From Escherichia coli O157 typing phage 4, in sequence record KP869102: DNA of 64,000 nt. One strand, written 5' to 3'. Positions 1-64,000 of the stretch are shown in pieces. The notes below the pieces were generated by a model. The model made no database searches and was not told the origin of the DNA. It was given only the letters and a program-made list of their open reading frames with translations. Numbering within the stretch: position 1 is the first letter of the stretch; every line of letters starts with the position of its first letter. A program made the translations under genes and the position numbers.

Positions 1-499
1 TGGTTATTTCAGCCTTAATTCCCTGAAGATCCTCAAAAGCCCCAATGTCTGTTTCAACAAACCTTACGTTAAATGTCAGCATCACAGTGGCTCTATTTTC
101 ATACGTCTGCTTATTCAACGGCACTCTTTGAGGTGAGATTGTTGAATTGTTAGAGTAGGCAAAGCACGATCCCAGAGGGAAATACTTGTCATAAAACATT
201 GGAAGGTTTATTGCTTGCAATACTCTGCTAAGTGCAGCATATGCCCTGCCACGATAAGCTGTTAACAGATAAGTAACAGTGTAACTGTGGGTGACGTAAG
301 CATTACCCTCCGCATCTTGAAACTCATTATCTTCCCAAGTGGTGGGATTGATCGCCAAGGTTTGTAAAAGTACAAACTCACCTTCCGGCTTCGGTATGGT
401 AGAGCTTTCTGCCAGAACTACAGTTCTTCCTGTGGCAACCTTGACGAGCTTAGCAATGGTTGTTTCAAGATCAGAAAAAACTTTTTCGAAAGCTTCCAT
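1..499 (-). CDS. virion structural protein, partial (3-prime end lies beyond window start)
   Basis: Stop-free minus-strand frame from ATG at 499 to window edge; start overlaps upstream stop (TGATG); downstream of head genes. Confidence 0.45.
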   Translation of the reverse strand, partial: MEAFEKVFSDLETTIAKLVKVATGRTVVLAESSTIPKPEGEFVLLQTLAINPTTWEDNEFQDAEGNAYVTHSYTVTYLLTAYRGRAYAALSRVLQAINLPMFYDKYFPLGSCFAYSNNSTISPQRVPLNKQTYENRATVMLTFNVRFVETDIGAFEDLQGIKAEIT

Positions 500-924
500 C
501 AGTTTTCTCCTTCAGGCTCTTCTACCACAAAAAATCTATATCTCCCACCACCAGAGGTAACATATGCATCGCATTTTAAAACAGTAAACCATTTCAAGTC
601 ACCACGGATGTCAGGCAGCTGAATTTGGTCAGCCATTGCATATGTTCCTTCGTCCGGACTATACAACTTGGTTGAGGAGTAAACTGTAAAAGCCTCGTAC
701 TGTCTGTCACCTTCAGGGTTTATTTGAGAGGAGTAATCTTTAGCTGCCCTTCCTGTCAACGGCTGCACAACACAATCTAAGACATCAAACTCTTCATACT
801 CAAGTTCTAACCCCTCGTTGGCAAAAGGGCCACCAACTGTTTTGTTATACACTCTGTGGCGACCTTTGAATGTTTTACGAGGTATTAGTCTGTTCTTTCC
901 TATCAGCTTATAACCTGCTGCCAC
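499..924 (-). CDS. hypothetical virion/head-tail joining protein
   Basis: 141-aa ORF co-oriented with and downstream of capsid genes. Confidence 0.45.
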   Translation of the reverse strand: MAAGYKLIGKNRLIPRKTFKGRHRVYNKTVGGPFANEGLELEYEEFDVLDCVVQPLTGRAAKDYSSQINPEGDRQYEAFTVYSSTKLYSPDEGTYAMADQIQLPDIRGDLKWFTVLKCDAYVTSGGGRYRFFVVEEPEGEN

Positions 925-940
925 TCAACCCCCTTATTTT

Positions 941-1411
941 TTACTGTCCGATTTTAAAGGTTGCAGATTCAAGCAGCACATCGTAATGCCGCATAGCCTC
1001 GTTGAAGCCTTTCTCTTGTGCCCACTGCTCGCTAACAGTAGGATTACTAAACTGCCCAGCCTCAATAACAAACTGGATAGCTTTGGCCCCTGTGTCCCCC
1101 ATCTGCTTAAGAATAGCCTCTGCACTTGATCCCCTAGCCATAGCTCTCAACAATTTTTCTGTCAAGGTCTGTAGTTGAGTGCTGTGAAATGCAAAAGCTG
1201 TCTCCATGAAATTGCGAACAGGCAGCCCGTTCCAACCGAAGTTGTGAATGGCTGCCAATGTTGCCATATTTAAGCCTGACGGGTGAGGTTCGTCATAAAA
1301 GCCGTAGGTTATTGTTTTACTTTCAAGTCTCACAAGTTCTTTGTAGAAGCGATCTAAACGCTTTAGGTTGAAACTTGTTTGACATTTAACCTTTAGCATT
1401 ATATTCCTCAC
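941..1411 (-). CDS. hypothetical virion protein
   Basis: 156-aa ORF in structural gene string. Confidence 0.45.
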   Translation of the reverse strand: MRNIMLKVKCQTSFNLKRLDRFYKELVRLESKTITYGFYDEPHPSGLNMATLAAIHNFGWNGLPVRNFMETAFAFHSTQLQTLTEKLLRAMARGSSAEAILKQMGDTGAKAIQFVIEAGQFSNPTVSEQWAQEKGFNEAMRHYDVLLESATFKIGQ

Positions 1412-1452
1412 TAATGTATTTTACCACAAAGATACATCAAAAGCAACAATTT

Positions 1453-2073
1453 TTAAAAACTGCGTTTGCGTCTTGGGTGGCGAGGAGGTTGATTATTTAG
1501 ACCACTGATAGGTGTAATCCCCTGAACATCGAACGGTCCGTTACTGTTTTCATTAAATTTAACCCGAATTCCTTCGTCTACACGAACACCACCAATGATA
1601 ATCATTCTGCTATAAGCATCTAGCTCAGAGTCTACATAATCTGGGTGTGCCAGCAGCCAATCAAGAAAATCTTTCCACTGAGCGTAGGAAGATCCACCAC
1701 GAATCTCTATGGTCTCATCACCTATTTTTTCCAGACGAGAAGTTATACTTGCATTACCACTGGAAACTTCCTGCATCATCAGCCACCGCACAAGCTGCAC
1801 AAGCACATTGTACTTAAGCAGGGGTAGCTTATCAGGGTCTGCCGGATAATTTAGTTTCAGCTTCTCCATGTCAAGGAATGTTTTAATTACCCCATCAGGG
1901 AGTGTTTCCTCATCAACATTTCCAAGCAATAACCTCATAATATCAATAAGAGGTTGGTCTGGATCAGGTTCTGGGGGCACAGGATCTTCTTTTGGTGGTT
2001 CTTCTGGGGTATCGACTACACCATCATGGTTAGGCGGTGACGGGATAATCTCTTCATCTTCATACCATGCCAT
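1453..2073 (-). CDS. hypothetical virion protein (Pro/Glu-rich N-terminus)
   Basis: ORF trimmed to internal ATG (MAWYEDEE) with GAGG RBS; track ORF 1453..2130. Confidence 0.4.
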   Translation of the reverse strand: MAWYEDEEIIPSPPNHDGVVDTPEEPPKEDPVPPEPDPDQPLIDIMRLLLGNVDEETLPDGVIKTFLDMEKLKLNYPADPDKLPLLKYNVLVQLVRWLMMQEVSSGNASITSRLEKIGDETIEIRGGSSYAQWKDFLDWLLAHPDYVDSELDAYSRMIIIGGVRVDEGIRVKFNENSNGPFDVQGITPISGLNNQPPRHPRRKRSF

Positions 2074-2132
2074 TTGAAAATACCTCGTAAAAATAAAGCC
2101 CCATTCCTGATTTGGAAGGGGCCTTAACAAAA

Positions 2133-2987
2133 TTATGCCAGTGCAGCCTCAAAATCTTTCATCATATTTTGGAAAGTTTTTGCCTTACTTAAGGTAACAC
2201 CGTGCTCTTTAGCGAAGGTTTGGAGTGCATCTTTCGAACCACTTTTGTCATCTTCGTTGTTAAGAGCTGAGGCTTGCTGTAGTATGGCATCAATATCATT
2301 ACCGGAAGATCTTGATTCTTGTGCCTGTTCAGGATCCTGCTTAGTTCCTTCCGTACCATCCGGTGCGGTAGGGCCTGGTGATTCCTCACTGCCACCACCA
2401 GGTTCAGTAGGACCTACAGGTGGCTCCGGCTCTGGTTCAGGTTCTGGGGCTACTGTAGAAGTCAGCCCAAGATTTACAACCTGAGAACGTTTCTTAGGCC
2501 ACTCAATGGTGAAAGTCTGGGTATCTTCTGCATAAGCAACATCGCATTGCTCATCGTTTATGGTCACTTTTTTGGGCATCCCTTCAGGGTCCCACAGATG
2601 ACCTTCTGCTACGGAAACCTTGAAAGCAGCATCTACCTCTTTAAACACCGAAGGAGTGAGTGTAATATTGACATCACCGCTTTGAAGTGTTAAAGTGCTT
2701 TCATCAAGATTTTCTGTGAAGAACAGAAGAATAACACCCATACGGATGGTTGAAATGCCTGTATCAATTGGCAGGCCTGTGTGTTTTGCAATCTTCTCGA
2801 AGAAGTCTACAATCGTTCTGCATGGATAGTGAACACTTCCAATAACGAACTCTGTTGGTGGAAGCAGGGCTGATAAACCAACATTGATTTCTGGATTGTA
2901 TTGTGCTAAAAATTGATAAAAACTTAACTGATTGTTGAAAACTCTTAATAGAGGATCATACTCGACTGGATATACGGCTCTCTTCAC
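2133..2987 (-). CDS. virion structural protein with PEPEPEPEP linker
   Basis: 284-aa ORF directly downstream of major capsid gene; two domains joined by Pro-Glu repeat. Confidence 0.5.
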   Translation of the reverse strand: MKRAVYPVEYDPLLRVFNNQLSFYQFLAQYNPEINVGLSALLPPTEFVIGSVHYPCRTIVDFFEKIAKHTGLPIDTGISTIRMGVILLFFTENLDESTLTLQSGDVNITLTPSVFKEVDAAFKVSVAEGHLWDPEGMPKKVTINDEQCDVAYAEDTQTFTIEWPKKRSQVVNLGLTSTVAPEPEPEPEPPVGPTEPGGGSEESPGPTAPDGTEGTKQDPEQAQESRSSGNDIDAILQQASALNNEDDKSGSKDALQTFAKEHGVTLSKAKTFQNMMKDFEAALA

Positions 2988-3068
2988 GGGACACTCCTGT
3001 TAAACCCTAATAAATAAAAAAGGGGAGGGGAGAACCCCCTCCCCATATGGGATGAATCACATTAGTGA

Positions 3069-4091
3069 TTATTCACTTTTCAGAGTTACTTTAACAACCA
3101 GCTCTGGGCGGGTGTTAACTGCCAGCATGGAAGTTTCAGATTCGATTTTCTGTTCTCTCAGGTAGGCAGAGTGTTTATACCACATATACAGCTCTTGAGC
3201 TGGGGTATTTGCATCTTCCAGAGTGTCAGCCGGAGCAAAGTGCAGCTGGAACATCTGATCGATACCCATAGGCATCAGACGAGCCTCACCGTCCGGAATG
3301 TTGCCAGAGATGTCTTCGATGAAGGTCATACCCTTGTGTTCAAACACACGGTAAATGCTCTGTTCACCACCTGCACCCAGACGACGACGCAGCGGTTCCT
3401 GAGAAGAGCTGTAGTAGGTGTAAGCCAGCTCTACCAGCGGGTGATGAACCAGTGCTGAGAAGAATTTCGGAGAGCACAGCGCGATGATGTTATAAGCACC
3501 AGCGTTGTCACCAGCCTGCAGAGCAATGTGCAGACGTGCATCTTCGATTACTTCCATCGGGTCCTGTGCTGCATTTTTAGGATCGATTTCGATAGATTTC
3601 TGGGAAACGCCCCACAGTTTGTAATAGTCATACTGACAGGTGGTGTCGCCAGGGGCATATGATTTACCCAGAACTGCAGCAAACAGCGCTTTTTCACGCA
3701 GAGTTTCGTGGGTCAGACGGATACGACGAACCACACGGGTAACTACGTCCTGAACAGTTTTCGGTGCATCAGGGGTGAAGTAGCGACGGAAGTTCTGAAC
3801 ATCCGCAGCGGTGATGCCTTTATCCAGCGGGAAGAACGGGATGTTCAGGTTTTTGATCTGAGCACGTTCGCTACCAACGTAGTTACGTTCACCACCACGG
3901 CGACGTGCAGCAATATCACCAACCACTTCATCTACACGTTCAATCTGTGCGATTGTTGAGGTGCCTAGATGAGTTTCAAACAGATCCATACCAGTGATCA
4001 GTCGGAATTGGCGCGGAACCAGTTCAAGAGTAGCACCTAAATCAACAATACCAAAATCATCTTTACGGGTGTTAGCCATTATTTTCTCCAA
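3069..4091 (-). CDS. major capsid protein
   Basis: 340-aa ORF at the lambda gpE position (portal-scaffold-decoration-capsid order); GC-richer codon usage than surroundings. Confidence 0.75.
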   Translation of the reverse strand: MEKIMANTRKDDFGIVDLGATLELVPRQFRLITGMDLFETHLGTSTIAQIERVDEVVGDIAARRRGGERNYVGSERAQIKNLNIPFFPLDKGITAADVQNFRRYFTPDAPKTVQDVVTRVVRRIRLTHETLREKALFAAVLGKSYAPGDTTCQYDYYKLWGVSQKSIEIDPKNAAQDPMEVIEDARLHIALQAGDNAGAYNIIALCSPKFFSALVHHPLVELAYTYYSSSQEPLRRRLGAGGEQSIYRVFEHKGMTFIEDISGNIPDGEARLMPMGIDQMFQLHFAPADTLEDANTPAQELYMWYKHSAYLREQKIESETSMLAVNTRPELVVKVTLKSE

Positions 4092-4125
4092 ATAACTTTA
4101 AAATTTATTTCCCAAAGATCTAGGA

Positions 4126-4500
4126 TTATTCCTGAACTTTGTTGCCTTTGGCTTCAAGCGCTGCCAGAACTGCTTCAGCTGCCGCTGTGCCGCCAGCAAC
4201 TTTCAAATGAGCTTTAGCGAAGGTTACACCGCGAACAGCAACAACCAGCTTGTACTTCTCGCCAACTTTCAGCGGTTCTGCAAGATTTACACGACCAGCA
4301 GAGTCGGGCAGAAGCGCACGGTCAACCAGCACACCAAAGGTGTCTGAACCATCTTGATTAGCCAGAGTACCGGTTTTGGTAACTACTGCGCCAGCAACGT
4401 GATCAGCAGTGAGAGTGATTTCAATTTCTTTAAAGTTGAAACCTGCATCGCTAGAATCAACTTTGCCGAGCACGATATCAGAATATTGAGTGGTGATCAT
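4126..4500 (-). CDS. putative head decoration protein
   Basis: 124-aa ORF between scaffold and capsid genes (lambda gpD position); sequence itself not clearly gpD-like. Confidence 0.45.
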   Translation of the reverse strand: MITTQYSDIVLGKVDSSDAGFNFKEIEITLTADHVAGAVVTKTGTLANQDGSDTFGVLVDRALLPDSAGRVNLAEPLKVGEKYKLVVAVRGVTFAKAHLKVAGGTAAAEAVLAALEAKGNKVQE

Positions 4501-4521
4501 TATTTTCCCCTATTAAACAAA

Positions 4522-5502
4522 TTATTTATTGGATTCTTTACGTGCGCGAGCCAGAGCTTTAGCGACGTTTTCAGCAATAATGTCTTCAGCAGATTTAGCA
4601 ATGTCGTCCACCACGACATCACCATCTTTACCTTGCTCTGTGGTTGCGAACTCTTCTTTAGCTTTTTCAACTTTAGCTTCCAGTTCAGCAATACGAGCTT
4701 GAGCTTTTTCCAGCAATTCAACAACAGGGGCGTTAGCTTTATCCAGCATGAATTCGACCAGAGGTGCGTGGTCTTCTTCAGTGGTGAAGCTTAACGCCTG
4801 AGCTTTTTCCAGCATTTTAGCTTTTTCAACTTCTACCTGAGCCTTGATGATTTCTTCAGCTTTTTCATTGGTAGCTTTCAGTTCTTCGAACTGTTTCAGC
4901 AGGTCCAGGTACTCTTGAGACTTGGTTACGTCTTCCACCGGATTCTCCTCGGTATTTGCGGATTTATCAACATTGTCCACAGCGTCTGTAACAACTTCTT
5001 CTGTGGTTTCCTGTGCCGCTTTAATAAGTTTCCCTTCTTCATCGAAGAGATCAGCGGTCATCTGCTCAAAAACTTGTTGGGTTTTCAACAGAGTGTATTG
5101 GTCAACAATACTTAAATCTTTACCTTCTTTAGCAGCTTTGTGAATGGTTACGTTATCACAACGTTCTTCTAACCACTGCACACAAGCCTCTGCATCAGCC
5201 TGTGCCCACTCCCAATCTGGGTGTTCTTTTGCCCAAGCTTCTTCCTCAATCTCGAACCCAAGCAGGTGAGCCAGTGCCTTAGCATCGTCATACCACATAT
5301 CGAAAAAACGACGCAGGTATTCTTCAAAGCTAAGTTCAACAGTAACTTGGCGAAGAGCCTTAACGATATCCTCTGTTAACTGCTCGGGCTTAAGATCGCT
5401 CTTCATTAAAAGAGATACAGGCCTATTGTTAGCGCTATAGCCTTGCGCCTTGTGGCACAGGGCAATCCCTTTCTCTTTAATAGTGATTGTTTTTTCAGAC
5501 AT
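4522..5502 (-). CDS. putative capsid scaffolding protein
   Basis: 326-aa acidic, coiled-coil-rich protein (AELEAKVEKAKEE) upstream of capsid gene. Confidence 0.5.
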   Translation of the reverse strand: MSEKTITIKEKGIALCHKAQGYSANNRPVSLLMKSDLKPEQLTEDIVKALRQVTVELSFEEYLRRFFDMWYDDAKALAHLLGFEIEEEAWAKEHPDWEWAQADAEACVQWLEERCDNVTIHKAAKEGKDLSIVDQYTLLKTQQVFEQMTADLFDEEGKLIKAAQETTEEVVTDAVDNVDKSANTEENPVEDVTKSQEYLDLLKQFEELKATNEKAEEIIKAQVEVEKAKMLEKAQALSFTTEEDHAPLVEFMLDKANAPVVELLEKAQARIAELEAKVEKAKEEFATTEQGKDGDVVVDDIAKSAEDIIAENVAKALARARKESNK

Positions 5503-5933
5503 TACTCATTGCCCTCTTCTACAACACTGATCCCGAAGTTTACGTTGGTGATCTCGCCAGTTTCTTCATCAACATTGCCAGTTGCCTGAATGCTTAGTCC
5601 ACCAACAATGCCAGCCTTCTTAGCTTCCCATAATTCAGGATTGTTGTATTTAACTTTAGCAACCCAAGAGCCAGCCTTGATGACCTGCTCAGTACCAATT
5701 ACCACAACATCAAACTCTTCTTGAATCCACGTCTTTTCAATAGTGAATGCATCTGTGGAGGTCAAGTGGAAAAGGTTTTCAGAAACTAGGCCTGCGGCGT
5801 ATGCTGCGTCCCAATTATCTTTAGCCTTTTTGATGGTGTCTTTACTCATCCACTCACCGTGAGCGTCTTTAGTGTCCGGTTCGTAGATGATTTCGTAGGA
5901 AATCATTTCTTCCTGTGGCATCTTATTCCCCAT
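5502..5933 (-). CDS. hypothetical head morphogenesis protein (protease position)
   Basis: ORF between portal and scaffold; trimmed to internal ATG to avoid portal overlap. Confidence 0.3.
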   Translation of the reverse strand: MGNKMPQEEMISYEIIYEPDTKDAHGEWMSKDTIKKAKDNWDAAYAAGLVSENLFHLTSTDAFTIEKTWIQEEFDVVVIGTEQVIKAGSWVAKVKYNNPELWEAKKAGIVGGLSIQATGNVDEETGEITNVNFGISVVEEGNE

Positions 5934-5988
5934 GTGGATTATTTTATCACGCCAAAGGAGGTTTTGCAACCCCCTGTGTTGATAATTT

Positions 5989-7545
5989 TTAATTTTCCAT
6001 GTTGGATATGGAATTATCTCTGGTTGATGACATCTTAGAAGTGCCGTTGCCAGTGGATCCTGCAGCCATACCATCACCAGCCCTGCTGATATCCTGGCCC
6101 AAGAGCTTCATCAGCTCTTCTTGATCCATGTCTTCGTCAAATCTTTCATCAAACCCGCCTACTTCAAGAATCTTATTAATTACTGCAGGAGTTTTTGGCA
6201 AGTAACCTACAGCACCGATCCTCTGGACAAACTTGGAGAAGCTCTCCATGTCCACTTCTTCAATCAGACCAGGTTTCAGTTTAGGCATATCATCATCTTC
6301 AAGGATGATACCATTCAATGCCAGAAGCTGTGGAATAAGATCCTTATTGAAGGCTTCAGTGATAATATCTATATCACGCTGAACAAAATGACCATGGATA
6401 GACTGTTTTGACTCAGACAGAGAGAAGGATCCAACGTTATCGTTACCGAGGTTAATAAAGCCAGCACCGAAACGGTCAAGAATCGCCTTCTTACGGGCAT
6501 CGATCAAATCTTTAGTGGAATATTGCTTACCCATACCGTCAACCCCCTTCAGGGTCATGGAGTAAAGCTCTTTACCAGACTTATCTCTATCAGACGGAAG
6601 TATAAAGAAACTTTGCTCACCACTATGGGCGTTTGCTGCGTCAAGCATAAGGTCTGCAACCATTCTCCCTTCCATTGAATTCGGGTCAATACTGGCCTTG
6701 TTCAAAATATTGGAAGGAATTTTCAGCTCAAGCACCCCACCAAGGTCTTTGGAACAGCCAACAACCTCAAGGTTTTCAATCAGAACTTTCTCACGGAAAG
6801 ATCTGTAGCAACCTATCATCGGTGACACACCTGCAGGGTTAGATTCTGTTCCTGACAGGGTCATGAGCATAAGCTTTTTAGCAGGGATGAAAATTTCAGG
6901 CTCATTAAAGCCTTTTGAAGGCATTGCAGCAAGAGGTCCAGCCCAGCGTGCATTCTGAGTGTTTAGAAATGCATTAGGTGACTGATAAATACCTGTCAGT
7001 GTTCTACTATTCTTGTCAAAGACAAACGGCTCTGATCTGGACAAACTGGCCTGAGGTCGGAATGCAATTTTATCAATAAGAAGCATCCCGGCATATTTAC
7101 CTTCTTTCTCTCTGCGGTATACTTTCTCAAACAGTGAAAAACCATACTCGTTAAAGGTAGCTGCGCTTCTTGCAATATCCCGAAGGGTTTGTTGGTTTGC
7201 CAAATTACGCAAAGAATACTCTATAAGCTCGGCAGCTTTCTTAGAGTCTTCACTTTTAACATTATAAAGGATCTTAAAATCATTGAATGCTTTCGTGATG
7301 AAAACATATTTTGTATCTAAGGCAGTAGCAACTGTGGAATCACATTTCATAGTCTCCACTGTGGCAATCAGCTGAGGCCAACGCAATTCCTCAACCATCA
7401 TAGATTGCGATTCTGCCATAATTTGGGAAAGTGCGCCAGAACCGATCTCACTCATACGAACATTATGAGTTGGTGCGCCTGCGTTCCCAGATTTATTCAC
7501 AGTTTTGGCTGTGGCGTTGTGTTTCCTGCGGTTCTTTTTGGACAC
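5989..7545 (-). CDS. portal protein
   Basis: 518-aa ORF immediately downstream of terminase large subunit; size and synteny. Confidence 0.65.
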   Translation of the reverse strand: MSKKNRRKHNATAKTVNKSGNAGAPTHNVRMSEIGSGALSQIMAESQSMMVEELRWPQLIATVETMKCDSTVATALDTKYVFITKAFNDFKILYNVKSEDSKKAAELIEYSLRNLANQQTLRDIARSAATFNEYGFSLFEKVYRREKEGKYAGMLLIDKIAFRPQASLSRSEPFVFDKNSRTLTGIYQSPNAFLNTQNARWAGPLAAMPSKGFNEPEIFIPAKKLMLMTLSGTESNPAGVSPMIGCYRSFREKVLIENLEVVGCSKDLGGVLELKIPSNILNKASIDPNSMEGRMVADLMLDAANAHSGEQSFFILPSDRDKSGKELYSMTLKGVDGMGKQYSTKDLIDARKKAILDRFGAGFINLGNDNVGSFSLSESKQSIHGHFVQRDIDIITEAFNKDLIPQLLALNGIILEDDDMPKLKPGLIEEVDMESFSKFVQRIGAVGYLPKTPAVINKILEVGGFDERFDEDMDQEELMKLLGQDISRAGDGMAAGSTGNGTSKMSSTRDNSISNMEN

Positions 7546-7647
7546 AAGCTTTACCCCTCAAAACAGTATAACAAAATAGCCCTCGTGTTAGAGGGCTAGT
7601 ATCTCCGATTACTCTATTCTACCACATCTAATTAAGATTGGCAACAC

Positions 7648-8736
7648 TTAGATAAAACGCTTGAACATAGAAGGTGATGAGATTGATGGAATCACACAAG
7701 GAAGTGCTACCTCCTCTTTCTCCAGGAAATTAATCGCAGAAGCTACACAGTCGGCCCAGTCGTCTTTCCTGTTAAATGTTGATCTTTCCCCGTTGAATTT
7801 TTCAAGTTCAGTCAGAAATGCTTCCAGAGTATCAGGATGGAAACTGGATTTTACAATCCTAACCATTCCTTGTTGGGCAAGATTGGCAAAAGGTGAGAAC
7901 CTTGTCAGTTTAGATTTGTTGGAAGGCATTGGGTCTTCTTCAACCCTAAACCCTTCGGCGAGCAAGGATCTGGAGGATGTTAAGAACTCACTCTTACCTG
8001 CCTGACCGGGGTCCACAGAGAATACGATTATACAATCATCACCATCAAACTGCGCCTGTTTCCTGATGATCACATCTCGTTCACCAGCCTTTTTACAGAA
8101 CTTGCCTTCCAGACCTGTGGAATACCTCCCGTCATCCACGTTCTCAGGACAATAATCACCGGACAGGTAATAAAAGCCGTCGCTATCTTTACTTACCTTA
8201 ACACTGGCGGTAAAGTCAGGAAATTTATTACCGGAAGTTCTCTCGGTTCCTGCCTTATCCCATGCCCTGCAAGATACTGATCCAAGGGGTACTCTATCGG
8301 CATCACGAAGGAAAGATCTTTGAAAATAGTTTGCACCCTCAGGCTTTGCAAACCAGTTGCCATGAAGAAGCTGGGCTTTTTCAAGCTCGGGCAGACCTTC
8401 AAGAAAAGCAAGGTATTCTGGGTTGTCTCTCAAGCAGACAGGATTATCGAAGATTGTTGCGCCTATAAACGAGAATGACAACGGTCTTGGCTTGATCTCT
8501 ACACCAAGTCCGTTAACCGTGGTGTATTTCTCTATCAACTCTTCCTTAGAGTCTCCCCAAATAAATTCACCGTCGCGTCGGATAAAATATCTTTTCTTAC
8601 CGCATTTCTCCGGATCTGGATACCCTTCATCGTCCAACCACCATCTAACCAGTTTGGCAAGCATGTGTTCTGAATCTGGGTTACAGCTGATAACCATTCT
8701 TGATGGATACTTTGACTGAGATCGCAGACGAGACAT
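7648..8736 (-). CDS. terL: terminase large subunit, C-terminal nuclease part (exon 2 or separately translated half)
   Basis: 362 aa with terminase-like VISCNP segment; continues the Walker A/B-containing ORF at 9650..10078. Confidence 0.75.
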   Translation of the reverse strand: MSRLRSQSKYPSRMVISCNPDSEHMLAKLVRWWLDDEGYPDPEKCGKKRYFIRRDGEFIWGDSKEELIEKYTTVNGLGVEIKPRPLSFSFIGATIFDNPVCLRDNPEYLAFLEGLPELEKAQLLHGNWFAKPEGANYFQRSFLRDADRVPLGSVSCRAWDKAGTERTSGNKFPDFTASVKVSKDSDGFYYLSGDYCPENVDDGRYSTGLEGKFCKKAGERDVIIRKQAQFDGDDCIIVFSVDPGQAGKSEFLTSSRSLLAEGFRVEEDPMPSNKSKLTRFSPFANLAQQGMVRIVKSSFHPDTLEAFLTELEKFNGERSTFNRKDDWADCVASAINFLEKEEVALPCVIPSISSPSMFKRFI

Positions 8737-9649
8737 CAGGTAGTCTATCTGTTCCCATTCGAATTGTGTCGTTTATGTTCAGGCAAGGTCGCTAGTCTTG
8801 CCCCGCCATTTTCAGGCAGCTGCATGTCTCCATGCAGACCAGACTATATCTTATGAATGTGTAAATACTCTGCCGCTCTAAGAATAGTTTCCTCATCTTC
8901 TTGGAAGAAACCTAAAGCTCTGTTGCATTTATCACAAAGCAACCCTCTTACAGCACCAGTTTTATGGTCATGATCAACACAAAAGAAATCTCTGTACCCT
9001 TGCGTCCTATACTCATCGAGAGATATTCTACAAATGGCACACTTATGATCTTGATCTGAGAGTAGACGATAGTATTCATCTTTTGTTATGTGAAATTTCT
9101 TCTCAATCTGATAAAACTTTTCACACATCTTACACCTGTTCGTAACCAGATATACTTTACCATAGTCACGTTTTGTGTAAAAACTATCAGCGAGCATACT
9201 TTCATGACAAGATTTGCATTCAAAAAGTTCACCTTTCTTCAGCAAGTCTTGAATAAATAATGCTGCGTCATCTCTCTTAACCATATTTTTGTTTTTACGA
9301 GATCCACCCTTCCTGTAGTACATATAGCATTCCTTGCATGTACCTGAGTATCCATCCTTGCTCTTAGATGATAAAAAGAAATCATCAATAGGTAGAACTC
9401 TTTGGCAATCCATACATTTTTTAGTATTACACATTCACCCTCCCGTTTCGAATCGCTTGATTCTACGTCTTTCGACTAGTCGTTGAACGTTCATCCTCTC
9501 GGATGCTTCGCTGCGGATTATCTAAACTAACACACTGTTACCATACCTTCGATCTCTCTTCGAAGCCTCTATCATGTTACCATGACAGGTTGGTGGTGTC
9601 AATAATAAAGATTTCCCCGCAATTAGGGAGGTTTTACGAGAGCTACAAA
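8737..9649 (-). mobile_element. intervening sequence in terL: candidate group I intron (or free-standing HEG insertion)
   Basis: ~910 bp between the two terL halves; contains endonuclease ORF flanked by 215-nt and ~107-nt non-coding segments. Confidence 0.6.
8844..9434 (-). CDS. homing endonuclease, endonuclease VII/HNH family
   Basis: Cys-rich N-terminus plus CVDHDHKTGAVRGLLCDKCN motif (Endo VII-type HNH). Confidence 0.75.
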   Translation of the reverse strand: MCNTKKCMDCQRVLPIDDFFLSSKSKDGYSGTCKECYMYYRKGGSRKNKNMVKRDDAALFIQDLLKKGELFECKSCHESMLADSFYTKRDYGKVYLVTNRCKMCEKFYQIEKKFHITKDEYYRLLSDQDHKCAICRISLDEYRTQGYRDFFCVDHDHKTGAVRGLLCDKCNRALGFFQEDEETILRAAEYLHIHKI

Positions 9650-10078
9650 TTAACCCTCATCGAAGCAAACCATGGTGTACTCAAGCCCTTGATGGTTAAG
9701 CTTATCTTGTACATACTCCATGTGGCAGTATTTTACAACAGCTCCCTTTTTGCTTCTATCCCACTTGCCAGTGTTCGGATCAAACCGTGGAAAAATGAAC
9801 TTATGATCCTTCTCTCTGAACTTTGGCTTAATGTTTTCAGGCAGATCGCTATAAATAGCTACTGCTTTAGGCCATAGTCCACCCTCACCTTCCAACTGTG
9901 GGGTTGTTCTTCGGAACATAACCACAGAGCTGTGGGGGTCATCAATAATTTTAAGTGGCATCAACTGCAAGAGAAACGACTTGCCAGACCCTGCGGCACC
10001 GCCGATTACCAAAATATCTGCATCGTTTTCGAGGATCATCTTCTGCTTTTCAGAACACGGTCCGTAAATCTTAGACAT
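9650..10078 (-). CDS. terL: terminase large subunit, N-terminal ATPase part (exon 1)
   Basis: Walker A GGAAGSGKS and Walker B VCFDE; ORF ends at a stop right after Walker B. Confidence 0.8.
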   Translation of the reverse strand: MSKIYGPCSEKQKMILENDADILVIGGAAGSGKSFLLQLMPLKIIDDPHSSVVMFRRTTPQLEGEGGLWPKAVAIYSDLPENIKPKFREKDHKFIFPRFDPNTGKWDRSKKGAVVKYCHMEYVQDKLNHQGLEYTMVCFDEG

Positions 10079-10365
10079 TAACCTCTCTCCTTTGGAAACA
10101 GTGTTCTAATATAGTCTTGCAAAATGATCAATTTAGCTCTATCATTGCTACAAGACAAATTATTATCCCTCATAATGCCAGAATTTACTGCATCTGGAGC
10201 ACCTTTCTTCAAAGGCATAGCTTTAGCAGGTGGTTTCATGGCACCTTCCGGGGGTTTAACAATCAACCTTCCTACATCTGGAGGGTCAATCTTGTATTCT
10301 CTCTCAACGCTGGTTGCACACCCACATAATAAAAAGCACACAATAAACAGTGCAGCAACTCTCAT
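10078..10365 (-). CDS. o-spanin (Rz1-like outer membrane lipoprotein)
   Basis: Signal peptide with lipobox LLCGC, Pro-rich body; 4-bp overlap with upstream i-spanin. Confidence 0.55.
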   Translation of the reverse strand: MRVAALFIVCFLLCGCATSVEREYKIDPPDVGRLIVKPPEGAMKPPAKAMPLKKGAPDAVNSGIMRDNNLSCSNDRAKLIILQDYIRTLFPKERG

Positions 10366-10760
10366 CGATCCTCCTGATTGATACTCTCATTATAAATATC
10401 TATAAGCTGATCAGGGAGTGTTGACTTCTTACCTTCAGGTGATTGGAGGTAGATAATCTGCTTTTCTCTACCTGCCCTCTCAGCTATATTTAATTTATCC
10501 TGCAGATCAGAAAGAGATTTTTCAAGGTTTTTAACCTCCTCTGCGTGGCCCATTTTAATCTTGTCGGCCTGCTTTTGTTGCTGATCAAGGATCCGTTCCC
10601 ACTTTAACTCTGTTGCTGACACACCCTCCTGGTAGGCATCATTAAGCTTGGAGTTAAACCAATACACGGCCCCAAGATAAGCTGTACCTATCGCAGCTGC
10701 AAAAACTAAACCTTTTATGATCCCTTTATACCTACTCAGCCATGTTAAAACTGAAATCAT
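10362..10760 (-). CDS. i-spanin (Rz-like)
   Basis: N-terminal TM helix followed by coiled-coil periplasmic domain; paired with lipoprotein gene. Confidence 0.55.
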   Translation of the reverse strand: MISVLTWLSRYKGIIKGLVFAAAIGTAYLGAVYWFNSKLNDAYQEGVSATELKWERILDQQQKQADKIKMGHAEEVKNLEKSLSDLQDKLNIAERAGREKQIIYLQSPEGKKSTLPDQLIDIYNESINQEDR

Positions 10761-10769
10761 TTTAAGGCT

Positions 10770-10806
10770 CCAGAAACGAAAAAACCCCGCAGCTATGCAG
10801 CTAACG
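10770..10806 (-). terminator. rho-independent terminator
   Basis: On minus strand: CCCCG stem / 15-nt loop / CGGGG followed by TTTTTT. Confidence 0.5.
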
Positions 10807-10865
10807 GGGCGGGTTAAAATTGAGTAACCTAAATAGATCGAAACTAACTAAAAGGAGACTAATAC

Positions 10866-11135
10866 TTATCGAGGCACTCGGTGGATGATTCTAACAGTAA
10901 CTGCATTTTCATTCATCAAGTATGCATCTACATCTCTGTAAATATAAAACTTCTGCTCACTATCAACAACACAAGCTACTGCCCCTTCAGAGTTGTCTTC
11001 AAAAAAGACCACCACTGCATCGCAGCTGAGTTCATGATATGACTCTCGAAGATTTACAGCCAGAGGATTGAAATCGTCACGAAAATCTACGGTATGGGTT
11101 GGATTTACACGCTCTACAATTTTAAGTGTATACAT
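10866..11135 (-). CDS. hypothetical protein
   Basis: ORF trimmed to ATG at 11135 (AAAGGA RBS) so it does not overlap tRNA-Pro. Confidence 0.4.
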   Translation of the reverse strand: MYTLKIVERVNPTHTVDFRDDFNPLAVNLRESYHELSCDAVVVFFEDNSEGAVACVVDSEQKFYIYRDVDAYLMNENAVTVRIIHRVPR

Positions 11136-11181
11136 TTTAAAGGTTCCTTTTGTTTGTATATGTTTAAAGTATAACTGAAAG

Positions 11182-11258
11182 TGGTCTCCACGGAGTGATT
11201 CGAACACTCGACCTCCTGATCCCAAATCAGGCGCTCTACCAAGCTGAGCTACGCGGAG
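11182..11258 (-). tRNA. tRNA-Pro (anticodon TGG)
   Basis: Cloverleaf folded by hand: C1-G72 acceptor, T-arm GAGTG-TTCGAAT-CACTC, anticodon loop TTTGGGA, CCA encoded. Confidence 0.75.
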
Positions 11259-11269
11259 TATTCATTATT

Positions 11270-11344
11270 TGGTGGCCCTGGGTGGAATTGAACCACCGTC
11301 TGGCGATTATGAGTCGCTTGCTTGAACCTTCCAGCTACAGGGCC
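11270..11344 (-). tRNA. tRNA-Met/Ile2 (anticodon CAT)
   Basis: Acceptor GGCCCTG/CAGGGCC, T-arm GGTGG-TTCAATT-CCACC, anticodon loop CTCATAA, CCA encoded. Confidence 0.7.
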
Positions 11345-11345
11345 A

Positions 11346-11421
11346 TGGTGCTGATGGCAGGACTTGAACCTGCAACCTATTGATTACAAATCAATTGCAC
11401 TACCAATTGTGCTACATCAGC
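11346..11421 (-). tRNA. tRNA-Thr (anticodon TGT)
   Basis: Perfect acceptor GCTGATG/CATCAGC, T-loop TTCAAGT, anticodon loop TTTGTAA, CCA encoded. Confidence 0.75.
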
Positions 11422-11426
11422 AAAAA

Positions 11427-11517
11427 GGTGCTAGGTGATGGAGTCGAACCACCCGAATCGCAATGATAACAGATTTACAGTCTGCCCCGCTACCCCTACG
11501 GAATTAACTCACCTAAA
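11427..11517 (-). tRNA. tRNA-Tyr-like (anticodon GTA), long variable arm; possibly aberrant
   Basis: Anticodon arm GCAGA-CTGTAAA-TCTGT, T-arm GGTGG-TTCGACT-CCATC, variable hairpin; acceptor stem pairs imperfectly. Confidence 0.45.
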
Positions 11518-11643
11518 TACTAATATTTAAATTCTTTTTAAAATAGCTAGTGTTCTCACCACTAACTATGAGGTATCGGTAAAGTGGTTACCGCCACTTG
11601 CCGAAGATTTACTCTGCTAAAGTAAGCTACATTAAAAAGAACT

Positions 11644-11718
11644 TGGCACCCCGTACTGGACTCGAACCAGTGTCAACGGCTTAGAAGGCCGCTGCTTTAT
11701 CCACTAAGCTAACAGGGC
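11644..11718 (-). tRNA. tRNA-Arg (anticodon TCT)
   Basis: Acceptor with two G-U pairs, T-arm ACTGG-TTCGAGT-CCAGT, anticodon loop CTTCTAA, CCA encoded. Confidence 0.7.
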
Positions 11719-11814
11719 ACTGGGTGGCTTTCTTTTACACCTTAGCCGCCAGAAAAGGTGGGAGACCATGTTTACAATATTACACTGTTAAGCAAAGTTT
11801 GTCAAGAAAATATT

Positions 11815-12153
11815 TTAGCTATTGCTAACAGGCTGTATTTCTGTGGTAAACGGCATAAAAGGTGCTGGTTTTTCAGCCTCTTCTACTACCACCTCTTCCT
11901 CTTCACCAAACATCTCATCATATTCTTCCTGCATTCGGTCTGCCTTATCAAGAACATACTCTGCAATGCTTTGACGAATATTTTGTTTGGTTTTCGGGTC
12001 CAACATCAGCTCTCTTAAAACTTTGTGAGCTTCTGGAACCATCGCTATAAAAGATTCCTTCATATCAAGGATGTTCTTCTCTAGCTGAATGGCGTTGGAC
12101 TCCTCTTTCAGAGGTCTGCCTCTACGGCGACGCTTTTTAGTTGTATCCGCCAT
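11815..12153 (-). CDS. putative terminase small subunit / DNA-binding packaging protein
   Basis: 112 aa from ATG at 12153 (GGAGGA RBS); basic N-terminus KKRRRRGRP, acidic C-terminus; upstream of terL. Confidence 0.4.
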   Translation of the reverse strand: MADTTKKRRRRGRPLKEESNAIQLEKNILDMKESFIAMVPEAHKVLRELMLDPKTKQNIRQSIAEYVLDKADRMQEEYDEMFGEEEEVVVEEAEKPAPFMPFTTEIQPVSNS

Positions 12154-12501
12154 GTTTCCTCCATTATCACGTGATAGGTGGATTTTATCACAGCAAATAC
12201 TGATTGTCAAGTTCGCCGCAGGGTGGTGTTCCCTGCGACTTGTCCAGCGTCCTGGACCAGCAAGACCCAACAAGTGGGTTTTCCAGCTATACCCATTACC
12301 GCGCTCAGGCTCGACCTTATTACAGGTTGGCTGGGGTCACATCGTCATGTGCTGGCTGCCCCTACCATTTTAAGTGTGGTGCACTATCAAGCCCTCTAAG
12401 GGGAACTCAGTCTTCTCCGAACCCTGTTTCAAAGCATCCGGAGATAAAGCCATCAAATTCATCTTTAAATTGGATATTCATCATGATACACGAAAACAAC
12501 C

Positions 12502-12744
12502 TCATTGTAAAGCGCAAATAAATAAAACATACTTAATTTGTTTGTTATCAGGCTCAGGGTAGAAGTAGAAGATCTTGCTATCACCGATCTGAACACCACC
12601 ATCCCAACAGCATAGCCCATAACCTGTATTCATACAAGCTAAGTCGTTGGCAAAATCTATTGCATCATCCAGTGCACGAAATTCACCTTCATCTTCTAAA
12701 TAATCCTCATTCATGGAACGAAAAACGAGCTTAACCTTAAACAT
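12502..12744 (-). CDS. hypothetical protein
   Basis: 80-aa minus-strand ORF. Confidence 0.35.
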   Translation of the reverse strand: MFKVKLVFRSMNEDYLEDEGEFRALDDAIDFANDLACMNTGYGLCCWDGGVQIGDSKIFYFYPEPDNKQIKYVLFICALQ

Positions 12745-12820
12745 AGCATTACCTGTAGACCTCGTAAGTTAAAATTGTAGCACATCATATTGCAGATCTT
12801 ATCAGGTAACACTGTTTTTG

Positions 12821-13030
12821 TCAACAGATTCCGGCCTTATCTCGCCTGTCTGCGTATTCTTTAATCGCAACCTCATCTGCATTAGTGACCAGGTCTTCAA
12901 AGTAACTCTCAAGCTCCTCGTCAATGTCAGGAGACCAGCTCTTTTTCCTGTCAGTGTGAATTGCAGACTTGTTGAACTTATTACAGTTCTTTGCTACCGG
13001 GTTATTCATTAAGCGCTCCTCAGCGTTCAT
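12821..13030 (-). CDS. hypothetical protein
   Basis: 69-aa acidic ORF, short overlap with upstream gene. Confidence 0.3.
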   Translation of the reverse strand: MNAEERLMNNPVAKNCNKFNKSAIHTDRKKSWSPDIDEELESYFEDLVTNADEVAIKEYADRRDKAGIC

Positions 13031-13598
13031 AGTAAATTTTATTTAACATTACCTCATCCTTTGCAGAAAGAATACCGAGATATGCATCACCGAATCTACC
13101 TGCAACAACCTCTGCATGATACATTACTTCGTTAATATCGTCAAGAGTGATAACTGGATGACCGTATCTCTCTGAGTATTGTCTCAGAGTGCGATGTAGA
13201 GAGTCATCATCATAGGCAGACTTTTTAATATCACAAACACGACGAATAGCCTTGATGTCGAAAAACCCTGTACGATACCAACCAAGAAAAAGGTTTCGTG
13301 CAGTGTCAACATCTACATCAATACCATCAAGAACCTTATCTACAAGATAGCTATCATCCTTTGGACTCGCTTCCTTAGTGCGGATATAGTTGCCATCTTT
13401 TCCAGGTGACAGCTCCTTCTCATCACCAGCCTTCATGTCATCATTTGGCGGGGTTAGCCACTTATCCGGATGCTTACGATCACGAGCGTTAGAATGATTA
13501 CGCTGGAAACCTGGCTGCCACTTGAAAGTTTTCTCCATCTGTTCTTCATTCTGATAACGTTTTGCAATCTTTTCACGGTCATCTTTGCGTGAACTCAT
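13020..13598 (-). CDS. hypothetical protein
   Basis: 192-aa ORF. Confidence 0.5.
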   Translation of the reverse strand: MSSRKDDREKIAKRYQNEEQMEKTFKWQPGFQRNHSNARDRKHPDKWLTPPNDDMKAGDEKELSPGKDGNYIRTKEASPKDDSYLVDKVLDGIDVDVDTARNLFLGWYRTGFFDIKAIRRVCDIKKSAYDDDSLHRTLRQYSERYGHPVITLDDINEVMYHAEVVAGRFGDAYLGILSAKDEVMLNKIYYER

Positions 13599-14102
13599 AG
13601 CTGCCTCCTCTTCAAGTTATAGAAAAACTCACTGTATCGCTTTGTAACGAGCTTTTCTATCAAACTGGTGCGATTGCATTACTTGGTATGGTTTATATAG
13701 CTGTGGAGCGATTTAGGGTCCTTCTTGTCCGTTTCCACACATAAACTTTATCCAAACTCGCGCGGGAGGCTCTCAACCGACTCCTTACGGCGCTGGCAAG
13801 CTTTCGTCGGTGGCCCACATTAGTGCTCGGCCTTTGGCCTGCGCTATCGCTTCGCTCCCACACATGTTAACAGACCTGCATGTATGCACTTCTGTTATTG
13901 TGTGCACTATGGAGGCCCGGCATCTCGCCCCTCGTAGGCGAGTGCCAATGAAGGGCCGACACTACCCATAGTAAGTAATAAATTTAAAACATGGTACTTA
14001 GGATCTAATATATTCTACATAAGTTAAGTATATGTACTTTAGTACCATAAGTACTAGATCTTTTATTTTTTATTATTCAGTTATTTTAGTTATATTCTTT
14101 AT

Positions 14103-14170
14103 GTGTCCGTATCACGGACAGTTAGTGTCCGTATTACGGGCAGTAGTGTCCGTATCACGGACAGTTAGTG
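14103..14170. repeat. three tandem palindromes TGTCCGT-N3-ACGGACA (candidate operator or origin sites)
   Basis: 18-bp inverted repeat present three times at ~21-23 bp spacing; middle copy degenerate. Confidence 0.6.
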
Positions 14171-14238
14171 GACTCTGTTCCAGAGCGAACATAAAACATA
14201 CGAATCCTTATAGTACAGATATTTAAGTTTTTACTGGT

Positions 14239-14589
14239 CTAACCAGTTGTTGACATCCGAATAACCTCTTCTGGTGGCAAAACTTTGGAAAATGTGCATC
14301 TTTTACCTCTCCCTTGTGTGGATGTTTCAACCACCCCCGCACACTCTAAAGTTTTAACGCACGCTGCTGCTTTTGTTTTCTTTATCCCAACATCTGCTGC
14401 AATTTTCCTTGTGCTTGGTGTGAAGCGTGAATTTCCTCCAAGCTTATACCAGTTGTGCAGGTAGCAGTATACAATCTTGTCATACAAGTCAAGAACAACA
14501 ACCTCTCCAGTTGTGTCATTCAAAACTTTTGACATAGACAGTATTTCAAGGGGGACTTTAAGATATAGCAGCTTATCCCCATCTTTCAT
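14239..14589 (-). CDS. putative HTH DNA-binding protein
   Basis: 116 aa with helix-turn-helix-like segment TRKIAADVGIKKTKAAACVKTLECAGVV. Confidence 0.45.
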   Translation of the reverse strand: MKDGDKLLYLKVPLEILSMSKVLNDTTGEVVVLDLYDKIVYCYLHNWYKLGGNSRFTPSTRKIAADVGIKKTKAAACVKTLECAGVVETSTQGRGKRCTFSKVLPPEEVIRMSTTG

Positions 14590-14636
14590 ATCTCCTGATT
14601 CTCCTTGTGTGGCAATTTTCTTTAAAATAGCAGGGA

Positions 14637-15191
14637 TTACTCCCCGCTGTCAATAGCAAAACTCATTGCAATACGGTATGCTTCTTCTAATGGTAAGAGT
14701 CTCCCCCACACATCCCAACCGACATCAAGCTGCCTGCCAAACAACTGTTGTGTGGTTCCGTGAGCATGACCGAACAGTTGGACTGATCCATGAGGCTTTC
14801 TGTTCCACTTTGCAAACTGGTAATGGCTCATACAGATCAAATTCTTGTTGTGGCGAAGCTCGTAATAATCTACAACCTCGTGATAGAACTCTTTCATAAT
14901 TCTGACAGTCGTCCTTGTGTCATGGTTGCCACGAACAAGAATAATATGTCCGTTCAACATATTTAGAATATCCGGGAGTAAGTTGTTGATATTCTTATCA
15001 TTAGTGCACGCAATATCTCCCAAGTGGAACACAGTGTCTGCAGGTGACACAACAGAGTTCCACTCGGCGATGATTCCTGCATTCATACTGTCAAGATTGT
15101 GATCATACTGAGATCTGTGTTTTTGACATGAATCAAACTCCATGACCCGCTGGTGGAGAAAGTGTGTGTCGCTTGTTACAAAGTATTTCAT
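14637..15191 (-). CDS. calcineurin-like metallophosphoesterase
   Basis: Motifs DTHF, GDIAC, GNHD; start trimmed to ATG at 15191 with GAGGA RBS. Confidence 0.7.
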   Translation of the reverse strand: MKYFVTSDTHFLHQRVMEFDSCQKHRSQYDHNLDSMNAGIIAEWNSVVSPADTVFHLGDIACTNDKNINNLLPDILNMLNGHIILVRGNHDTRTTVRIMKEFYHEVVDYYELRHNKNLICMSHYQFAKWNRKPHGSVQLFGHAHGTTQQLFGRQLDVGWDVWGRLLPLEEAYRIAMSFAIDSGE

Positions 15192-15198
15192 ACATTCC

Positions 15199-15609
15199 TC
15201 ATTTAAGTTTAATGCAGTTTTTAAGCTGGCGTTCCATACGATCCACAACCCTGTCTGGAACATCATGAATGCTTTTATTACCGTGGCGGTTTTCAACCAC
15301 GATCACGGTATAACTATACCCATGACTGATTGCCATGTCAACATATTCCTGCACATGTTTTTCTTTTGTAAACGTATTACTTACCACGATACGGTCGTAT
15401 CCCATACGCATCATATCTTCTACGTTATCTTTGCACCATTTTGCTGCGAGTGTTACTTTACTTGCATCCCAGTTGTAATTGCCGTCATCGTCATACCAGA
15501 ACATGTCGTTCTCAAAATGTGGATACAGACCTTCTAAAGATAGCGCATTTGCCAGTGTTGATTTGCCAGACCCTGGCAGACCACGCACGATATATAGCAT
15601 TTTAGACAT
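15199..15609 (-). CDS. P-loop kinase (polynucleotide kinase-like)
   Basis: Walker A GLPGSGKST near N-terminus; start at ATG 15609 with GGAGGA RBS. Confidence 0.6.
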   Translation of the reverse strand: MSKMLYIVRGLPGSGKSTLANALSLEGLYPHFENDMFWYDDDGNYNWDASKVTLAAKWCKDNVEDMMRMGYDRIVVSNTFTKEKHVQEYVDMAISHGYSYTVIVVENRHGNKSIHDVPDRVVDRMERQLKNCIKLK

Positions 15610-15709
15610 AGCAATCCTCCGTTTTAATTTTAATGATAGTATACCTAACTGTTTTGTTAATTTCAAGTGTTGACACTAGGTTATTTGTGTGGCAGGATAG
15701 ACTGACAAA

Positions 15710-16645
15710 ATGACAAATGAGGAACGTATGATGAAGTATTTTAATGCAGACGATCTAGTTGACAAAGGTCTTGTAACCAGCAGATATTACCCAGATCTTG
15801 GATTAAAGATTTATAAATATGCCAGAAAAGTATTTTACAACAATTTATGGCATTTGTCCCCTCGTTTGCTGGAGTGCCGAGGCATTGTTGTCGGTAATGA
15901 AGGAAATGTTGTGGCATGGCCCTTCACAAAAGTGTTTAACTTGGGAGAAAATCACACCAACCTGCCTGACAATAAGCTTGTGACGGCGGTAGAGAAAAAG
16001 AACGGATTCCTCGGTGTGGTGTCATCTCATAAAGGTGAACTATTGTTCTCAACAACCGGATCTCTTGATTCCCCATATTGTAACCTCGCAAAGGAAACCA
16101 TCCGGGAGCAATGTGGTAATTTAGATCTTATCAAGAAGGTTATGGGCAATGAAAACATGACATTCATGTTTGAAATTTGTCACCCTTCAGATCCGCATAT
16201 TGTTCAGGAAGATCATGGCGCATATTTGATAGGTTGCAGATATAATGATTCTGGAATAATGCTACCAGAAGCAGCTTTAGATGGGATTGCCAAATACCTT
16301 GGCGCAAAACGTCCTCACACTGTGCGTGAAATTCCGTTCAGCTATGCAAAAGAATTGGCTGCAGAAACAAGAGGTGAAGGGTATATGATTCGTAAGCCTT
16401 ACTACCCTTATGATCTGCAGCTGAAGATCAAGTCTCCATACTATCTGGCACGGAAGGCCGTAATGAGGGGTAAAGCTTGGAAGATTTGGGATGATGATAT
16501 CTTTAAACGTGTTGACGAAGAGTTTTACGGCATGGTAAACTTCATTCGTAGCAATTACACAGAAGATGTGTGGAACTGCCTACTGGAGCAGGAACGCAGG
16601 GAGATACTCGACCACTATTTCCACAACGAGGACTATATGCAATGA
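15710..16645 (+). CDS. putative RNA ligase (nucleotidyltransferase superfamily)
   Basis: Lysine motif VEKKNGF (KxNG) in 311-aa protein; divergent from flanking kinase/phosphoesterase. Confidence 0.5.
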   Translation: MTNEERMMKYFNADDLVDKGLVTSRYYPDLGLKIYKYARKVFYNNLWHLSPRLLECRGIVVGNEGNVVAWPFTKVFNLGENHTNLPDNKLVTAVEKKNGFLGVVSSHKGELLFSTTGSLDSPYCNLAKETIREQCGNLDLIKKVMGNENMTFMFEICHPSDPHIVQEDHGAYLIGCRYNDSGIMLPEAALDGIAKYLGAKRPHTVREIPFSYAKELAAETRGEGYMIRKPYYPYDLQLKIKSPYYLARKAVMRGKAWKIWDDDIFKRVDEEFYGMVNFIRSNYTEDVWNCLLEQERREILDHYFHNEDYMQ

Positions 16646-16992
16646 AGAAGTTGATTGTGTGGCTGGATGATTTGAGAGATCCGTCAAATTATGGACTCCC
16701 AGACGCTGTTTGGCTGAAGAATTCCTCCGAGTTTATGGATTTTATTAACGATAAGGGAAAGCTCTACAGACGCGTTTCTGAGTGGCATATGGACAACGAC
16801 CTAGGAGAAGTATTCGAAGGATATGATTGCCTATCCATGTTGGAGGAAAAATTTGTATTCGGTAAGCCTCCCGTGGTTGACAACGTGAAGATTTTCGTAC
16901 ATACTTCTAATCCATCAGCGGCTCGTAAATTCATGCTTGCAGCTGACTCGTTTAAAAAGTTTGGAATAGAGATTAAACAAAACATCTACTGA
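16642..16992 (+). CDS. hypothetical protein
   Basis: ATGA overlap with ligase stop; 116 aa. Confidence 0.4.
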   Translation: MKKLIVWLDDLRDPSNYGLPDAVWLKNSSEFMDFINDKGKLYRRVSEWHMDNDLGEVFEGYDCLSMLEEKFVFGKPPVVDNVKIFVHTSNPSAARKFMLAADSFKKFGIEIKQNIY

Positions 16993-17000
16993 GGACACTT

Positions 17001-17762
17001 ATGCGACGACTGATTATTATCTCCGGTGCTGGTTTGAGCGCTGAATCTGGTATTCCCACTTTCCGATCTGGTAGCACTGCAATGTGGGAGAATTTCAGCA
17101 TCGATGAGGTGTGCAACATCCACACCTTTGCCAAGAACTACTATAAGGTGCATGACTTTTACAATGCACGTCGCGTAGCTCTGGGCAGTGTTGATCCTAA
17201 CCTTGCACATCTTCGGATCGCTGAGTGGTATTCCCGCTGGTCTGGTCGTGTGATCAACCTTACCACCAATGTAGATGATTTGCTGGAGCGTGCTGGTGTA
17301 AAACATGAAGATATTTTACATGTCCACGGGTATTTGCCTGAAATCACCTACGAAGATGCTGAAGGTAATGATGTAATTAAAAATATCGGATACACGGAGG
17401 TAGATACAGGCAAGTATACCTGGGTTAAGCCCAATGTAGTGTTCTTCGGTGAGGTTGCTCCTAAGTATACAGACATGTATGACCTGTTGACATCTCTCAC
17501 AAGCAATGATATGGTGATCCTGGTAGGTTGTTCTAACACAGTTATTAATTTTAACTGGGAATTGTTTCCTGCTACTTGTAAAGGCACAAAACTGCTGATT
17601 GTAAACAAGTATGATTCGCAGAGTGCAGATGGAAGTGGCATTTCACGTAGCGACCTTTATCAATATGAGGATCGCGGGATCCCTGTATGGTTTAACGGTG
17701 CTGTTGACGCTTTCTCTGATAAAGTATTTATTGAAACTGTAGAAAACTTTATGGAACTTTAA
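17001..17762 (+). CDS. Sir2-family NAD-dependent deacetylase / ADP-ribosyltransferase
   Basis: Sirtuin motifs GAGLSAESGIPTFR, NxDxL-like TTNVDDL and HG. Confidence 0.7.
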   Translation: MRRLIIISGAGLSAESGIPTFRSGSTAMWENFSIDEVCNIHTFAKNYYKVHDFYNARRVALGSVDPNLAHLRIAEWYSRWSGRVINLTTNVDDLLERAGVKHEDILHVHGYLPEITYEDAEGNDVIKNIGYTEVDTGKYTWVKPNVVFFGEVAPKYTDMYDLLTSLTSNDMVILVGCSNTVINFNWELFPATCKGTKLLIVNKYDSQSADGSGISRSDLYQYEDRGIPVWFNGAVDAFSDKVFIETVENFMEL

Positions 17763-17775
17763 AAGGAGACCTTTA

Positions 17776-18489
17776 ATGCTGAATACTAAACTGATCGACA
17801 ACCTGGAAAAACTGTCTCAGCCTGAAAACTACCTTTGGTCTGCCAACTGGGTGGAAAACTGGAACCGTGTGGCAGCTAAGGTGAAAAAATCATACACACC
17901 ATTCGAATTACAGCTTAGCTTCATTGAGGAAGAGTTCAATGAAGTTTTGGAAGAGCTGGAGAAAGGTGATGGTGGAGATCACTTGCTAAAAGAGGCCTGC
18001 GATCTTCATGTTGTCACAAGTTATGCCGCTTATCTTGTTAATGACAATCACGAAAAGTGGTCAAACCTGTTTGATAATCCACGAGGTATTAAGTTCAAGA
18101 TTGGTGAGTTCTATGATACACTGATCGCTGCGAAAAACACCTCTAAGCAAAGAGCGTCTGCTTACCGCTTAGCAGAGTTGTCAACAGCTTTGCTGTTCCA
18201 GCTTCGCGGCGATGTGTGCGGGATGATGCGTAAGGTTCTCAAATCGAATGACAGCAAGTTTGCACGGGTCAACCATCTACGGTATTCACACGGTGCCAGT
18301 GCAGATATGCCTGCTGAACAACTCATCGAGTTGGAGATTAAAGATCTTGAGCGACGCTTTGATGGTCGATATGAAGGTTTTGTTGCTAAGGAAGAATTCT
18401 ACAACGGTAATAAAGTTATCATATTCCTTGACAGTAAAGGTAAGATCATGAAGCCTTCAAGCTTCAAGGATGTAACAGAGTATATTTAA
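17776..18489 (+). CDS. putative MazG-like nucleotide pyrophosphohydrolase
   Basis: EEEFNEVLEELE...EACDL resembles the MazG EExxE motif; weak. Confidence 0.35.
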   Translation: MLNTKLIDNLEKLSQPENYLWSANWVENWNRVAAKVKKSYTPFELQLSFIEEEFNEVLEELEKGDGGDHLLKEACDLHVVTSYAAYLVNDNHEKWSNLFDNPRGIKFKIGEFYDTLIAAKNTSKQRASAYRLAELSTALLFQLRGDVCGMMRKVLKSNDSKFARVNHLRYSHGASADMPAEQLIELEIKDLERRFDGRYEGFVAKEEFYNGNKVIIFLDSKGKIMKPSSFKDVTEYI

Positions 18490-18522
18490 CAACATAGCCG
18501 GGATCACCCGGCTTTACTTGTT

Positions 18523-18861
18523 GTGGAAAGTATGCAAGTGAGGCAGATAGTTATGTACAAGCACTCTAGAGATCTTGAAAACGATGCTGTGTTTGGGGAT
18601 CAGATGAAAGAGTTGGTTAAACTCATAGGCAGGATAGAGGATAAGTTTGACACTAAGATCTACATCGACAGCAAAGTATTCAACCACAAAATATGGACAA
18701 ATCTGTGTGTTGGACTACATGGAGATAAAGATGTTGTAAATTTAGTTGTAATTAGGTTCATAGTGTGGCAGAATAAAACTATAAATTATTACGATCCACA
18801 CCTGCTTGTTTACCCGATAAAAGACCTATTAGATAAGGAGGACTGCAATGCCGTTATTTAA
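18523..18861 (+). CDS. hypothetical protein
   Basis: 112-aa ORF. Confidence 0.4.
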   Translation: MESMQVRQIVMYKHSRDLENDAVFGDQMKELVKLIGRIEDKFDTKIYIDSKVFNHKIWTNLCVGLHGDKDVVNLVVIRFIVWQNKTINYYDPHLLVYPIKDLLDKEDCNAVI

Positions 18862-19117
18862 TCTTGCTAAACCTGTAGAAGCACACCAGTTTGACGGAAG
18901 CTCTTCATCAGTATCTGATCTGCAACGGTGGATTGATACAGGTGTGTTTACATCGTCACCTGTTCGGACCAGAGATCTTCGTCGTATGTGTGAGCTTGTA
19001 GAGCCGTTTGGTAACCTAGTCTTGTACCAGGGTGATTGGCTTGTTGATTTTATGGGGGACTGGTTGGTAATGAGTAAAGAAGAGATGTTTAAAATTTTTA
19101 AGGAAGAGGTAGAGTAA
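18848..19117 (+). CDS. hypothetical protein
   Basis: 89-aa ORF overlapping neighbours by a few nt. Confidence 0.4.
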   Translation: MPLFNLAKPVEAHQFDGSSSSVSDLQRWIDTGVFTSSPVRTRDLRRMCELVEPFGNLVLYQGDWLVDFMGDWLVMSKEEMFKIFKEEVE

Positions 19118-20400
19118 TGCATCAAATCAAAACAACACTGTACGCACTGAACAAAGATGGCAGCTACCAACAGTGGAAAGTATTCACGGATGGTGATAAG
19201 GTTATCGTAGAGTTTGGCAAGCTTGATGGTAAACTGCAATACAAAGAGACGATCTGCACACCTAAGAACGTAGGTCGTGCCAACGAGACTACAGCTGAGC
19301 AACAGGCCGAGCTTGAGGCTATCAGTAAGTGGGAAAAACAAGTCCGTCTGGGGTATGTTGAAAACATGGAAGATTGCGAGCAGGGTGTTGACCTTTTACC
19401 CATGCTGGTGCATGACTATCTGAAGCGTGGCAAGGCACTTAAATTACCTTGCTGGATCTTGCGTAAGTTAGATGGCCTTCGTCTGCTTGTTGTTTTCCAA
19501 AATGGTGAGCCTAAATTTATTTCCCGTGGTAATAAGTCCTACCCTATTCAAGGAAAGCTTTTAGAGCAACTTCGTTCTTTCCATTCTACCACTGGGATTA
19601 AACAACTTGATGGGGAACTATACATTCATGGTCTTCCTTTGCAGAAAATAGTGTCTCTTGCTAAACGGTGGCGCACACAGGAAGAGATTCAGGCCGAGAT
19701 CGATAAAGACTATGAGGCAGATAAAAAACGCCGTCATGCCGCAATTAAGGCAGGCTTATCAACATACAAAAACTTCAACAAGGTAGATATTCCTGTCGAT
19801 GTTGATCCTGTTCGTGATGATTTGCGTTACGGTGGGTACTGTAGCTACGATCTGGAGTATCACATTTTTGATATTCCTAGCGACAAGGTGTGGTGGGATC
19901 CAGAAACAGAGTCTGGACGCTGCAAGGATCTTATGGATGCAGAGGATACCGTTACCACTCTGATGCTTGACCATATCAAGGTTGTTGACGCAGAGCTTGC
20001 GTACACAGTTGATCATTGCGAAGAATCTGTTGGTATATTCATGTCCGAAGGATATGAAGGTACCATTATGCGTAACTTCTGTGGTAAATATGAGTACGGT
20101 CAGCGAACATCTGAAGCATTGAAATGGAAAAAGTTCAACGACGCAGAGGTGAAAGTTATTGACGTTGAGAAAGATAAGAATGATGAAGGTGTTCTTATCT
20201 GTGTTGACAAGGAAGGTATTGTTGTTAAAATGAAGATGAAAGGTACGCACGAGGAGCGTAGCTATGACAGAATGCAGGAAATGATCGGCAAGTTTGTCAC
20301 CTTCAAATATCAAGCAAGGACAGAAGACAACAACTACCAATTCCCTGTCGGTATCTGCGTCCGAAATGTTAACCCAGACACTTGGGAGGTGCTGGAATAA
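19117..20400 (+). CDS. ATP-dependent DNA ligase
   Basis: Adenylation motif I RKLDGLR (KxDG) and EGTIMR motif; 427 aa. Confidence 0.75.
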   Translation: MHQIKTTLYALNKDGSYQQWKVFTDGDKVIVEFGKLDGKLQYKETICTPKNVGRANETTAEQQAELEAISKWEKQVRLGYVENMEDCEQGVDLLPMLVHDYLKRGKALKLPCWILRKLDGLRLLVVFQNGEPKFISRGNKSYPIQGKLLEQLRSFHSTTGIKQLDGELYIHGLPLQKIVSLAKRWRTQEEIQAEIDKDYEADKKRRHAAIKAGLSTYKNFNKVDIPVDVDPVRDDLRYGGYCSYDLEYHIFDIPSDKVWWDPETESGRCKDLMDAEDTVTTLMLDHIKVVDAELAYTVDHCEESVGIFMSEGYEGTIMRNFCGKYEYGQRTSEALKWKKFNDAEVKVIDVEKDKNDEGVLICVDKEGIVVKMKMKGTHEERSYDRMQEMIGKFVTFKYQARTEDNNYQFPVGICVRNVNPDTWEVLE

Positions 20401-20542
20401 TTTAGGTATGTTTAGTAGCCAATTGAATAAGTGTTTTCAATTTGCACCTACATATGCCCTGATGTATGAACTGTGCAACCTAGCCACACCACACAGTGGT
20501 GCTGATCGGGGCTCGTTATGAGTGAACTGGAGAGTATGAAAA

Positions 20543-21013
20543 ATGAAACTTGATAAAAATGTTCAACGAAAGGCTTTCTTGGATATGATCGCATATTCGG
20601 AAGGCACAGATAATGGTAGACAACCTACCAAGGATCGGGGATACGATGTCATAGTCGGAGGCAAGCTGTTCAGCGATTACAGCAAGCATCCCGGTGTTTA
20701 CGTTAAGCTAAATGCTAAACTTACCTCCTCCGCTGCTGGGCGTTACCAGGTTTTGGAGAAGTTTGCTAAACACTACATGGAACAGTTAGGATTGCCAGAT
20801 TTTGGCCCTGCCAGTCAGGACAAGATTGCGTTGCAACTGATCCGTGAGTGCAAGGCTCTCGCCGACATTGACGAAGGGCGTATCCACGAGGCTATCCATA
20901 AATGCCGTTCCCGCTGGGCTTCGTTACCTGGTGCTGGATATGGTCAGCATGAACAGAAGATCGAGAAGTTGATCGAGGTGTTTAAAAAGGCAGGCGGTGT
21001 TGTCCTTGATTGA
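20543..21013 (+). CDS. endolysin, lambda R-type lytic transglycosylase
   Basis: Near-colinear similarity to lambda R recalled from memory (QRKAFLDMIAYSEGTDNGRQ, GRYQ, WASLPGAGYGQHE, FKKAGG). Confidence 0.85.
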   Translation: MKLDKNVQRKAFLDMIAYSEGTDNGRQPTKDRGYDVIVGGKLFSDYSKHPGVYVKLNAKLTSSAAGRYQVLEKFAKHYMEQLGLPDFGPASQDKIALQLIRECKALADIDEGRIHEAIHKCRSRWASLPGAGYGQHEQKIEKLIEVFKKAGGVVLD

Positions 21014-21076
21014 TCATTGACATAACCACACGGACGTGGTATTGTTACCTCATAAAATGTTTAGGAGGGTTTAACC

Positions 21077-21283
21077 ATGAAAGATTTTCTGTTGGCAATT
21101 TTGTTCATGGCCGCATGTCTGGCCTGTGGTGTCGTGTTTGCAGGTGAAACAGCGTATCTTGTCGATGTATACCGGGACAATGGTAAACGTATTTGCCTTT
21201 ATGAGACAAGCCAAGGTGAGCTCTACGAGCTTGTGAAACAAGGTGAGGCAGGTTCCTGCCCTCGCACCCATTTCTTTGAATGA
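21077..21283 (+). CDS. small secreted or membrane-anchored protein
   Basis: N-terminal hydrophobic segment LLAILFMAACLACG; 68 aa. Confidence 0.35.
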   Translation: MKDFLLAILFMAACLACGVVFAGETAYLVDVYRDNGKRICLYETSQGELYELVKQGEAGSCPRTHFFE

Positions 21284-21311
21284 GGGAGAACACGTGGAAG
21301 ACGGACGTTTA

Positions 21312-21758
21312 ATGAAGTCTGAACGCAGGCTTATTGTGCAACTGATCCCAGAAACAGCTTGGTATAATAACCTCCGAAACGCTGTGAAGAAGGGTGAGTG
21401 GGATAAGATCCGCAAGAAGTGCTATAGAGAAGCCAACTACACCTGTGAGGTGTGCGGCGGTAAAGGCAGCAAACACCCAGTGGAGTGTCATGAACTTTAC
21501 ACTTTCGAAGAGGGAGTGATCCGGCTTGTCGGACTGATAGCGTTGTGCCCAGATTGTCACACATCGGTGCATCCTGGGTTAGCAAATATCCGTGGAAAGT
21601 ATGCTCAGGCAGTTAATCAGTTGGCTAAGGTGAATAAGATCACCAAAGGTATGGCAGAGGCGTATTACCGAGACTGCTTTGCAGAGTGGCGTGAGCTTAG
21701 TAAAGTTCCAGAATGGAAGACTGACTTTTCGTGGATAGAGGGTTACCTTGATGGCTAA
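21312..21758 (+). CDS. putative HNH-type nuclease
   Basis: CEVCG...ECHELY...CPDCH zinc/HNH-like arrangement; start trimmed to ATG 21312. Confidence 0.45.
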   Translation: MKSERRLIVQLIPETAWYNNLRNAVKKGEWDKIRKKCYREANYTCEVCGGKGSKHPVECHELYTFEEGVIRLVGLIALCPDCHTSVHPGLANIRGKYAQAVNQLAKVNKITKGMAEAYYRDCFAEWRELSKVPEWKTDFSWIEGYLDG

Positions 21759-22041
21759 GAGACCTGTAAAAGAGAAATTTGATAAGACAGCTTTTGTATT
21801 CGATACACCTTTGGACGATATCATCAGAGGTATGCAAGCTTTGTATCGGAAGGCTGAATCGGAGCAGCTGTCAGAATCAGAGCTTTACTGGTTGGGTTGG
21901 TGGGAGCTTAATCTACCTAAAGCTGAAAGATCTGATCTAAAAACCGTTAAAACGTGTGCCCAAGAAAATGCTGCACTTGGAATTTACCACAAAAGAAAAA
22001 GATCAACAAAAAGCTCTCCAAGAAAGACTAAAAAGTCTTGA
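21748..22041 (+). CDS. hypothetical protein
   Basis: 97-aa ORF with basic C-terminus. Confidence 0.35.
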   Translation: MMAKRPVKEKFDKTAFVFDTPLDDIIRGMQALYRKAESEQLSESELYWLGWWELNLPKAERSDLKTVKTCAQENAALGIYHKRKRSTKSSPRKTKKS

Positions 22042-22067
22042 CAAATGAGTCTCTGATCTGATATTAT
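22038..22067 (+). promoter_or_regulatory. sigma70-like promoter
   Basis: TTGACA - 18 nt - TATTAT upstream of gene at 22101. Confidence 0.5.
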
Positions 22068-22100
22068 CAGTTAACTATTTATTAACTAGGAGAACTAGGT

Positions 22101-22409
22101 ATGCTTAAAATTTTCATTGTTGAAGATAAAGATATCGTCCAGTTGTATGCAAATGAGAATCACAAAGGTATGATTCTGAAGAAGGCAAAAAACCTTCATG
22201 AAAACACAATTCAACCGGGCGATGTAATTAAGATCTGTGGTTATATGATACCAGACTCCTTGATGAAAATAACCTACCACTGGGGGTCTAATCCGTTCCT
22301 TTTTGAAAAGTATTGGGATGTTGAGTCACTTATTGCAGAGAGTGATGATGCATTCCATTACAGCATCCAACCATCTTGCAGAATAACTAACAGGAGGGTC
22401 TTTGAGTAG
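22101..22409 (+). CDS. hypothetical protein
   Basis: 102-aa ORF with AGGAG RBS. Confidence 0.4.
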   Translation: MLKIFIVEDKDIVQLYANENHKGMILKKAKNLHENTIQPGDVIKICGYMIPDSLMKITYHWGSNPFLFEKYWDVESLIAESDDAFHYSIQPSCRITNRRVFE

Positions 22410-23541
22410 AGAATATCCACTTATTGAGTCCATAGATTGTCTGGCTGATCTTCTTGAACCTGACGCTATAGTTTATTATGACTTCGATCAGGTTGCATAT
22501 CAAGCTGCAGCAAGTTGTGAAAAAAGGACAATTGAGGTAACACACAAAGCCTCCGGACGTAAGAAGATGTTTAAAACACGAACAGAGTTCTGGGGGCGGC
22601 AGAAGAACACCGTTGGTGGTTGGTTAAAAGCTGAGAATACCAACCGTGAAGCTGCATGTAAAAAGGCTGGCAAGGAGTTTATTCCGTGGACACGGGAAGA
22701 TTTCGATGTCTTGGATATCCAAACCCCTGATCCTGTAGAGAACTGCTTGCACACAATTAAGTGTAAAGCTAATGCAGTCCTTAATTATCTCGGTATTCCG
22801 GAAGATCGGTGCGTGGGGGTACTTGGAGGCACAGGTAATTTCAGACTAGATCTTCCCATGCCGGAAAGATATAAAGCCAACCGTAACAATACTCTTCGAC
22901 CACTGCTGCTTGGAGATGCAAGACAGTATCTCCAAAAGCAGTATAATGCTCAAGTGATCAACGGTATCGAGGCTGATGACTGGTTAGCTATCCAGCAATT
23001 TGAAGGTTGGAACCACTACCAAAAAACAGGTAAGTTCAACAAGTTTATTATCTCTATTGATAAGGACCAAAGAACACTACCGGGGCTTGTGTTCGATCCC
23101 ATGCGAAACGATAAGGGAGATTTTGTAAGGGAAACCCCTATGCTGATCGATAACGGTATGGGTAACATCTTCATGAAGCCTAATGGAGAGGTTGGTGGTT
23201 ACGGAATGCTGTTCTTCGGATACCAAATGCTGTGTGGTGACTCTGCTGACAACATCAAGCCGTATCAAGGACTTATCGGTAAGGGTAAGTTCGGGGATGC
23301 CTCAGCATTCTACCTGCTGTCTCAGTGCAGCACTCCAAAGGAGATGTGGGTGGCTATTATTGATCAGTACAAGAAGTGGTTCCCGAAAGGTGTTGTTAAG
23401 TATACTGATTTCAATGGTATTGATCGTAGAATTTCCGTAGGTCAGTGGATGAGTATAATTTTTGACTGTTTGTATATGAAGCGAACATTCAATGATCAAA
23501 CAAAACTTGTTAACGTTCTTAGAAATGTTGGAGCAATTTGA
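22402..23541 (+). CDS. 5-prime-3-prime exonuclease / flap endonuclease
   Basis: GIEADDWLA motif typical of FEN/Pol I 5-prime nuclease family; 379 aa. Confidence 0.55.
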   Translation: MSREYPLIESIDCLADLLEPDAIVYYDFDQVAYQAAASCEKRTIEVTHKASGRKKMFKTRTEFWGRQKNTVGGWLKAENTNREAACKKAGKEFIPWTREDFDVLDIQTPDPVENCLHTIKCKANAVLNYLGIPEDRCVGVLGGTGNFRLDLPMPERYKANRNNTLRPLLLGDARQYLQKQYNAQVINGIEADDWLAIQQFEGWNHYQKTGKFNKFIISIDKDQRTLPGLVFDPMRNDKGDFVRETPMLIDNGMGNIFMKPNGEVGGYGMLFFGYQMLCGDSADNIKPYQGLIGKGKFGDASAFYLLSQCSTPKEMWVAIIDQYKKWFPKGVVKYTDFNGIDRRISVGQWMSIIFDCLYMKRTFNDQTKLVNVLRNVGAI

Positions 23542-23873
23542 TGACTAAAAACTCTGTAGATAGTGCAATTATGGAAGCTGTTTTTGAGGATGATCATACA
23601 ACAGGGGCCCTTAAAACAAAAAATACATTCGTTGTTGCCACAGGTATGTGGCGGTTGTATGAAGATGACACCATTTCATACATCCTGTACACAGATGATT
23701 ACGCAGATGACCGTGTATGGTCTGCTGTTTTAAAAGAGGATTGTGAGTTGATTGAGGGCGAGCGGTTATGCATGTTCACCAGTGTGGAAACAGATGTTAA
23801 GCTTTGCTCTCTCGTCTTGTTCAAAGATAAGGCTTATGCTCCTGATGAAGGAGAGGAGGATGAGGAAGCATGA
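23538..23873 (+). CDS. hypothetical acidic protein
   Basis: 111-aa ORF, ATGA overlap with upstream gene. Confidence 0.4.
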   Translation: MMTKNSVDSAIMEAVFEDDHTTGALKTKNTFVVATGMWRLYEDDTISYILYTDDYADDRVWSAVLKEDCELIEGERLCMFTSVETDVKLCSLVLFKDKAYAPDEGEEDEEA

Positions 23874-24499
23874 GAGAGCGTCTATTATCCATAGACCAGT
23901 CGTTGACACACACAGCTTGCGTTGTATGGGACGATGGAAAGCCTGTTCACAAGGTTGTGTTACGAACTCAAAGCTCATCTGCAAAAGAGAAGAAACCAGG
24001 GACGGTTTCTTTTGCAACAGCTGCTGAGCGTATTGACTGGATCTGCAAACAGGTCAGATATTATATCCACACGCACGGCGTTGACACCGTGGTTATGGAA
24101 GGGCTTTCCTTTGGATCACGCGGGGATGCCACACGTGAACTGGCTGGGTTGTTTTACGGTCTTGAAGTTATGCTTTGGGATGCTTTGGCTGATTGTGAAA
24201 ATGACGGCCTGTTTAAGGTCCACACAGTGACACCAACAACTGCCAAAAAGTTTGCTCGTAGTCATCTTCCTGAGGAACTTGCTTTTGAGGAGAAGAAAAA
24301 GCTTGACAAAAAGACAGGTAAAGAGCATACTGTGAAGAAACCTGTTACGATGGATAAAAAGTTGATGGTTAAGGCCTGCGAAGTATCTGAACCTGGGTTC
24401 CTAGACGGGATCAATTTGGTACAAGGTAAGGCCGATCTCGCAGATGCTTATTGGATAGGCAGGGCGCATCTGGAGGGATTATCGCAAAGCGTAAAATAA
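23870..24499 (+). CDS. RuvC-like Holliday junction resolvase
   Basis: LSIDQSLTHTACVVW (catalytic Asp) and MEGLSFGSRGDA segments resemble RuvC fold motifs. Confidence 0.5.
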   Translation: MRERLLSIDQSLTHTACVVWDDGKPVHKVVLRTQSSSAKEKKPGTVSFATAAERIDWICKQVRYYIHTHGVDTVVMEGLSFGSRGDATRELAGLFYGLEVMLWDALADCENDGLFKVHTVTPTTAKKFARSHLPEELAFEEKKKLDKKTGKEHTVKKPVTMDKKLMVKACEVSEPGFLDGINLVQGKADLADAYWIGRAHLEGLSQSVK

Positions 24500-25056
24500 G
24501 AAAGAAAGCTGTCAAAGCACCCGTTCATAACGGGTGGCTAAAAGATTCTAAGGACATAGCCAACTTTCGAAAAGAATTGTCAGAGGAGCAGGATGGTCTT
24601 GATCCGATCTTGTGCGAGCCACTTCGTAAGCCTTGTTTAGATCATGATCATCTGACTGGTCGTTGCAGGGGTGTTTTGTCTCAGTGCACTAATACCTTTG
24701 AGGGGTATGTGCTTAAATACTGGATGAAATACTGTAACGAGTATACAGATTGCAGTTTATCAGAGGCGTTGCGCCGGATGGCTGACTATTTGGAGAAAGA
24801 CTACAGCGACTTCCCGCTCCACAAAAACTACAGAGATGATATGACAAAGTTCTTGAGGAGATGCTCTAAAGCTACGATCATTGCACGAGCAGAATCAGAT
24901 CTCAATCTTGTCATTAATCCAGAGTGCACCAAGCATGAGGCTATTGAGCTCTACATGCAGGAGTTTATAAAGAAAACTGAGGAGAGAGATTTCTATGGGG
25001 ATGAAAAAGGTATTCAATCCTTGCGACTCAGTCCTGATCAGGATGAAATACCGTAA
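24451..25056 (+). CDS. endonuclease VII-family protein
   Basis: CLDHDHLTGRCRGVLSQCTN motif; 49-nt overlap with upstream gene suggests a later non-ATG start. Confidence 0.5.
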   Translation: MDRQGASGGIIAKRKIRKKAVKAPVHNGWLKDSKDIANFRKELSEEQDGLDPILCEPLRKPCLDHDHLTGRCRGVLSQCTNTFEGYVLKYWMKYCNEYTDCSLSEALRRMADYLEKDYSDFPLHKNYRDDMTKFLRRCSKATIIARAESDLNLVINPECTKHEAIELYMQEFIKKTEERDFYGDEKGIQSLRLSPDQDEIP

Positions 25057-25216
25057 CTGGAAAGGTGTTGTTGCAGATCGCTGCGTTACTGAGCCCAATT
25101 TATGGTTTGGCTCTACAGAGTATCATAAAGAAGAGCAGTGGTTGATGCGTGCCTTCGATGTAGACAAGGGCGAATATCGTGACTTCGCTTTAAAAGACAT
25201 TCTTCAGTTTTACTAA
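25043..25216 (+). CDS. hypothetical protein
   Basis: Short ORF from internal ATG of track ORF 24995..25216. Confidence 0.3.
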   Translation: MKYRNWKGVVADRCVTEPNLWFGSTEYHKEEQWLMRAFDVDKGEYRDFALKDILQFY

Positions 25217-25228
25217 GGAATCTTAACG

Positions 25229-26212
25229 ATGATGACAAAGTTAACTCTTGAGCAAATTTTAACACTAAAGCAACAAGGATACACTAATAGACAAATTGCT
25301 CGTGAATTTTTAGGCCGTGAGTCACGTGAGAGCTGGATCCGACTACAGCTTAAACGTGCACAAGAGAATATGTCAGAGATTGTAGGAGAAGCAACGGAGC
25401 GCTTCCTTGAAGAGCACAAAGGTGCTAAAGTTTGGGTGTATGATACAGAGACATCCCCAACAAACGGCTGGTTCTTTGGGCACTATAAGACCAACATTCA
25501 AACCTGTGGTATTGAAGTTATGCCCTATATGCTAACTTTCGCAGGTAAGTGGTTAGACAGCCCTAGTGTGGTTGACTGCGCTCTTCCAGATTACAAAATG
25601 TGGGATGAGGATATTCACAATGATCTCGAATTGATTCAGGATTTGTGGTATTATCTGGATAAATGCGATGTCGCAGTAGCCCACAATTCAGGTTTTGACT
25701 GCGGGTGGGCCAACCAACGATTTGCATTTCACGGGTTGCCTCCAACAAGCCCCTACAAAGATGTTGACACCCTTAAAATGATCAAAAAGGCATTCCGTTT
25801 GAATGCAAACACTTTGGAGTATGCATGCAAATACTTCCAACTGGCCCGACAGAAACTTATTGATCACACATTTGAAATGTGGATCAAGTGTGTCCATGGT
25901 GATCTTGAGGCATTTAAACAGATGCGGGAGTATAATGTTGGTGATATCCTGTCTCTGGAAGGACTGTATTTGCTGGCTCGCCCGTTTGCTAAGCAGCACC
26001 CAAACATGTCATTGTACTACCAGGACGAGGAGCCAAAGGTTCGTTGCCCACGCTGTGGTGGAGAACACCTTCACGAGGAAGAAGCTTTGGCATATACTCA
26101 GCTGAGTGCATTTAAAACATACCGCTGTGAAGGTTGTGGATCTGTTGTTCGTGATCGTAACAACATCCGTACCCGAGAAGAGATGAAAAACACCCTGATT
26201 CAGATAATCTAA
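25229..26212 (+). CDS. DnaQ-like 3-prime-5-prime exonuclease with N-terminal HTH
   Basis: Exo I VYDTETS and Exo II HNSGFD motifs; C-terminal zinc ribbon CPRCG...CEGCG. Confidence 0.65.
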   Translation: MMTKLTLEQILTLKQQGYTNRQIAREFLGRESRESWIRLQLKRAQENMSEIVGEATERFLEEHKGAKVWVYDTETSPTNGWFFGHYKTNIQTCGIEVMPYMLTFAGKWLDSPSVVDCALPDYKMWDEDIHNDLELIQDLWYYLDKCDVAVAHNSGFDCGWANQRFAFHGLPPTSPYKDVDTLKMIKKAFRLNANTLEYACKYFQLARQKLIDHTFEMWIKCVHGDLEAFKQMREYNVGDILSLEGLYLLARPFAKQHPNMSLYYQDEEPKVRCPRCGGEHLHEEEALAYTQLSAFKTYRCEGCGSVVRDRNNIRTREEMKNTLIQII

Positions 26213-26220
26213 CAAGTATA

Positions 26221-26245
26221 GGGAGGCGCAAGCCTCCCTTTTCCT
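26221..26245 (+). terminator. rho-independent terminator
   Basis: GGAGGC-GCAA-GCCTCC hairpin followed by T-rich run. Confidence 0.7.
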
Positions 26246-26257
26246 TTTGGAGGCACT

Positions 26258-27076
26258 TTGAGTAAGAAAGAGTCCAACGACAAATATTACACAAACCCTG
26301 AGTATGCAGAATATCTTGTTGGTAAAGTAAAAGATAAGTATGGGAATTGTGCATACGTTGAGCCTTCTGCTGGAAGAGGTTCTTTTTCAAAACTATTTTC
26401 AGAGATACTGTCGTACGATTTAGTACCAGATCCTGAATTTGAAGGACCAACACCGTGCATTCAGGCAAACTTCTTGGAGGTGCACCCCAAGGCAGATGTC
26501 TTCATAGGTAACCCACCGTTTGGTAAGAATTCATCTTTAGCTTGCAAATTCTTTAACCATTGTGCATCATTGCTAGAGCTTGGCGGGGCTATAGCCTTCA
26601 TCTTGCCACGGACATTTGAAAAAATATTTTTTTCAAACAAACTGGACATGTCTATGCACCTTGTCTACAGCGAAAGGTGCCCTAAGAACTCGTTTTTACT
26701 TAATGGCAAACCTTATGACGTGCCATGTGTTTTCCAAATTTGGGAGAAAAAGGCGTGCAATAGGGATCCTGTAGATATTGGAGAGAATAAGTTATTTTCT
26801 TTTAGCACACCGGATGACTACGACTTCTGTGTAAGACGTGTTGGGTATAACGCTGGAAAAGTATTGGGTGATGATGATCCAAAATCTGAAGAATCTACAT
26901 ATTTCATAAAATCTTTAGTTGACGGTGTTGACAGAGTGTTTGCTGAATGCTATTCTTCTTTTCAAGAAGAAGCAGGTAAGACTGCTGGAATGAAGAGTAT
27001 AGGCAAGAAAGAACTACAATACATTTTGGAGACCCGGTATGATCAAAAGCATAGACTTGACCAAAGAACTTACTGA
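26258..27076 (+). CDS. DNA N6-adenine methyltransferase
   Basis: Motif I EPSAGRGSF and motif IV IGNPPFG; apparent TTG start. Confidence 0.7.
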   Translation: MSKKESNDKYYTNPEYAEYLVGKVKDKYGNCAYVEPSAGRGSFSKLFSEILSYDLVPDPEFEGPTPCIQANFLEVHPKADVFIGNPPFGKNSSLACKFFNHCASLLELGGAIAFILPRTFEKIFFSNKLDMSMHLVYSERCPKNSFLLNGKPYDVPCVFQIWEKKACNRDPVDIGENKLFSFSTPDDYDFCVRRVGYNAGKVLGDDDPKSEESTYFIKSLVDGVDRVFAECYSSFQEEAGKTAGMKSIGKKELQYILETRYDQKHRLDQRTY

Positions 27077-27497
27077 TGCAAAAGCTTTTGGTGAGACAGC
27101 GGTACAAAGAGGCCAGGCTATGGGACTGGCACTACCTTTCGTCTTAAAAGAGCACTTTACAGATTTTCAACTTATCAAGGGTGATAAGGGAATTCTTATC
27201 CTGGAGCATAAGTTGAGTAAGAAACGCTATAAAGTTGTTTTTAATTCTAAAGCTCCAACAAAACTGGGATTCAGAACTTACAATCTTAACCCATCCTACA
27301 CTAAGGGTGTAGGAAGAGTAGAACAACAGCATTTCAGTGCTAGAGCTTCTTTAGCTCCCTTGATGCTAAATTTTTCAGGGGTGGCTTTAGGATACCTTGA
27401 CAAGAAAAGAGTTCTTCATGTCCGTTTCACAGACTTTGTAACGCTTTTAGCTAACAATGAGGTAGATGAAAAGGGACGTGTAAAAACAAACTTCTAA
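27039..27497 (+). CDS. hypothetical protein
   Basis: 152-aa ORF. Confidence 0.4.
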   Translation: MIKSIDLTKELTDAKAFGETAVQRGQAMGLALPFVLKEHFTDFQLIKGDKGILILEHKLSKKRYKVVFNSKAPTKLGFRTYNLNPSYTKGVGRVEQQHFSARASLAPLMLNFSGVALGYLDKKRVLHVRFTDFVTLLANNEVDEKGRVKTNF

Positions 27498-27512
27498 TAA
27501 CGCATAGTATGA

Positions 27513-27716
27513 TTGGAGACCGCAATGACACTAAAGTTAACAGTTCCAGACAGCTTTTCAGAAAACTTTATCCCAGAAATGATGGATAAGATGCGATCAT
27601 TGCTTGATCAGATTGAAGAGGCTGTTTGGGAAGACGATGCTGTAGTGGCTAACGAGCTGGTAGATAAGTGTAAAAGTATTATTGATGCAGTTGAAGAATA
27701 CCACGGAGGTTTTTGA
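27513..27716 (+). CDS. hypothetical acidic protein
   Basis: 67-aa ORF. Confidence 0.4.
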   Translation: METAMTLKLTVPDSFSENFIPEMMDKMRSLLDQIEEAVWEDDAVVANELVDKCKSIIDAVEEYHGGF

Positions 27717-28330
27717 TGGATATTATTGTTCTTAACGCCCCACCTAGTAGTGGTAAGGATCACATTGCAGATCTCTTGTTGGAAGCTATTCCTAACTCAC
27801 ACCATCGTGAGGTTAAGGAGATGCTCTTCAGCGTGGCAATTAAGGCAGCTGGTGTAACTCCTCAACTCTGGAATGCACTTTATGACCGCCACTACAAAGA
27901 AGAGCCTTGCCCTTTCTTAATGATAGACGGTAAGCATGTTTCTCCGCGAGAGTGGATGATCCATTGTAGTGAAAATCTGATTAAACCTATCTTTGGTGAA
28001 GATGCTTTCGGTAAGGCCGCAGTCACATCCTTGAAGAAAGATTTCCCTAAAGGTAAAGGGGTTGTTGTTTACTCCGATGGTGGATTCAAAGAGGAGCTGG
28101 CATGCCTTAGTGAGTACGCATACAGCACAGGTGGAGATCTGTTGTTGTTCCGTATTCACCGTGTTGGATATGACTGGGGAAATGATTCCAGAACCTATCT
28201 AAGTCTGGAAAAGAACGGAATAAAAGGGATTGAGTTCGATGTTGTAAATCCTGAAGGTGCACCTTGGGAATGTGCATCGGAGATTGTGTGCAAGTATATT
28301 GATGCTAAAGAGGCCCAAGAAGAATGTTAA
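27713..28330 (+). CDS. putative deoxynucleoside monophosphate kinase
   Basis: N-terminal P-loop NAPPSSGKD; 205 aa. Confidence 0.5.
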   Translation: MMDIIVLNAPPSSGKDHIADLLLEAIPNSHHREVKEMLFSVAIKAAGVTPQLWNALYDRHYKEEPCPFLMIDGKHVSPREWMIHCSENLIKPIFGEDAFGKAAVTSLKKDFPKGKGVVVYSDGGFKEELACLSEYAYSTGGDLLLFRIHRVGYDWGNDSRTYLSLEKNGIKGIEFDVVNPEGAPWECASEIVCKYIDAKEAQEEC

Positions 28331-28918
28331 TCGGAATTGATGTAGATTTGACACTGGTAGATTCAGGAACAGCATGGTGGGAGTGGTTGGAGCGTTTGTA
28401 TGGTCCAGCCAGTAAGACAGTCGTTAAACCTTCTAATGGGCTGATGTATTACGATCTGTCAAAGTATTGGCCTGATCGCCCCAAAGAAAACATCATAGGA
28501 CCTTTTGATTTCTGGAGTGATCCGTTCCTCTACGACTTTCTTAAGCCTGAAGAGGGGGGCTATTGAGGTTATGAAAGATTTGGTGGCTCGCGGTCACAAG
28601 CTCGCATTTATCTCGGTATGCAAGAAAGGTCACCTTGCATCTAAATCAAGGTTCTTAAAGCGTTGGACCAGTGATTTTATGGATCTGGATGATCACACCC
28701 AGGGTCACGGCTTCTACGCCACACATTTTAAAGGAAATGTGGCTGTAGATGTTATAATTGACGACAGGCATGAATACCTGAACCAATTCGCTTCACGACC
28801 TGAAGTTATTAAAATCCTAAAAGATACGCCTTATGAGCAATTTGAGGAGTTAAAGGTCAGTGTTGACTATACCGCTGATAGCTGGTATAAAATAGGAAAG
28901 TTTTTAGAAGGTATTTGA
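28324..28918 (+). pseudogene. HAD-family hydrolase interrupted by a frameshift at a G-homopolymer
   Basis: Motif I IDVDLTLVDS in frame A stops at 28566; continuation (GAIEVMKDL...VIIDD) in another frame; GGGGGG run at ~28552-28557. Confidence 0.55.
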
Positions 28919-28919
28919 A

Positions 28920-29120
28920 ATGGGCAGATGTTCTAAAGGTGGCGATCCTGTAGTCAGATACGGTGACTGGCTAGAGGTGTATGATCTGGGAGGTAAGCTA
29001 GTGTATGCCTCCAGGATCACCCAAGATATGTGCTCTGACATGTTTAACAGATACCTTGCATTTAAGGCCAACATAAACCCAGACGAAATTTCCAAAATTA
29101 AAACAAGGAGAGCTAAATAA
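28920..29120 (+). CDS. hypothetical protein
   Basis: 66-aa ORF. Confidence 0.4.
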   Translation: MGRCSKGGDPVVRYGDWLEVYDLGGKLVYASRITQDMCSDMFNRYLAFKANINPDEISKIKTRRAK

Positions 29121-30103
29121 TGCTAAAACTGTGCACTGCAAAGATTATTGCTGACAGCATTTCCGAGAAAGGTAAGCGTATCACCACTTTTGAACTAGAG
29201 TATCCTCGAATTATTCACTCAGAGCTTATGACGCACCGAGTGTTCAGCCGAAACGCCATGTCTTCCCGTGCAGTGCCTGTCGGCAAGATGCTGCAACAGA
29301 TTGTGGAGAATCCGGCAATGCCAGTTCGCTTCGGTGTAAATAAGCGAGGGATGGAAGATGGTGGGGAACACGATCAAAAGATCCGTGTAGAGTACACTGA
29401 CATGGAGTTAACTCCTGAAGAGTTTTGGAAAGAAGCTGCAAAAAACGCCGCTTGGCATGCAGAGAAGTTCGCCCTTGCTGGTTACCATAAGCAAGTATGT
29501 AACCGTTTAGTGGAGCCGTTTCAGCGCATGAAAACAGTTGTAACAAGCACAGAGTGGAATAATTTCTTCCATCTCCGTTGCTGGCACGATGCTGACCCTA
29601 CTATTCAGATGTTAGCGAATTGCATGTGGGAGGCTCTTATGAATAGCACTCCTGAAATCCTTAAACCTGGTCAATGGCACACACCATATGTAGAGCACGT
29701 TTATTTGGACGGCGAGTTTAACTATGCTGTACGTGACACAGAAGGAAAGCTTTGCATTCTCGATACTGGAGAAGCTCTGTCTATTAGTGCTAGTTGCTGT
29801 GCACAAGTATCTTATCGAAATATTGACAGCACGTTTGAAAAGGCAGACAGTGTGGCTAAAAAACTAATTGGTGGGGATCGTATTCATGCAAGCCCTTACG
29901 AGCACCAGGCAACACCTATGGATCATGATAACGCAATGGAACGTTTAAACTACTACCTGTCTTCATGTGAAATCACACAAGACATTAGTACTTGGCAGGA
30001 AGGTGTAACCCATCAAGACCGTGATGGTAAATTCTGGTCTGCCAACTTTTGTGGGTGGGTTCAGCACAGACAGCTGCTTAATAACCACTTCGTGAAAGGT
30101 TAA
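29120..30103 (+). CDS. thyX: flavin-dependent thymidylate synthase
   Basis: ThyX-like MTHRVFSRNAMSSR segment and TEWNNFFHLR segment; 327 aa. Confidence 0.7.
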   Translation: MLKLCTAKIIADSISEKGKRITTFELEYPRIIHSELMTHRVFSRNAMSSRAVPVGKMLQQIVENPAMPVRFGVNKRGMEDGGEHDQKIRVEYTDMELTPEEFWKEAAKNAAWHAEKFALAGYHKQVCNRLVEPFQRMKTVVTSTEWNNFFHLRCWHDADPTIQMLANCMWEALMNSTPEILKPGQWHTPYVEHVYLDGEFNYAVRDTEGKLCILDTGEALSISASCCAQVSYRNIDSTFEKADSVAKKLIGGDRIHASPYEHQATPMDHDNAMERLNYYLSSCEITQDISTWQEGVTHQDRDGKFWSANFCGWVQHRQLLNNHFVKG

Positions 30104-30132
30104 TCCTATCACAGCGATAGGTAACTTTTGTG

Positions 30133-30161
30133 TTGACTAATAGTATCAGATAATCTATAAT
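30133..30161 (+). promoter_or_regulatory. sigma70-like promoter
   Basis: TTGACT - 17 nt - TATAAT immediately upstream of gene at 30163. Confidence 0.6.
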
Positions 30162-30162
30162 A

Positions 30163-30663
30163 ATGGCTCACTTTGTTAGTGAGCCAGAAATGGAGACAGA
30201 TATGAGTAATGTTATGATTCCTAAAAAGACATTTATTTCAGTTACTTTGGATTTCCTATCTACCGTTCCCGGGTTTAACGTTCGCACACGAAACGGTCTC
30301 CGAGCTGCACTCTTTGCCGTAGGGTTTGATTTAAAAAGTATTGATGTTCTTCGTGGAAAAAACGTTCGATGCAAAAATAAGCCAACACATTATCGAAAGG
30401 CAGATGTATTTGCTGGTGTCATGCGTGCAGACTTTAGATACCCGCAAATGTATAACGGTGTAGATATTTTAGATGTAGATAAAGCACCCGGTGAGGCAAT
30501 GCTTGTTCAAGATCTTCCGTATGATATCCCTGTGGAGGATCGTGTTAATGTAAGAAAGTATACAAAACAATCTGAAAAGGCTGAAGATATTCATATTGTT
30601 GATGAACCTTTCAATTTTGAAGATCTGCATCGCCTGGAAAAATTATTCGGTATTGAAAGCTAA
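30163..30663 (+). CDS. hypothetical protein
   Basis: 166-aa ORF. Confidence 0.45.
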   Translation: MAHFVSEPEMETDMSNVMIPKKTFISVTLDFLSTVPGFNVRTRNGLRAALFAVGFDLKSIDVLRGKNVRCKNKPTHYRKADVFAGVMRADFRYPQMYNGVDILDVDKAPGEAMLVQDLPYDIPVEDRVNVRKYTKQSEKAEDIHIVDEPFNFEDLHRLEKLFGIES

Positions 30664-30673
30664 GGTGGTGAAG

Positions 30674-30904
30674 ATGAGTCATAACTCCAAGTGGAAGGAT
30701 CTTGGTTTTGCAAGTCGGGCAGAGTATGTTGGTTGGCTTTGGTTCAATGGCCTGACAAACGATATTAAAATGTATGATGATGTCTATTATGACGAGTATA
30801 CAGGTAAAATTATAAATATCTCTGTAGAAGAGGATACTTTTATCCAGCAAGATACTGATACCTGCCTTGATAAATACGTTAGTGAAGTGGAGGAAGCAAA
30901 TTGA
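30674..30904 (+). CDS. hypothetical protein
   Basis: ATG at 30674 with AAGGTGG RBS; 76 aa. Confidence 0.4.
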   Translation: MSHNSKWKDLGFASRAEYVGWLWFNGLTNDIKMYDDVYYDEYTGKIINISVEEDTFIQQDTDTCLDKYVSEVEEAN

Positions 30905-33216
30905 TCACCAAGGTAATTAAAAGCAACGGATGTGAAGTGGCATTCGATCCAGAACGTTTAAATAAGGCAGCTATTTTCGGTGACGACGGTAACGGCAATT
31001 GGTCACACATTGCACTGGATGCATACAAACGACTGTATGATGGATGTACAACCAAAGAAGTTAACCAAGCTATCATAGACTCCTGTGTTAGCCGTAAAGA
31101 CGAAGCACATTCCCGTATGGCTGGTCGTGTTCTTATTGGTCAGATTTATAAAGAGGCTTTTGGAGGGTTTACAAAGATCCCTTCCTTACCATCATTTTAC
31201 AATACCATGGTTGAGAAAGGGTATTGGGAGGATATGGGATATAGCTTTACCGAGCTAAACACTTTAGACGCTGTTATTGACCACAGTAAAGATCTCGGTT
31301 ATGGCTATGCAGTCCTTAAACAGTTTCGCGACAAATACGGGATCAAGGATACTCTTAAAGACACCTTGTTTGAATCTCCCCAGATGATGTTTATGGGGAT
31401 AGCAATGGCTGTCATGAAGAATATGCCGAAAGAACGTCGTATCAACGATGTTGTAAAATTATACACTTATCTGTCCGACTTAAAGATCAATGCCCCAACA
31501 CCGTACTTAAACGGGCTGCGCACAGGTAAGACAGGGTATGCATCTTGTTGTGTAATAAAAGCTGACGATACAGCAAAATCTATTGGTGTGGCACGTGAAG
31601 TTGCGTACACAATGACGGTTAACCAAGCAGGTATCGGCTACTATTTATCATCAAGATCTGCAGGCGATGGTGTTCGTGGTAACACTATTAAACACATGGG
31701 TAAGATTCCATATTATCGAGGTATTGATGCTGGGGTTAAGGAGAACAGACAACAATCACGTGGCGGTTCTGCAACAGTATCATTCCTTGCACTAGACCCA
31801 CAGATTGATGAGCTAATCCGTTTGAGAAACCCTATGACTGTTGCTTCAAAAAGAATCAACACCATGGACTACTCTATAGGTATTAACAGGTCGTTTATCA
31901 ACCGTGTGGCTAAGAATTTAGATTGGATGCTTGTTTCTTATAAGCACGCGCCTCAACTGCATGAAGGTATCTTCACCATGTCTATGGAGGAGTTTGATGC
32001 AGAGGTTGATCGTATCGCTAAAGATGACAGTATTCCTAAAACATGGATCCGAGCTAGAGATCTTGCTGTTGAGCTGATCACGCAGCGTACCGAAGTGGGA
32101 AGGCTGTACGTATACTGGACAGATGAGATGAATAGACATACACCTTTTAAAGATGTGATCTATTCAAGTAACCTGTGTGCAGAAATAGCCCTCCCGACAA
32201 AAGGCTATTCAGATATGCGTAATATCTTCAAGTACGATGTTGATGATGGTGAGGTTGCATTGTGCTTCCTGTCATCTCTTGTAGCTGGAAGGGTTACCCC
32301 AGAGGAGTATGAGGATGTTGCATACTATACGGTGCTTATGATTGACAATGTTATGGAAATCATGACATATCCATATGAAAATATGGAGAGCACTGTTAAA
32401 AAACGCAGATCCATCGGGGTTGGCCTTACCAATGTTGCACATTTTATTGCCAGCCACAAGGTTACTTACGGATCTCCTGAAAGTAAACAGCTTGTTCACG
32501 ATCTTGCAGAACTTCACAGCTACAGCTTGCATAAGGCAAGTTTACGGTTGGCAAAAGAGCGTGGTGTCTGCGAGTGGATGCATAAAACAAAATATCCAGA
32601 AGGTTGGTTACCAATCGACACCTATAACAAAGAGGTAGATAGCGTGGTGAAAGATCCTTCTCTTAAACAGGATTGGGAAGGGTTACGTAAAGAAATCATT
32701 GAAAATGGTGGGCTACGTAATAGCGTTCTTGAAGCATATATGCCTAATGAAAGCTCTTCGCTGGCAACAAACACCACTAATGGGGTTTATCCTGTCCGTG
32801 AGCACATCATCTTTAAAAAATCGCCACAAGGGCAGGTGCTGTTTATCGTTCCTGACTATGATGAGTTGAAAGAGTATTACACCTCGGCTTGGGACGTTGA
32901 TACTAACGACATGATCGATATGTATGCTGTGATTCAAAAATTCACAGGTCAGGCAATCAGCGCGGATTTATACATAGACTACACCAAGTTGAAAGATGGT
33001 AAAATTTCAATGAAGGAGCAGCTAGGGTACCTTATCCGTGCCACTAAATTTGGGATGAAGACATGGTATTATTTAAACTCTAGGGTTGGTGCTGGTGACT
33101 CCTTGGCAGAGGAACTTCATGCCAAGAAACAGGCTGAAGATGAAACCAGAAAGAACTACCCTTTGATTGCAGATAGTTCAGTTGAAGATCCGTATTGCGA
33201 AAGCTGTGCACTATAA
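30901..33216 (+). CDS. nrdA: ribonucleotide reductase class Ia large subunit
   Basis: 771 aa, N-terminal ATP cone, active-site NLCAEIALPT; apparent TTG start. Confidence 0.85.
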   Translation: MITKVIKSNGCEVAFDPERLNKAAIFGDDGNGNWSHIALDAYKRLYDGCTTKEVNQAIIDSCVSRKDEAHSRMAGRVLIGQIYKEAFGGFTKIPSLPSFYNTMVEKGYWEDMGYSFTELNTLDAVIDHSKDLGYGYAVLKQFRDKYGIKDTLKDTLFESPQMMFMGIAMAVMKNMPKERRINDVVKLYTYLSDLKINAPTPYLNGLRTGKTGYASCCVIKADDTAKSIGVAREVAYTMTVNQAGIGYYLSSRSAGDGVRGNTIKHMGKIPYYRGIDAGVKENRQQSRGGSATVSFLALDPQIDELIRLRNPMTVASKRINTMDYSIGINRSFINRVAKNLDWMLVSYKHAPQLHEGIFTMSMEEFDAEVDRIAKDDSIPKTWIRARDLAVELITQRTEVGRLYVYWTDEMNRHTPFKDVIYSSNLCAEIALPTKGYSDMRNIFKYDVDDGEVALCFLSSLVAGRVTPEEYEDVAYYTVLMIDNVMEIMTYPYENMESTVKKRRSIGVGLTNVAHFIASHKVTYGSPESKQLVHDLAELHSYSLHKASLRLAKERGVCEWMHKTKYPEGWLPIDTYNKEVDSVVKDPSLKQDWEGLRKEIIENGGLRNSVLEAYMPNESSSLATNTTNGVYPVREHIIFKKSPQGQVLFIVPDYDELKEYYTSAWDVDTNDMIDMYAVIQKFTGQAISADLYIDYTKLKDGKISMKEQLGYLIRATKFGMKTWYYLNSRVGAGDSLAEELHAKKQAEDETRKNYPLIADSSVEDPYCESCAL

Positions 33217-33223
33217 TTTTAAA

Positions 33224-33242
33224 GGGGCTTCGGCCCCATTTT
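33224..33242 (+). terminator. rho-independent terminator
   Basis: GGGGC-TTCG-GCCCC hairpin followed by ATTTT. Confidence 0.6.
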
Positions 33243-33254
33243 AGAGGTAGAATA

Positions 33255-34343
33255 ATGGCTGTATTTAATGCTGAGAACACCGCTCATAAAACTGGTGACT
33301 ATCCGCTGTTTCTGGGACAGCAAATGGGTATGTACGACTCTATCAACAAAAAATATCCACAACTGTTCGAACTGTACAAAAAACAAAAAGAACAAGACTG
33401 GGCAGAGGATGAAGTGGATTTGTCGCAATCTATTTCAGATTTTGTAACATGCTCCAAGTCAACTTATGATGTGATGGTGCAGACCTTGATGTGGCAATGG
33501 GAGGCTGATAGCGTTGCGGCAAGATCGATCATCTGCCTCTTTTCACCATTCATCACTAATAGTGAGCTTTTCACTCTATTGATGAAACAGTCAGAGATTG
33601 AAGTTCTTCACGCACTAACTTACTCAGAGATTGTTAGACAATGCCTCCCCAATGCCCGTGAGATTATAGAAGAGATTCAGGAAAACCAAAACGTTCTGAG
33701 CAGATCTGGCGTTATTGTCAAATACATGCAAGAGCTTGAGGTTATTGGTGCAAAATACCGACTGGATCCTTCTAGTGTTGAAGAAGATATTGTGCGGAAA
33801 TGCATTCTTAGAGCGCTTTTTGCACTTTTAGCCCTGGAAAGTATTGAGTTTATTGCAAGTTTTGCATGCACTTTCGCAGTAGCTGAACAGGGTATTTTTG
33901 TTCAGGTGGCGCAGCTTGTTCAAAAAATCATGCTTGACGAAATGCTACATTCGAAAGGTGATTTTGCCATCATTGATATCCTGCTTAATGATCCGGCATG
34001 GGAGAAAAGCTTCCTTGAGATAAAAGGGGAGTTAAAAGAGATTCTTGATGAAGTACGAACCAAAGAGTACGGTTGGAGTGACTATATTTTCAGCGAAGGA
34101 AGAGCGATTATAGGTCTTAACTCACCGTTGCTTAAAGAATGGGTTGACTATAACTGCTCACCGATTTATGATTACTACGGCATCGACAAAGACTTTGTGC
34201 CGCCAACAAAGGACCCTCTACCGTTTATGCAGGTGTGGATGAAACCTTCATTGCAACAGACGGCGAACCAAGAAATGTCGAACACTGACTACCGCGTCAA
34301 CACAACTGTTAATGACGCTGAAGAAGAAATTTGGGAGTTTTAA
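33255..34343 (+). CDS. nrdB: ribonucleotide reductase class Ia small subunit
   Basis: Follows nrdA; ATG at 33255 with GAGG RBS; ferritin-like di-iron protein length. Confidence 0.8.
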   Translation: MAVFNAENTAHKTGDYPLFLGQQMGMYDSINKKYPQLFELYKKQKEQDWAEDEVDLSQSISDFVTCSKSTYDVMVQTLMWQWEADSVAARSIICLFSPFITNSELFTLLMKQSEIEVLHALTYSEIVRQCLPNAREIIEEIQENQNVLSRSGVIVKYMQELEVIGAKYRLDPSSVEEDIVRKCILRALFALLALESIEFIASFACTFAVAEQGIFVQVAQLVQKIMLDEMLHSKGDFAIIDILLNDPAWEKSFLEIKGELKEILDEVRTKEYGWSDYIFSEGRAIIGLNSPLLKEWVDYNCSPIYDYYGIDKDFVPPTKDPLPFMQVWMKPSLQQTANQEMSNTDYRVNTTVNDAEEEIWEF

Positions 34344-34346
34344 TAC

Positions 34347-34625
34347 ATGAGCTGTGAAAAATCTTTTTTCTTTATTATTTACGGTAAAGATAACTGCCCA
34401 CATTGTGTAAGAGCAAAAGAATTTGCAGTCAGTAAAGGTCTGCCTTTTGTATATAAGACACTTGGCGAGGGTTACACAAAAGAAGAGCTTATCGAGAAGT
34501 GCAGTCCAATCGTACCCAGAACGTTGCCGCAGATCTTCTTAGAAAGCAATCTTGAAAGTGTCCATATAGGCGGTGCCGACGATTTCATCTCTTTTGTTAA
34601 GAATGGTTTTGGAGAGAAAAAGTGA
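34347..34625 (+). CDS. glutaredoxin / NrdH-like redoxin
   Basis: CPHC active-site motif in 92-aa protein between RNR genes. Confidence 0.65.
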   Translation: MSCEKSFFFIIYGKDNCPHCVRAKEFAVSKGLPFVYKTLGEGYTKEELIEKCSPIVPRTLPQIFLESNLESVHIGGADDFISFVKNGFGEKK

Positions 34626-36745
34626 AAGTTGTAAAACGGGACGGTAGAGAAGAGGTCTATAACGGAATTAAGGTGATCAAGGCGGCAGAGTCCGCCTTAC
34701 TTGAGTCTGGACATACTGAAGAAGAAGCTTACCGGATCGCCTGCGCGGTTAATGAAGTTGTTGCTAACAATCTACCAACCGACCAGTGCACGATCTCTGT
34801 AAAAAATATCCATATCCTTGTTGAAGACGCTCTTATGGATATGGGTTTAAAATGTGCAGCCAGAGAATACATCCAGTATAGGCAGACAAGAGATAATAAC
34901 AGAGAGGCAGGTGGAAAACTGCTTGCAGATATTAGTGGCTTCTTGGATCGCACTTGTGATGAATTTACAAAAGAAAACGCAAATAAGCCTACCAATCATG
35001 TACACACTCATCGTGACCTGCTTGCAGGCATCCTTAGCAAACACCTTGCATCAACACAGATCCTGCCAGACCGTGTCTCAGAAGAGCACAATAAAGGCTT
35101 CATCCATGTGCATGATCTTGACTACTTGATCAGTCCGTTAACAAACTGTTGTTTGGTAAATTATCCAGATATGTTGGAAAACGGATTCAACATTGGCAAC
35201 GCCCATGTCAGTAAGCCGAAGTCAATAGGGGTTGCAACAACAATCCTTAGCCAAATCTCTAGTGCAGTAGCTAGTGCTCAATATGGAGGTCAGACTATGA
35301 GCCATATTGATCATTATCTGGCACAGTATGCTGAGGCGACCTATGAGAAGAATCTTAAATTTTGCCAGGAACACTGGTTGCCAGATGCTGAGACTGTTGC
35401 AATGCAAATGACAGATAAAGACGTATTTGACAGCATGCAGACTTTGCTCTATCAAATCAATACGTTAACCTCTGTCAACGGGCAAACTCCATTCATCACA
35501 TTAAGTTTAGGACTGGATACCTCGGTCTTTGGTAGAATGATTACCAAAAACTACTTGAAAGTCCACAAAATGGGTCTTGGTGAAGAACGTATCACACCTG
35601 TGTTCCCTAAAGTGCTGTTCTTCCTAGAAGAGGGTGTCAACATGAGCCCTGGAGATCCCAACTATGATTTGAAACGATTAGCTCTGGAATGCTCTGCAGA
35701 GCGGATTTATCCTGACTTTGTTTCTGTTCCACTAAATCGTAAAGTGACAGGCTCGACAGATGGCAAAGTAACGAGCATGGGTTGCCGGAGTTTTCTTAGC
35801 AAATACAATGACTTGGAAACAGGCGAGGAGAAATACCTTGGTAGATTTAACTTAGGCGTTGTTAGCCTTAACCTGCCAATGATTGCGGCAAAAGCTAAAA
35901 CGGAAGGTGTTGATTTCTTTGCAGTTCTTGACGAATACCTGGATCTTGCATACGAGGCTCACCTTGTAAGGGTTAACCGTCTAAAAGGAACAAAGGCAGG
36001 GCAGAACCCTATCATGTGGTGTGAAGGCGCTCTTGCTCGCCTGGATCCTGAAGAGAGTATTGATAAACTCTTCTATGACGGGTACGCTTCCATCAGTATT
36101 GGGTATATTGGTGTGTATGAAACCTGTCAGATTTTGGGCAGGGAGGGTGACAAGGCTTTAGCTCTTGGAATACTCCAGCACATGAGAGATGCTTGTGAGC
36201 GATACAAGAAGGAAAGTAGACTAGCGTTTAGCTTGTACGGCACCCCTTCTGAGAGTCTATGCTATAAAGCTGCAACCTGTCTGGATCGTGAATATCCTGA
36301 AGTGTTGAAGCATGAGCATGAATACCTCACCAACAGTTTCCATCAGCCAGTATGGATAAATAGCTCTCCTTTTGATAAGTGGGAATACGAGGAAGGTTTT
36401 GCTATGATCTCCTCTGGTGGCAACATCGGATACGTAGAGACACCAAATCTGAAAAACAACTTAGATGCTTTAGAGGCTCTTGTTGACTTCGGGTATAAAC
36501 ACATTATGTATTTTGGTATCAACCAGCCTGTGGATAAATGTCTTAAGTGTGGTTTCTCTGGTGAGTTCAGTGCAACAGCTAAGGGATTCGTATGCCCGGA
36601 GTGTGGAAACCATGAAGAGGGAACGATCAGTGTGATCAGACGTGTATCCGGGTACCTGTCTAGTCCAAACTCCCGTCCTTACAATAAAGGTAAGCAAGCG
36701 GAAGTTATAGAACGGGTTAAGCACTACGGAAGTTGTGGTTGCTGA
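34622..36745 (+). CDS. nrdD: anaerobic ribonucleoside-triphosphate reductase
   Basis: 707 aa, C-terminal glycyl-radical-like RRVSGYLSS and Cys cluster; followed by activase gene. Confidence 0.8.
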   Translation: MKVVKRDGREEVYNGIKVIKAAESALLESGHTEEEAYRIACAVNEVVANNLPTDQCTISVKNIHILVEDALMDMGLKCAAREYIQYRQTRDNNREAGGKLLADISGFLDRTCDEFTKENANKPTNHVHTHRDLLAGILSKHLASTQILPDRVSEEHNKGFIHVHDLDYLISPLTNCCLVNYPDMLENGFNIGNAHVSKPKSIGVATTILSQISSAVASAQYGGQTMSHIDHYLAQYAEATYEKNLKFCQEHWLPDAETVAMQMTDKDVFDSMQTLLYQINTLTSVNGQTPFITLSLGLDTSVFGRMITKNYLKVHKMGLGEERITPVFPKVLFFLEEGVNMSPGDPNYDLKRLALECSAERIYPDFVSVPLNRKVTGSTDGKVTSMGCRSFLSKYNDLETGEEKYLGRFNLGVVSLNLPMIAAKAKTEGVDFFAVLDEYLDLAYEAHLVRVNRLKGTKAGQNPIMWCEGALARLDPEESIDKLFYDGYASISIGYIGVYETCQILGREGDKALALGILQHMRDACERYKKESRLAFSLYGTPSESLCYKAATCLDREYPEVLKHEHEYLTNSFHQPVWINSSPFDKWEYEEGFAMISSGGNIGYVETPNLKNNLDALEALVDFGYKHIMYFGINQPVDKCLKCGFSGEFSATAKGFVCPECGNHEEGTISVIRRVSGYLSSPNSRPYNKGKQAEVIERVKHYGSCGC

Positions 36746-36748
36746 TAC

Positions 36749-36780
36749 TTGACAAAAGCCACAAGGATGTGGCATATTAT
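36749..36780 (+). promoter_or_regulatory. sigma70-like promoter with embedded palindrome GCCACAAGGATGTGGC
   Basis: TTGACA then inverted repeat then ATATTAT; near-identical element at 43.7 kb. Confidence 0.5.
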
Positions 36781-36808
36781 TGACACACAGTGAGCTAGGA
36801 GGTACAGT

Positions 36809-36925
36809 ATGTCTACAGGTATTTATAAAATTTGCAAGTGTGGTTGTCGTTGCAATCTTCGTTGGTGCAAGGCACTGGACGATTTTATTTGGCATTGCCC
36901 TAAATGTGATGCGGAGTATCTATGA
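36809..36925 (+). CDS. small zinc-ribbon protein (38 aa)
   Basis: AGGAGG RBS 7 nt upstream; CKCGCRC...CPKC; ATGA overlap with nrdG start; too short for the ORF track. Confidence 0.4.
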   Translation: MSTGIYKICKCGCRCNLRWCKALDDFIWHCPKCDAEYL

Positions 36926-37395
36926 ATATTGCCGGATACACAGAAATATCTTACACCGAAGGGCCAGGTATTAGAACTGCCTTATGGGTATCTGGGTGCC
37001 CACACGCTTGCCCTGGTTGCTTTAATCAGGCATTTTGGTCAAAAGATAAGGGGAGAGAGTTTACTGAAGAAGACTTGCAAAAAATCTTGTCAGATTTAGA
37101 TAACCCGTCTGTGTGCGGTATCTCTCTGCTGGGTGGAGAACCCTTAGCATACTATAATGAGCCAGATATTATTAGCCTGATGGAGAAAATTAAGGAAAAA
37201 TTTGGTGACAAGAAAACTATTCTTGTATATACTGGGTTCACATTTGACCATATCTCTAGTGATGTTCTTAAACTGGCTGATATCATCATTGACGGTAAGT
37301 ATGTAAAAGATTTACCAACCAAGAAACCGTTCCGAGGCAGTGATAACCAAAGAATGTTTAAAAAAGTATCAGGCGGTTGGGTCCAGGTAGACTAG
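36922..37395 (+). CDS. nrdG: anaerobic ribonucleotide reductase activating protein (radical SAM)
   Basis: CPHACPGC radical-SAM cysteine motif; downstream of nrdD. Confidence 0.8.
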   Translation: MNIAGYTEISYTEGPGIRTALWVSGCPHACPGCFNQAFWSKDKGREFTEEDLQKILSDLDNPSVCGISLLGGEPLAYYNEPDIISLMEKIKEKFGDKKTILVYTGFTFDHISSDVLKLADIIIDGKYVKDLPTKKPFRGSDNQRMFKKVSGGWVQVD

Positions 37396-37398
37396 CTG

Positions 37399-37429
37399 TT
37401 GACAAAGCTTTGTTTAGATAGGTATAATT
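37399..37429 (+). promoter_or_regulatory. sigma70-like promoter
   Basis: TTGACA - 19 nt - TATAAT. Confidence 0.5.
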
Positions 37430-37459
37430 ATCGTAAAATGAAAGCAGAGGAGGTGCCAA

Positions 37460-37573
37460 ATGGCTAAAAAAGCCTTGAAGAAGGCGTACAAAAAAGAAAT
37501 TGCGCTTGAGCTCAAGAAAAAACACAAGCGTGAAAAGAAACATCATGAGGATGAAGAGGGGGTGCAACAGTGA
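37460..37573 (+). CDS. small basic protein (37 aa)
   Basis: GAGGAGG RBS; Lys-rich peptide; GTGA overlap with next gene. Confidence 0.3.
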   Translation: MAKKALKKAYKKEIALELKKKHKREKKHHEDEEGVQQ

Positions 37574-37920
37574 CACAAGAACGTATCGATTTGGCTAATA
37601 AGTTTGTAGATCTCATTTTGCCACGGTTAGTTACTCAACATGCAGACGCTATTTCTACTAATCTTGATGGCTTACGCCTAATGCTGAATCGCACAGATGA
37701 CCCTCGTATTCGGGCTGATTTAGAAGCCTCTGCCAACAAACTGGAAAAGTTCTTGCAAGTAGACACGCAAGAAGCCTTACACAAGATTATGGTGGAAGGT
37801 TTCTCTAAAGAATTTACCATTAAAGAGCTTAAGGAGCTGATCCACCAAGAAGAGATGAATATCCGAGTTCAGGCTGTTGCAAGCAGCATGGAAGCGGCTA
37901 TTGAAAAACTGTTGCAGTAA
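37570..37920 (+). CDS. hypothetical protein
   Basis: 116-aa ORF, apparent GTG start. Confidence 0.45.
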   Translation: MTQERIDLANKFVDLILPRLVTQHADAISTNLDGLRLMLNRTDDPRIRADLEASANKLEKFLQVDTQEALHKIMVEGFSKEFTIKELKELIHQEEMNIRVQAVASSMEAAIEKLLQ

Positions 37921-37958
37921 AAGTACTTGGCACATCTCAATCTGAAAGGAGTCCCAAC

Positions 37959-38747
37959 ATGGGTCGAGCTAAAGAAACAAAACGCATGCGTGATGAAGCT
38001 AGAGAGGCTCGCAAATCTGATCGCCTGCGTAAGGCTGCTGAGAAATTTGCTGACGAAAGAGAGCACACCGCTCCAGCTCTCCGACCAATGAATAAGAAGC
38101 AGCAAAAGTATCTTGATTATCTAGGGTCACGTAAGATTATCATTGTAAACGGTGTGTTTGGATCTGGTAAGACATTCATGGCATCTGCCTATGCAGGTGA
38201 TCTTCTGCGTAAGAACGAGATTGATAAGATCATTGTTGCACGTCCTTACGTTCAGACAGGAAAGACTTCAGGATTTAAACCTGGAAATGCAATGCAGAAA
38301 CTGTGGCCCTATCTTCGAAGCATGATGGACACGATTTGTCGTCGTGTTGGCAAAGGTGCTTTTGCCGCAATGCTGGGAGACGGTCAGAACAGCCGTATCG
38401 AGATTTGTGAGGTTGAAAGCATTCGTGGTCGTAGTTTCGATGAGCGATGCTTTGTCCTGATTGACGAGGCACAGCAAACTAACCCTGAAGAAATGTTGTC
38501 AATTATCACAAGGATCTCTGATCAGGCCACCCTTGTAATTATGGGCGATAATAGCCAACGTGACATCCCTGGTAAATCTGGCCTTGCATGGGTGACGGAT
38601 TTCTTTACTCGTCATCCAGATCCTGAGGTTGGAATGATCAGCTTTGATAGTCCAGACGATGTTGTTCGTTCCGGGTTGGGTCGTCAGATTGCACTCAATC
38701 TTATTGAGGATCGTGCAAATCATATTTGGACCCCTGTTTCCGAGTAA
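37959..38747 (+). CDS. phoH: PhoH-like ATPase
   Basis: Walker A GVFGSGKTF and Walker B VLIDEAQ in 262-aa protein. Confidence 0.8.
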   Translation: MGRAKETKRMRDEAREARKSDRLRKAAEKFADEREHTAPALRPMNKKQQKYLDYLGSRKIIIVNGVFGSGKTFMASAYAGDLLRKNEIDKIIVARPYVQTGKTSGFKPGNAMQKLWPYLRSMMDTICRRVGKGAFAAMLGDGQNSRIEICEVESIRGRSFDERCFVLIDEAQQTNPEEMLSIITRISDQATLVIMGDNSQRDIPGKSGLAWVTDFFTRHPDPEVGMISFDSPDDVVRSGLGRQIALNLIEDRANHIWTPVSE

Positions 38748-38791
38748 TACAGAAGGGTGGTTATTCCACCCTTAGATATCTAAAACAGTTG

Positions 38792-38820
38792 TTGACAAAC
38801 AGGTAAGATTTAGATATTAT
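38792..38820 (+). promoter_or_regulatory. sigma70-like promoter
   Basis: TTGACA - 17 nt - TATTAT upstream of gene at 38851. Confidence 0.55.
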
Positions 38821-38850
38821 TACCGGACAAGACAAGGAGAAGGAGATAGT

Positions 38851-39162
38851 ATGGCTACAATACAAGAGAGACTGAATAAAATATACTGCCTGTTTGTCTA
38901 TAACGGCGAGACAATTTTGGCAAATAAAGGATCCAAGAATGTGTGGATCAAGGACAGGGGTGGTAATATAATCAACTTAGCGTTGCTACGTGAGCGCCGA
39001 CACAGATTCTTTATCGAGTCTCGGATTATTGAAAGCAGCACCTGCTACAGAACAGGCGATAAAGTAATTGTTGACAATGATACGTGGTATGTGGTAGACT
39101 GGCAATCATTGAGCTGTGATGCTTCTGACAATCGTAAGTATTCCCTAGTGATTGCTAAATAA
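38851..39162 (+). CDS. hypothetical protein
   Basis: 103-aa ORF with GGAGAAGGAG RBS. Confidence 0.45.
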   Translation: MATIQERLNKIYCLFVYNGETILANKGSKNVWIKDRGGNIINLALLRERRHRFFIESRIIESSTCYRTGDKVIVDNDTWYVVDWQSLSCDASDNRKYSLVIAK

Positions 39163-39222
39163 AGGTAAATGTGAATCAGGTTTAAATAAATAGCTTTCAA
39201 CTTCCAATATTAAGGATTTCTC

Positions 39223-40272
39223 ATGAATTTAACACCTCGCAGCACCATGGTACACGGCATGAAAGAAAAACAGAACGGTTTCGAACCTATGAGTAATAAA
39301 ATGTTTGGTATGCCGGGTGGTATTATGGAAACATACAGCTACCCAACACCTGTTGTTGACCACGTTCTTTATATCGACGATTTGGAAGACTTACAAGATC
39401 ATATGTCTCGTCTGCAGACGATCCGTATGGCTCAGCCGGAAGAAAGCATTCGGGTGATCATCAATAGCCCTGGGGGTTGCGTGCACATTGCAATGGCTTA
39501 TCTGCAGGCATTCCGCGAGTCTCAGGCAAGCGTTGTTGCACATGCTGAAGGGATGTGCTGCTCTGCTGGAACAATCTTATGGCTTGGTTGTAAAGAACGT
39601 ACTGTGGCTCCGGACACAGAGTTTATGTTCCACTACTATCAAGGTGGCACTTATGGTAACGGTGTGAACATGAATACTCAGGTCAGCTACTGGAAAAAAC
39701 GTTTTGAACGCCTGATCGAAAAATACTACGGTGGGGTGCTGACAGAAGATGAGATCGCATCCATCACAGCTGGTGGCGAAGTGTGGTTGGACGGAGAAGA
39801 GCTGGCAGCACGCACTGGAGCTATTATTCTGGATGAAGGCAACATACAACGCATCCAGAACGGACAAAAACCGAAAAAGCTTCTGGCAAAAGGTGATGAA
39901 GAAGGCGTGTTAGGTGAAGCAGGTCTTCCGGAGATTCACCAGTGCACATCTTTAGATGAGTTAGTTCATGCTGTTGAATCTGCAAAAGCGGGTGGTTCGA
40001 AAGGTGATGTTCACACTGTGTTCCTGAATCTGCAGATGGAAAGTGGCGAGACCGTCAGAATTGCCCTGGGTGAGATTACTTCAGAAGATCTGCAGAGATT
40101 CTCTGTCGTTGAACTTCAGGATATTCTGTCTCAATTGAAGACTACTCTGAACGGCGGTGAAGAGGTTAAGGTGAAAGATAAGACGCGCAAGCGTCTGGTG
40201 GACAATATTATTAAAACAGCAAAAGAGCTCAATGAAAAAATCCTGGGTGCAGGAATTGTCGAAGAAGCTTAA
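39223..40272 (+). CDS. ClpP-like serine protease with C-terminal extension
   Basis: INSPGG and CCSAGT motifs (ClpP/S14-like) in N-terminal ~200 aa; ~150-aa acidic C-terminal extension. Confidence 0.6.
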   Translation: MNLTPRSTMVHGMKEKQNGFEPMSNKMFGMPGGIMETYSYPTPVVDHVLYIDDLEDLQDHMSRLQTIRMAQPEESIRVIINSPGGCVHIAMAYLQAFRESQASVVAHAEGMCCSAGTILWLGCKERTVAPDTEFMFHYYQGGTYGNGVNMNTQVSYWKKRFERLIEKYYGGVLTEDEIASITAGGEVWLDGEELAARTGAIILDEGNIQRIQNGQKPKKLLAKGDEEGVLGEAGLPEIHQCTSLDELVHAVESAKAGGSKGDVHTVFLNLQMESGETVRIALGEITSEDLQRFSVVELQDILSQLKTTLNGGEEVKVKDKTRKRLVDNIIKTAKELNEKILGAGIVEEA

Positions 40273-40284
40273 ACATTAATTCTA

Positions 40285-40307
40285 AAGCCCTCTTCGGAGG
40301 GCTTTTA
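40285..40307 (+). terminator. rho-independent terminator
   Basis: AAGCCCTC-TTCG-GAGGGCTT hairpin followed by TTT. Confidence 0.7.
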
Positions 40308-40323
40308 TGATCTGGAGATTTGC

Positions 40324-40857
40324 ATGACTTGTGCTAGAAAACCTGATGAACAACGTAACGCCTACGATGAGTATGTGACACCGGAGTGGTGTGCAGAAGG
40401 GCTGTATGACCTTATTCCGTTCCCAGAAGACTGGACCTACTTAGAGCCTTGCAGGAATAGTGCCTCAGGTGTGTTCTACTCCCGTATGCCGTTAGGATCT
40501 GCATGGGGAGAAATCCAAGAAGGTGTTGACTATCTGAATACAGAATACAACCATGTTGACTGTATTATCACCAACCCGCCGTACAGCCTGGCTCGTGAGT
40601 TTGTGGACAAGGCGTTGAAAGATGCCGACGTAGTTATTATGCTTTTGCGTCTTAATTTTCTGGAAAGCAAGGCCAGATTTGAATGGTGGCTTGATAATGC
40701 ACCTACCACTGTGATCACAATATCTAAGCGCCCGTCATTCCAATCCAATGGTAGAACGGATGGGCAGGCATATGCATATTTTGTATGGGACAAGAAAAAC
40801 CGTCTAGACTTGCCGCCATTTATGTGGTTGGCACCACCAGAGGCAGATTTGAAATGA
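40324..40857 (+). CDS. DNA methyltransferase (NPPY-type, N6-adenine or N4-cytosine)
   Basis: IITNPPY motif; 177 aa. Confidence 0.6.
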   Translation: MTCARKPDEQRNAYDEYVTPEWCAEGLYDLIPFPEDWTYLEPCRNSASGVFYSRMPLGSAWGEIQEGVDYLNTEYNHVDCIITNPPYSLAREFVDKALKDADVVIMLLRLNFLESKARFEWWLDNAPTTVITISKRPSFQSNGRTDGQAYAYFVWDKKNRLDLPPFMWLAPPEADLK

Positions 40858-41138
40858 AAATGAGTGCTAAGGACAAGTTGCACCAGTTAGCGCTAAAACG
40901 TCCTGTAACGCTCCCTGACGAGCTTAACTCCATTTATGATGCGATTGTAGGGGAGATACAAAATAAAGCGTTAGCAGGCTTTCTGGGATGCGGATTTTCG
41001 ATAAATCTACCCTCACATCTCTCAGATTACTTCCCGCATATTGTTGGGGATTTGAGGGCAGGAGGTCTGCAGGTAGATGTTGTTGGCATCTCTCCAGAGA
41101 AAAATAACACGGTTGCCTACTTGACAGTAACCTGGTAG
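40854..41138 (+). CDS. hypothetical protein
   Basis: ATGA overlap with methyltransferase stop. Confidence 0.4.
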   Translation: MKMSAKDKLHQLALKRPVTLPDELNSIYDAIVGEIQNKALAGFLGCGFSINLPSHLSDYFPHIVGDLRAGGLQVDVVGISPEKNNTVAYLTVTW

Positions 41139-41140
41139 TT

Positions 41141-41413
41141 ATGTATTGTTGTTCTCAACAAGGGGGGTCATTTATGTACAAGTCATTTTCAATTTACTCA
41201 AGACAGGCGAAACACTACACAGAGATCCTGATTACTCAGAAAAAATCTGTAGAAGGTGAGTGGGAATATCACCATAAAATGTTGCGTCCAGATTGGGTTT
41301 TTGATAGACTTATTGCTATGATCCCTCTTGGAGAAGTATACCCTCTGACAGGTCATAGGGATGCTTGGGATTTAATTGATTACATAGATTCATTTAAGGA
41401 GCCCAGTGTATGA
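41141..41413 (+). CDS. hypothetical protein
   Basis: 90-aa ORF. Confidence 0.4.
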   Translation: MYCCSQQGGSFMYKSFSIYSRQAKHYTEILITQKKSVEGEWEYHHKMLRPDWVFDRLIAMIPLGEVYPLTGHRDAWDLIDYIDSFKEPSV

Positions 41414-41808
41414 AGATTGAGATCACTAAAGAAGGTAAGAAAGTGTCTGGAGACTATGCAACAGTAATTCGAGATTTAATGTTTGAAACCACCAAGTTCG
41501 GCACATCTAAAGTTGGTCAAACGGTGAGTGTGCAAGGTAATATCACCTCAGGAGAGAAGATAATCATCGTGATCAAAGGACAAGATCCTGTGGAAGGAAC
41601 AGTGGGCCGAGGAGGCTACCTGTGCATTTCTGAAGAACCGCGCATGCTGGTTGCTGATGACTCCACAGGTAAAAAGCGGGTATGTAACACTGACGAGGTG
41701 ATGATTATCTATCCAGTCAACCCAGATGATCCTGCAACATGGATTGTGGGGAATGAAATCTTCTCTTTAGAAGAGTTATCATTCCCAGCTCCGCGCTCTG
41801 TTCAGTAA
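41410..41808 (+). CDS. hypothetical protein (MKIEIT N-terminus)
   Basis: 132-aa ORF; N-terminus resembles other small proteins in this region. Confidence 0.45.
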   Translation: MKIEITKEGKKVSGDYATVIRDLMFETTKFGTSKVGQTVSVQGNITSGEKIIIVIKGQDPVEGTVGRGGYLCISEEPRMLVADDSTGKKRVCNTDEVMIIYPVNPDDPATWIVGNEIFSLEELSFPAPRSVQ

Positions 41809-41847
41809 TAATTTATCTTACCAGGGACGGTAGAAGTAGGAGGTAGC

Positions 41848-42081
41848 ATGAAAGTTAAATTTCTTACAGATTTAGGGTACCCTTCCTTGGTTGACTGCGT
41901 TGGTAAAATTGTGGAAGCAAAACGACTATCTGCAAACGATAATGTTGTCATGGTTAAGGGAAAAGATTTACTATCTGCAGGTGCAGAGTCTGGCAGGATC
42001 TCTCCTGACTATACGTATTACCTGTCTTTAAGTAATCTACCAGAACGAGGCGGCAAAGGCCTTGAAGTTGTGGAGGAGTGA
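41848..42081 (+). CDS. small acidic protein, KGxDLxxAGA paralog family
   Basis: MKVKFL start, VKGKDLLSAGA motif, acidic C-terminus VVEE. Confidence 0.45.
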   Translation: MKVKFLTDLGYPSLVDCVGKIVEAKRLSANDNVVMVKGKDLLSAGAESGRISPDYTYYLSLSNLPERGGKGLEVVEE

Positions 42082-42605
42082 CAGGTATGCTACTGGTTGA
42101 TTGGAAAGATTTTTATGGCGATAAAGACCCGAAAGCATTTATATATAAGCCTTGGAGATACTCAGAGAGTCAAATTGCTGCAATAAACCTTACAGCAAAG
42201 CGCCGAAAAATTATTGAAAGTAAATATAGATACGCCCAGCTAGTGGCTGGTGTTTCTCCACAGGTAGAGGGTTTTGTACTTAAACTGTACGAAAAGTTTA
42301 TGAATTACGATTTGTCATTCGTGAAGGTGGGCGAGGATTTATCCCCTGGTAACAACGTAACTCGTTGGAAAGTTTCGTGTGACAAAAAACTCCCGATCAG
42401 TATTGAGGTGTGTCGATACTGGGGGTATCATGATTGTGGATTGTATGACTACCATGATGTGGAAATAAAGCCACGCAATCATCTAAGCGACACAGAAAAA
42501 GATTACTTGAAGCATGTGATTCTTTCCATGTTTGGAGGGTATATCACAGAGAAAAATAGCGAAGACAGAGTATCCTTTCTTAACAGTTTGAACCAGGAGA
42601 TGTAA
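42078..42605 (+). CDS. hypothetical protein
   Basis: 175-aa ORF. Confidence 0.45.
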   Translation: MTGMLLVDWKDFYGDKDPKAFIYKPWRYSESQIAAINLTAKRRKIIESKYRYAQLVAGVSPQVEGFVLKLYEKFMNYDLSFVKVGEDLSPGNNVTRWKVSCDKKLPISIEVCRYWGYHDCGLYDYHDVEIKPRNHLSDTEKDYLKHVILSMFGGYITEKNSEDRVSFLNSLNQEM

Positions 42606-42606
42606 T

Positions 42607-42843
42607 ATGGCCATAGATACTGTGTTGGTTTGGTATTGCGCATTGACCTTTCTGACAATGGTTGTTTTAGCAACTCTTTGCATCATATCTTGTAGAAAAA
42701 TTAAGTTTGACGACTTTATAACTATAATCACTGCCGCACCTTTTTGGCCTGTCGTTCTCTTCATTGTTGTTATGTGCTTGGTAGATCACTGTAAAACCGT
42801 CAGAAAAATGAAGGAGGCAGATAAGAATGGTAACAGTGACTGA
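42607..42843 (+). CDS. small membrane protein (two predicted TM helices)
   Basis: Two hydrophobic stretches in 78 aa. Confidence 0.45.
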   Translation: MAIDTVLVWYCALTFLTMVVLATLCIISCRKIKFDDFITIITAAPFWPVVLFIVVMCLVDHCKTVRKMKEADKNGNSD

Positions 42844-42957
42844 AACTGTTTATACTGTTCTTAGGGAGATTGCATTCTATACAGACCTTAGTTCAGTATC
42901 TTCATGGGAAAAGAGTGTGTATTTAAAATGGTGCGTGAAATTAGAGGGGACCTTCTA

Positions 42958-43077
42958 ATGTTTCAAGCCATGTTTATTGAAATGCTCTCCGGAGTATTAC
43001 TGCTGGTAGCCATTTTGGGTGGTGCGGCACTAATGTATAATTATCTTGAAAAAGGAGACAGCAATGGTAAAAAATAA
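42958..43077 (+). CDS. small membrane peptide (39 aa)
   Basis: Hydrophobic core SGVLLLVAILGGAALM; AGAGGGGA RBS; overlaps the next call, so one of the two may be wrong. Confidence 0.3.
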   Translation: MFQAMFIEMLSGVLLLVAILGGAALMYNYLEKGDSNGKK

Positions 43078-43249
43078 ATCTTTAGAGCAGGCTGAAAACC
43101 TTCTCCACGAGCTGGTAAAGGAGTGGAAAGTTGAATACTCAGATTTTAATGCACGAGAGGGTGAAGATTATTGGCCTACGGAGCGCTCAGAGGGTGAATG
43201 GTATCAAGATTTTATAGAGTGGTTATATCAGACGTGCGATGAGGGGTGA
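43064..43249 (+). CDS. hypothetical protein
   Basis: ATG at 43064 with AAGGAG RBS (track ORF 43046..43249). Confidence 0.4.
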   Translation: MVKNKSLEQAENLLHELVKEWKVEYSDFNAREGEDYWPTERSEGEWYQDFIEWLYQTCDEG

Positions 43250-43707
43250 CGATGTTTGTTAAATATGTAAAAACGTGCCTCAACAGCCTTGGCAGAGAGC
43301 ATTGGTACACCTTGCTTGAAAAAGGAGAGATTTTAACAAAATCTGGAAAGATAACTTTGATACCTCTTGACAGTAAAGACCCGTCACTACTTGTTATAGA
43401 TGATTACGTTACAGGTGTGACGTTCGAGGTCTCTGTGGAGAGGTTAATACGCAGAGCTGGCGGCCCTTGTGATCAAAGAGAGTATGTTTTCGATTCCGTT
43501 ACAGAGAGGGATCATCCGTCTTTAATGTTCAGGATGGTAATCAGAGATATGAGGTCATCTATAGATAGGATCGTAAAGGACATTAAGGAACCTTTTAGAG
43601 TAAAAGTTAAGAAGTTTTTTGATTCTAAGATTAACATACTTGCCGTTGTGCTAGGCGTAATTCAACTTCTGTTAATTTTGCACTATTTTGAACTGTTGTC
43701 TAAGTAG
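43246..43707 (+). CDS. hypothetical protein with C-terminal TM helix
   Basis: 153 aa, C-terminal ILAVVLGVIQLLLILHYF. Confidence 0.45.
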   Translation: MTMFVKYVKTCLNSLGREHWYTLLEKGEILTKSGKITLIPLDSKDPSLLVIDDYVTGVTFEVSVERLIRRAGGPCDQREYVFDSVTERDHPSLMFRMVIRDMRSSIDRIVKDIKEPFRVKVKKFFDSKINILAVVLGVIQLLLILHYFELLSK

Positions 43708-43767
43708 TGTGCAACAAGGCACAAAGGATGTGCCATAATTAAACAAATTAAGAAAGAGGTAGAGAGA

Positions 43768-44115
43768 ATGTCAAAGATTAAATCGATATTAATGTGGGTA
43801 GCTGTTGTGGCTTTTATAGGGTACTGGGTTTGGGAAACTGAATTAAAAGATATCGGATATACCAGTCTTGAGAGCAAGGCGTGCATTGGCATAACCGATG
43901 CGTTCAGGCAAAACGCTATGGATCACGAATGTGTTGATGCAGATATAGATGAGAAACTGTCTAAGGACAAAGATTTTTACCATGGGCATGCTTTGCTTGA
44001 TAGTGGTGACACTGTAGAGTTCTGGTCGTGGTTCCGTGAAGATGGAACAATAAAAACAGCAGTAAAGATCTCTAACAAAGAGTTAATGCTGTTGCAGCAG
44101 AAGGAGGCTCAATGA
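43768..44115 (+). CDS. hypothetical protein with N-terminal TM helix
   Basis: 115 aa, AGAGG RBS. Confidence 0.45.
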   Translation: MSKIKSILMWVAVVAFIGYWVWETELKDIGYTSLESKACIGITDAFRQNAMDHECVDADIDEKLSKDKDFYHGHALLDSGDTVEFWSWFREDGTIKTAVKISNKELMLLQQKEAQ

Positions 44116-44399
44116 TCTGGATATCCTATACTGATGGCACCATGCTGTATACTGCAGGTACCCGATATGAGGTTCAGGAGGACGATAAAAAATTTATCGT
44201 AAAAACATTTGACAAGGACGACAACCTTTTGCTAGAATTGACTTACAAGGTTGGAGAGGTATCCGATATCCAATTGGATTGTGGTCATAAAGATAATCCA
44301 CTCAAAAAACCTGGAATAGGCAAGGCTTCAGAAGAACGTTTGTCTCGTATTGCAGAAAGCGTTTCTCCCCAAAAATCTAAGAAGAGGAGTAGAAAATGA
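44112..44399 (+). CDS. hypothetical protein
   Basis: 95 aa, ATGA overlap. Confidence 0.45.
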   Translation: MIWISYTDGTMLYTAGTRYEVQEDDKKFIVKTFDKDDNLLLELTYKVGEVSDIQLDCGHKDNPLKKPGIGKASEERLSRIAESVSPQKSKKRSRK

Positions 44400-44596
44400 G
44401 TGACAAAATTCTTAAATTTAATACCTACTATGAGAATGATTTGAACGATCTGTATTATATAGTGCGTAGCGAAAACCCGAATGTAGTACTGTTTTGCCGA
44501 GAACCTTTCAAAGGAGAGGAGATTGAATCTACCATGAATGTGGATCAGATTTCACACCTGCTGCTCCTTGGATCATTAAAAGAGGCTGTATTCTAA
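44396..44596 (+). CDS. hypothetical protein
   Basis: 66 aa, ATGA overlap. Confidence 0.4.
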   Translation: MSDKILKFNTYYENDLNDLYYIVRSENPNVVLFCREPFKGEEIESTMNVDQISHLLLLGSLKEAVF

Positions 44597-44615
44597 ACCA
44601 GGGTGGAGGGTTTTT

Positions 44616-44801
44616 ATGAAGCACTATTGTCTGTCTGGTAGAATGGGTGCAGATTGTGATTGGGTTTTCTTAAAACTTGTCAGTATTCGAGAGTTCATTC
44701 CAGAGGAAGAGCAAGAAAGTGAGCTGATGTCATGGATCAACCATTACGGTAACACTTTTCGGCATGTTAAGGTGGAAGAGTTGCCAAGCGAGGCTGATTG
44801 A
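44616..44801 (+). CDS. hypothetical protein
   Basis: 61 aa. Confidence 0.4.
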   Translation: MKHYCLSGRMGADCDWVFLKLVSIREFIPEEEQESELMSWINHYGNTFRHVKVEELPSEAD

Positions 44802-44803
44802 CT

Positions 44804-44893
44804 ATGATTGCATCAATATTAACGTTTATGGGTGGCGTGGCATTCGGATTCATTGTTTGCCTGTTTATAGTGATTATGTCTATGCGAGGCTGA
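44804..44893 (+). CDS. small membrane peptide (29 aa)
   Basis: Fully hydrophobic peptide filling the gap between neighbouring genes. Confidence 0.3.
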   Translation: MIASILTFMGGVAFGFIVCLFIVIMSMRG

Positions 44894-44896
44894 ATT

Positions 44897-45190
44897 ATGA
44901 AACTTTTTGAGTGGTTTAAAAAGTTTAAATATAAAGCTGTAGCCATCGTGCCGTGGTCCATTCAGTGGGTGGACGATGAGGGATTACCAATTCCAGGTGA
45001 TAAAGACACGGGATACTGGATCATGCTTGAGAACGGGTTCGGTAAACGGAAATATTCCTGCACGGATACCTCAGGAGCATCTTTTAGGAGAATTCCTGGG
45101 TATAAATGTATGATTGTGTGGAAGATGTCTGGTGTACCTCCGGCCAATGCACAATATCTTACTACCAATCCAACCACAGAAGAGGACTAA
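44897..45190 (+). CDS. hypothetical protein
   Basis: 97 aa. Confidence 0.4.
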   Translation: MKLFEWFKKFKYKAVAIVPWSIQWVDDEGLPIPGDKDTGYWIMLENGFGKRKYSCTDTSGASFRRIPGYKCMIVWKMSGVPPANAQYLTTNPTTEED

Positions 45191-45193
45191 GTA

Positions 45194-45475
45194 ATGAAAA
45201 AGATTTGCGATACAGATGTGGAGTTCAAGGTGTGTAGTAAGGAGACCTATTGGGAAGTGAGACAAAAGGTATATTTGTTTGGACTTATCCCATATTGGTC
45301 TAAATTCTACTGGGGAGCAGATGAATTAGGGAGATATGCCACCAAAGCTATGGCGCTTATAGGTATAGCTGAATATATTGCTGCTAGGGACAGGGCTGGA
45401 AAAACCTGCTACTACACTGCTGACGAGATTCGTAACAGTGTTTACGTCCCCCAACCACCTGAAGGAGACCGTTGA
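45194..45475 (+). CDS. hypothetical protein
   Basis: 93 aa. Confidence 0.4.
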   Translation: MKKICDTDVEFKVCSKETYWEVRQKVYLFGLIPYWSKFYWGADELGRYATKAMALIGIAEYIAARDRAGKTCYYTADEIRNSVYVPQPPEGDR

Positions 45476-45699
45476 TGAAAGTTAAAGTTTTAGATTCAAG
45501 CTTCTATATTGGTCAGGAGCCTTTAGTGGGTAAAGTGTTTACCGCTGTCCCTAACGAAGATTATCCTGATCTTTTAAAAATAAAGGGCGCAGATCTTATT
45601 GCCGCTGGTGCATCTCAGGACTGCTTTGACAGCCAGTGGACCTACAACTTTGCCCTAGGTGAGGATGTAGAGATAGTGGAGGATGATCATGAAGGTTAA
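45472..45699 (+). CDS. small acidic protein, KGxDLxxAGA paralog family
   Basis: MKVKVLD start, IKGADLIAAGA motif, acidic tail. Confidence 0.45.
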   Translation: MMKVKVLDSSFYIGQEPLVGKVFTAVPNEDYPDLLKIKGADLIAAGASQDCFDSQWTYNFALGEDVEIVEDDHEG

Positions 45700-45943
45700 A
45701 ATTCTTGACTCTAACGTCTACTTGGGGCAATCCTTCCTGAAAGGAAAGGTCATCCCTGCGGTATACTTTGAAGGGTTGCCGTGGGATGATCCTGTGCGGC
45801 AACATCACAGTTATGTAGGCCACAACGTGGTGTTTATCTTAGGATCAGACCTGATCACCGCTGGTGCACCTGAATATTATTTCGGGGAAGAGTCCTATTA
45901 TGCCTTTGGGGTAGGGTCAGATGCAGATATTGTAGAGCTGTGA
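45689..45943 (+). CDS. small acidic protein, KGxDLxxAGA paralog family
   Basis: MKVKILD start, GSDLITAGA motif; start chosen at ATG 45689 after GGAGGA RBS. Confidence 0.45.
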   Translation: MKVKILDSNVYLGQSFLKGKVIPAVYFEGLPWDDPVRQHHSYVGHNVVFILGSDLITAGAPEYYFGEESYYAFGVGSDADIVEL

Positions 45944-45955
45944 TGGGTAACCGTT

Positions 45956-46354
45956 GTGAAAAATAAACTGTTCAAAGTTACAATGAAAATTCGCGGAGCT
46001 TGGAGCGTAAAGCAAGGGCGTATCCCAGAATTTGAGAAAGATTTCTACGTAGTCTCCACCTCGGAGGAGGCTGCATGCTGGCAGGCTGGCTATGCCTATG
46101 CAAGAACCTGGTACGAAGGATACCAGACTGGGGGCTATGACGGAGAAATTATCAGCAAGGGTGTAGAAGAAATTAATGTGTTGACAAGTGAAAAAGTTTT
46201 TGTTATAGTGCATCCAGATTCCAGAGTGAAGCATTACTGGAATGCCAGAACAAAAACTTGGACACCGTTTGCAGATTCTGCTACGCCACTTTTAAACCAG
46301 AAAGCTCTTGACTCTGCCCCAAGTTATGGGGTTGTTGAAGAAAAGCTAAACTGA
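45956..46354 (+). CDS. hypothetical protein (paralog of 48165..48560)
   Basis: Shares HPxS...YW...WTP segment with 48165 gene; apparent GTG start. Confidence 0.45.
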   Translation: MKNKLFKVTMKIRGAWSVKQGRIPEFEKDFYVVSTSEEAACWQAGYAYARTWYEGYQTGGYDGEIISKGVEEINVLTSEKVFVIVHPDSRVKHYWNARTKTWTPFADSATPLLNQKALDSAPSYGVVEEKLN

Positions 46355-46371
46355 AACAGTGAGGTGTCACC

Positions 46372-46662
46372 ATGATGGATTTAATTCTAAATATTGATAA
46401 CGCAGAAGAATTTAAAGACGATGGTGTAACAAGCATGGGCAAACCATGCTCTGCTAAGGTTGACTCAAAATGGACCTACAAGTTTGACGGAGAGATCTTC
46501 GCAAATGATGAGAAGGTTGTAGATGCTGCAGCCATTTTAAACGCTCTAGGGTACGACCCTGTGAATTCTTTGATCAAGGATCCTGTTGAGTTTGCAGAGT
46601 ATGTTCGAAAAATGGCAGATCTTGCTGTGGATATTTTAAAAACTATCGACAACAAGCTGTAA
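46372..46662 (+). CDS. hypothetical protein
   Basis: 96 aa. Confidence 0.45.
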   Translation: MMDLILNIDNAEEFKDDGVTSMGKPCSAKVDSKWTYKFDGEIFANDEKVVDAAAILNALGYDPVNSLIKDPVEFAEYVRKMADLAVDILKTIDNKL

Positions 46663-46668
46663 AAACTG

Positions 46669-46697
46669 TTGACACAACGCTTCAGATTTAGTATCAT
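46669..46697 (+). promoter_or_regulatory. sigma70-like promoter
   Basis: TTGACA - 17 nt - TATCAT upstream of hpf-like gene. Confidence 0.55.
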
Positions 46698-46744
46698 TGT
46701 TTTCAAAGAGGGTTTGGTTCCCTCTTCTTTAAAAGGAACATGTT

Positions 46745-47062
46745 GTGCAAATTGAAATCACTGGCAACGTAGAGATCACTGAAGGTATGGTGTCTTTCAT
46801 TTCCCACAAAATGTCTAAGCTGGAGCGTTTGCACCCCTCTGCCAACTATGCACGTGTGAGTGTAAAAGTTGAAAATGATCACCAGGAAGTCATGGCGTTC
46901 ATTTTTGACACTTCCGGAAAAGAAGTTATTGCCAAAGCTAAAGGCAGTAACGCTTACGAGGCAACTGACCGTATGGTAGATGTTGCAGCACGTCAGTTGG
47001 CTAAATGCGGTGGAAAGAAAGGTAAAGGGAAAGGCAAAGTAAAGATTGACTTTGGAGAATGA
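46745..47062 (+). CDS. hpf: ribosome hibernation promoting factor homolog (HPF/RaiA/YfiA family)
   Basis: N-terminal MQIEITGNVEITEGM and overall pattern match the HPF fold family; Lys/Gly-rich C-terminus; GTG start. Confidence 0.6.
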   Translation: MQIEITGNVEITEGMVSFISHKMSKLERLHPSANYARVSVKVENDHQEVMAFIFDTSGKEVIAKAKGSNAYEATDRMVDVAARQLAKCGGKKGKGKGKVKIDFGE

Positions 47063-47071
47063 GGTGCTACA

Positions 47072-47173
47072 ATGGGCGTGATTAAGAAATTAGTCCCAAA
47101 TGTAGAGATTGCATGCTTTGAAATTATGTTTGCAATCGCAGTTGTAGTTAATGTGTTAGGTTACGGCTATTAA
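47072..47173 (+). CDS. small membrane peptide (33 aa)
   Basis: GAGGTG RBS, hydrophobic core FEIMFAIAVVVNVLG. Confidence 0.3.
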   Translation: MGVIKKLVPNVEIACFEIMFAIAVVVNVLGYGY

Positions 47174-47199
47174 TATCAAATAATTGAGGAGACCTCTAA

Positions 47200-47469
47200 A
47201 TGAAAATTAAATTATTCAAAACTGAGCTGGCAGACAAAAACTGTGGACTGGTTGAAGGCATGATCGTTGAAGCACAACCAGTGGACTACATGAAGGTAGT
47301 TCGTGATGCCTTGGGTGAAGGCTTTGATCTGATGGAGCCAGCTCTGCGAGAAGATGTTATCGAGATGGCTAAAAAGCACACACCTGAAGGCTTGGTGGTG
47401 TTTGTTGCACCGGGTAACGGAGAAGAGTTGATTGTAACTCCTGATGTGTATGAGATTGTAGAAGAGTAA
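47200..47469 (+). CDS. small acidic protein (MKIKLF N-terminus)
   Basis: 89 aa, acidic tail IVEE. Confidence 0.45.
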   Translation: MKIKLFKTELADKNCGLVEGMIVEAQPVDYMKVVRDALGEGFDLMEPALREDVIEMAKKHTPEGLVVFVAPGNGEELIVTPDVYEIVEE

Positions 47470-47564
47470 TCCTGCTCGGATTAGCATACTTCTCTCAATA
47501 AAAAGAAAAGTTTGTAATTATTTGTGGGAAAGGAATCCCCATCTCTTGCCAGAGGTGATACTAT

Positions 47565-47828
47565 ATGATTGTTTATTTTAAAACTTCAGGTGGATACCCT
47601 GATTCTCAAAGCTTGATCGGAAAAACGTGCACAGCATACTCACCTCTTGATGAGGAGGTAAGCGATATTCTACGAGATATGTATCGGATTGATCCCCAAA
47701 AAGCTTTTGATCAAAACCTTGTATTTGTCAAGGGCTCAGACATGAAGTCTTTGGGAGCATTCCCTGAAGCAGATGATGATGCCGTTTATTCGTTCATGAC
47801 TCCTTTTGAAGCTATGGTTGTTGGGTGA
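47565..47828 (+). CDS. small acidic protein, KGxDLxxAGA-related
   Basis: VKGSDMKSLGA motif; 87 aa. Confidence 0.45.
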   Translation: MIVYFKTSGGYPDSQSLIGKTCTAYSPLDEEVSDILRDMYRIDPQKAFDQNLVFVKGSDMKSLGAFPEADDDAVYSFMTPFEAMVVG

Positions 47829-47832
47829 GAAT

Positions 47833-48165
47833 ATGAAAGTACGATTTATTGGTGAAACAATTCCTGTGCATCTCCGGTCGCCTGAAGATTCTGCAGATCT
47901 TGCATCTCAGAAGGCGAGAGGTTATGATAAGAAAGTAATCTCAAACGCTGTAGAACTTGAGGCTACTAGTTTACCTGACCCTGCCGCATTCTTTAATCAT
48001 TATGGATACTATTTCAGCAATCTGATGAATATCGGTGAGCTTGTGTTTATTAGTGGTGGAGAAATTGTTAGCAAGCTTGGCGGCGATCCGGATGTCTTTC
48101 ATGAAACCTGTCCTTTTGCATTTGTGGTAGGTTCAGATGTGGAAGTTATTGAGGAGGTGCGGTAA
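47833..48165 (+). CDS. small acidic protein (MKVRFIG N-terminus)
   Basis: Start at ATG 47833; acidic tail VEVIEEVR. Confidence 0.45.
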   Translation: MKVRFIGETIPVHLRSPEDSADLASQKARGYDKKVISNAVELEATSLPDPAAFFNHYGYYFSNLMNIGELVFISGGEIVSKLGGDPDVFHETCPFAFVVGSDVEVIEEVR

Positions 48166-48560
48166 TGGTAAGACTATACCGTGTTGAGTATAGCTCAGAT
48201 ACTGTATACAACGTAAGAAGCAAAGATCGCAGCGACAGAGTGCAAGAAATGTATGTTCTTGCCGACAGTCCGTTATCTGCAGCGTTCAAGGCAGGGTCTC
48301 TTGCATCTCGTTGGAAATTTGAAGGTGGATCTTTCTATGAAGAAACCCTTGAAGATTCTGTTGTTATTTCTTCTGCAGAGGTTTCAGATGACTACGAAGG
48401 GAAAAAGTTCGTAATGCGGCACCCACACAGCAACATTGCGTACTACTGGGATGTTCTGAACAACGAGTGGACCCCAGATCTTCAGAAGGCCACTGTGCTA
48501 ACACCGTTTTTGGCAGATAAGTTTCCACCAGAAGGTAATTTATCCGCACTGTTTCAGTAA
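48165..48560 (+). CDS. hypothetical protein (paralog of 45956..46354)
   Basis: Shared motif RHPHSNIAYYW...EWTP. Confidence 0.45.
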   Translation: MVRLYRVEYSSDTVYNVRSKDRSDRVQEMYVLADSPLSAAFKAGSLASRWKFEGGSFYEETLEDSVVISSAEVSDDYEGKKFVMRHPHSNIAYYWDVLNNEWTPDLQKATVLTPFLADKFPPEGNLSALFQ

Positions 48561-48578
48561 TTTTCTTGCACACAGGTG

Positions 48579-48608
48579 TTGACAACGCCAACCCTGTGTG
48601 AAATAATA
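48579..48608 (+). promoter_or_regulatory. sigma70-like promoter flanked by inverted repeat CACAGG/CCTGTG
   Basis: TTGACA with -10-like AATAAT; palindrome arms bracket the -35. Confidence 0.45.
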
Positions 48609-48636
48609 CCTTCATCTTAACAAGACAGGAGACCGA

Positions 48637-48897
48637 TTGATGAAGATTAAATTGAAAAACCTTGAAACGGCAGAGATTCAGGACGGTGTGGATTTCCGTT
48701 CTAAAGATGGTGACATCTTAGAGGTAAATATTCCAACCTACGAGCTGATCAAAGGTTTTGGCAACGTCCCCGAGGAAGGTATCGCAGACGTTCTTATAAT
48801 GTTAATCGTTAGTGGGACAGTGTTCTTGGGGGAAGGTGAGAACGCTATTGCAATCCCAAGCCATTTTTATGAAGTAGTTGACGAAGAGGCGCTGTAA
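48637..48897 (+). CDS. small acidic protein (MKIKL N-terminus)
   Basis: 86 aa, acidic tail VVDEEAL. Confidence 0.45.
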   Translation: MMKIKLKNLETAEIQDGVDFRSKDGDILEVNIPTYELIKGFGNVPEEGIADVLIMLIVSGTVFLGEGENAIAIPSHFYEVVDEEAL

Positions 48898-49248
48898 ATG
48901 AAAGTAGAAATTACTGGTTTTGATGTGAATGTGGTTCCGGAAGATATTTTAGCTAAACTCCCGGAAGGTTTTGGTAACGGTGTTGTGGTGGATGCTGTTC
49001 CTCCTACCAAAGACATTCTGCTGCAGTATGGTGTAGCAGAGGAAGATGTTGATAAAGTTCTTACAATGATGGCAATCGATCGTGTTGTCGTTGTTAAAGG
49101 TCTCGATAATTTTGAGAGTGATCCTCTGATTATTCGTGGAGATGACTACAAAATCATCGATAATGAAGGCCAAGAGTTCTATGAGCCTTGTGCAGAAGAT
49201 ATTCTTAACTTATTACTGGAAGCAGGCACCGAAGAGGAGGACGAATAA
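48898..49248 (+). CDS. small acidic protein (MKVEITG N-terminus)
   Basis: 116 aa, acidic tail TEEEDE. Confidence 0.45.
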   Translation: MKVEITGFDVNVVPEDILAKLPEGFGNGVVVDAVPPTKDILLQYGVAEEDVDKVLTMMAIDRVVVVKGLDNFESDPLIIRGDDYKIIDNEGQEFYEPCAEDILNLLLEAGTEEEDE

Positions 49249-49577
49249 TGAAGATTGACCCGTTACTGAAGGCTCGTGCAGAAAAAGCGTACACCATTAA
49301 GCTGACCAACCTGGTTCCTACTTGTCATCCAGATGTAGGTTGGCCCGAAGGTTTGGTGGAGGGAACTGTAACAGCTGCATACCTTCCTAACATCAAATAC
49401 CTCATGGAGATCTTAGAGATGGATGAGGAAACTGCAGAACAGTTCCAGTTGGATATGAAACAGAGTGGGACTCTGGTTATTCACGGGTGGTATAATACTA
49501 AAGATGCAGAAGACCCTCTGGTAACTTCTAATCTGGCATATGAAATCTTAGGGCCTTTGAACCTGGAGGAAGACTAA
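49248..49577 (+). CDS. hypothetical protein
   Basis: 109 aa, overlapping start/stop. Confidence 0.45.
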   Translation: MKIDPLLKARAEKAYTIKLTNLVPTCHPDVGWPEGLVEGTVTAAYLPNIKYLMEILEMDEETAEQFQLDMKQSGTLVIHGWYNTKDAEDPLVTSNLAYEILGPLNLEED

Positions 49578-49864
49578 TGAAAGATCTGGTTAAGATTAAG
49601 ATTAAAGATACCAATGGGGAGCTCAGCCATTTTGGAATTAATGATGGTGACGAGCTGATCGCACACCTGCCTACCAAGGAGGTTGTAAGCAAAGCAGTTG
49701 CCGGAGAAGAAGCTGCAATGCAGGCTGCAGGTGTGGATGAAAACTATGTAGCTATGTGCATGTGCCGAGATCAGGTTGTTCTGTATAAAGCGTATCGACC
49801 AAACGGAGCCACGGAGTGGCTTGTATTCCGACCCGAAGGATATGAAATCTTAGAGGCACTATGA
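49577..49864 (+). CDS. hypothetical protein
   Basis: 95 aa. Confidence 0.45.
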   Translation: MKDLVKIKIKDTNGELSHFGINDGDELIAHLPTKEVVSKAVAGEEAAMQAAGVDENYVAMCMCRDQVVLYKAYRPNGATEWLVFRPEGYEILEAL

Positions 49865-49953
49865 TAAATCTTGCCAAGGTTGCAACGGCACTGTTAATTA
49901 TTTGCTGGTCAGTAACCTTAACACTGTGTCTTGTATTTCAGTGAGGTGCTTGT

Positions 49954-50217
49954 ATGAACATCCTGATGTGGGTTATAGCAGTGGCGTTTGTTGCATGTTT
50001 TTGCTGCTGGGTTGCGGTGAGGATTTCTGTAGCTACCCTTCGGAAGTTGGGGTTCTCAGAATGGGATATTAATATCCTTTCTTTTCGCAATGAGACAATA
50101 TCAGCCGCCCTGCTTTGTAAGAAATTCAAGTGGGAACCTTGTGAGGTCATGAACTATCTAAGAACGGGAGATATCCCTGAAAGATTTAAAAAAGTTCTTG
50201 ACGGTAAGGATAAATGA
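49954..50217 (+). CDS. small membrane protein
   Basis: N-terminal TM helix; 87 aa. Confidence 0.4.
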   Translation: MNILMWVIAVAFVACFCCWVAVRISVATLRKLGFSEWDINILSFRNETISAALLCKKFKWEPCEVMNYLRTGDIPERFKKVLDGKDK

Positions 50218-50245
50218 TAGTATAGTGACTAACAAGAGGTGAGGA

Positions 50246-50386
50246 ATGACAGATTTTACTGAAGCTTTAATGATGGCCTTGTCTGTTTTAGCGCTATCGG
50301 TGTGTTTTGGGGCGTTATTCACATCTCTGGTTAAAGTTTTACATACAGTATTATTACCCAAGGAGCGCAGTAATGACGAAGATTGA
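50246..50386 (+). CDS. small membrane peptide (46 aa)
   Basis: GAGGTGAGGA RBS; hydrophobic core; overlaps next gene start. Confidence 0.3.
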   Translation: MTDFTEALMMALSVLALSVCFGALFTSLVKVLHTVLLPKERSNDED

Positions 50387-50624
50387 CTTGAATGCTGGCG
50401 ACCATGTTGTTGTCAAATGCATCGGAGATTATCTTGGATTCACAATCGGCAATACTTACGAGGCGGTAGTGGCGAAGGTTTATCATGATAAAGTCCTCAG
50501 TCTTGTATTTGACTGCGATGATGATGGGGATGACCGATACGTCTGTGAGGTGCTGGCACGAGACGATAGTGAAGACCAGAAATTCCTGGTTATTGAACTG
50601 AACGGTATTTTTGTAGAACGTTAA
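50373..50624 (+). CDS. hypothetical acidic protein
   Basis: ATG at 50373 with AAGGAG RBS. Confidence 0.4.
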   Translation: MTKIDLNAGDHVVVKCIGDYLGFTIGNTYEAVVAKVYHDKVLSLVFDCDDDGDDRYVCEVLARDDSEDQKFLVIELNGIFVER

Positions 50625-50652
50625 TTTAAAACAACATAAGGAGACTCTTACT

Positions 50653-50958
50653 ATGGCTAAATCTAAAGTTGAACTGTTCACCTCTCTTCCTTCTGACACT
50701 GCAGAGCGTGATCGCCTTCGCAAAACAATCGAAGAACTGGTGGAACTCCAACTTCAGATTAAAGATCTGAAAGATGCCATCAAGGATATCATTCTTGTTG
50801 AGAAGCAGGATCATCTGTATTCTCCTAAATTCATCAAATCTCTGGTGGCTACCGAGTTCGATATTCGATATGAGGCTGAAAAACGTCGAGCTAAAATCGA
50901 AGAAGAGGTTGAGCACATGTCCGAGGCAGACATTCTGTTCAAACGCTCTGTAGAATAA
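50653..50958 (+). CDS. hypothetical coiled-coil protein
   Basis: 101 aa, AAGGAG RBS. Confidence 0.45.
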   Translation: MAKSKVELFTSLPSDTAERDRLRKTIEELVELQLQIKDLKDAIKDIILVEKQDHLYSPKFIKSLVATEFDIRYEAEKRRAKIEEEVEHMSEADILFKRSVE

Positions 50959-50964
50959 TGACAA

Positions 50965-50990
50965 AGAGAGGGGCTTGGGCCCCTCTTTTT
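50965..50990 (+). terminator. rho-independent terminator
   Basis: GAGAGGGGC-TTG-GGCCCCTCT hairpin followed by TTTT. Confidence 0.7.
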
Positions 50991-51013
50991 ACTATCTATG
51001 AAGGAGATTTGAG

Positions 51014-51340
51014 ATGGGTATACCGATCACTGTAAAAGAATTGAATGAACGTGATGCAGGTGGTCTATGGCCTGCACGAAAAATACGCTGCGTCTACATG
51101 AAAGAGAACCTTGAACATCTTGATCAACAGATCAAGGTCGGTGATATTTTCGAGGTCTTCTATTCCAATCGTCGCAACTGGGAAACCATTCAGCCTTCTG
51201 GTTTTGTTCTTGCCAAACTTGACACTGGAGAAGTGATTATCCCAGGGTTGGATATTGTCTTCGAAATTATCCAGGAGTGGGATCCGGATAAGATTAGATA
51301 TGAAGAGTTATTCGGTGAAGGTATTATCAAACCTGTGTGA
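51014..51340 (+). CDS. hypothetical protein
   Basis: 108 aa, AAGGAG RBS. Confidence 0.45.
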   Translation: MGIPITVKELNERDAGGLWPARKIRCVYMKENLEHLDQQIKVGDIFEVFYSNRRNWETIQPSGFVLAKLDTGEVIIPGLDIVFEIIQEWDPDKIRYEELFGEGIIKPV

Positions 51341-51648
51341 GGTGGATTATGTCTACAAAGACGGCTAAATACTCCTACATGCCATCAACCTCTGCAGAGG
51401 TAGATTTTAGTTTCGATGTGTTTCCACTGTTTGAGGTGGTTCTGGCATACCCAACAATACTATCTACTCCGGAATCACTTGTGCCTGTTAAGTTGCAGAA
51501 CGCCATGCATTCTATGCACTACAACAATAAATGCAGGCACAGATGGTGTCAGGACGAGGAAAAAGATCTGGATAGTTTGAGAGATTTTGACAGTCACCTT
51601 TTGACACCTTTCAGCTACTCCAACCTTGATAAGCCATCATGGGTATAG
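51337..51648 (+). CDS. hypothetical protein
   Basis: 103 aa, ATGA overlap. Confidence 0.4.
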   Translation: MRWIMSTKTAKYSYMPSTSAEVDFSFDVFPLFEVVLAYPTILSTPESLVPVKLQNAMHSMHYNNKCRHRWCQDEEKDLDSLRDFDSHLLTPFSYSNLDKPSWV

Positions 51649-51861
51649 CAAAATATCAAATTTAAGACACCTAGGACGCTCTGTGGCGTCCTTTTCTTTA
51701 TCTGGTGCACGATTGCATACCTTGGACAGATAATCTCCTTACAGAGCGTTTAAGAGCTTCCTACAAACAACTCTCTTTTTCGAGCGTAGCGAGAACGCAC
51801 GTCCGTTTTGACCAAAATCACCATACGCTCGGATTTTAACCAAACCCTCGCGGCGTTTCTG

Positions 51862-51891
51862 TTGACACATTGCCGCTCCAGTGATAATATC
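51862..51891 (+). promoter_or_regulatory. sigma70-like promoter
   Basis: TTGACA - 18 nt - TAATAT. Confidence 0.5.
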
Positions 51892-51910
51892 CACACATCA
51901 TTTGGAGAAT

Positions 51911-52012
51911 ATGGAATACACAATGAAAACATTGTCCGAAGTTTTAGTGGTGATCCTGATGATCATTACGTCCATAGCGGCTGTTGCCGGAATACTCACG
52001 GGTGGAACATGA
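51911..52012 (+). CDS. small membrane peptide (33 aa)
   Basis: GGAG RBS; hydrophobic LVVILMIITSIAAVAGIL; ATGA overlap with next gene. Confidence 0.3.
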   Translation: MEYTMKTLSEVLVVILMIITSIAAVAGILTGGT

Positions 52013-52221
52013 TCAACACACATGCATCTGAAGAGACATCAAAAGGAGTGACTATATGTCCCTTGGCTGAGCCAGTGAAAGAGGAAAACTTCGATTCTGA
52101 AGATTCTCCATCTTCGCTCCAGGTAGACCCTGAGGCTGATGACCTAACGTGGGAAGACATCGTAGATATCTGGTTCTCTGTTATGCCTGAGCACGAAGAG
52201 TTCAGGGGTGGTAGACTATGA
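52009..52221 (+). CDS. hypothetical acidic protein
   Basis: Internal ATG of track ORF 51808..52221; the upstream part of that ORF would run through the promoter. Confidence 0.35.
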   Translation: MINTHASEETSKGVTICPLAEPVKEENFDSEDSPSSLQVDPEADDLTWEDIVDIWFSVMPEHEEFRGGRL

Positions 52222-52342
52222 AGCACCGAGCCCACACAAGTTCCTCATGCTAAAGCATGGCCTGAAGAGGCAAACGTGCATAATTCCTGTGCATCGGAAC
52301 GTATGAAACCTTGTTCACACTCTCATTTCCAGAGGAGATTTT

Positions 52343-52558
52343 ATGAAGATAGAAATATTTGGTGGAGCTGACAACACTCGTGGCCTGATTTACCTTGAAT
52401 TCGATGAATCATACCTACCAGAGGTGTTAAATATAGACTCTGTTGCGGAGGCTTTGGGAGTAAACCCTAAAGAACTCCACTCTTGTGCTGAGATCGATGG
52501 TTGGGAAGAGACCATGAACATTGATTTCAGTGAAGTAGAGGATGAACCGCTGGACTGA
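52343..52558 (+). CDS. small acidic protein (MKIEIFG N-terminus)
   Basis: 71 aa, GGAG RBS, acidic tail. Confidence 0.4.
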   Translation: MKIEIFGGADNTRGLIYLEFDESYLPEVLNIDSVAEALGVNPKELHSCAEIDGWEETMNIDFSEVEDEPLD

Positions 52559-52793
52559 CACACAATTAGCTGCCCGGCTAAAGTGCTGGAAGCACCTATA
52601 ACACATCTTTCAACTAAATTTCCCACCACAACAATCACTTACCTCCCATACATGACTGTTTGCTTGTTTAGTGAGCAGTCATGCCTTGACATTCTTGCCT
52701 ATCCTGATAAAATTAAGTTCTTCTCTTTTCTTTTACCGAGTAATTCGGGTTTTCTGTTCTCTTCGGTTTGAAGGGGTATGGAGATACACCTGA

Positions 52794-52893
52794 NNNNNNN
52801 NNNNNNNNNNNNNNNNNNNNNNNNNNNNNNNNNNNNNNNNNNNNNNNNNNNNNNNNNNNNNNNNNNNNNNNNNNNNNNNNNNNNNNNNNNNNN
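52794..52893. other. assembly gap (run of N)
   Basis: 100 consecutive N. Confidence 0.99.
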
Positions 52894-52944
52894 TTAGTGG
52901 CGGGAAGTTTTCCCGCCTGTGTTTTTAATTATACTTATTGAGAT

Positions 52945-53205
52945 TTACTTGTCAACACTATTTTTTAAATTATTGTGGCGCAAAATGTTTAAAATCTCTT
53001 CAACGTCATCAACACGGCGGCAATTTTTAAACGCTACCAATTGCCCCATGATTTTAATCACTGGGCGGCCTTGCCAGTGCCCCTGGAGAAAGCGCGCCTT
53101 GACTTTATCAGTGGAACTATCACGCCACCAAACGGCCTTGTTATTGCAGTAGTAAAAATTATTCAGGACAATATCAACTTTATCAAAATTTTTTAATTTA
53201 CGCAT
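52945..53205 (-). CDS. hypothetical protein
   Basis: 86-aa minus-strand ORF. Confidence 0.4.
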   Translation of the reverse strand: MRKLKNFDKVDIVLNNFYYCNNKAVWWRDSSTDKVKARFLQGHWQGRPVIKIMGQLVAFKNCRRVDDVEEILNILRHNNLKNSVDK

Positions 53206-53413
53206 AGTGTTTACTCCTTCCTTCTTGCTTTGATGTGGTTAGTATATCCGGACTATTCCAAGGTGTCAAGCTTTAAATAAAATCACTGTCAATGATATTT
53301 TTAACACCATAAAACGGCCCTGGGTGATGTTTTCAGGCTAAGAAAGGGGATTGCATAGGTAGGGGCTTTTGTGGCGTTTGTGGGGCCAACCAGGGGCGCT
53401 ATTCGTAGGATAG

Positions 53414-53442
53414 AAATAAAAAGCCCCGCACAATGGCGGGGC
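53414..53442 (-). terminator. rho-independent terminator
   Basis: On minus strand GCCCCGC-CATTGT-GCGGGGC followed by TTTTTATTT. Confidence 0.55.
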
Positions 53443-53531
53443 GTTGGTTGTTATTTGTCTTTATGGCGGTATCGTTCCGCTTGTCGTTCACGTTCCAAAA
53501 GTAGGCCCGGCAATTTACGATCATAATGATT

Positions 53532-53633
53532 CCNNNNNNNNNNNNNNNNNNNNNNNNNNNNNNNNNNNNNNNNNNNNNNNNNNNNNNNNNNNNNNNNNNN
53601 NNNNNNNNNNNNNNNNNNNNNNNNNNNNNNNNN
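53532..53633. other. assembly gap (run of N)
   Basis: About 100 consecutive N. Confidence 0.99.
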
Positions 53634-53949
53634 TGGCCTGAATCGCCCGGATACGGCGTTTTATAACCTCCTGATCCGTGCAATCGTATCCCCAAAAGTC
53701 TACAATTTTCGCGCCGCCAGCTTTTAAGCGGTATAATGTTTCTTGCATTTTGTAAGCTGGGATCGGTCGCGGTGTTACCTGGTCGCCTTTTTCATCCTTG
53801 TACTTGATTATGTAGTCCTCGTTGTCGTTGAATACCCAAAAAGGGTACTCTGTAAGGGCGTTGCTTTCTTTTTCGTTTTTAGATTGGATCTTGTTTACAA
53901 TTAAAGCCGTAGCAATAGCGCCAATAATAAAACTAGCCCCGCTGATCAT
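53634..53949 (-). CDS. hypothetical protein with N-terminal TM helix, partial (runs into gap)
   Basis: Minus ORF from ATG ~53949; 3-prime end lost in N run. Confidence 0.35.
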
Positions 53950-54024
53950 GTTACTTTCTCCTTTCATTGTGTTGATAAACTATCTTTATAGATGGCCCTG
54001 TTACCAGGACCACCGAAAAAATAA

Positions 54025-54270
54025 CTATTTCACAATGCCTACAAAACAGATCCCGCCTTCACCTATATAGGCAATATCGGTAATTTTATAATTTGTCAAG
54101 ATCCGCGTGTTCAGATCATTAATAAAATCGGTCATCGCGTTGGTGTAGTTGTCTTCCGTGTCTAAGGCATAATCCCAGGTGTAAACCTTTTTACGTCCGA
54201 AGCCTTTTACCATGATACGGGCGCTTTTGGTGTTGGTAGGGGCATAATATTTGGTGATTAGTGCTGCCAT
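54025..54270 (-). CDS. hypothetical protein
   Basis: 81 aa, AGGAG RBS. Confidence 0.4.
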   Translation of the reverse strand: MAALITKYYAPTNTKSARIMVKGFGRKKVYTWDYALDTEDNYTNAMTDFINDLNTRILTNYKITDIAYIGEGGICFVGIVK

Positions 54271-54359
54271 GGTTTTAACTCCTCTGAATTAGTTCAGTGT
54301 TAACAGTATAAAGTTTACTTTATTGATGGCCCTGAAGTCAAGGCCATCTAAAAATAAAC

Positions 54360-54701
54360 TTACTCGTTTTCTTCCAGCTCCGCAAGCTCTTCTTTTGCTT
54401 CTTCTAACTCTGTCTGTAGTTCCTGGTATTCTTCATCGTCCTCAATATCCAGGCTGTCGATGTAGTCGCTAAATCCGCAGCGGTAAGCGATAGGATCTAG
54501 CTCCTTGAGGATACGCGACGGAAGAAAAGAAATGTTTCCGATCATAATTTCGCCGTAGATCTCGTCTAACCATTCATCATAGTTTTCGTCGTACTTGTCC
54601 TCGTCGATTTCAAAGTTATCGATCTTGTTCTCAAGGTCTGCGATCTGTTTTTTCAGCGCGGCGATCTGCATAGCTTTTTCTGCGGCGGTCATAGTAGTCA
54701 T
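54360..54701 (-). CDS. hypothetical acidic coiled-coil protein
   Basis: 113 aa, AAGGAG RBS. Confidence 0.45.
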   Translation of the reverse strand: MTTMTAAEKAMQIAALKKQIADLENKIDNFEIDEDKYDENYDEWLDEIYGEIMIGNISFLPSRILKELDPIAYRCGFSDYIDSLDIEDDEEYQELQTELEEAKEELAELEENE

Positions 54702-54980
54702 GGTGTTTTCTCCTTTTGTGTGCTCTGGGAAGTTTTCCCGTTTACGTGTTTAAGTATAGCGATCTAAGTTAGTTTGTCAATTAAAAATTTAAGAAAAATT
54801 TTGCAAAACTGTTAGCGCTACTCATTAACATTTGCGCCAGGATGTAACCAATGATGCAAACGATAATAGTTACCTTTGTGTGCTGGCGTGTAGTACTCAT
54901 CTTTAAGCCCCCCTTTCCGCTCAACTGTGGTTAGTTTACTTTATTGATGGCCCTGGAGTCAAGGCCATCTAAAAATAAAC

Positions 54981-55376
54981 TCAGTACGTTTTCAGTACTT
55001 TCCCGTCCAACCTGTCTAACTGAATCTCAATAGCTGCAGAAAACCTATTGTAAACCACATCGCCCAAGGAGTCCAGCCAATCTATAACGTTATACACCTG
55101 CTCTTTATTCTTGCAAGTCCGGATCCGTTTCATTACGTAAGACGGATCAATATTAGTACTCCCGTTGTTGTGGTCATGCGCCTGGCCTGCTGCACTGGTT
55201 ATAGATTTTACAACCACCTGAAAGGGCTTTAAGGTGCCTTTTGCGTTCATCTCACGCGCTTTTGCGGCGCGGTTGTTATATGTTACACAACGGCGGCAAA
55301 TGTTGAATAAATGCATGTCAATAATTTTTTCATCGTTTGCCAGTTCGTTCATGATGCGGCGTACGTTCTTATTCAT
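54981..55376 (-). CDS. hypothetical protein
   Basis: 131 aa, AGAGGA RBS. Confidence 0.45.
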   Translation of the reverse strand: MNKNVRRIMNELANDEKIIDMHLFNICRRCVTYNNRAAKAREMNAKGTLKPFQVVVKSITSAAGQAHDHNNGSTNIDPSYVMKRIRTCKNKEQVYNVIDWLDSLGDVVYNRFSAAIEIQLDRLDGKVLKTY

Positions 55377-55460
55377 AGCTTTTCCTCTGTGTTGGCGGGA
55401 TGTTTCCCGCCTTTTGTGTCTAGTTTACTTGAATTTTGCAGCGTGTCAATAATTTTTTTT

Positions 55461-55859
55461 TTATTCGTGGGCACATGTTACAATGTGCTTTTTATAGCCC
55501 AGGTGGGCAGCAAGTGCCGCCAAAAACTCATCTTCATAGATCCAGCCGTTGGCAGTGATCCCCATAGCATTTAATGCGCTCTCAAGTGCTGCGTTAGCTT
55601 TATCATAACCGTGACCGCTCGCCTTGCCGCCAGTATAACCGTACTTATTGTTCTTGTTGTCGTGTATCCAAAAAACGCAGTAGTTAGTGTTACCGCTGGC
55701 GGCGGCATAGTACCGGATCTCCGCTACTTCGTGCAAATTATTATCATCGTCCAGGCCAACCAGATTATAAGCCTTGTAAAATCCACGATCACGGCGGCAG
55801 TTCTTGACATCAGAAAAAGAGAAGTCGGCATTGTCAAAATTAAAGGTTGTGGTTTTCAT
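55461..55859 (-). CDS. hypothetical protein
   Basis: 132-aa ORF. Confidence 0.45.
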   Translation of the reverse strand: MKTTTFNFDNADFSFSDVKNCRRDRGFYKAYNLVGLDDDNNLHEVAEIRYYAAASGNTNYCVFWIHDNKNNKYGYTGGKASGHGYDKANAALESALNAMGITANGWIYEDEFLAALAAHLGYKKHIVTCAHE

Positions 55860-55923
55860 GATTTTATCCTCTTAGTGTCTTTTGTGATTTCAGTATATTT
55901 TGTGTCGGGGCGTATGTCAATAC

Positions 55924-56121
55924 TTATTTTTTATTAAACCAGTGATTGATCTGACCTTTTGTCAGGGCGCAACGATTAAGCTGTTGCAGGGTATAGCTAT
56001 GACCGCGACGAAATTTATAAAGGCCTTGCCCGTTGTTGATGGTTACATCCACCAGGCAAACCACTTGATCGGTGACCACCTGGCGAGTGTTGCGACGTAC
56101 TTTGATTCCGTATGCGTTCAT
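55924..56121 (-). CDS. hypothetical basic protein
   Basis: 65-aa ORF. Confidence 0.35.
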   Translation of the reverse strand: MNAYGIKVRRNTRQVVTDQVVCLVDVTINNGQGLYKFRRGHSYTLQQLNRCALTKGQINHWFNKK

Positions 56122-56209
56122 GATTTTTTATCCTCTCTGTTAATTAGTGTGGTGTTGTTCACCTTGCGAGGATAAGAATAACAAGAACTGTCCGAGCTGT
56201 CAACCATTA

Positions 56210-56362
56210 GTTAAAATTATTTTTGCCCCTGCCAGGTTAACCATCATTTTTTCGTACTCTTCTTTATGTTCCAACGCTCCCGCCATAGCCTTTTCAACCA
56301 GGGCGATAGCCTCAGCGTCATTAATAGCTACATTTTCCAGGGGGATCATATTACCTTTCATT
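56210..56362 (-). CDS. small hypothetical protein (~50 aa)
   Basis: Minus ORF MKGNMIPLENVAINDAEAIALVEK... with AAGGGGAGG RBS; below ORF-track length cutoff. Confidence 0.3.
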
Positions 56363-56544
56363 TTTGTACCTCCCCTTCAATTGTTACCTATCCTATAGCA
56401 TAGGCCCACCAGGTTTACAAGCCTTCATTCTCTCCTGCCTGGTCAGTTAGGTCCTGCCAGGCTGGCCCCGCCAGGTTGCAGCGGTTAGCGCATCAGGTTA
56501 GAAAAATTTTTTGAAAAGTGTTGACAGCGGCCCCGCCAGGTGGC
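56231..56544. repeat. iteron-like array of CYGCCAGGT motifs (about 7 copies)
   Basis: cctgccaggtt, cccaccaggtt, cctgcctggtc, cctgccaggct, ccccgccaggtt, catcaggtt, ccccgccaggtg read directly. Confidence 0.55.
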
Positions 56545-56894
56545 ACAATATACCTATCGAAAGGACGGCAGGCACCGGTGACGGGGGAGGCAACCACCGG
56601 GGATGGACGCTGCATAAAATGAGAACGGTTATCATTATCATTTAAAAATTTATGCAAAAAATCCTTGCTTTCTTTGTCCTGTGTGATACTATAATAACAA
56701 GCCGGGGCAACAGGGGCCGGGAGACAATCACCGGGCCTGCCCGTTATTCTGCAAACGAGAATGATTATCATTCAAAATTCTAAATGAGAACTCCTCGCAT
56801 TTAATAAATTTAATTAGCATGCTAATTACCCTCCGTAACAATTTCCTATAAAACAGTATCCCATAAAATATTTCCATATAGAAATTTTAAAAAT

Positions 56895-57069
56895 CCATTT
56901 CTGAAAACGAAAAATCGATTTCGTCCCCAAAAATTTCAGGTCGAGATCCGGAACGATTTCCAGAAAATCCGATTTAGAAAACGAAAAACAGATCGAGTAC
57001 TGAGAAATTTATCGAGAAAAATTTTCAGAAAATTCAATCTTTGAAACGAAAAACAGATCGAGTACCTGG
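56895..57069. repeat. AT-rich direct repeats (unit ending GAAAACGAAAAACAGATCGAGTAC), two full copies and one partial
   Basis: Near-identical ~44-bp copies at ~56957-57000 and ~57023-57066, partial copy ~56895-56925. Confidence 0.6.
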
Positions 57070-57377
57070 AAAGCTGCACTGCAACTTCAAGATAGTGGTT
57101 AGATTATTACCATAAAAGGTCAAGGGTAAGTGGAGGAAGTTCTAGTAGAAGGATGTGAGCATGTGTGGGAAATCTATAATGGTGGCCTGGAATATGGTGC
57201 AAACGATAGGATGAGTTATTCAGCTTGTCGCGCCTACTCTGAAAAATCCATTTTAGTTTTCGATCCATTTTCTGATTTTCTAAGAATTTTAAAATATCCA
57301 GCCCGGTGAAATATCAAAAGGAGGAAATCCATTTTAGAAATCCCCCTTATACTTGATATGCCAGGAATTTTCAAGTA

Positions 57378-57707
57378 TCAGTTGTCTTTGTTTTTAGGTT
57401 TGTACATGCGCAGAGGTATGGTCTTTGTAACATTCCATTTCCTCAACCCTTCCCAGCTCCAGTTGTGGGCGTGGTATCCGGTTATGCATGCACTACTGGA
57501 GTGATCGTAAGCATAAGAGAACGCTAAGCGCACCAGGTGGGGCCAGTCCTTCCATGGTTGTGGACCGTAAGCTTTTCTCCAACACCGACACAAACTAAAT
57601 GTCTCAAGGATAGGAAGGATAACAAACCCATACACTGTCACCAAAATAGTCAGTGCAATGATTGTCAGGAACACATACCCTGCAGTTGAAATGATGATCT
57701 CTGTCAT
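57378..57707 (-). CDS. membrane protein
   Basis: N-terminal TM helices; 109 aa. Confidence 0.4.
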   Translation of the reverse strand: MTEIIISTAGYVFLTIIALTILVTVYGFVILPILETFSLCRCWRKAYGPQPWKDWPHLVRLAFSYAYDHSSSACITGYHAHNWSWEGLRKWNVTKTIPLRMYKPKNKDN

Positions 57708-57907
57708 TTGTCGTCCCCTTTCTTACGGATATAGATGTGAGAACCTGCCTGTATATAAATTTCTCGACCATCTTCTGCGAAGATGTGGAATACACGGTCA
57801 CCTTCGTACTCAATACGAGATATCTTCATAATGGTCTTTCCACCTGGGATACGGATCTCGTCCCCCACAGCGATGTTCCATGCAGATTTAAGCTTAAACA
57901 TCTGCAC
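57704..57907 (-). CDS. hypothetical protein
   Basis: 67 aa, overlapping stop/start. Confidence 0.4.
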   Translation of the reverse strand: MQMFKLKSAWNIAVGDEIRIPGGKTIMKISRIEYEGDRVFHIFAEDGREIYIQAGSHIYIRKKGDDK

Positions 57908-58139
57908 CCTCCTTTGGGAACTTGAACTCTGGCATAGCCATATACGCTACAACAGGGTTGTGATCAAAGTAGAACTGACCGTTAATTATCCCGGTTTTAC
58001 TCACATAGTTACCAGATCCTGCAAGAACAACCTCGCAAGCTCCGAAATCTACATTGCCATCCTCATCAGCCATGGCTACGATATACTTTCCTAGAGGCAT
58101 GTTTTTAACGCCGTCTACAAATGTCCACCCTTTGTTCAT
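57894..58139 (-). CDS. hypothetical protein
   Basis: 81 aa. Confidence 0.4.
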   Translation of the reverse strand: MNKGWTFVDGVKNMPLGKYIVAMADEDGNVDFGACEVVLAGSGNYVSKTGIINGQFYFDHNPVVAYMAMPEFKFPKEGADV

Positions 58140-58159
58140 ACTTTATCTCCTGCACTTTC

Positions 58160-58492
58160 TTAAGGTAACCAGTAAACAATCTCGCCTTTCAGCTTCATGT
58201 CGTTTCCAACATAAATTTCCCAGCCATCCATCTTAGCAACTGTAGGCCCAAAGTCATCCGCACCCCTTACCTCTTTCCAGGCTCCGTAGTCAGGTTGCCA
58301 GATATAGAATCCACCTTCTTTGTCCCATGCTCCGTACACTACGTTTAACAGGTTTCCCATTGCAACAATGGTGGGCCGTGGGAATAATACATCTACAGAT
58401 GCGCCACAATTTCGGGTATCTTTTAAGTTGCAATCCCAAAAGATGTCTGCCAGTGTGGCGGCGATAGCTTTACGTCTTTCCAATGTTACCAT
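58160..58492 (-). CDS. hypothetical protein
   Basis: 110 aa. Confidence 0.4.
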   Translation of the reverse strand: MVTLERRKAIAATLADIFWDCNLKDTRNCGASVDVLFPRPTIVAMGNLLNVVYGAWDKEGGFYIWQPDYGAWKEVRGADDFGPTVAKMDGWEIYVGNDMKLKGEIVYWLP

Positions 58493-58502
58493 GGCACGAT
58501 AC

Positions 58503-58694
58503 TCACTTGTTGTTAATAAGTTCTAAAACTTTCTGTCTTACTTTGTCAAGGTCTGTTGATTCAAAAACTGTGCGATATCCCCAACTTTGCCCATAGGAGT
58601 GACTGCAATCTCCGTAGCACCATTGCTCAATTTGATAGTATTCAAGGAAGGGGTGCTGTCTAACTATGATGCCATCCCGGTTAAAAATTACCAT
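58503..58694 (-). CDS. hypothetical protein
   Basis: 63 aa. Confidence 0.35.
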   Translation of the reverse strand: MVIFNRDGIIVRQHPFLEYYQIEQWCYGDCSHSYGQSWGYRTVFESTDLDKVRQKVLELINNK

Positions 58695-58757
58695 AATACG
58701 TCGCTCTCTGTTAGTCTGTGCGTATATTATACACTGTAGTTTTCAGATGTCAATCTT

Positions 58758-59009
58758 TTACAGGTTACTCCAGTATACTCGGCATTTACATTTCGGGCAA
58801 TGAGGCTCTTTTATGTAATAACCATCAGTCTTTGGAACACTTTTTGGTGCAGTTTTAAGATTGTACCGAGTAAAACACCGGAAGCAGGTTACCTCTCCAA
58901 CCTGTTGATCGTTTATCCACTCGCCAGAGTAAAGCTCTCTCTTGTTTCTCATAATTCTCTCCCAAATCCTCTGCAATCTTATACCAAAATCTCCAGCCAG
59001 AAAGCACAC
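58758..59009 (-). CDS. zinc-ribbon protein
   Basis: CFRCFTRYNL...HCPKCKC Cys pairs. Confidence 0.4.
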   Translation of the reverse strand: MCFLAGDFGIRLQRIWERIMRNKRELYSGEWINDQQVGEVTCFRCFTRYNLKTAPKSVPKTDGYYIKEPHCPKCKCRVYWSNL

Positions 59010-59202
59010 GGGAACACTTTGATGATTGAATCTTTACCTGGTTCAGCAGTTCTTTTTCCGTAGGGTAGGTAGAAATACCCTCCTGCAGATTCGAACACAG
59101 CCCCTTCGGTTGTATCTATCACAGCCAGAATTAAGATTTTAGTCTCCATAGTGCTCCCTCTCTCAATCGTTGTGGTGACTATACCATCTCAAAAACCCGC
59201 TG

Positions 59203-59760
59203 TCAACACTTTTTGTACTCCACCACGATAATATTCATATCAAAAGTGGCAAGGTTAATAACGTCCTCTACGTGCTCCCACTTCAAACCGCCTATGCCGC
59301 ACCCGATCTTAGGGATGTAGAATGGTAAAGTCGATCCACTGAATACCTCATTGACTAGCTCAAAGCCTTTCAGGATTGAGAAATATTCAGCATTAGGTCC
59401 TGGGTAGAACTGAGTATACAGATTGATTCCGTAGACAATACCTCTCGGAGATAAGTGCTCCCATCGGGAGAACGCACCCAGTTTACTTAGGCAACCGTGT
59501 CTGGTCTCTTTGTCAGCTGCCAATGCTTGAGGGAACTCACGGGCAATCTGTTTTGCTATCCCCTTGCCCATTGTGTGGAAGCAGTTACAACCGTGGATCA
59601 GGTGACCAGCACCGCTCTTAAAAAGGGAGATTAAATCTCCCTCTACAGTATCAATAATCACGGTATGCCAGCTCCTCTTCCGCAATTTCAAAAAACTCAT
59701 CCCAACCTTGTGGCATATTTGAGTTGCCGAAGTGGCTTTCATAGTAAAGGTTCTCACCAC
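59203..59760 (-). CDS. macro-domain protein (ADP-ribose binding/processing)
   Basis: HLIHGCNCFHTMGKGIAKQIAREFP resembles the macro-domain core; true start probably an internal ATG. Confidence 0.55.
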   Translation of the reverse strand: MVRTFTMKATSATQICHKVGMSFLKLRKRSWHTVIIDTVEGDLISLFKSGAGHLIHGCNCFHTMGKGIAKQIAREFPQALAADKETRHGCLSKLGAFSRWEHLSPRGIVYGINLYTQFYPGPNAEYFSILKGFELVNEVFSGSTLPFYIPKIGCGIGGLKWEHVEDVINLATFDMNIIVVEYKKC

Positions 59761-60076
59761 TTGGGAGATAGAAATCTGTTACCTCGTAGAATCCACAATC
59801 GTCGCACTCGCCTTCTTCAAACTTGGCCTCAACCTTAATACCGAGGAAGGTGAAAAGTTTATGAATATCTTCAGTTTCGAACTCCCAGTGAATGTTGTTT
59901 TCCGCATCGGTGTAGAACTGGATCAGCAGACCATTGTCCAGTTTACCAAAATACTCTGTGAAGTAACTTCCTTCCCAGAAATCTCTATGACAAATAATAT
60001 CCATGCGTTTGCCCATAATAATGGTGTGAGCGTTTTGGGCATCGTCGCGAATCAGTTTTGGCATTTCATAGATCAT
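59651..60076 (-). CDS. hypothetical acidic protein
   Basis: 141-aa ORF; 3-prime end overlaps macro-domain ORF. Confidence 0.4.
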   Translation of the reverse strand: MIYEMPKLIRDDAQNAHTIIMGKRMDIICHRDFWEGSYFTEYFGKLDNGLLIQFYTDAENNIHWEFETEDIHKLFTFLGIKVEAKFEEGECDDCGFYEVTDFYLPSGENLYYESHFGNSNMPQGWDEFFEIAEEELAYRDY

Positions 60077-60144
60077 CTTAGTTCTCCGGGTTCAACAGGT
60101 GGTGGTGCTACAGGAAGATCATAAAACATAGCTATCACAGTCTC

Positions 60145-60342
60145 TTACACAGGAATTGCTTCAAACAGGCCGTTATCTATACCGTCCTTCAGATAGAGAT
60201 TATATTCTATATCGGTATCTGTATAAAGGGCAGCATCCAGCATTCTATCTGTGAGTCCATCCATTGGGTGGAGAAACCACCACCCACGCCAGTCAAAGTA
60301 ACAGCCTGGTGCATCTTCTCTTACACGGATTCGATAAATCAT
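60145..60342 (-). CDS. hypothetical protein (gene A; second copy starts at 61334)
   Basis: 65 aa; identical N-terminus seen again at 61285-61334. Confidence 0.4.
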   Translation of the reverse strand: MIYRIRVREDAPGCYFDWRGWWFLHPMDGLTDRMLDAALYTDTDIEYNLYLKDGIDNGLFEAIPV

Positions 60343-60438
60343 GGGCAGTGGCCTCCTGTTAGTTATACATCCCAGTTTTCTTCGTTCATCGCGTCCTCCC
60401 GTTATATGAAGTTATAATTGCACACCTTTCAACCTGTG

Positions 60439-60855
60439 TCAACAGAAAACTTCAACAAATTCTTCCACAGTTTTAATGTCGTGGGAAAAAGGTTTACGGC
60501 TATAACGGGCAATAGCACTATCAACCACCGCCCGGTACTCCAAATCTTCAGAATATTTCATGAAGCATTGCAGCGTCTCTGGGCAGATAGCTAAATAGCT
60601 CCACCACCCTTCTTCAGATTGGTAGTCGAATCCCATACTCTCCAACCATGAAGCATATACTCCTGCACCCTCAAGCCAGTGAGTATTTTCATCCAGAAAC
60701 TTGTTAATAGACATGTGAGCTTCTAAGCATTTATCTAGCTCTTTTCCGTTAACCAGCCACGCACTGACCGTGGCGCATCCAAGGTCTACAGATTGAGTTG
60801 ACAGGTTGTATTGGTCATAGTTCTCAGGTTTAACAATGATATCTTCTAATGTCAT
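60439..60855 (-). CDS. hypothetical protein (gene B, copy 1)
   Basis: 138 aa; ~98 percent identical to 61431..61847. Confidence 0.45.
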   Translation of the reverse strand: MTLEDIIVKPENYDQYNLSTQSVDLGCATVSAWLVNGKELDKCLEAHMSINKFLDENTHWLEGAGVYASWLESMGFDYQSEEGWWSYLAICPETLQCFMKYSEDLEYRAVVDSAIARYSRKPFSHDIKTVEEFVEVFC

Positions 60856-60874
60856 TTTTCAGATCTCCTTATAC

Positions 60875-60903
60875 AAAAATGCCCCACCCTTTCGGGCAGG
60901 GCT
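60875..60903 (-). terminator. rho-independent terminator (second copy at ~61867-61895)
   Basis: On minus strand GCCCTGCCC-GAAA-GGGTGGGGC followed by ATTTTT. Confidence 0.65.
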
Positions 60904-60917
60904 ATGTTAACTAATTG

Positions 60918-61184
60918 TTAAAAAGGGATGTCATCATCAAAGGAGTACTGTGCTGGATTCTGATCCATTGGGTCATCTTCCTCATCATTTACAGGAGGAG
61001 CGTCTACAGTGTTTTGCTGTGGAGCTGCTTCCTGTTTGGTAGCCTGAGGTTCTTGATGGTCAGTTGACCCAGCACCGTTCTTGATCCAATCGTACAACGG
61101 CTCAGCCAGATTAGTCAAGACATCTTTTGCTTCTGCAGTAATTGCCGCTGCAAAATCATCAACTTTCGTTTTCTTGTCAATACG
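60918..61184 (-). CDS. SSB-like protein, C-terminal fragment ending DDDIPF (5-prime part lost in gap)
   Basis: Gly/Pro/Gln-rich linker then acidic tip ...PAQYSFDDDIPF-stop. Confidence 0.4.
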   Translation of the reverse strand, partial: RIDKKTKVDDFAAAITAEAKDVLTNLAEPLYDWIKNGAGSTDHQEPQATKQEAAPQQNTVDAPPVNDEEDDPMDQNPAQYSFDDDIPF

Positions 61185-61284
61185 NNNNNNNNNNNNNNNN
61201 NNNNNNNNNNNNNNNNNNNNNNNNNNNNNNNNNNNNNNNNNNNNNNNNNNNNNNNNNNNNNNNNNNNNNNNNNNNNNNNNNNNN
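61185..61284. other. assembly gap (run of N)
   Basis: 100 consecutive N. Confidence 0.99.
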
Positions 61285-61430
61285 TCAAAGTAACAGCCTG
61301 GTGCATCTTCTCTTACACGGATTCGATAAATCATGGGCAGTGGCCTCCTGTTAGTTATACATCCCAGTTTTCTTCGTTCATCGCGTCCTCCCGTTCTATG
61401 AAGTTATAATTGCACACCTTTCCACCTGTG

Positions 61431-61847
61431 TCAACAGAAAACTTCAACAAACTCTTCCACAGCTTTAATGTCGTGGGAAAAAGGTTTACGGCTATAACGG
61501 GCAATAGCACTATCAACCACCGCCCGGTACTCCAAATCTTCAGAATATTTCATGAAGCATTGCAGCGTCTCTGGGCAGATAGCTAAATAGCTCCACCACC
61601 CCTCTTCAGATTGGTAGTCGAATCCCATACTCTCCAACCATGAAGCATATACTCCTGCACCCTCTAGCCAGTGGGTATTTTCATCAAGAAATTTATTCAC
61701 CGACATGTGTGCTTCCAGGCACTCGTCAAGCTCTTTTCCGTTAACCAGCCATGCACTGACTGTGGCGCATCCGAGGTCTACAGATTGAGTTGACAGGTTG
61801 TATTGGTCATAGTTCTCAGGTTTAACAATGATATCTTCTAATGTCAT
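61431..61847 (-). CDS. hypothetical protein (gene B, copy 2)
   Basis: 138 aa; differs from copy 1 at a few residues. Confidence 0.45.
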   Translation of the reverse strand: MTLEDIIVKPENYDQYNLSTQSVDLGCATVSAWLVNGKELDECLEAHMSVNKFLDENTHWLEGAGVYASWLESMGFDYQSEEGWWSYLAICPETLQCFMKYSEDLEYRAVVDSAIARYSRKPFSHDIKAVEEFVEVFC

Positions 61848-61909
61848 TTTTCAGATCTCCTTATACAAAAATGCCCCACCCTTTCGGGCAGGGCTATGTC
61901 AGTTAGGTG

Positions 61910-62533
61910 CTAAAAGTATTCATAGAGGTATCCATCGGGAGCTGGAATTTTTTCATGAATGTAGTAATCAACACATATTCCGGTTTCTCTTCTACAAGAA
62001 TTGTGGGATACCCATTCTTTAAGAACGTTGCCATTCATGTCCAGCCTCCTTACATTTTTACACCGTCTACCGCTGGTGCTTCTATGCAACAGAATATCCT
62101 CCGTCTGCTTGTCTTTATTTTCTCCCCAGGTCGTTAAACGGATATTATCAAAAGAGTACCCTTTGAAATCATCTATCCTGTCACAAGAAGGCTTTTTCCT
62201 TTTGTCGTATCCGCTGGCTACCCACTGGTCATACAACTCTTTGTAACCGTTCAGGTATAGCCACTCCTTAAACTCTTTTTTGGTGTAAGTCGGAGGAGGG
62301 TGACCTCTTTGCTTGCTGTTGCACTTTTGAGCCTTGTACAACACGCGTATTACACCTTTTTCTGAAGAGTCGTGGGAAAACTGGTCAGCCTCCCTACTGG
62401 CCTTCTTACAACACTCTTTGCACTTATTAAGATGACCGTCAGACATCTTTGGGTGTTTGTAGAACTCGGAGAGGTTTTTCACCTCTCCGCACTTGATGCA
62501 TCTCTTACAATGCGTAGATTCTACTTTTGCCAT
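61910..62533 (-). CDS. putative HNH-type homing endonuclease
   Basis: N-terminal Cys cluster [13 protein letters not shown]...CKEC, SFDNIRL...GEN segment; present only in copy 2 of the duplicated locus. Confidence 0.5.
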
Positions 62534-63027
62534 ATTGCAGACCTACCGGAGCGAAAGGAATGTCATCACAGAAGTCATACTGTGCTGGATTCTGATCCAT
62601 CGGGTCATCTTCCTCATCATTTACAGGAGGAGCGTCTACAGTGTTTTGCTGTGGAGCTGTTTCCTGTTTGGCAGCCTGAGGTTCTTGATGGTCAGTTGAC
62701 CCAGCACCGTTCTTGATCCAATCGTACAACGGCTCAGCCAGATTAGTCAAGACATCTTTTGCTTCTGCAGTAATTGCCGCTGCAAAATCATCAACTTTCG
62801 TTTTCTTGTCAATACGGCGACAAGCGTTCAACACCGCATTACCGACACTGGCACCTACTTCATCTTCAGTTCGGTTGGTGGCCTGAGCATACTCTTTCTT
62901 AAGCTCAATGGTGACTACGTGCAGTGTTTTAGCCACGCCCAGTGGGTCGTCTACCTTAAACCCGCGATCCAGGATGATCTGCAACGCATTGATGCTATGC
63001 CCCGTTTCCACACCGATAGGGTCGTAA
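62505..63027 (-). CDS. SSB-like protein (copy 2), partial, with C-terminal extension past DDIPF
   Basis: Same linker and acidic tail as 60918 copy but frame continues ...[23 protein letters not shown]; N-terminus lost at gap. Confidence 0.4.
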
Positions 63028-63127
63028 NNNNNNNNNNNNNNNNNNNNNNNNNNNNNNNNNNNNNNNNNNNNNNNNNNNNNNNNNNNNNNNNNNNNNNNNN
63101 NNNNNNNNNNNNNNNNNNNNNNNNNNN
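63028..63127. other. assembly gap (run of N)
   Basis: 100 consecutive N. Confidence 0.99.
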
Positions 63128-63416
63128 TTACGACCCTATCGGTGTGGAAACGGGGCATAGCATCAATGCGTTGCAGATCATCCTGGATCGCGGGTTTAAG
63201 GTAGACGACCCACTGGGCGTGGCTAAAACACTGCACGTAGTCACCATTGAGCTTAAGAAAGAGTATGCTCAAGCCACCAACCGAACTGAAGATGAAGTAG
63301 GTGCCAGTGTCGGTAATGCGGTGTTGAACGCTTGTCGCCGTATTGACAAGAAAACGAAAGTTGATGATTTTGCAGCGGCAATTACTGCAGAAGCAAAAGA
63401 TGTCTTGACTAATCTG
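63128..63416. repeat. inverted duplicate of 62738..63027 (probable assembly artefact)
   Basis: Reverse complement of 63128-63416 matches 62738-63027 with one mismatch; arms flank an N gap. Confidence 0.7.
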
Positions 63417-63516
63417 NNNNNNNNNNNNNNNNNNNNNNNNNNNNNNNNNNNNNNNNNNNNNNNNNNNNNNNNNNNNNNNNNNNNNNNNNNNNNNNNNNNN
63501 NNNNNNNNNNNNNNNN
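63417..63516. other. assembly gap (run of N)
   Basis: 100 consecutive N. Confidence 0.99.
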
Positions 63517-63585
63517 GAAATGGGCAAAAAAGATGCAGAGGACAGCTCAATTCGGGAGTCATATCTACTACAAGGAGCGCAATAA

Positions 63586-64000
63586 ATGATTGTAAACAGT
63601 AATGAAACTAAAGCAGTACTAACCGGAAATATGGAGGTCACCAGGGGCTCAATTTCTCTGAACAAAGAGACTTTTGGGCTAATCATTAAAGGGATTTACG
63701 AAGATAAGGTGCTGGCAAGCTGCCGTGAACCAATCTTCAATGCTGTGGACTCCCATGTTGAGTCTGGACGGGGTGATGTACCGATCATCATTCACTCTCC
63801 TACAGACCTTGAACCATACTTCTTTGTGCAGGACGTTGGATTGGGCATGTCGGAAGAGATGGTCCGCAACACTTTCATGAACCTCGGGGAGTCAACCAAG
63901 CGCAACAGCAACGCTCTGGTAGGTAATAAAGGTGTAGGTTCAAAGGCCCCGTTCAGCATGGTGGACACTTTCGATGTGATCAGTGTGCACAACGGTGTTG
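63586..64000 (+). CDS. GHKL-type ATPase (Hsp90/MutL/GyrB-like ATP-binding fold), partial at window end
   Basis: AAGGAG RBS; N-box EPIFNAVDSH, G1 box QDVGLGM, G2 box GNKGVGSKAPF; no stop before window end. Confidence 0.5.
   Translation, partial: MIVNSNETKAVLTGNMEVTRGSISLNKETFGLIIKGIYEDKVLASCREPIFNAVDSHVESGRGDVPIIIHSPTDLEPYFFVQDVGLGMSEEMVRNTFMNLGESTKRNSNALVGNKGVGSKAPFSMVDTFDVISVHNGV

Follow-up and report, generated by a model that had tools for sequence, protein, structure and literature searches.

The near-perfect inverted duplication in the record of Escherichia coli O157 typing phage 4 (KP869102) is very probably an assembly artefact, in which a redundant allelic contig stemming from two genotypes was flipped beside its twin, and not a feature of the phage genome. 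The inverted duplication itself is not real biology; what underlies it, the presence or absence of an endonuclease gene, is a real polymorphism and one of a well-known kind. The main value of this result lies in quality control, in that the record is not to be read as containing a palindrome. The same redundancy reveals a sample heterogeneous for a mobile endonuclease gene, which is ordinary phage biology and useful to users of the stock or the data. Positions given below refer to the window, i.e., the whole 64,000-nt stretch of DNA that was analysed.

The inverted repeat is present in the record as deposited. Direct inspection of the sequence, a repeat finder and a base-by-base comparison agree that 63128-63416 is the reverse complement of 62739-63027 over 288 of 289 nt. 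The original prediction had started the left arm at 62738, which is one base too far left because that base would have to pair with an N at 63417, and it had otherwise placed this arm correctly. It was also right in counting a single mismatch between the arms (62883 C versus 63272 A) and in describing them as separated only by 100 N, the spacing being exactly 100 N from 63028 to 63127. A match of 288 in 289 bases is not attainable by chance, and the junction core of 24+24 nt was matched in none of 100 shuffles. IMG/VR, searched for an exact copy of the junction including its N spacer, gave no match. Another run of 100 N (63417-63516) follows directly after the right arm. Bounded in this way by 100 N on each side, the right arm is a separate contig and not part of a larger sequence. 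Besides the two arms and a redundancy between two neighbouring contigs that is described below, the repeat finder returned no other long repeats in the 64 kb.

A megablast search against phage records identified the window as an rV5-like phage (Vequintavirus), and the closest record, Escherichia phage JES2013 (NC_022323), is almost identical to it. Mapped on this reference, the window resolves into six contigs (A to F) joined by five gaps of exactly 100 N each (Table 1). Since these five identical spacers stand for very different lengths and relations, they are placeholders and not measured gaps. They give no information on size or adjacency: one of them hides 8.9 kb, and two join contigs that overlap. 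The stretch missing at the first spacer amounts to about 6% of the genome and holds many small hypothetical ORFs together with an unannotated stretch. The 143 nt behind the second spacer were checked in JES2013, where nothing unusual was found. Contig F, which follows the right arm in the record, maps about 18 kb from the arms and on the opposite strand, and is thus not adjacent to them in the genome. Complete relatives show no break at this point, and the partial genome of typing phage 14 (KP869112) matches contig F at 100% and runs on without interruption where the window has its gap. The contigs follow ascending reference coordinates, with E and F on the opposite strand. From these coordinates, it appears that they were placed against a reference without being re-oriented; contig F continues past the end of the window.

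Table 1. Contigs, spacers, repeat arms and genes of the window, with corresponding positions in JES2013.
Feature	Window position	Strand	JES2013 position	Remarks
Contig A	1-52793		50145-102937	100% identical
Spacer A/B	52794-52893		102938-111813	stands for 8,876 nt missing
Contig B	52894-53533		111814-112453	100% identical
Spacer B/C	53534-53633		112454-112596	stands for 143 nt missing
Contig C	53634-61184		112597-120786	without reference 119884-120523
Spacer C/D	61185-61284			between contigs overlapping by ~1.5 kb of reference
Contig D	61285-63027		119255-120997	5 SNPs: 61396, 61423, 61452, 61463, 62883
Spacer D/E	63028-63127			no missing sequence; D and E cover the same 289 reference bases
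Contig E	63128-63416		120997-120709, opposite strand	100% identical
Spacer E/F	63417-63516			jump to another genome region, other strand
Contig F, start	63517-64000	+	2052-1569, opposite strand	100% identical; 3' end of endolysin gene and 5' end of rIIA
Left arm	62739-63027	-		final 289 nt of contig D; phrog_4477 protein (JES2013 gp199 homologue), residues 251-346; C allele at 62883 (CAG, Gln)
Right arm	63128-63416	+		entire contig E, 289 nt; same gene segment in opposite orientation; allele A at 63272, codon CAA, Gln
phrog_4477 gene, 3' part, endonuclease-free allele	60918-61184	-		residues 321-408 and stop; ends ...SFDDDIPF*
phrog_4477 gene, 3' part, endonuclease-carrying allele	62505-63027	-		residues 251-423 and stop; cut by contig end; terminal 23 protein letters not shown
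Free-standing endonuclease gene (endonuclease VII / HNH-like)	61910-62533	-		207 aa; on contig D, absent from contig C
Terminator-like hairpin	61873-61894	-		downstream of cassette on contig D; identical copy at 60881-60902 on contig C, just past stop codon
Gap-crossing ORF	62505-63686	-		393 aa; passes through N-derived X run
Gap-crossing ORF	62919-63602	+		227 aa; passes through N-derived X run

The lengths and end points of the contigs follow a common arithmetic. The sole difference between contig E and contig D falls at the exact centre of E, giving 144+1+144 nt. Contig D likewise stops 144 nt past the SNP at 62883, which gives D and E the same terminal base on the reference. The end of contig C lies exactly 144 nt past its last difference from D (61040), and by this same arithmetic the last 78 nt of E form a perfect inverted match, 100% complementary, with the end of contig C at 61107-61184. 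De Bruijn graph assemblers write out the k-mers spanning a variant base as a branch of their own, 2k-1 or 2k+1 nt long. Contig E would be such a bubble branch, made up of the alternative allele of a single SNP and 144 nt in either direction, and its length would correspond to 2k-1 or 2k+1 with k of about 144-145, or to the equivalent for reads of about 145 nt. Two details fit this model less well. Neither 144, an even k, nor 145, an odd one, is usual in common assemblers, and the first variant of contig D lies 111 nt from its start where 144 nt would be expected. The latter departs from the simple bubble rule and could reflect a low-coverage tip.

Uncollapsed allelic contigs of this kind are familiar from de Bruijn graph assemblies of mixed populations as bubble branches or 'haplotigs'. 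As in those cases, a short contig here duplicates the end of a longer one, a single variant sits between equal 144-nt flanks in arbitrary orientation, and a larger indel bubble, formed by the endonuclease cassette, breaks the assembly alongside. The contigs of the window differ from typical haplotigs in the start of D, which is off the k-1 rule, and in having later been concatenated with 100-N spacers into one record, which is why the redundancy looks like a palindrome inside a genome.

The mismatch between the arms falls on a third codon position (CAG/CAA) and is synonymous. Contig E, with allele A, agrees in every base with JES2013 120709-120997 read in reverse complement. The arm on contig D, with allele C, matches the phages nimi, HdK5, CarlMeissner and "Campylobacter phage C5" at 100% and JES2013 at 99.7%. 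Judging by these records, the mismatch is a natural polymorphism with both alleles found in nature, and not an error. The other four SNPs of contig D are natural alleles as well, two of them common to nimi and three to JLBYU08.

A second redundancy like that of the arms is found at the previous gap, where 60293-61184 on contig C and 61285-62816 on contig D represent two alleles of one locus, the former without and the latter with a cassette of about 640 nt. This cassette sits between the phrog_4477 stop codon and the terminator hairpin. Its 207-aa ORF matches phrog_1035 ('endonuclease VII') with an E value of 4.4e-41 and HNH PHROGs more weakly, and it is annotated as endonuclease VII in JES2013. 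The same ORF was without a Pfam match at E<0.01, and in a PDB sequence search PacI, an HNH enzyme, was matched weakly (E 0.17). Of about 115 related records, 51 have the cassette, and both configurations are common natural alleles. In line with this, the cassette-free tract of contig C (60560-61184) is 99.7% identical, in one piece, to nimi, CarlMeissner, RudolfGeigy and BP9. Compared with JES2013, contig C carries 35 substitutions, all at reference 119572-120642 and no more than about 310 nt from the insertion point. Ahead of them, 6,976 nt hold no substitutions, only an indel in a T run.

Free-standing homing-type endonuclease genes with a flanking conversion tract are the usual picture among the seg and mob genes of T-even phages. 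The polymorphism of the window would fit this picture, both in the presence or absence of the gene and in the tract of SNPs beside it. The likeness to such genes, and to intronless homing, lies in an intergenic ORF of a putative nuclease family (phrog_1035), in its being carried by some close relatives and missing from others at one site, and in the clustering of the 35 SNPs around the insertion with none in the 7 kb before. The difference is that the enzyme of the window is putative, its family being assigned solely by PHROG profile.

The cassette also bears on the gene that it follows. In the endonuclease-carrying allele, the phrog_4477 reading frame has lost its stop codon and runs on for 15 residues past ...DDIPF (60918-60941 compared with 62505-62573, minus strand), and the endonuclease gene overlaps this extended 3' end by 29 nt. 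The SFDDDIPF end of the shorter protein has the same tip as E. coli SSB. In bacterial SSB, the tip must be a free C-terminus. Thus, the 15-residue extension brought by the cassette may alter the tail function of a putative SSB-like protein. The label 'putative single-stranded DNA-binding protein' derives from one depositor's annotation, in phage JLBYU08, together with the DDDIPF tail; for the phrog_4477 protein itself, a Pfam search gave no match and a PDB sequence search gave marginal matches only.

Taken together, these data are best accommodated by a short series of steps. The sequenced material would have held two nearly identical JES2013-like Vequintavirus genotypes that differed at one locus, one of them with the endonuclease cassette just behind the phrog_4477 gene and the other without it, with SNPs clustered in the flanks. 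Unable to merge the two, the assembler would have produced redundant contigs: C, a long contig ending in the cassette-free allele; D, with the cassette-carrying allele; and E, the bubble branch. The contigs would then have been strung together with fixed 100-N spacers, apparently in reference order and with their orientation left uncorrected. Placed beside the identical end of D and on the opposite strand, E would give rise to the apparent palindrome. One feature sits uneasily with the simplest form of this model. Contig C pairs reference-type flanks with a cassette-free core, and contig D pairs non-reference flanks with a cassette core, so that either the phasing of C and D would be partly wrong or neither genotype would equal the published JES2013. 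No public record matches the left flank of D at 100% identity. The best matches are Murica and JLBYU08, both cassette-free, at 99.4% and rV5_ev168, which carries the cassette, at 99.1%, and they do not decide the phasing.

How the two genotypes came to be together is a separate question. One possibility, which we put forward tentatively, is that the alleles represent homing-type conversion segregating in one almost clonal JES2013-like population, identical over at least 60 kb except for a tract of 1.1-1.5 kb, with a possible cost to the SSB-like tip. An alternative is that the same artefact arose from two sources, by cross-contamination, in a deliberate cocktail or through the pooling of contigs from two assemblies of related phages. 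Many near-identical rV5-like phages are handled together as typing sets and biocontrol cocktails, and the 99.7% identity of the cassette-free tract to independent isolates would suit such an origin. Against this, the 52.8 kb of contig A and the opening 7 kb of contig C match JES2013 at 100% bar one homopolymer indel, and there are no further redundant contigs, where a second, independent phage should differ at many more places. This argument loses some force if other bubbles were silently collapsed by the assembler. On balance, an origin from two sources appears rather unlikely.

The original prediction also read the inverted duplication as an assembly or scaffolding artefact, and in substance this reading stands; its suggestion of a chimeric read does not. 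Inverted junctions are typical products of amplification and library chimeras, and a chimeric or snap-back read (from multiple-displacement amplification or a library chimera) assembled as if genomic would account for arms that are almost identical, forming a near-perfect inverted duplication absent from the genome. Such a read should, however, leave a contiguous junction within one contig, whereas the arms of the window are separate contigs with N between and after them. Moreover, snap-back arms derived from one molecule should be identical, whereas here they differ by a natural synonymous SNP that is centred in a short contig. With the arms being separate contigs that carry different natural alleles, this explanation was rejected as highly improbable.

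It is scarcely credible that the inverted duplication is a genuine palindrome, present in some or all of the genomes (e.g., in rearranged or defective ones) with its arms rightly placed from read pairs. Its arms do lie adjacent and inverted in the scaffold, and their palindromic look recalls, superficially, the terminal inverted repeats and hairpin telomeres of phages, of which the N15-type linear plasmid prophages are an example. Unlike those, the repeat of the window lies inside a coding gene and away from the genome ends, and relatives do not share it. The arm sequence occurs at 117 places in 115 related phage records, which makes it essentially single-copy, and the segment is part of one uninterrupted, essential-looking gene (423 aa in JES2013, 408 aa in nimi). 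A real palindrome would cut this gene at residue 251, and its first 250 codons are absent from the window by protein alignment. In addition, the gaps are placeholders in size, the joins next to the arms can be shown not to be genomic, and a symmetry of 144+1+144 about a SNP is the mark of an assembler and not of biology. Finally, the genomes of rV5 are circularly permuted (PMC3606486), which leaves no reason to expect a terminal hairpin or an inverted terminal repeat in this genus. A palindrome or telomere was thus rejected both on this ground and on the near-single-copy status of the segment.

For annotation, an artefactual origin of the inverted repeat has direct consequences. The two ORFs that cross the gap, of 393 and 227 aa, were both predicted to be spurious, and as wholes they are and should not be annotated. 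The portion of the 393-aa ORF at 62505-63027, in contrast, is the true 3' end of the real 423-aa gene. Protein alignment finds three partial copies of the phrog_4477 gene in the window, one each on contigs C, D and E, the last in opposite orientation. Between 60.3 and 63.4 kb, these three copies and two of the upstream neighbour would lead to inflated gene counts and misled analyses of repeats or rearrangements. Within the duplicated stretch (60293-60907 versus 61285-61899), the 138-aa gene (phrog_8967) appears twice, at 60439-60855 and 61431-61847, as does the 5' part of the 65-aa gene (phrog_9903), because contigs C and D overlap. The two copies of the 138-aa gene differ at 3 residues, since both lie in the putative conversion tract.

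Several minor features of the window were noted along the way. The T run at 55453-55462 differs by one base from JES2013 (10 versus 9) at the 3' edge of the homologue of JES2013 ORF182. This indel is the only difference from JES2013 in about 7 kb and is typical of homopolymer discrepancies in sequencing or assembly. An A/T-rich stretch at 56872-57072 contains three tandem-like direct repeats of about 62 nt with 61-77% identity, and a 49-nt repeat containing a hairpin occurs in three copies, at 53978, 54312 and 54933. Both sets resemble regulatory or terminator elements that recur between the genes of the early region. Among the related records, sixteen are named 'Campylobacter phage' (MG0656xx) with Campylobacter jejuni given as host. 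They are unannotated and 94-100% identical to these E. coli Vequintaviruses, and their naming looks doubtful.

Follow-up and report, generated by a model that had tools for sequence, protein, structure and literature searches.

A truncated phage reading frame identified as the 5' end of rIIA, with a predicted GHKL ATPase head closest to that of Hsp90

The plus-strand reading frame running off the end of the window (the whole 64,000-nucleotide stretch of DNA that was analysed) is, judging from sequence comparisons, almost certainly the 5' end of the rIIA gene of an rV5/JES2013-like Escherichia phage (Vequintavirus). The best overall explanation, to which we assign a probability of roughly 0.85, combines this identity with a role of rIIA and its partner rIIB as a counter-defence pair and with an Hsp90-like clamp as the rIIA product. 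The gene is ordinary and already known, being annotated as rIIA in JES2013, rV5, EdH4 and more than 100 further near-identical records. The frame at 63586-64000 (+) is free of stops over 138 codons and, as expected for the partial gene that a preliminary description of this DNA had placed here, the gene comprises 660 codons in genomes with identical sequence. The features recognised in and around it were the following.

63518..63589 (+): final 23 codons, with the stop, of a SleB/CwlJ-type cell wall hydrolase gene; translation KWAKKMQRTAQFGSHIYYKERNK followed by the stop, identical to the C-terminus of the hydrolase of a relative
63572..63577 (+): Shine-Dalgarno sequence AAGGAG, 8 nt before the ATG at 63586, read directly from the sequence
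63586..64000 (+): first 138 of the 660 rIIA codons and one further base, truncated at the window end (open frame; PHROG 612; identity to EdH4 and JES2013)
63586..63660 (+): residues 1-25, N-terminal beta segment before helix 1 (AF2 model, profile alignment)
63667..63750 (+): helix 1 and N-box, ETFGLIIKGIYEDKVLASCREPIFNAVD (conservation, hhalign against the HtpG profile)
63832..63849 (+): G1 box DVGLGM (D83, G85 and G87 invariant; unique in six frames)
63850..63921 (+): predicted ATP lid with S103-T104-K105 (low-confidence model loop 99-117; invariant residues)
63922..63939 (+): G2 box GNKGVG, predicted phosphate-binding glycines (G113, G116 and G118 invariant; aligned with Hsp90 GQFGVG)

Against PHROG 612 ('RIIA lysis inhibitor'), residues 1-138 of the fragment matched profile positions 1-138 with E=9.1e-62, and a full-length relative (P0011, 99% identical) matched positions 1-724 of 725 with E=1.8e-124. 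The 'lysis inhibitor' label is historical and goes back to the rapid lysis seen in the plaques of rII mutants. By tblastn, 116 phage records matched the fragment at 99% identity or more and were annotated as rIIA, the names used among them being rIIA, 'membrane integrity protector' and 'protector from prophage-induced early lysis'. All 138 residues were identical to those of the rIIA of EdH4, itself a Vequintavirus, and positions 63517-64000 were identical (484/484 nt) to 1569-2052 on the minus strand of Escherichia phage JES2013. The preliminary description had held that the identity of the gene could not be resolved from the 138 residues present, and had put forward a topoisomerase II subunit, a MutL-like or a MORC-like protein; the fragment alone names rIIA (PHROG 612, E=9e-62; EdH4, 138/138), and these candidates are wrong. 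PADLOC gave no meaningful match for RIIA or RIIB, and an NCBIfam search gave sub-threshold matches only. Compared with the rIIA of other members of Vequintavirus (rV5 gp001, JES2013 rIIA, EdH4_00063), residues 1-138 and the upstream hydrolase with its ATGA overlap are alike and no difference was detectable, the window copy merely stopping at codon 138. With T4 rIIA (NP_049616, 725 aa), the founding member of the family, the Vequintavirus protein shares the N-box, G1, G2, an S-x-K lid motif, a PxRE loop and the partner rIIB, but it is 65 residues shorter; BLASTP of the full-length relative aligned residues 1-198 with the T4 protein (E=3e-21, 28% identity), whereas the C-terminal two thirds could not be aligned by this method. 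Foldseek against viral models could align the rIIA proteins of widely differing phages over their full length.

In relatives identical over the fragment, the gene order runs from the hydrolase gene through rIIA (660 codons), 10 nt and rIIB (401 codons) to a helicase gene. The full hydrolase of the relative matched Pfam Hydrolase_2 (E=2e-19), and its stop overlaps the rIIA start as ATGA, in the window as in the relatives; in phages with identical sequence rIIA is translationally coupled to this upstream gene. The rIIB of the relative matched rIIB PHROGs at E=1e-61. Within the 401-residue Vequintavirus rIIB (8994-10199 of the relative, L001), only residues 132-375 matched rIIB profiles, and the N-terminal 130 residues gave only a sub-threshold SPOR-like match (E=0.0014). 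A natural RIIA-RIIB fusion of 1049 aa was found in phage RB43 by Foldseek against viral models, and in the PHROG 609 profile (1055 positions) rIIA matches the start and rIIB the end; such fusions support a joint action of the two proteins as a single unit.

The window itself is a scaffold of contigs from a JES2013-like phage. Positions 1-20000 and 49856-52793 matched JES2013 at 100% and at the same offset, and the pieces after 52793 were redundant and out of order relative to that genome. The N-run listing gave five gaps of 100 N each (no strand):

52794-52893: gap, skipping approximately 9 kb of JES2013 (102938-111813)
53534-53633: gap
61185-61284: gap
63028-63127: gap, flanked by 144-nt perfect inverted arms
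63417-63516: gap, the flanking pieces of which map to distant places in JES2013

The piece carrying rIIA has the opposite orientation to the rest of the window, is joined to it through a 100-N gap and lies approximately 18 kb away in the JES2013 record; the real upstream context of rIIA amounts to 69 nt only. Because the scaffold is gapped, redundant and non-collinear, the local gene order at the window end is artefactual. Positions 60293-60907 and 61285-61899 are two copies of one locus (592/615 positions, 96.3% identity), a duplication that suggests redundant contigs from two co-assembled variants. Positions 63128-63416 are the reverse complement of 62739-63027 (288/289), and the inverted arms around 63028-63127 look like an assembly artefact and not a biological palindrome. 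Two candidate features in this region were rejected: the 289-nt piece at 63128-63416, considered as part of the hydrolase gene, mapped as an inverted duplicate of 62739-63027, and three 138-aa ORFs (60439-60855, 60918-61334 and 61431-61847), considered as a tandem family, belonged to redundant contigs, one of them spanning an N gap. JES2013 and rV5 each hold a single gene matching these ORFs (gp197 and gp207, respectively). Two listed ORFs, 62505-63686 (-; 393 aa) and 62919-63602 (+; 227 aa), read through N gaps and overlap the true rIIA start; like any ORF crossing a gap here, they are artefacts. Elsewhere in the window, a tRNA cluster was located at 11182-11718 (-), comprising Pro(TGG), Met(CAT), Thr(TGT) and Arg(TCT). 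Sixteen database entries carrying the name 'Campylobacter phage', with Campylobacter jejuni as the stated host (MG065655 and MG065635 among them), were 97-100% identical to positions 60000-64000, and the Campylobacter host labels on records matching this E. coli Vequintavirus DNA look doubtful.

The function of the pair is known from work on related phages. Knock-down of RIIA or RIIB by CRISPRi-ART in T4, MM02, EdH4, SUSP1 and N4 lowered plating only on RexAB-expressing cells, and for EdH4 the drop was seen on E. coli carrying lambda RexAB and not on Rex-free cells (Adler et al. 2025, PMC11879866). An anti-RexAB role has thus been reported both in T4 and in a Vequintavirus; T4 requires rIIA and rIIB on RexAB hosts and can do without them elsewhere, and HIDEN-SEQ gave the same result for T4 on RexAB hosts as the knock-down. 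Since EdH4 has the identical 138 residues, the anti-Rex role carries over to the gene in the window, and the restriction of the knock-down phenotype to RexAB hosts means that rIIA/rIIB is a module for counter-defence that is needed only under certain conditions, and not an enzyme of replication, repair or topology. RIIB alone has been reported to set off a bacterial gasdermin system, and rIIA/B of Felixounavirus has been proposed as a counter to QatABCD. The rIIA protein has been described as having a GHKL ATPase at its N-terminus and a C-terminal domain that varies, in a system that is poorly understood (Iyer et al. 2021, PMC7824862).

The 138 codons in the window encode the N-terminal strap and approximately the first two thirds of the Bergerat-fold domain, including the N-box, G1, the lid and G2. 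The N-box E48-P-I-F-N52-A-V-D55 (ExxxNAxD) lies at 63727-63750, the G1 motif D83-V-G-L-G-M88 (DxGxGM) at 63832-63849 and the G2 motif G113-N-K-G-V-G118 (GxxGxG) at 63922-63939, so that the motifs of the GHKL superfamily (ExxxNxxD, DxGxG and GxxGxG) were found in order. What remains of this domain falls past the window edge; a complete Bergerat fold with the fourth motif and last strands was recovered. Pfam HATPase_c_3 matched residues 50-137 of the fragment with 33.1 bits against a cutoff of 25 (E=6.5e-8), and the assignment to the GHKL ATP-binding fold made in the preliminary description was correct. Conservation was assessed in an alignment of 26 homologues with identities between 99% and about 19-20%, which were gathered with the full-length relative as query; the 138-residue query gave only fragments of 96-239 aa. 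Within the window, Y38, R47, E48, N52, A53, D55, D83, G85, G87, S103, T104, K105, G113, G116 and G118 were invariant and, beyond it, G166, Y246, R275 and E276. Nearly all of these residues are present in T4 rIIA, in which A53 is replaced by Met and in which E48, D83 and R275 correspond approximately to E47, D81 and R278. E48 is predicted to be the catalytic base, N52 a Mg ligand and D83 the adenine contact, and the lid region aligns with the Hsp90 lid 'GTIAKSGTK'. In the AF2 model, residues 4-12 and 14-22 form strands at pLDDT below 50, and the rIIA profile from position 14-16 aligns onto the N-terminal strand of Hsp90 chains; residues 1-25 are possibly a strand-swap strap as in Hsp90 and GyrB.

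The conserved residues bear on the possibility that RIIA carries a degenerate, non-catalytic GHKL head and has no role beyond that of a scaffold or decoy for RexA/RexB. In line with this, ATPase activity of RIIA was not reported in the literature found, and the last two thirds of the protein differ greatly from one phage group to another (BLASTP; Iyer et al. 2021, PMC7824862). Invariance of all GHL catalytic residues (E48, N52, D55, D83, G85, G87, K105, G113, G116, G118 and R275) across the 26 homologues and T4 would, however, be unexpected for a dead site, and we regard such a non-catalytic role as improbable.

Among the GHKL clades compared, the head of rIIA is, by profile and structure comparison, closest to Hsp90/HtpG. 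When the rIIA profile was searched against all PDB sequences, the best 60 matches were all Hsp90-family chains (E approximately 1e-8, rIIA 14-206); with a single sequence as query, no PDB match was significant, the best being topoisomerase III-beta and TRAP1 at E of about 0.07-0.1. Using hhalign, the rIIA alignment matched single E. coli HtpG with a probability of 97.1 (E=6.3e-11), relative to 48.1 (E=1.8e-4) for single E. coli GyrB and 20.9 (E=1.1e-3) for single E. coli MutL. Against an HtpG/Hsp90 profile the probability rose to 98.4 (E=1.1e-14), and the window's own 138 residues matched the same profile with E=2.7e-6. This profile was built from 49 diverse sequences taken from representatives, the direct HtpG relatives, all at least 90% identical, being left unused. 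The best 50 matches of Foldseek against the PDB were likewise all Hsp90-family chains, mostly full-length (E approximately 1e-14 to 1e-16), with alignments of 500-730 columns yet TM-scores of only 0.33-0.37. Profile-profile homology to HtpG was significant for the N-domain only, the C-terminal HMMER matches being sub-threshold. In the template comparison, the values listed were 18.2 (296) for TRAP1, 17.0 (266) for ParE 43 kDa, 16.6 for MORC2, 16.5 for the phage T6 topoisomerase II ATPase, 15.5 for MutL, 15.4 for SMCHD1, about 11 (about 160) for isolated Hsp90 N-domains and about 5 for histidine kinases, and a protein with a two-domain ATPase-plus-transducer module of the gyrase/Hsp90/MutL class is therefore predicted. 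The preliminary description would have been undermined by a downstream sequence without a transducer and by fortuitous motifs; such a module is predicted, and the motifs are not due to chance.

The likeness to the Hsp90 family (HtpG, TRAP1, GRP94, Hsp82), with which the rIIA N-domain is homologous, extends through helix 1 and the N-box, where the window reads LIIKGIYEDKVLASCREPIFNAVD and Hsp90 reads LIINxxYSNKEIFLRELISNASDA. The Hsp90 signature (PROSITE pattern Y-x-[NQHD]-[KHR]-[DE]-[IVA]-F-[LM]-R-[ED]) was not found in rIIA, in which the corresponding Y38-E-D-K-V-L-A-S-C-R-E (YEDKVLASCRE against YSNKEIFLRE) is one residue longer and is without the E-I-F-L core. No significant sequence similarity to Hsp90 was found in the C-terminal half of rIIA, and the gene adjoins rIIB and is dispensable without Rex; we know of no chaperone activity of RIIA.

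A domain search on the full protein, suggested in the preliminary description as a check, was carried out with the full-length relative, and returned HATPase_c_3 without the partner domains of a topoisomerase or MutL: at E<=0.1, Pfam gave only HATPase_c_3, and no Toprim, DNA_gyraseB, DNA_mis_repair, MutL_C or HSP90 (PF00183). As none of their domains was found, the protein is not a topoisomerase subunit, a MutL or a canonical Hsp90; the family-specific downstream domains of GyrB/ParE, MutL and MORC modules are absent from rIIA, and the profile similarity of GyrB and MutL to rIIA is much weaker than that of HtpG. An ATP-dimerising GHKL-plus-S5 clamp on DNA of the MutL/MORC kind, which might, for example, mask Rex-triggering phage DNA or a replication signal, is unlikely. 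Neither the DNA_mis_repair and MutL_C pair of MutL nor the MORC/paraMORC combination of a GHKL-plus-S5-fold module with coiled-coil or CW domains or a restriction-modification context was found, the full-length relative having no MutL_C, DNA_mis_repair, CW or coiled-coil domain; the hhalign probability to MutL was 21, no MutL or MORC protein was present among the best 60 PDB sequence matches or the best 50 Foldseek matches, and the second domain has, like that of Hsp90, a conserved Arg within an SRE-like loop. The transducer loops of GyrB and MutL have Lys where Hsp90 has Arg. A phage type II topoisomerase ATPase subunit (GyrB/ParE/T4 gp39-like) is far less probable still: the Toprim and DNA_gyraseB domains that follow the GHKL head in type IIA topoisomerases were not found in the full-length relative, hhalign gave GyrB a probability of only 48 (E=1.8e-4; HtpG, E=6e-11), rIIA profiles match the fragment at E=9e-62, the next gene in relatives is rIIB and not a GyrA-like subunit, and in T4 rIIA is separate from the topoisomerase genes 39 and 60. 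That the three motifs arose by chance in a frame that is non-coding or unrelated, for which only the shortness of the fragment speaks, can be dismissed, since the ordered trio (ExxxNAxD, DxGxGM, GxxGxG) occurred at one site when the six frames of the window were scanned with regular expressions (E...NA.D and D.G.GM once each in approximately 128,000 translated residues), 100 shuffles of the window gave no instance of it, the Pfam score exceeds its cutoff, and more than 100 genomes carry an annotated gene to which the fragment is at least 99% identical; the three motifs thus stand in the order and at the places given in the preliminary description.

The affinity to Hsp90 may extend to a catalytic residue of the second domain. 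The catalytic-loop arginine is Arg336 in HtpG and Arg380 in yeast Hsp90, and the corresponding candidate in rIIA is R275, which together with E276 forms part of a PxRE loop beyond the window and is, like E276, present in T4 as well as in all 26 homologues. The pairing of R275 with HtpG Arg336 was predicted in writing before the alignment was run. In the best local hhalign alignment of rIIA 195-660 with HtpG 213-624 (score 26.3, P=0.022), GDCNINPGREW was placed over SDLPLNVSRE, so that the Hsp90 LNVSRE loop with its catalytic Arg aligns with xxNPGRE of the second domain of rIIA. For comparison, shuffling the template columns 150 times gave a mean score of 15.1 (SD 2.1, maximum 22.2), and the reversed template gave 20.2. 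The same NPGRE/LNVSRE pairing was returned by HMMER, in a 25.4-bit alignment of the rIIA profile 81-325 to HtpG 78-376. These alignments are suggestive of a conserved Hsp90-type catalytic-loop arginine in rIIA. The family-level affinity to Hsp90 and the candidate catalytic arginine appear to be mildly new, as properties of the family and not of this window: no paper tying phage rIIA to Hsp90 was found in the literature searched, and some database entries already label rIIA homologues 'HSP90 family'.

We consider the chances about even that RIIA works as an Hsp90-like, ATP-operated clamp. In such a cycle, ATP would bind the N-domain of RIIA through E48, N52, D83 and the G1/G2 glycines, the lid would shut and the N-domains would dimerise, and R275 in the PxRE loop of the second domain would complete the active site in the manner of Arg336 of HtpG or Arg380 of yeast Hsp90; the cycle, together with RIIB, would prevent either the triggering of RexAB or its depolarisation of the membrane. 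A broader proposal, for which we would put the odds slightly below even, is that RIIA proteins generally (T4, rV5-like and others) are very divergent Hsp90-type ATPases and not simply a GHKL head with a variable tail. They would then have, with the same somewhat tentative standing, an Hsp90-like N-domain, a middle domain keeping the catalytic arginine (PxRE where Hsp90 has LNxSRE) and perhaps an overall architecture like that of Hsp90.

The window copy itself matters little, being a truncated copy of an already annotated gene. The rIIA/rIIB pair is a classic locus and at the same time a live topic in counter-defence, through RexAB, the triggering of gasdermin by RIIB and possibly QatABCD, and an Hsp90-like head with an apparently conserved catalytic-loop arginine may help work on the mechanism of rII. 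If RIIA proteins were indeed divergent members of the Hsp90 type, the rII/Rex problem would become a question about a chaperone-like clamp that is driven by ATP and works together with RIIB, for which three exact point mutants would be available as probes.
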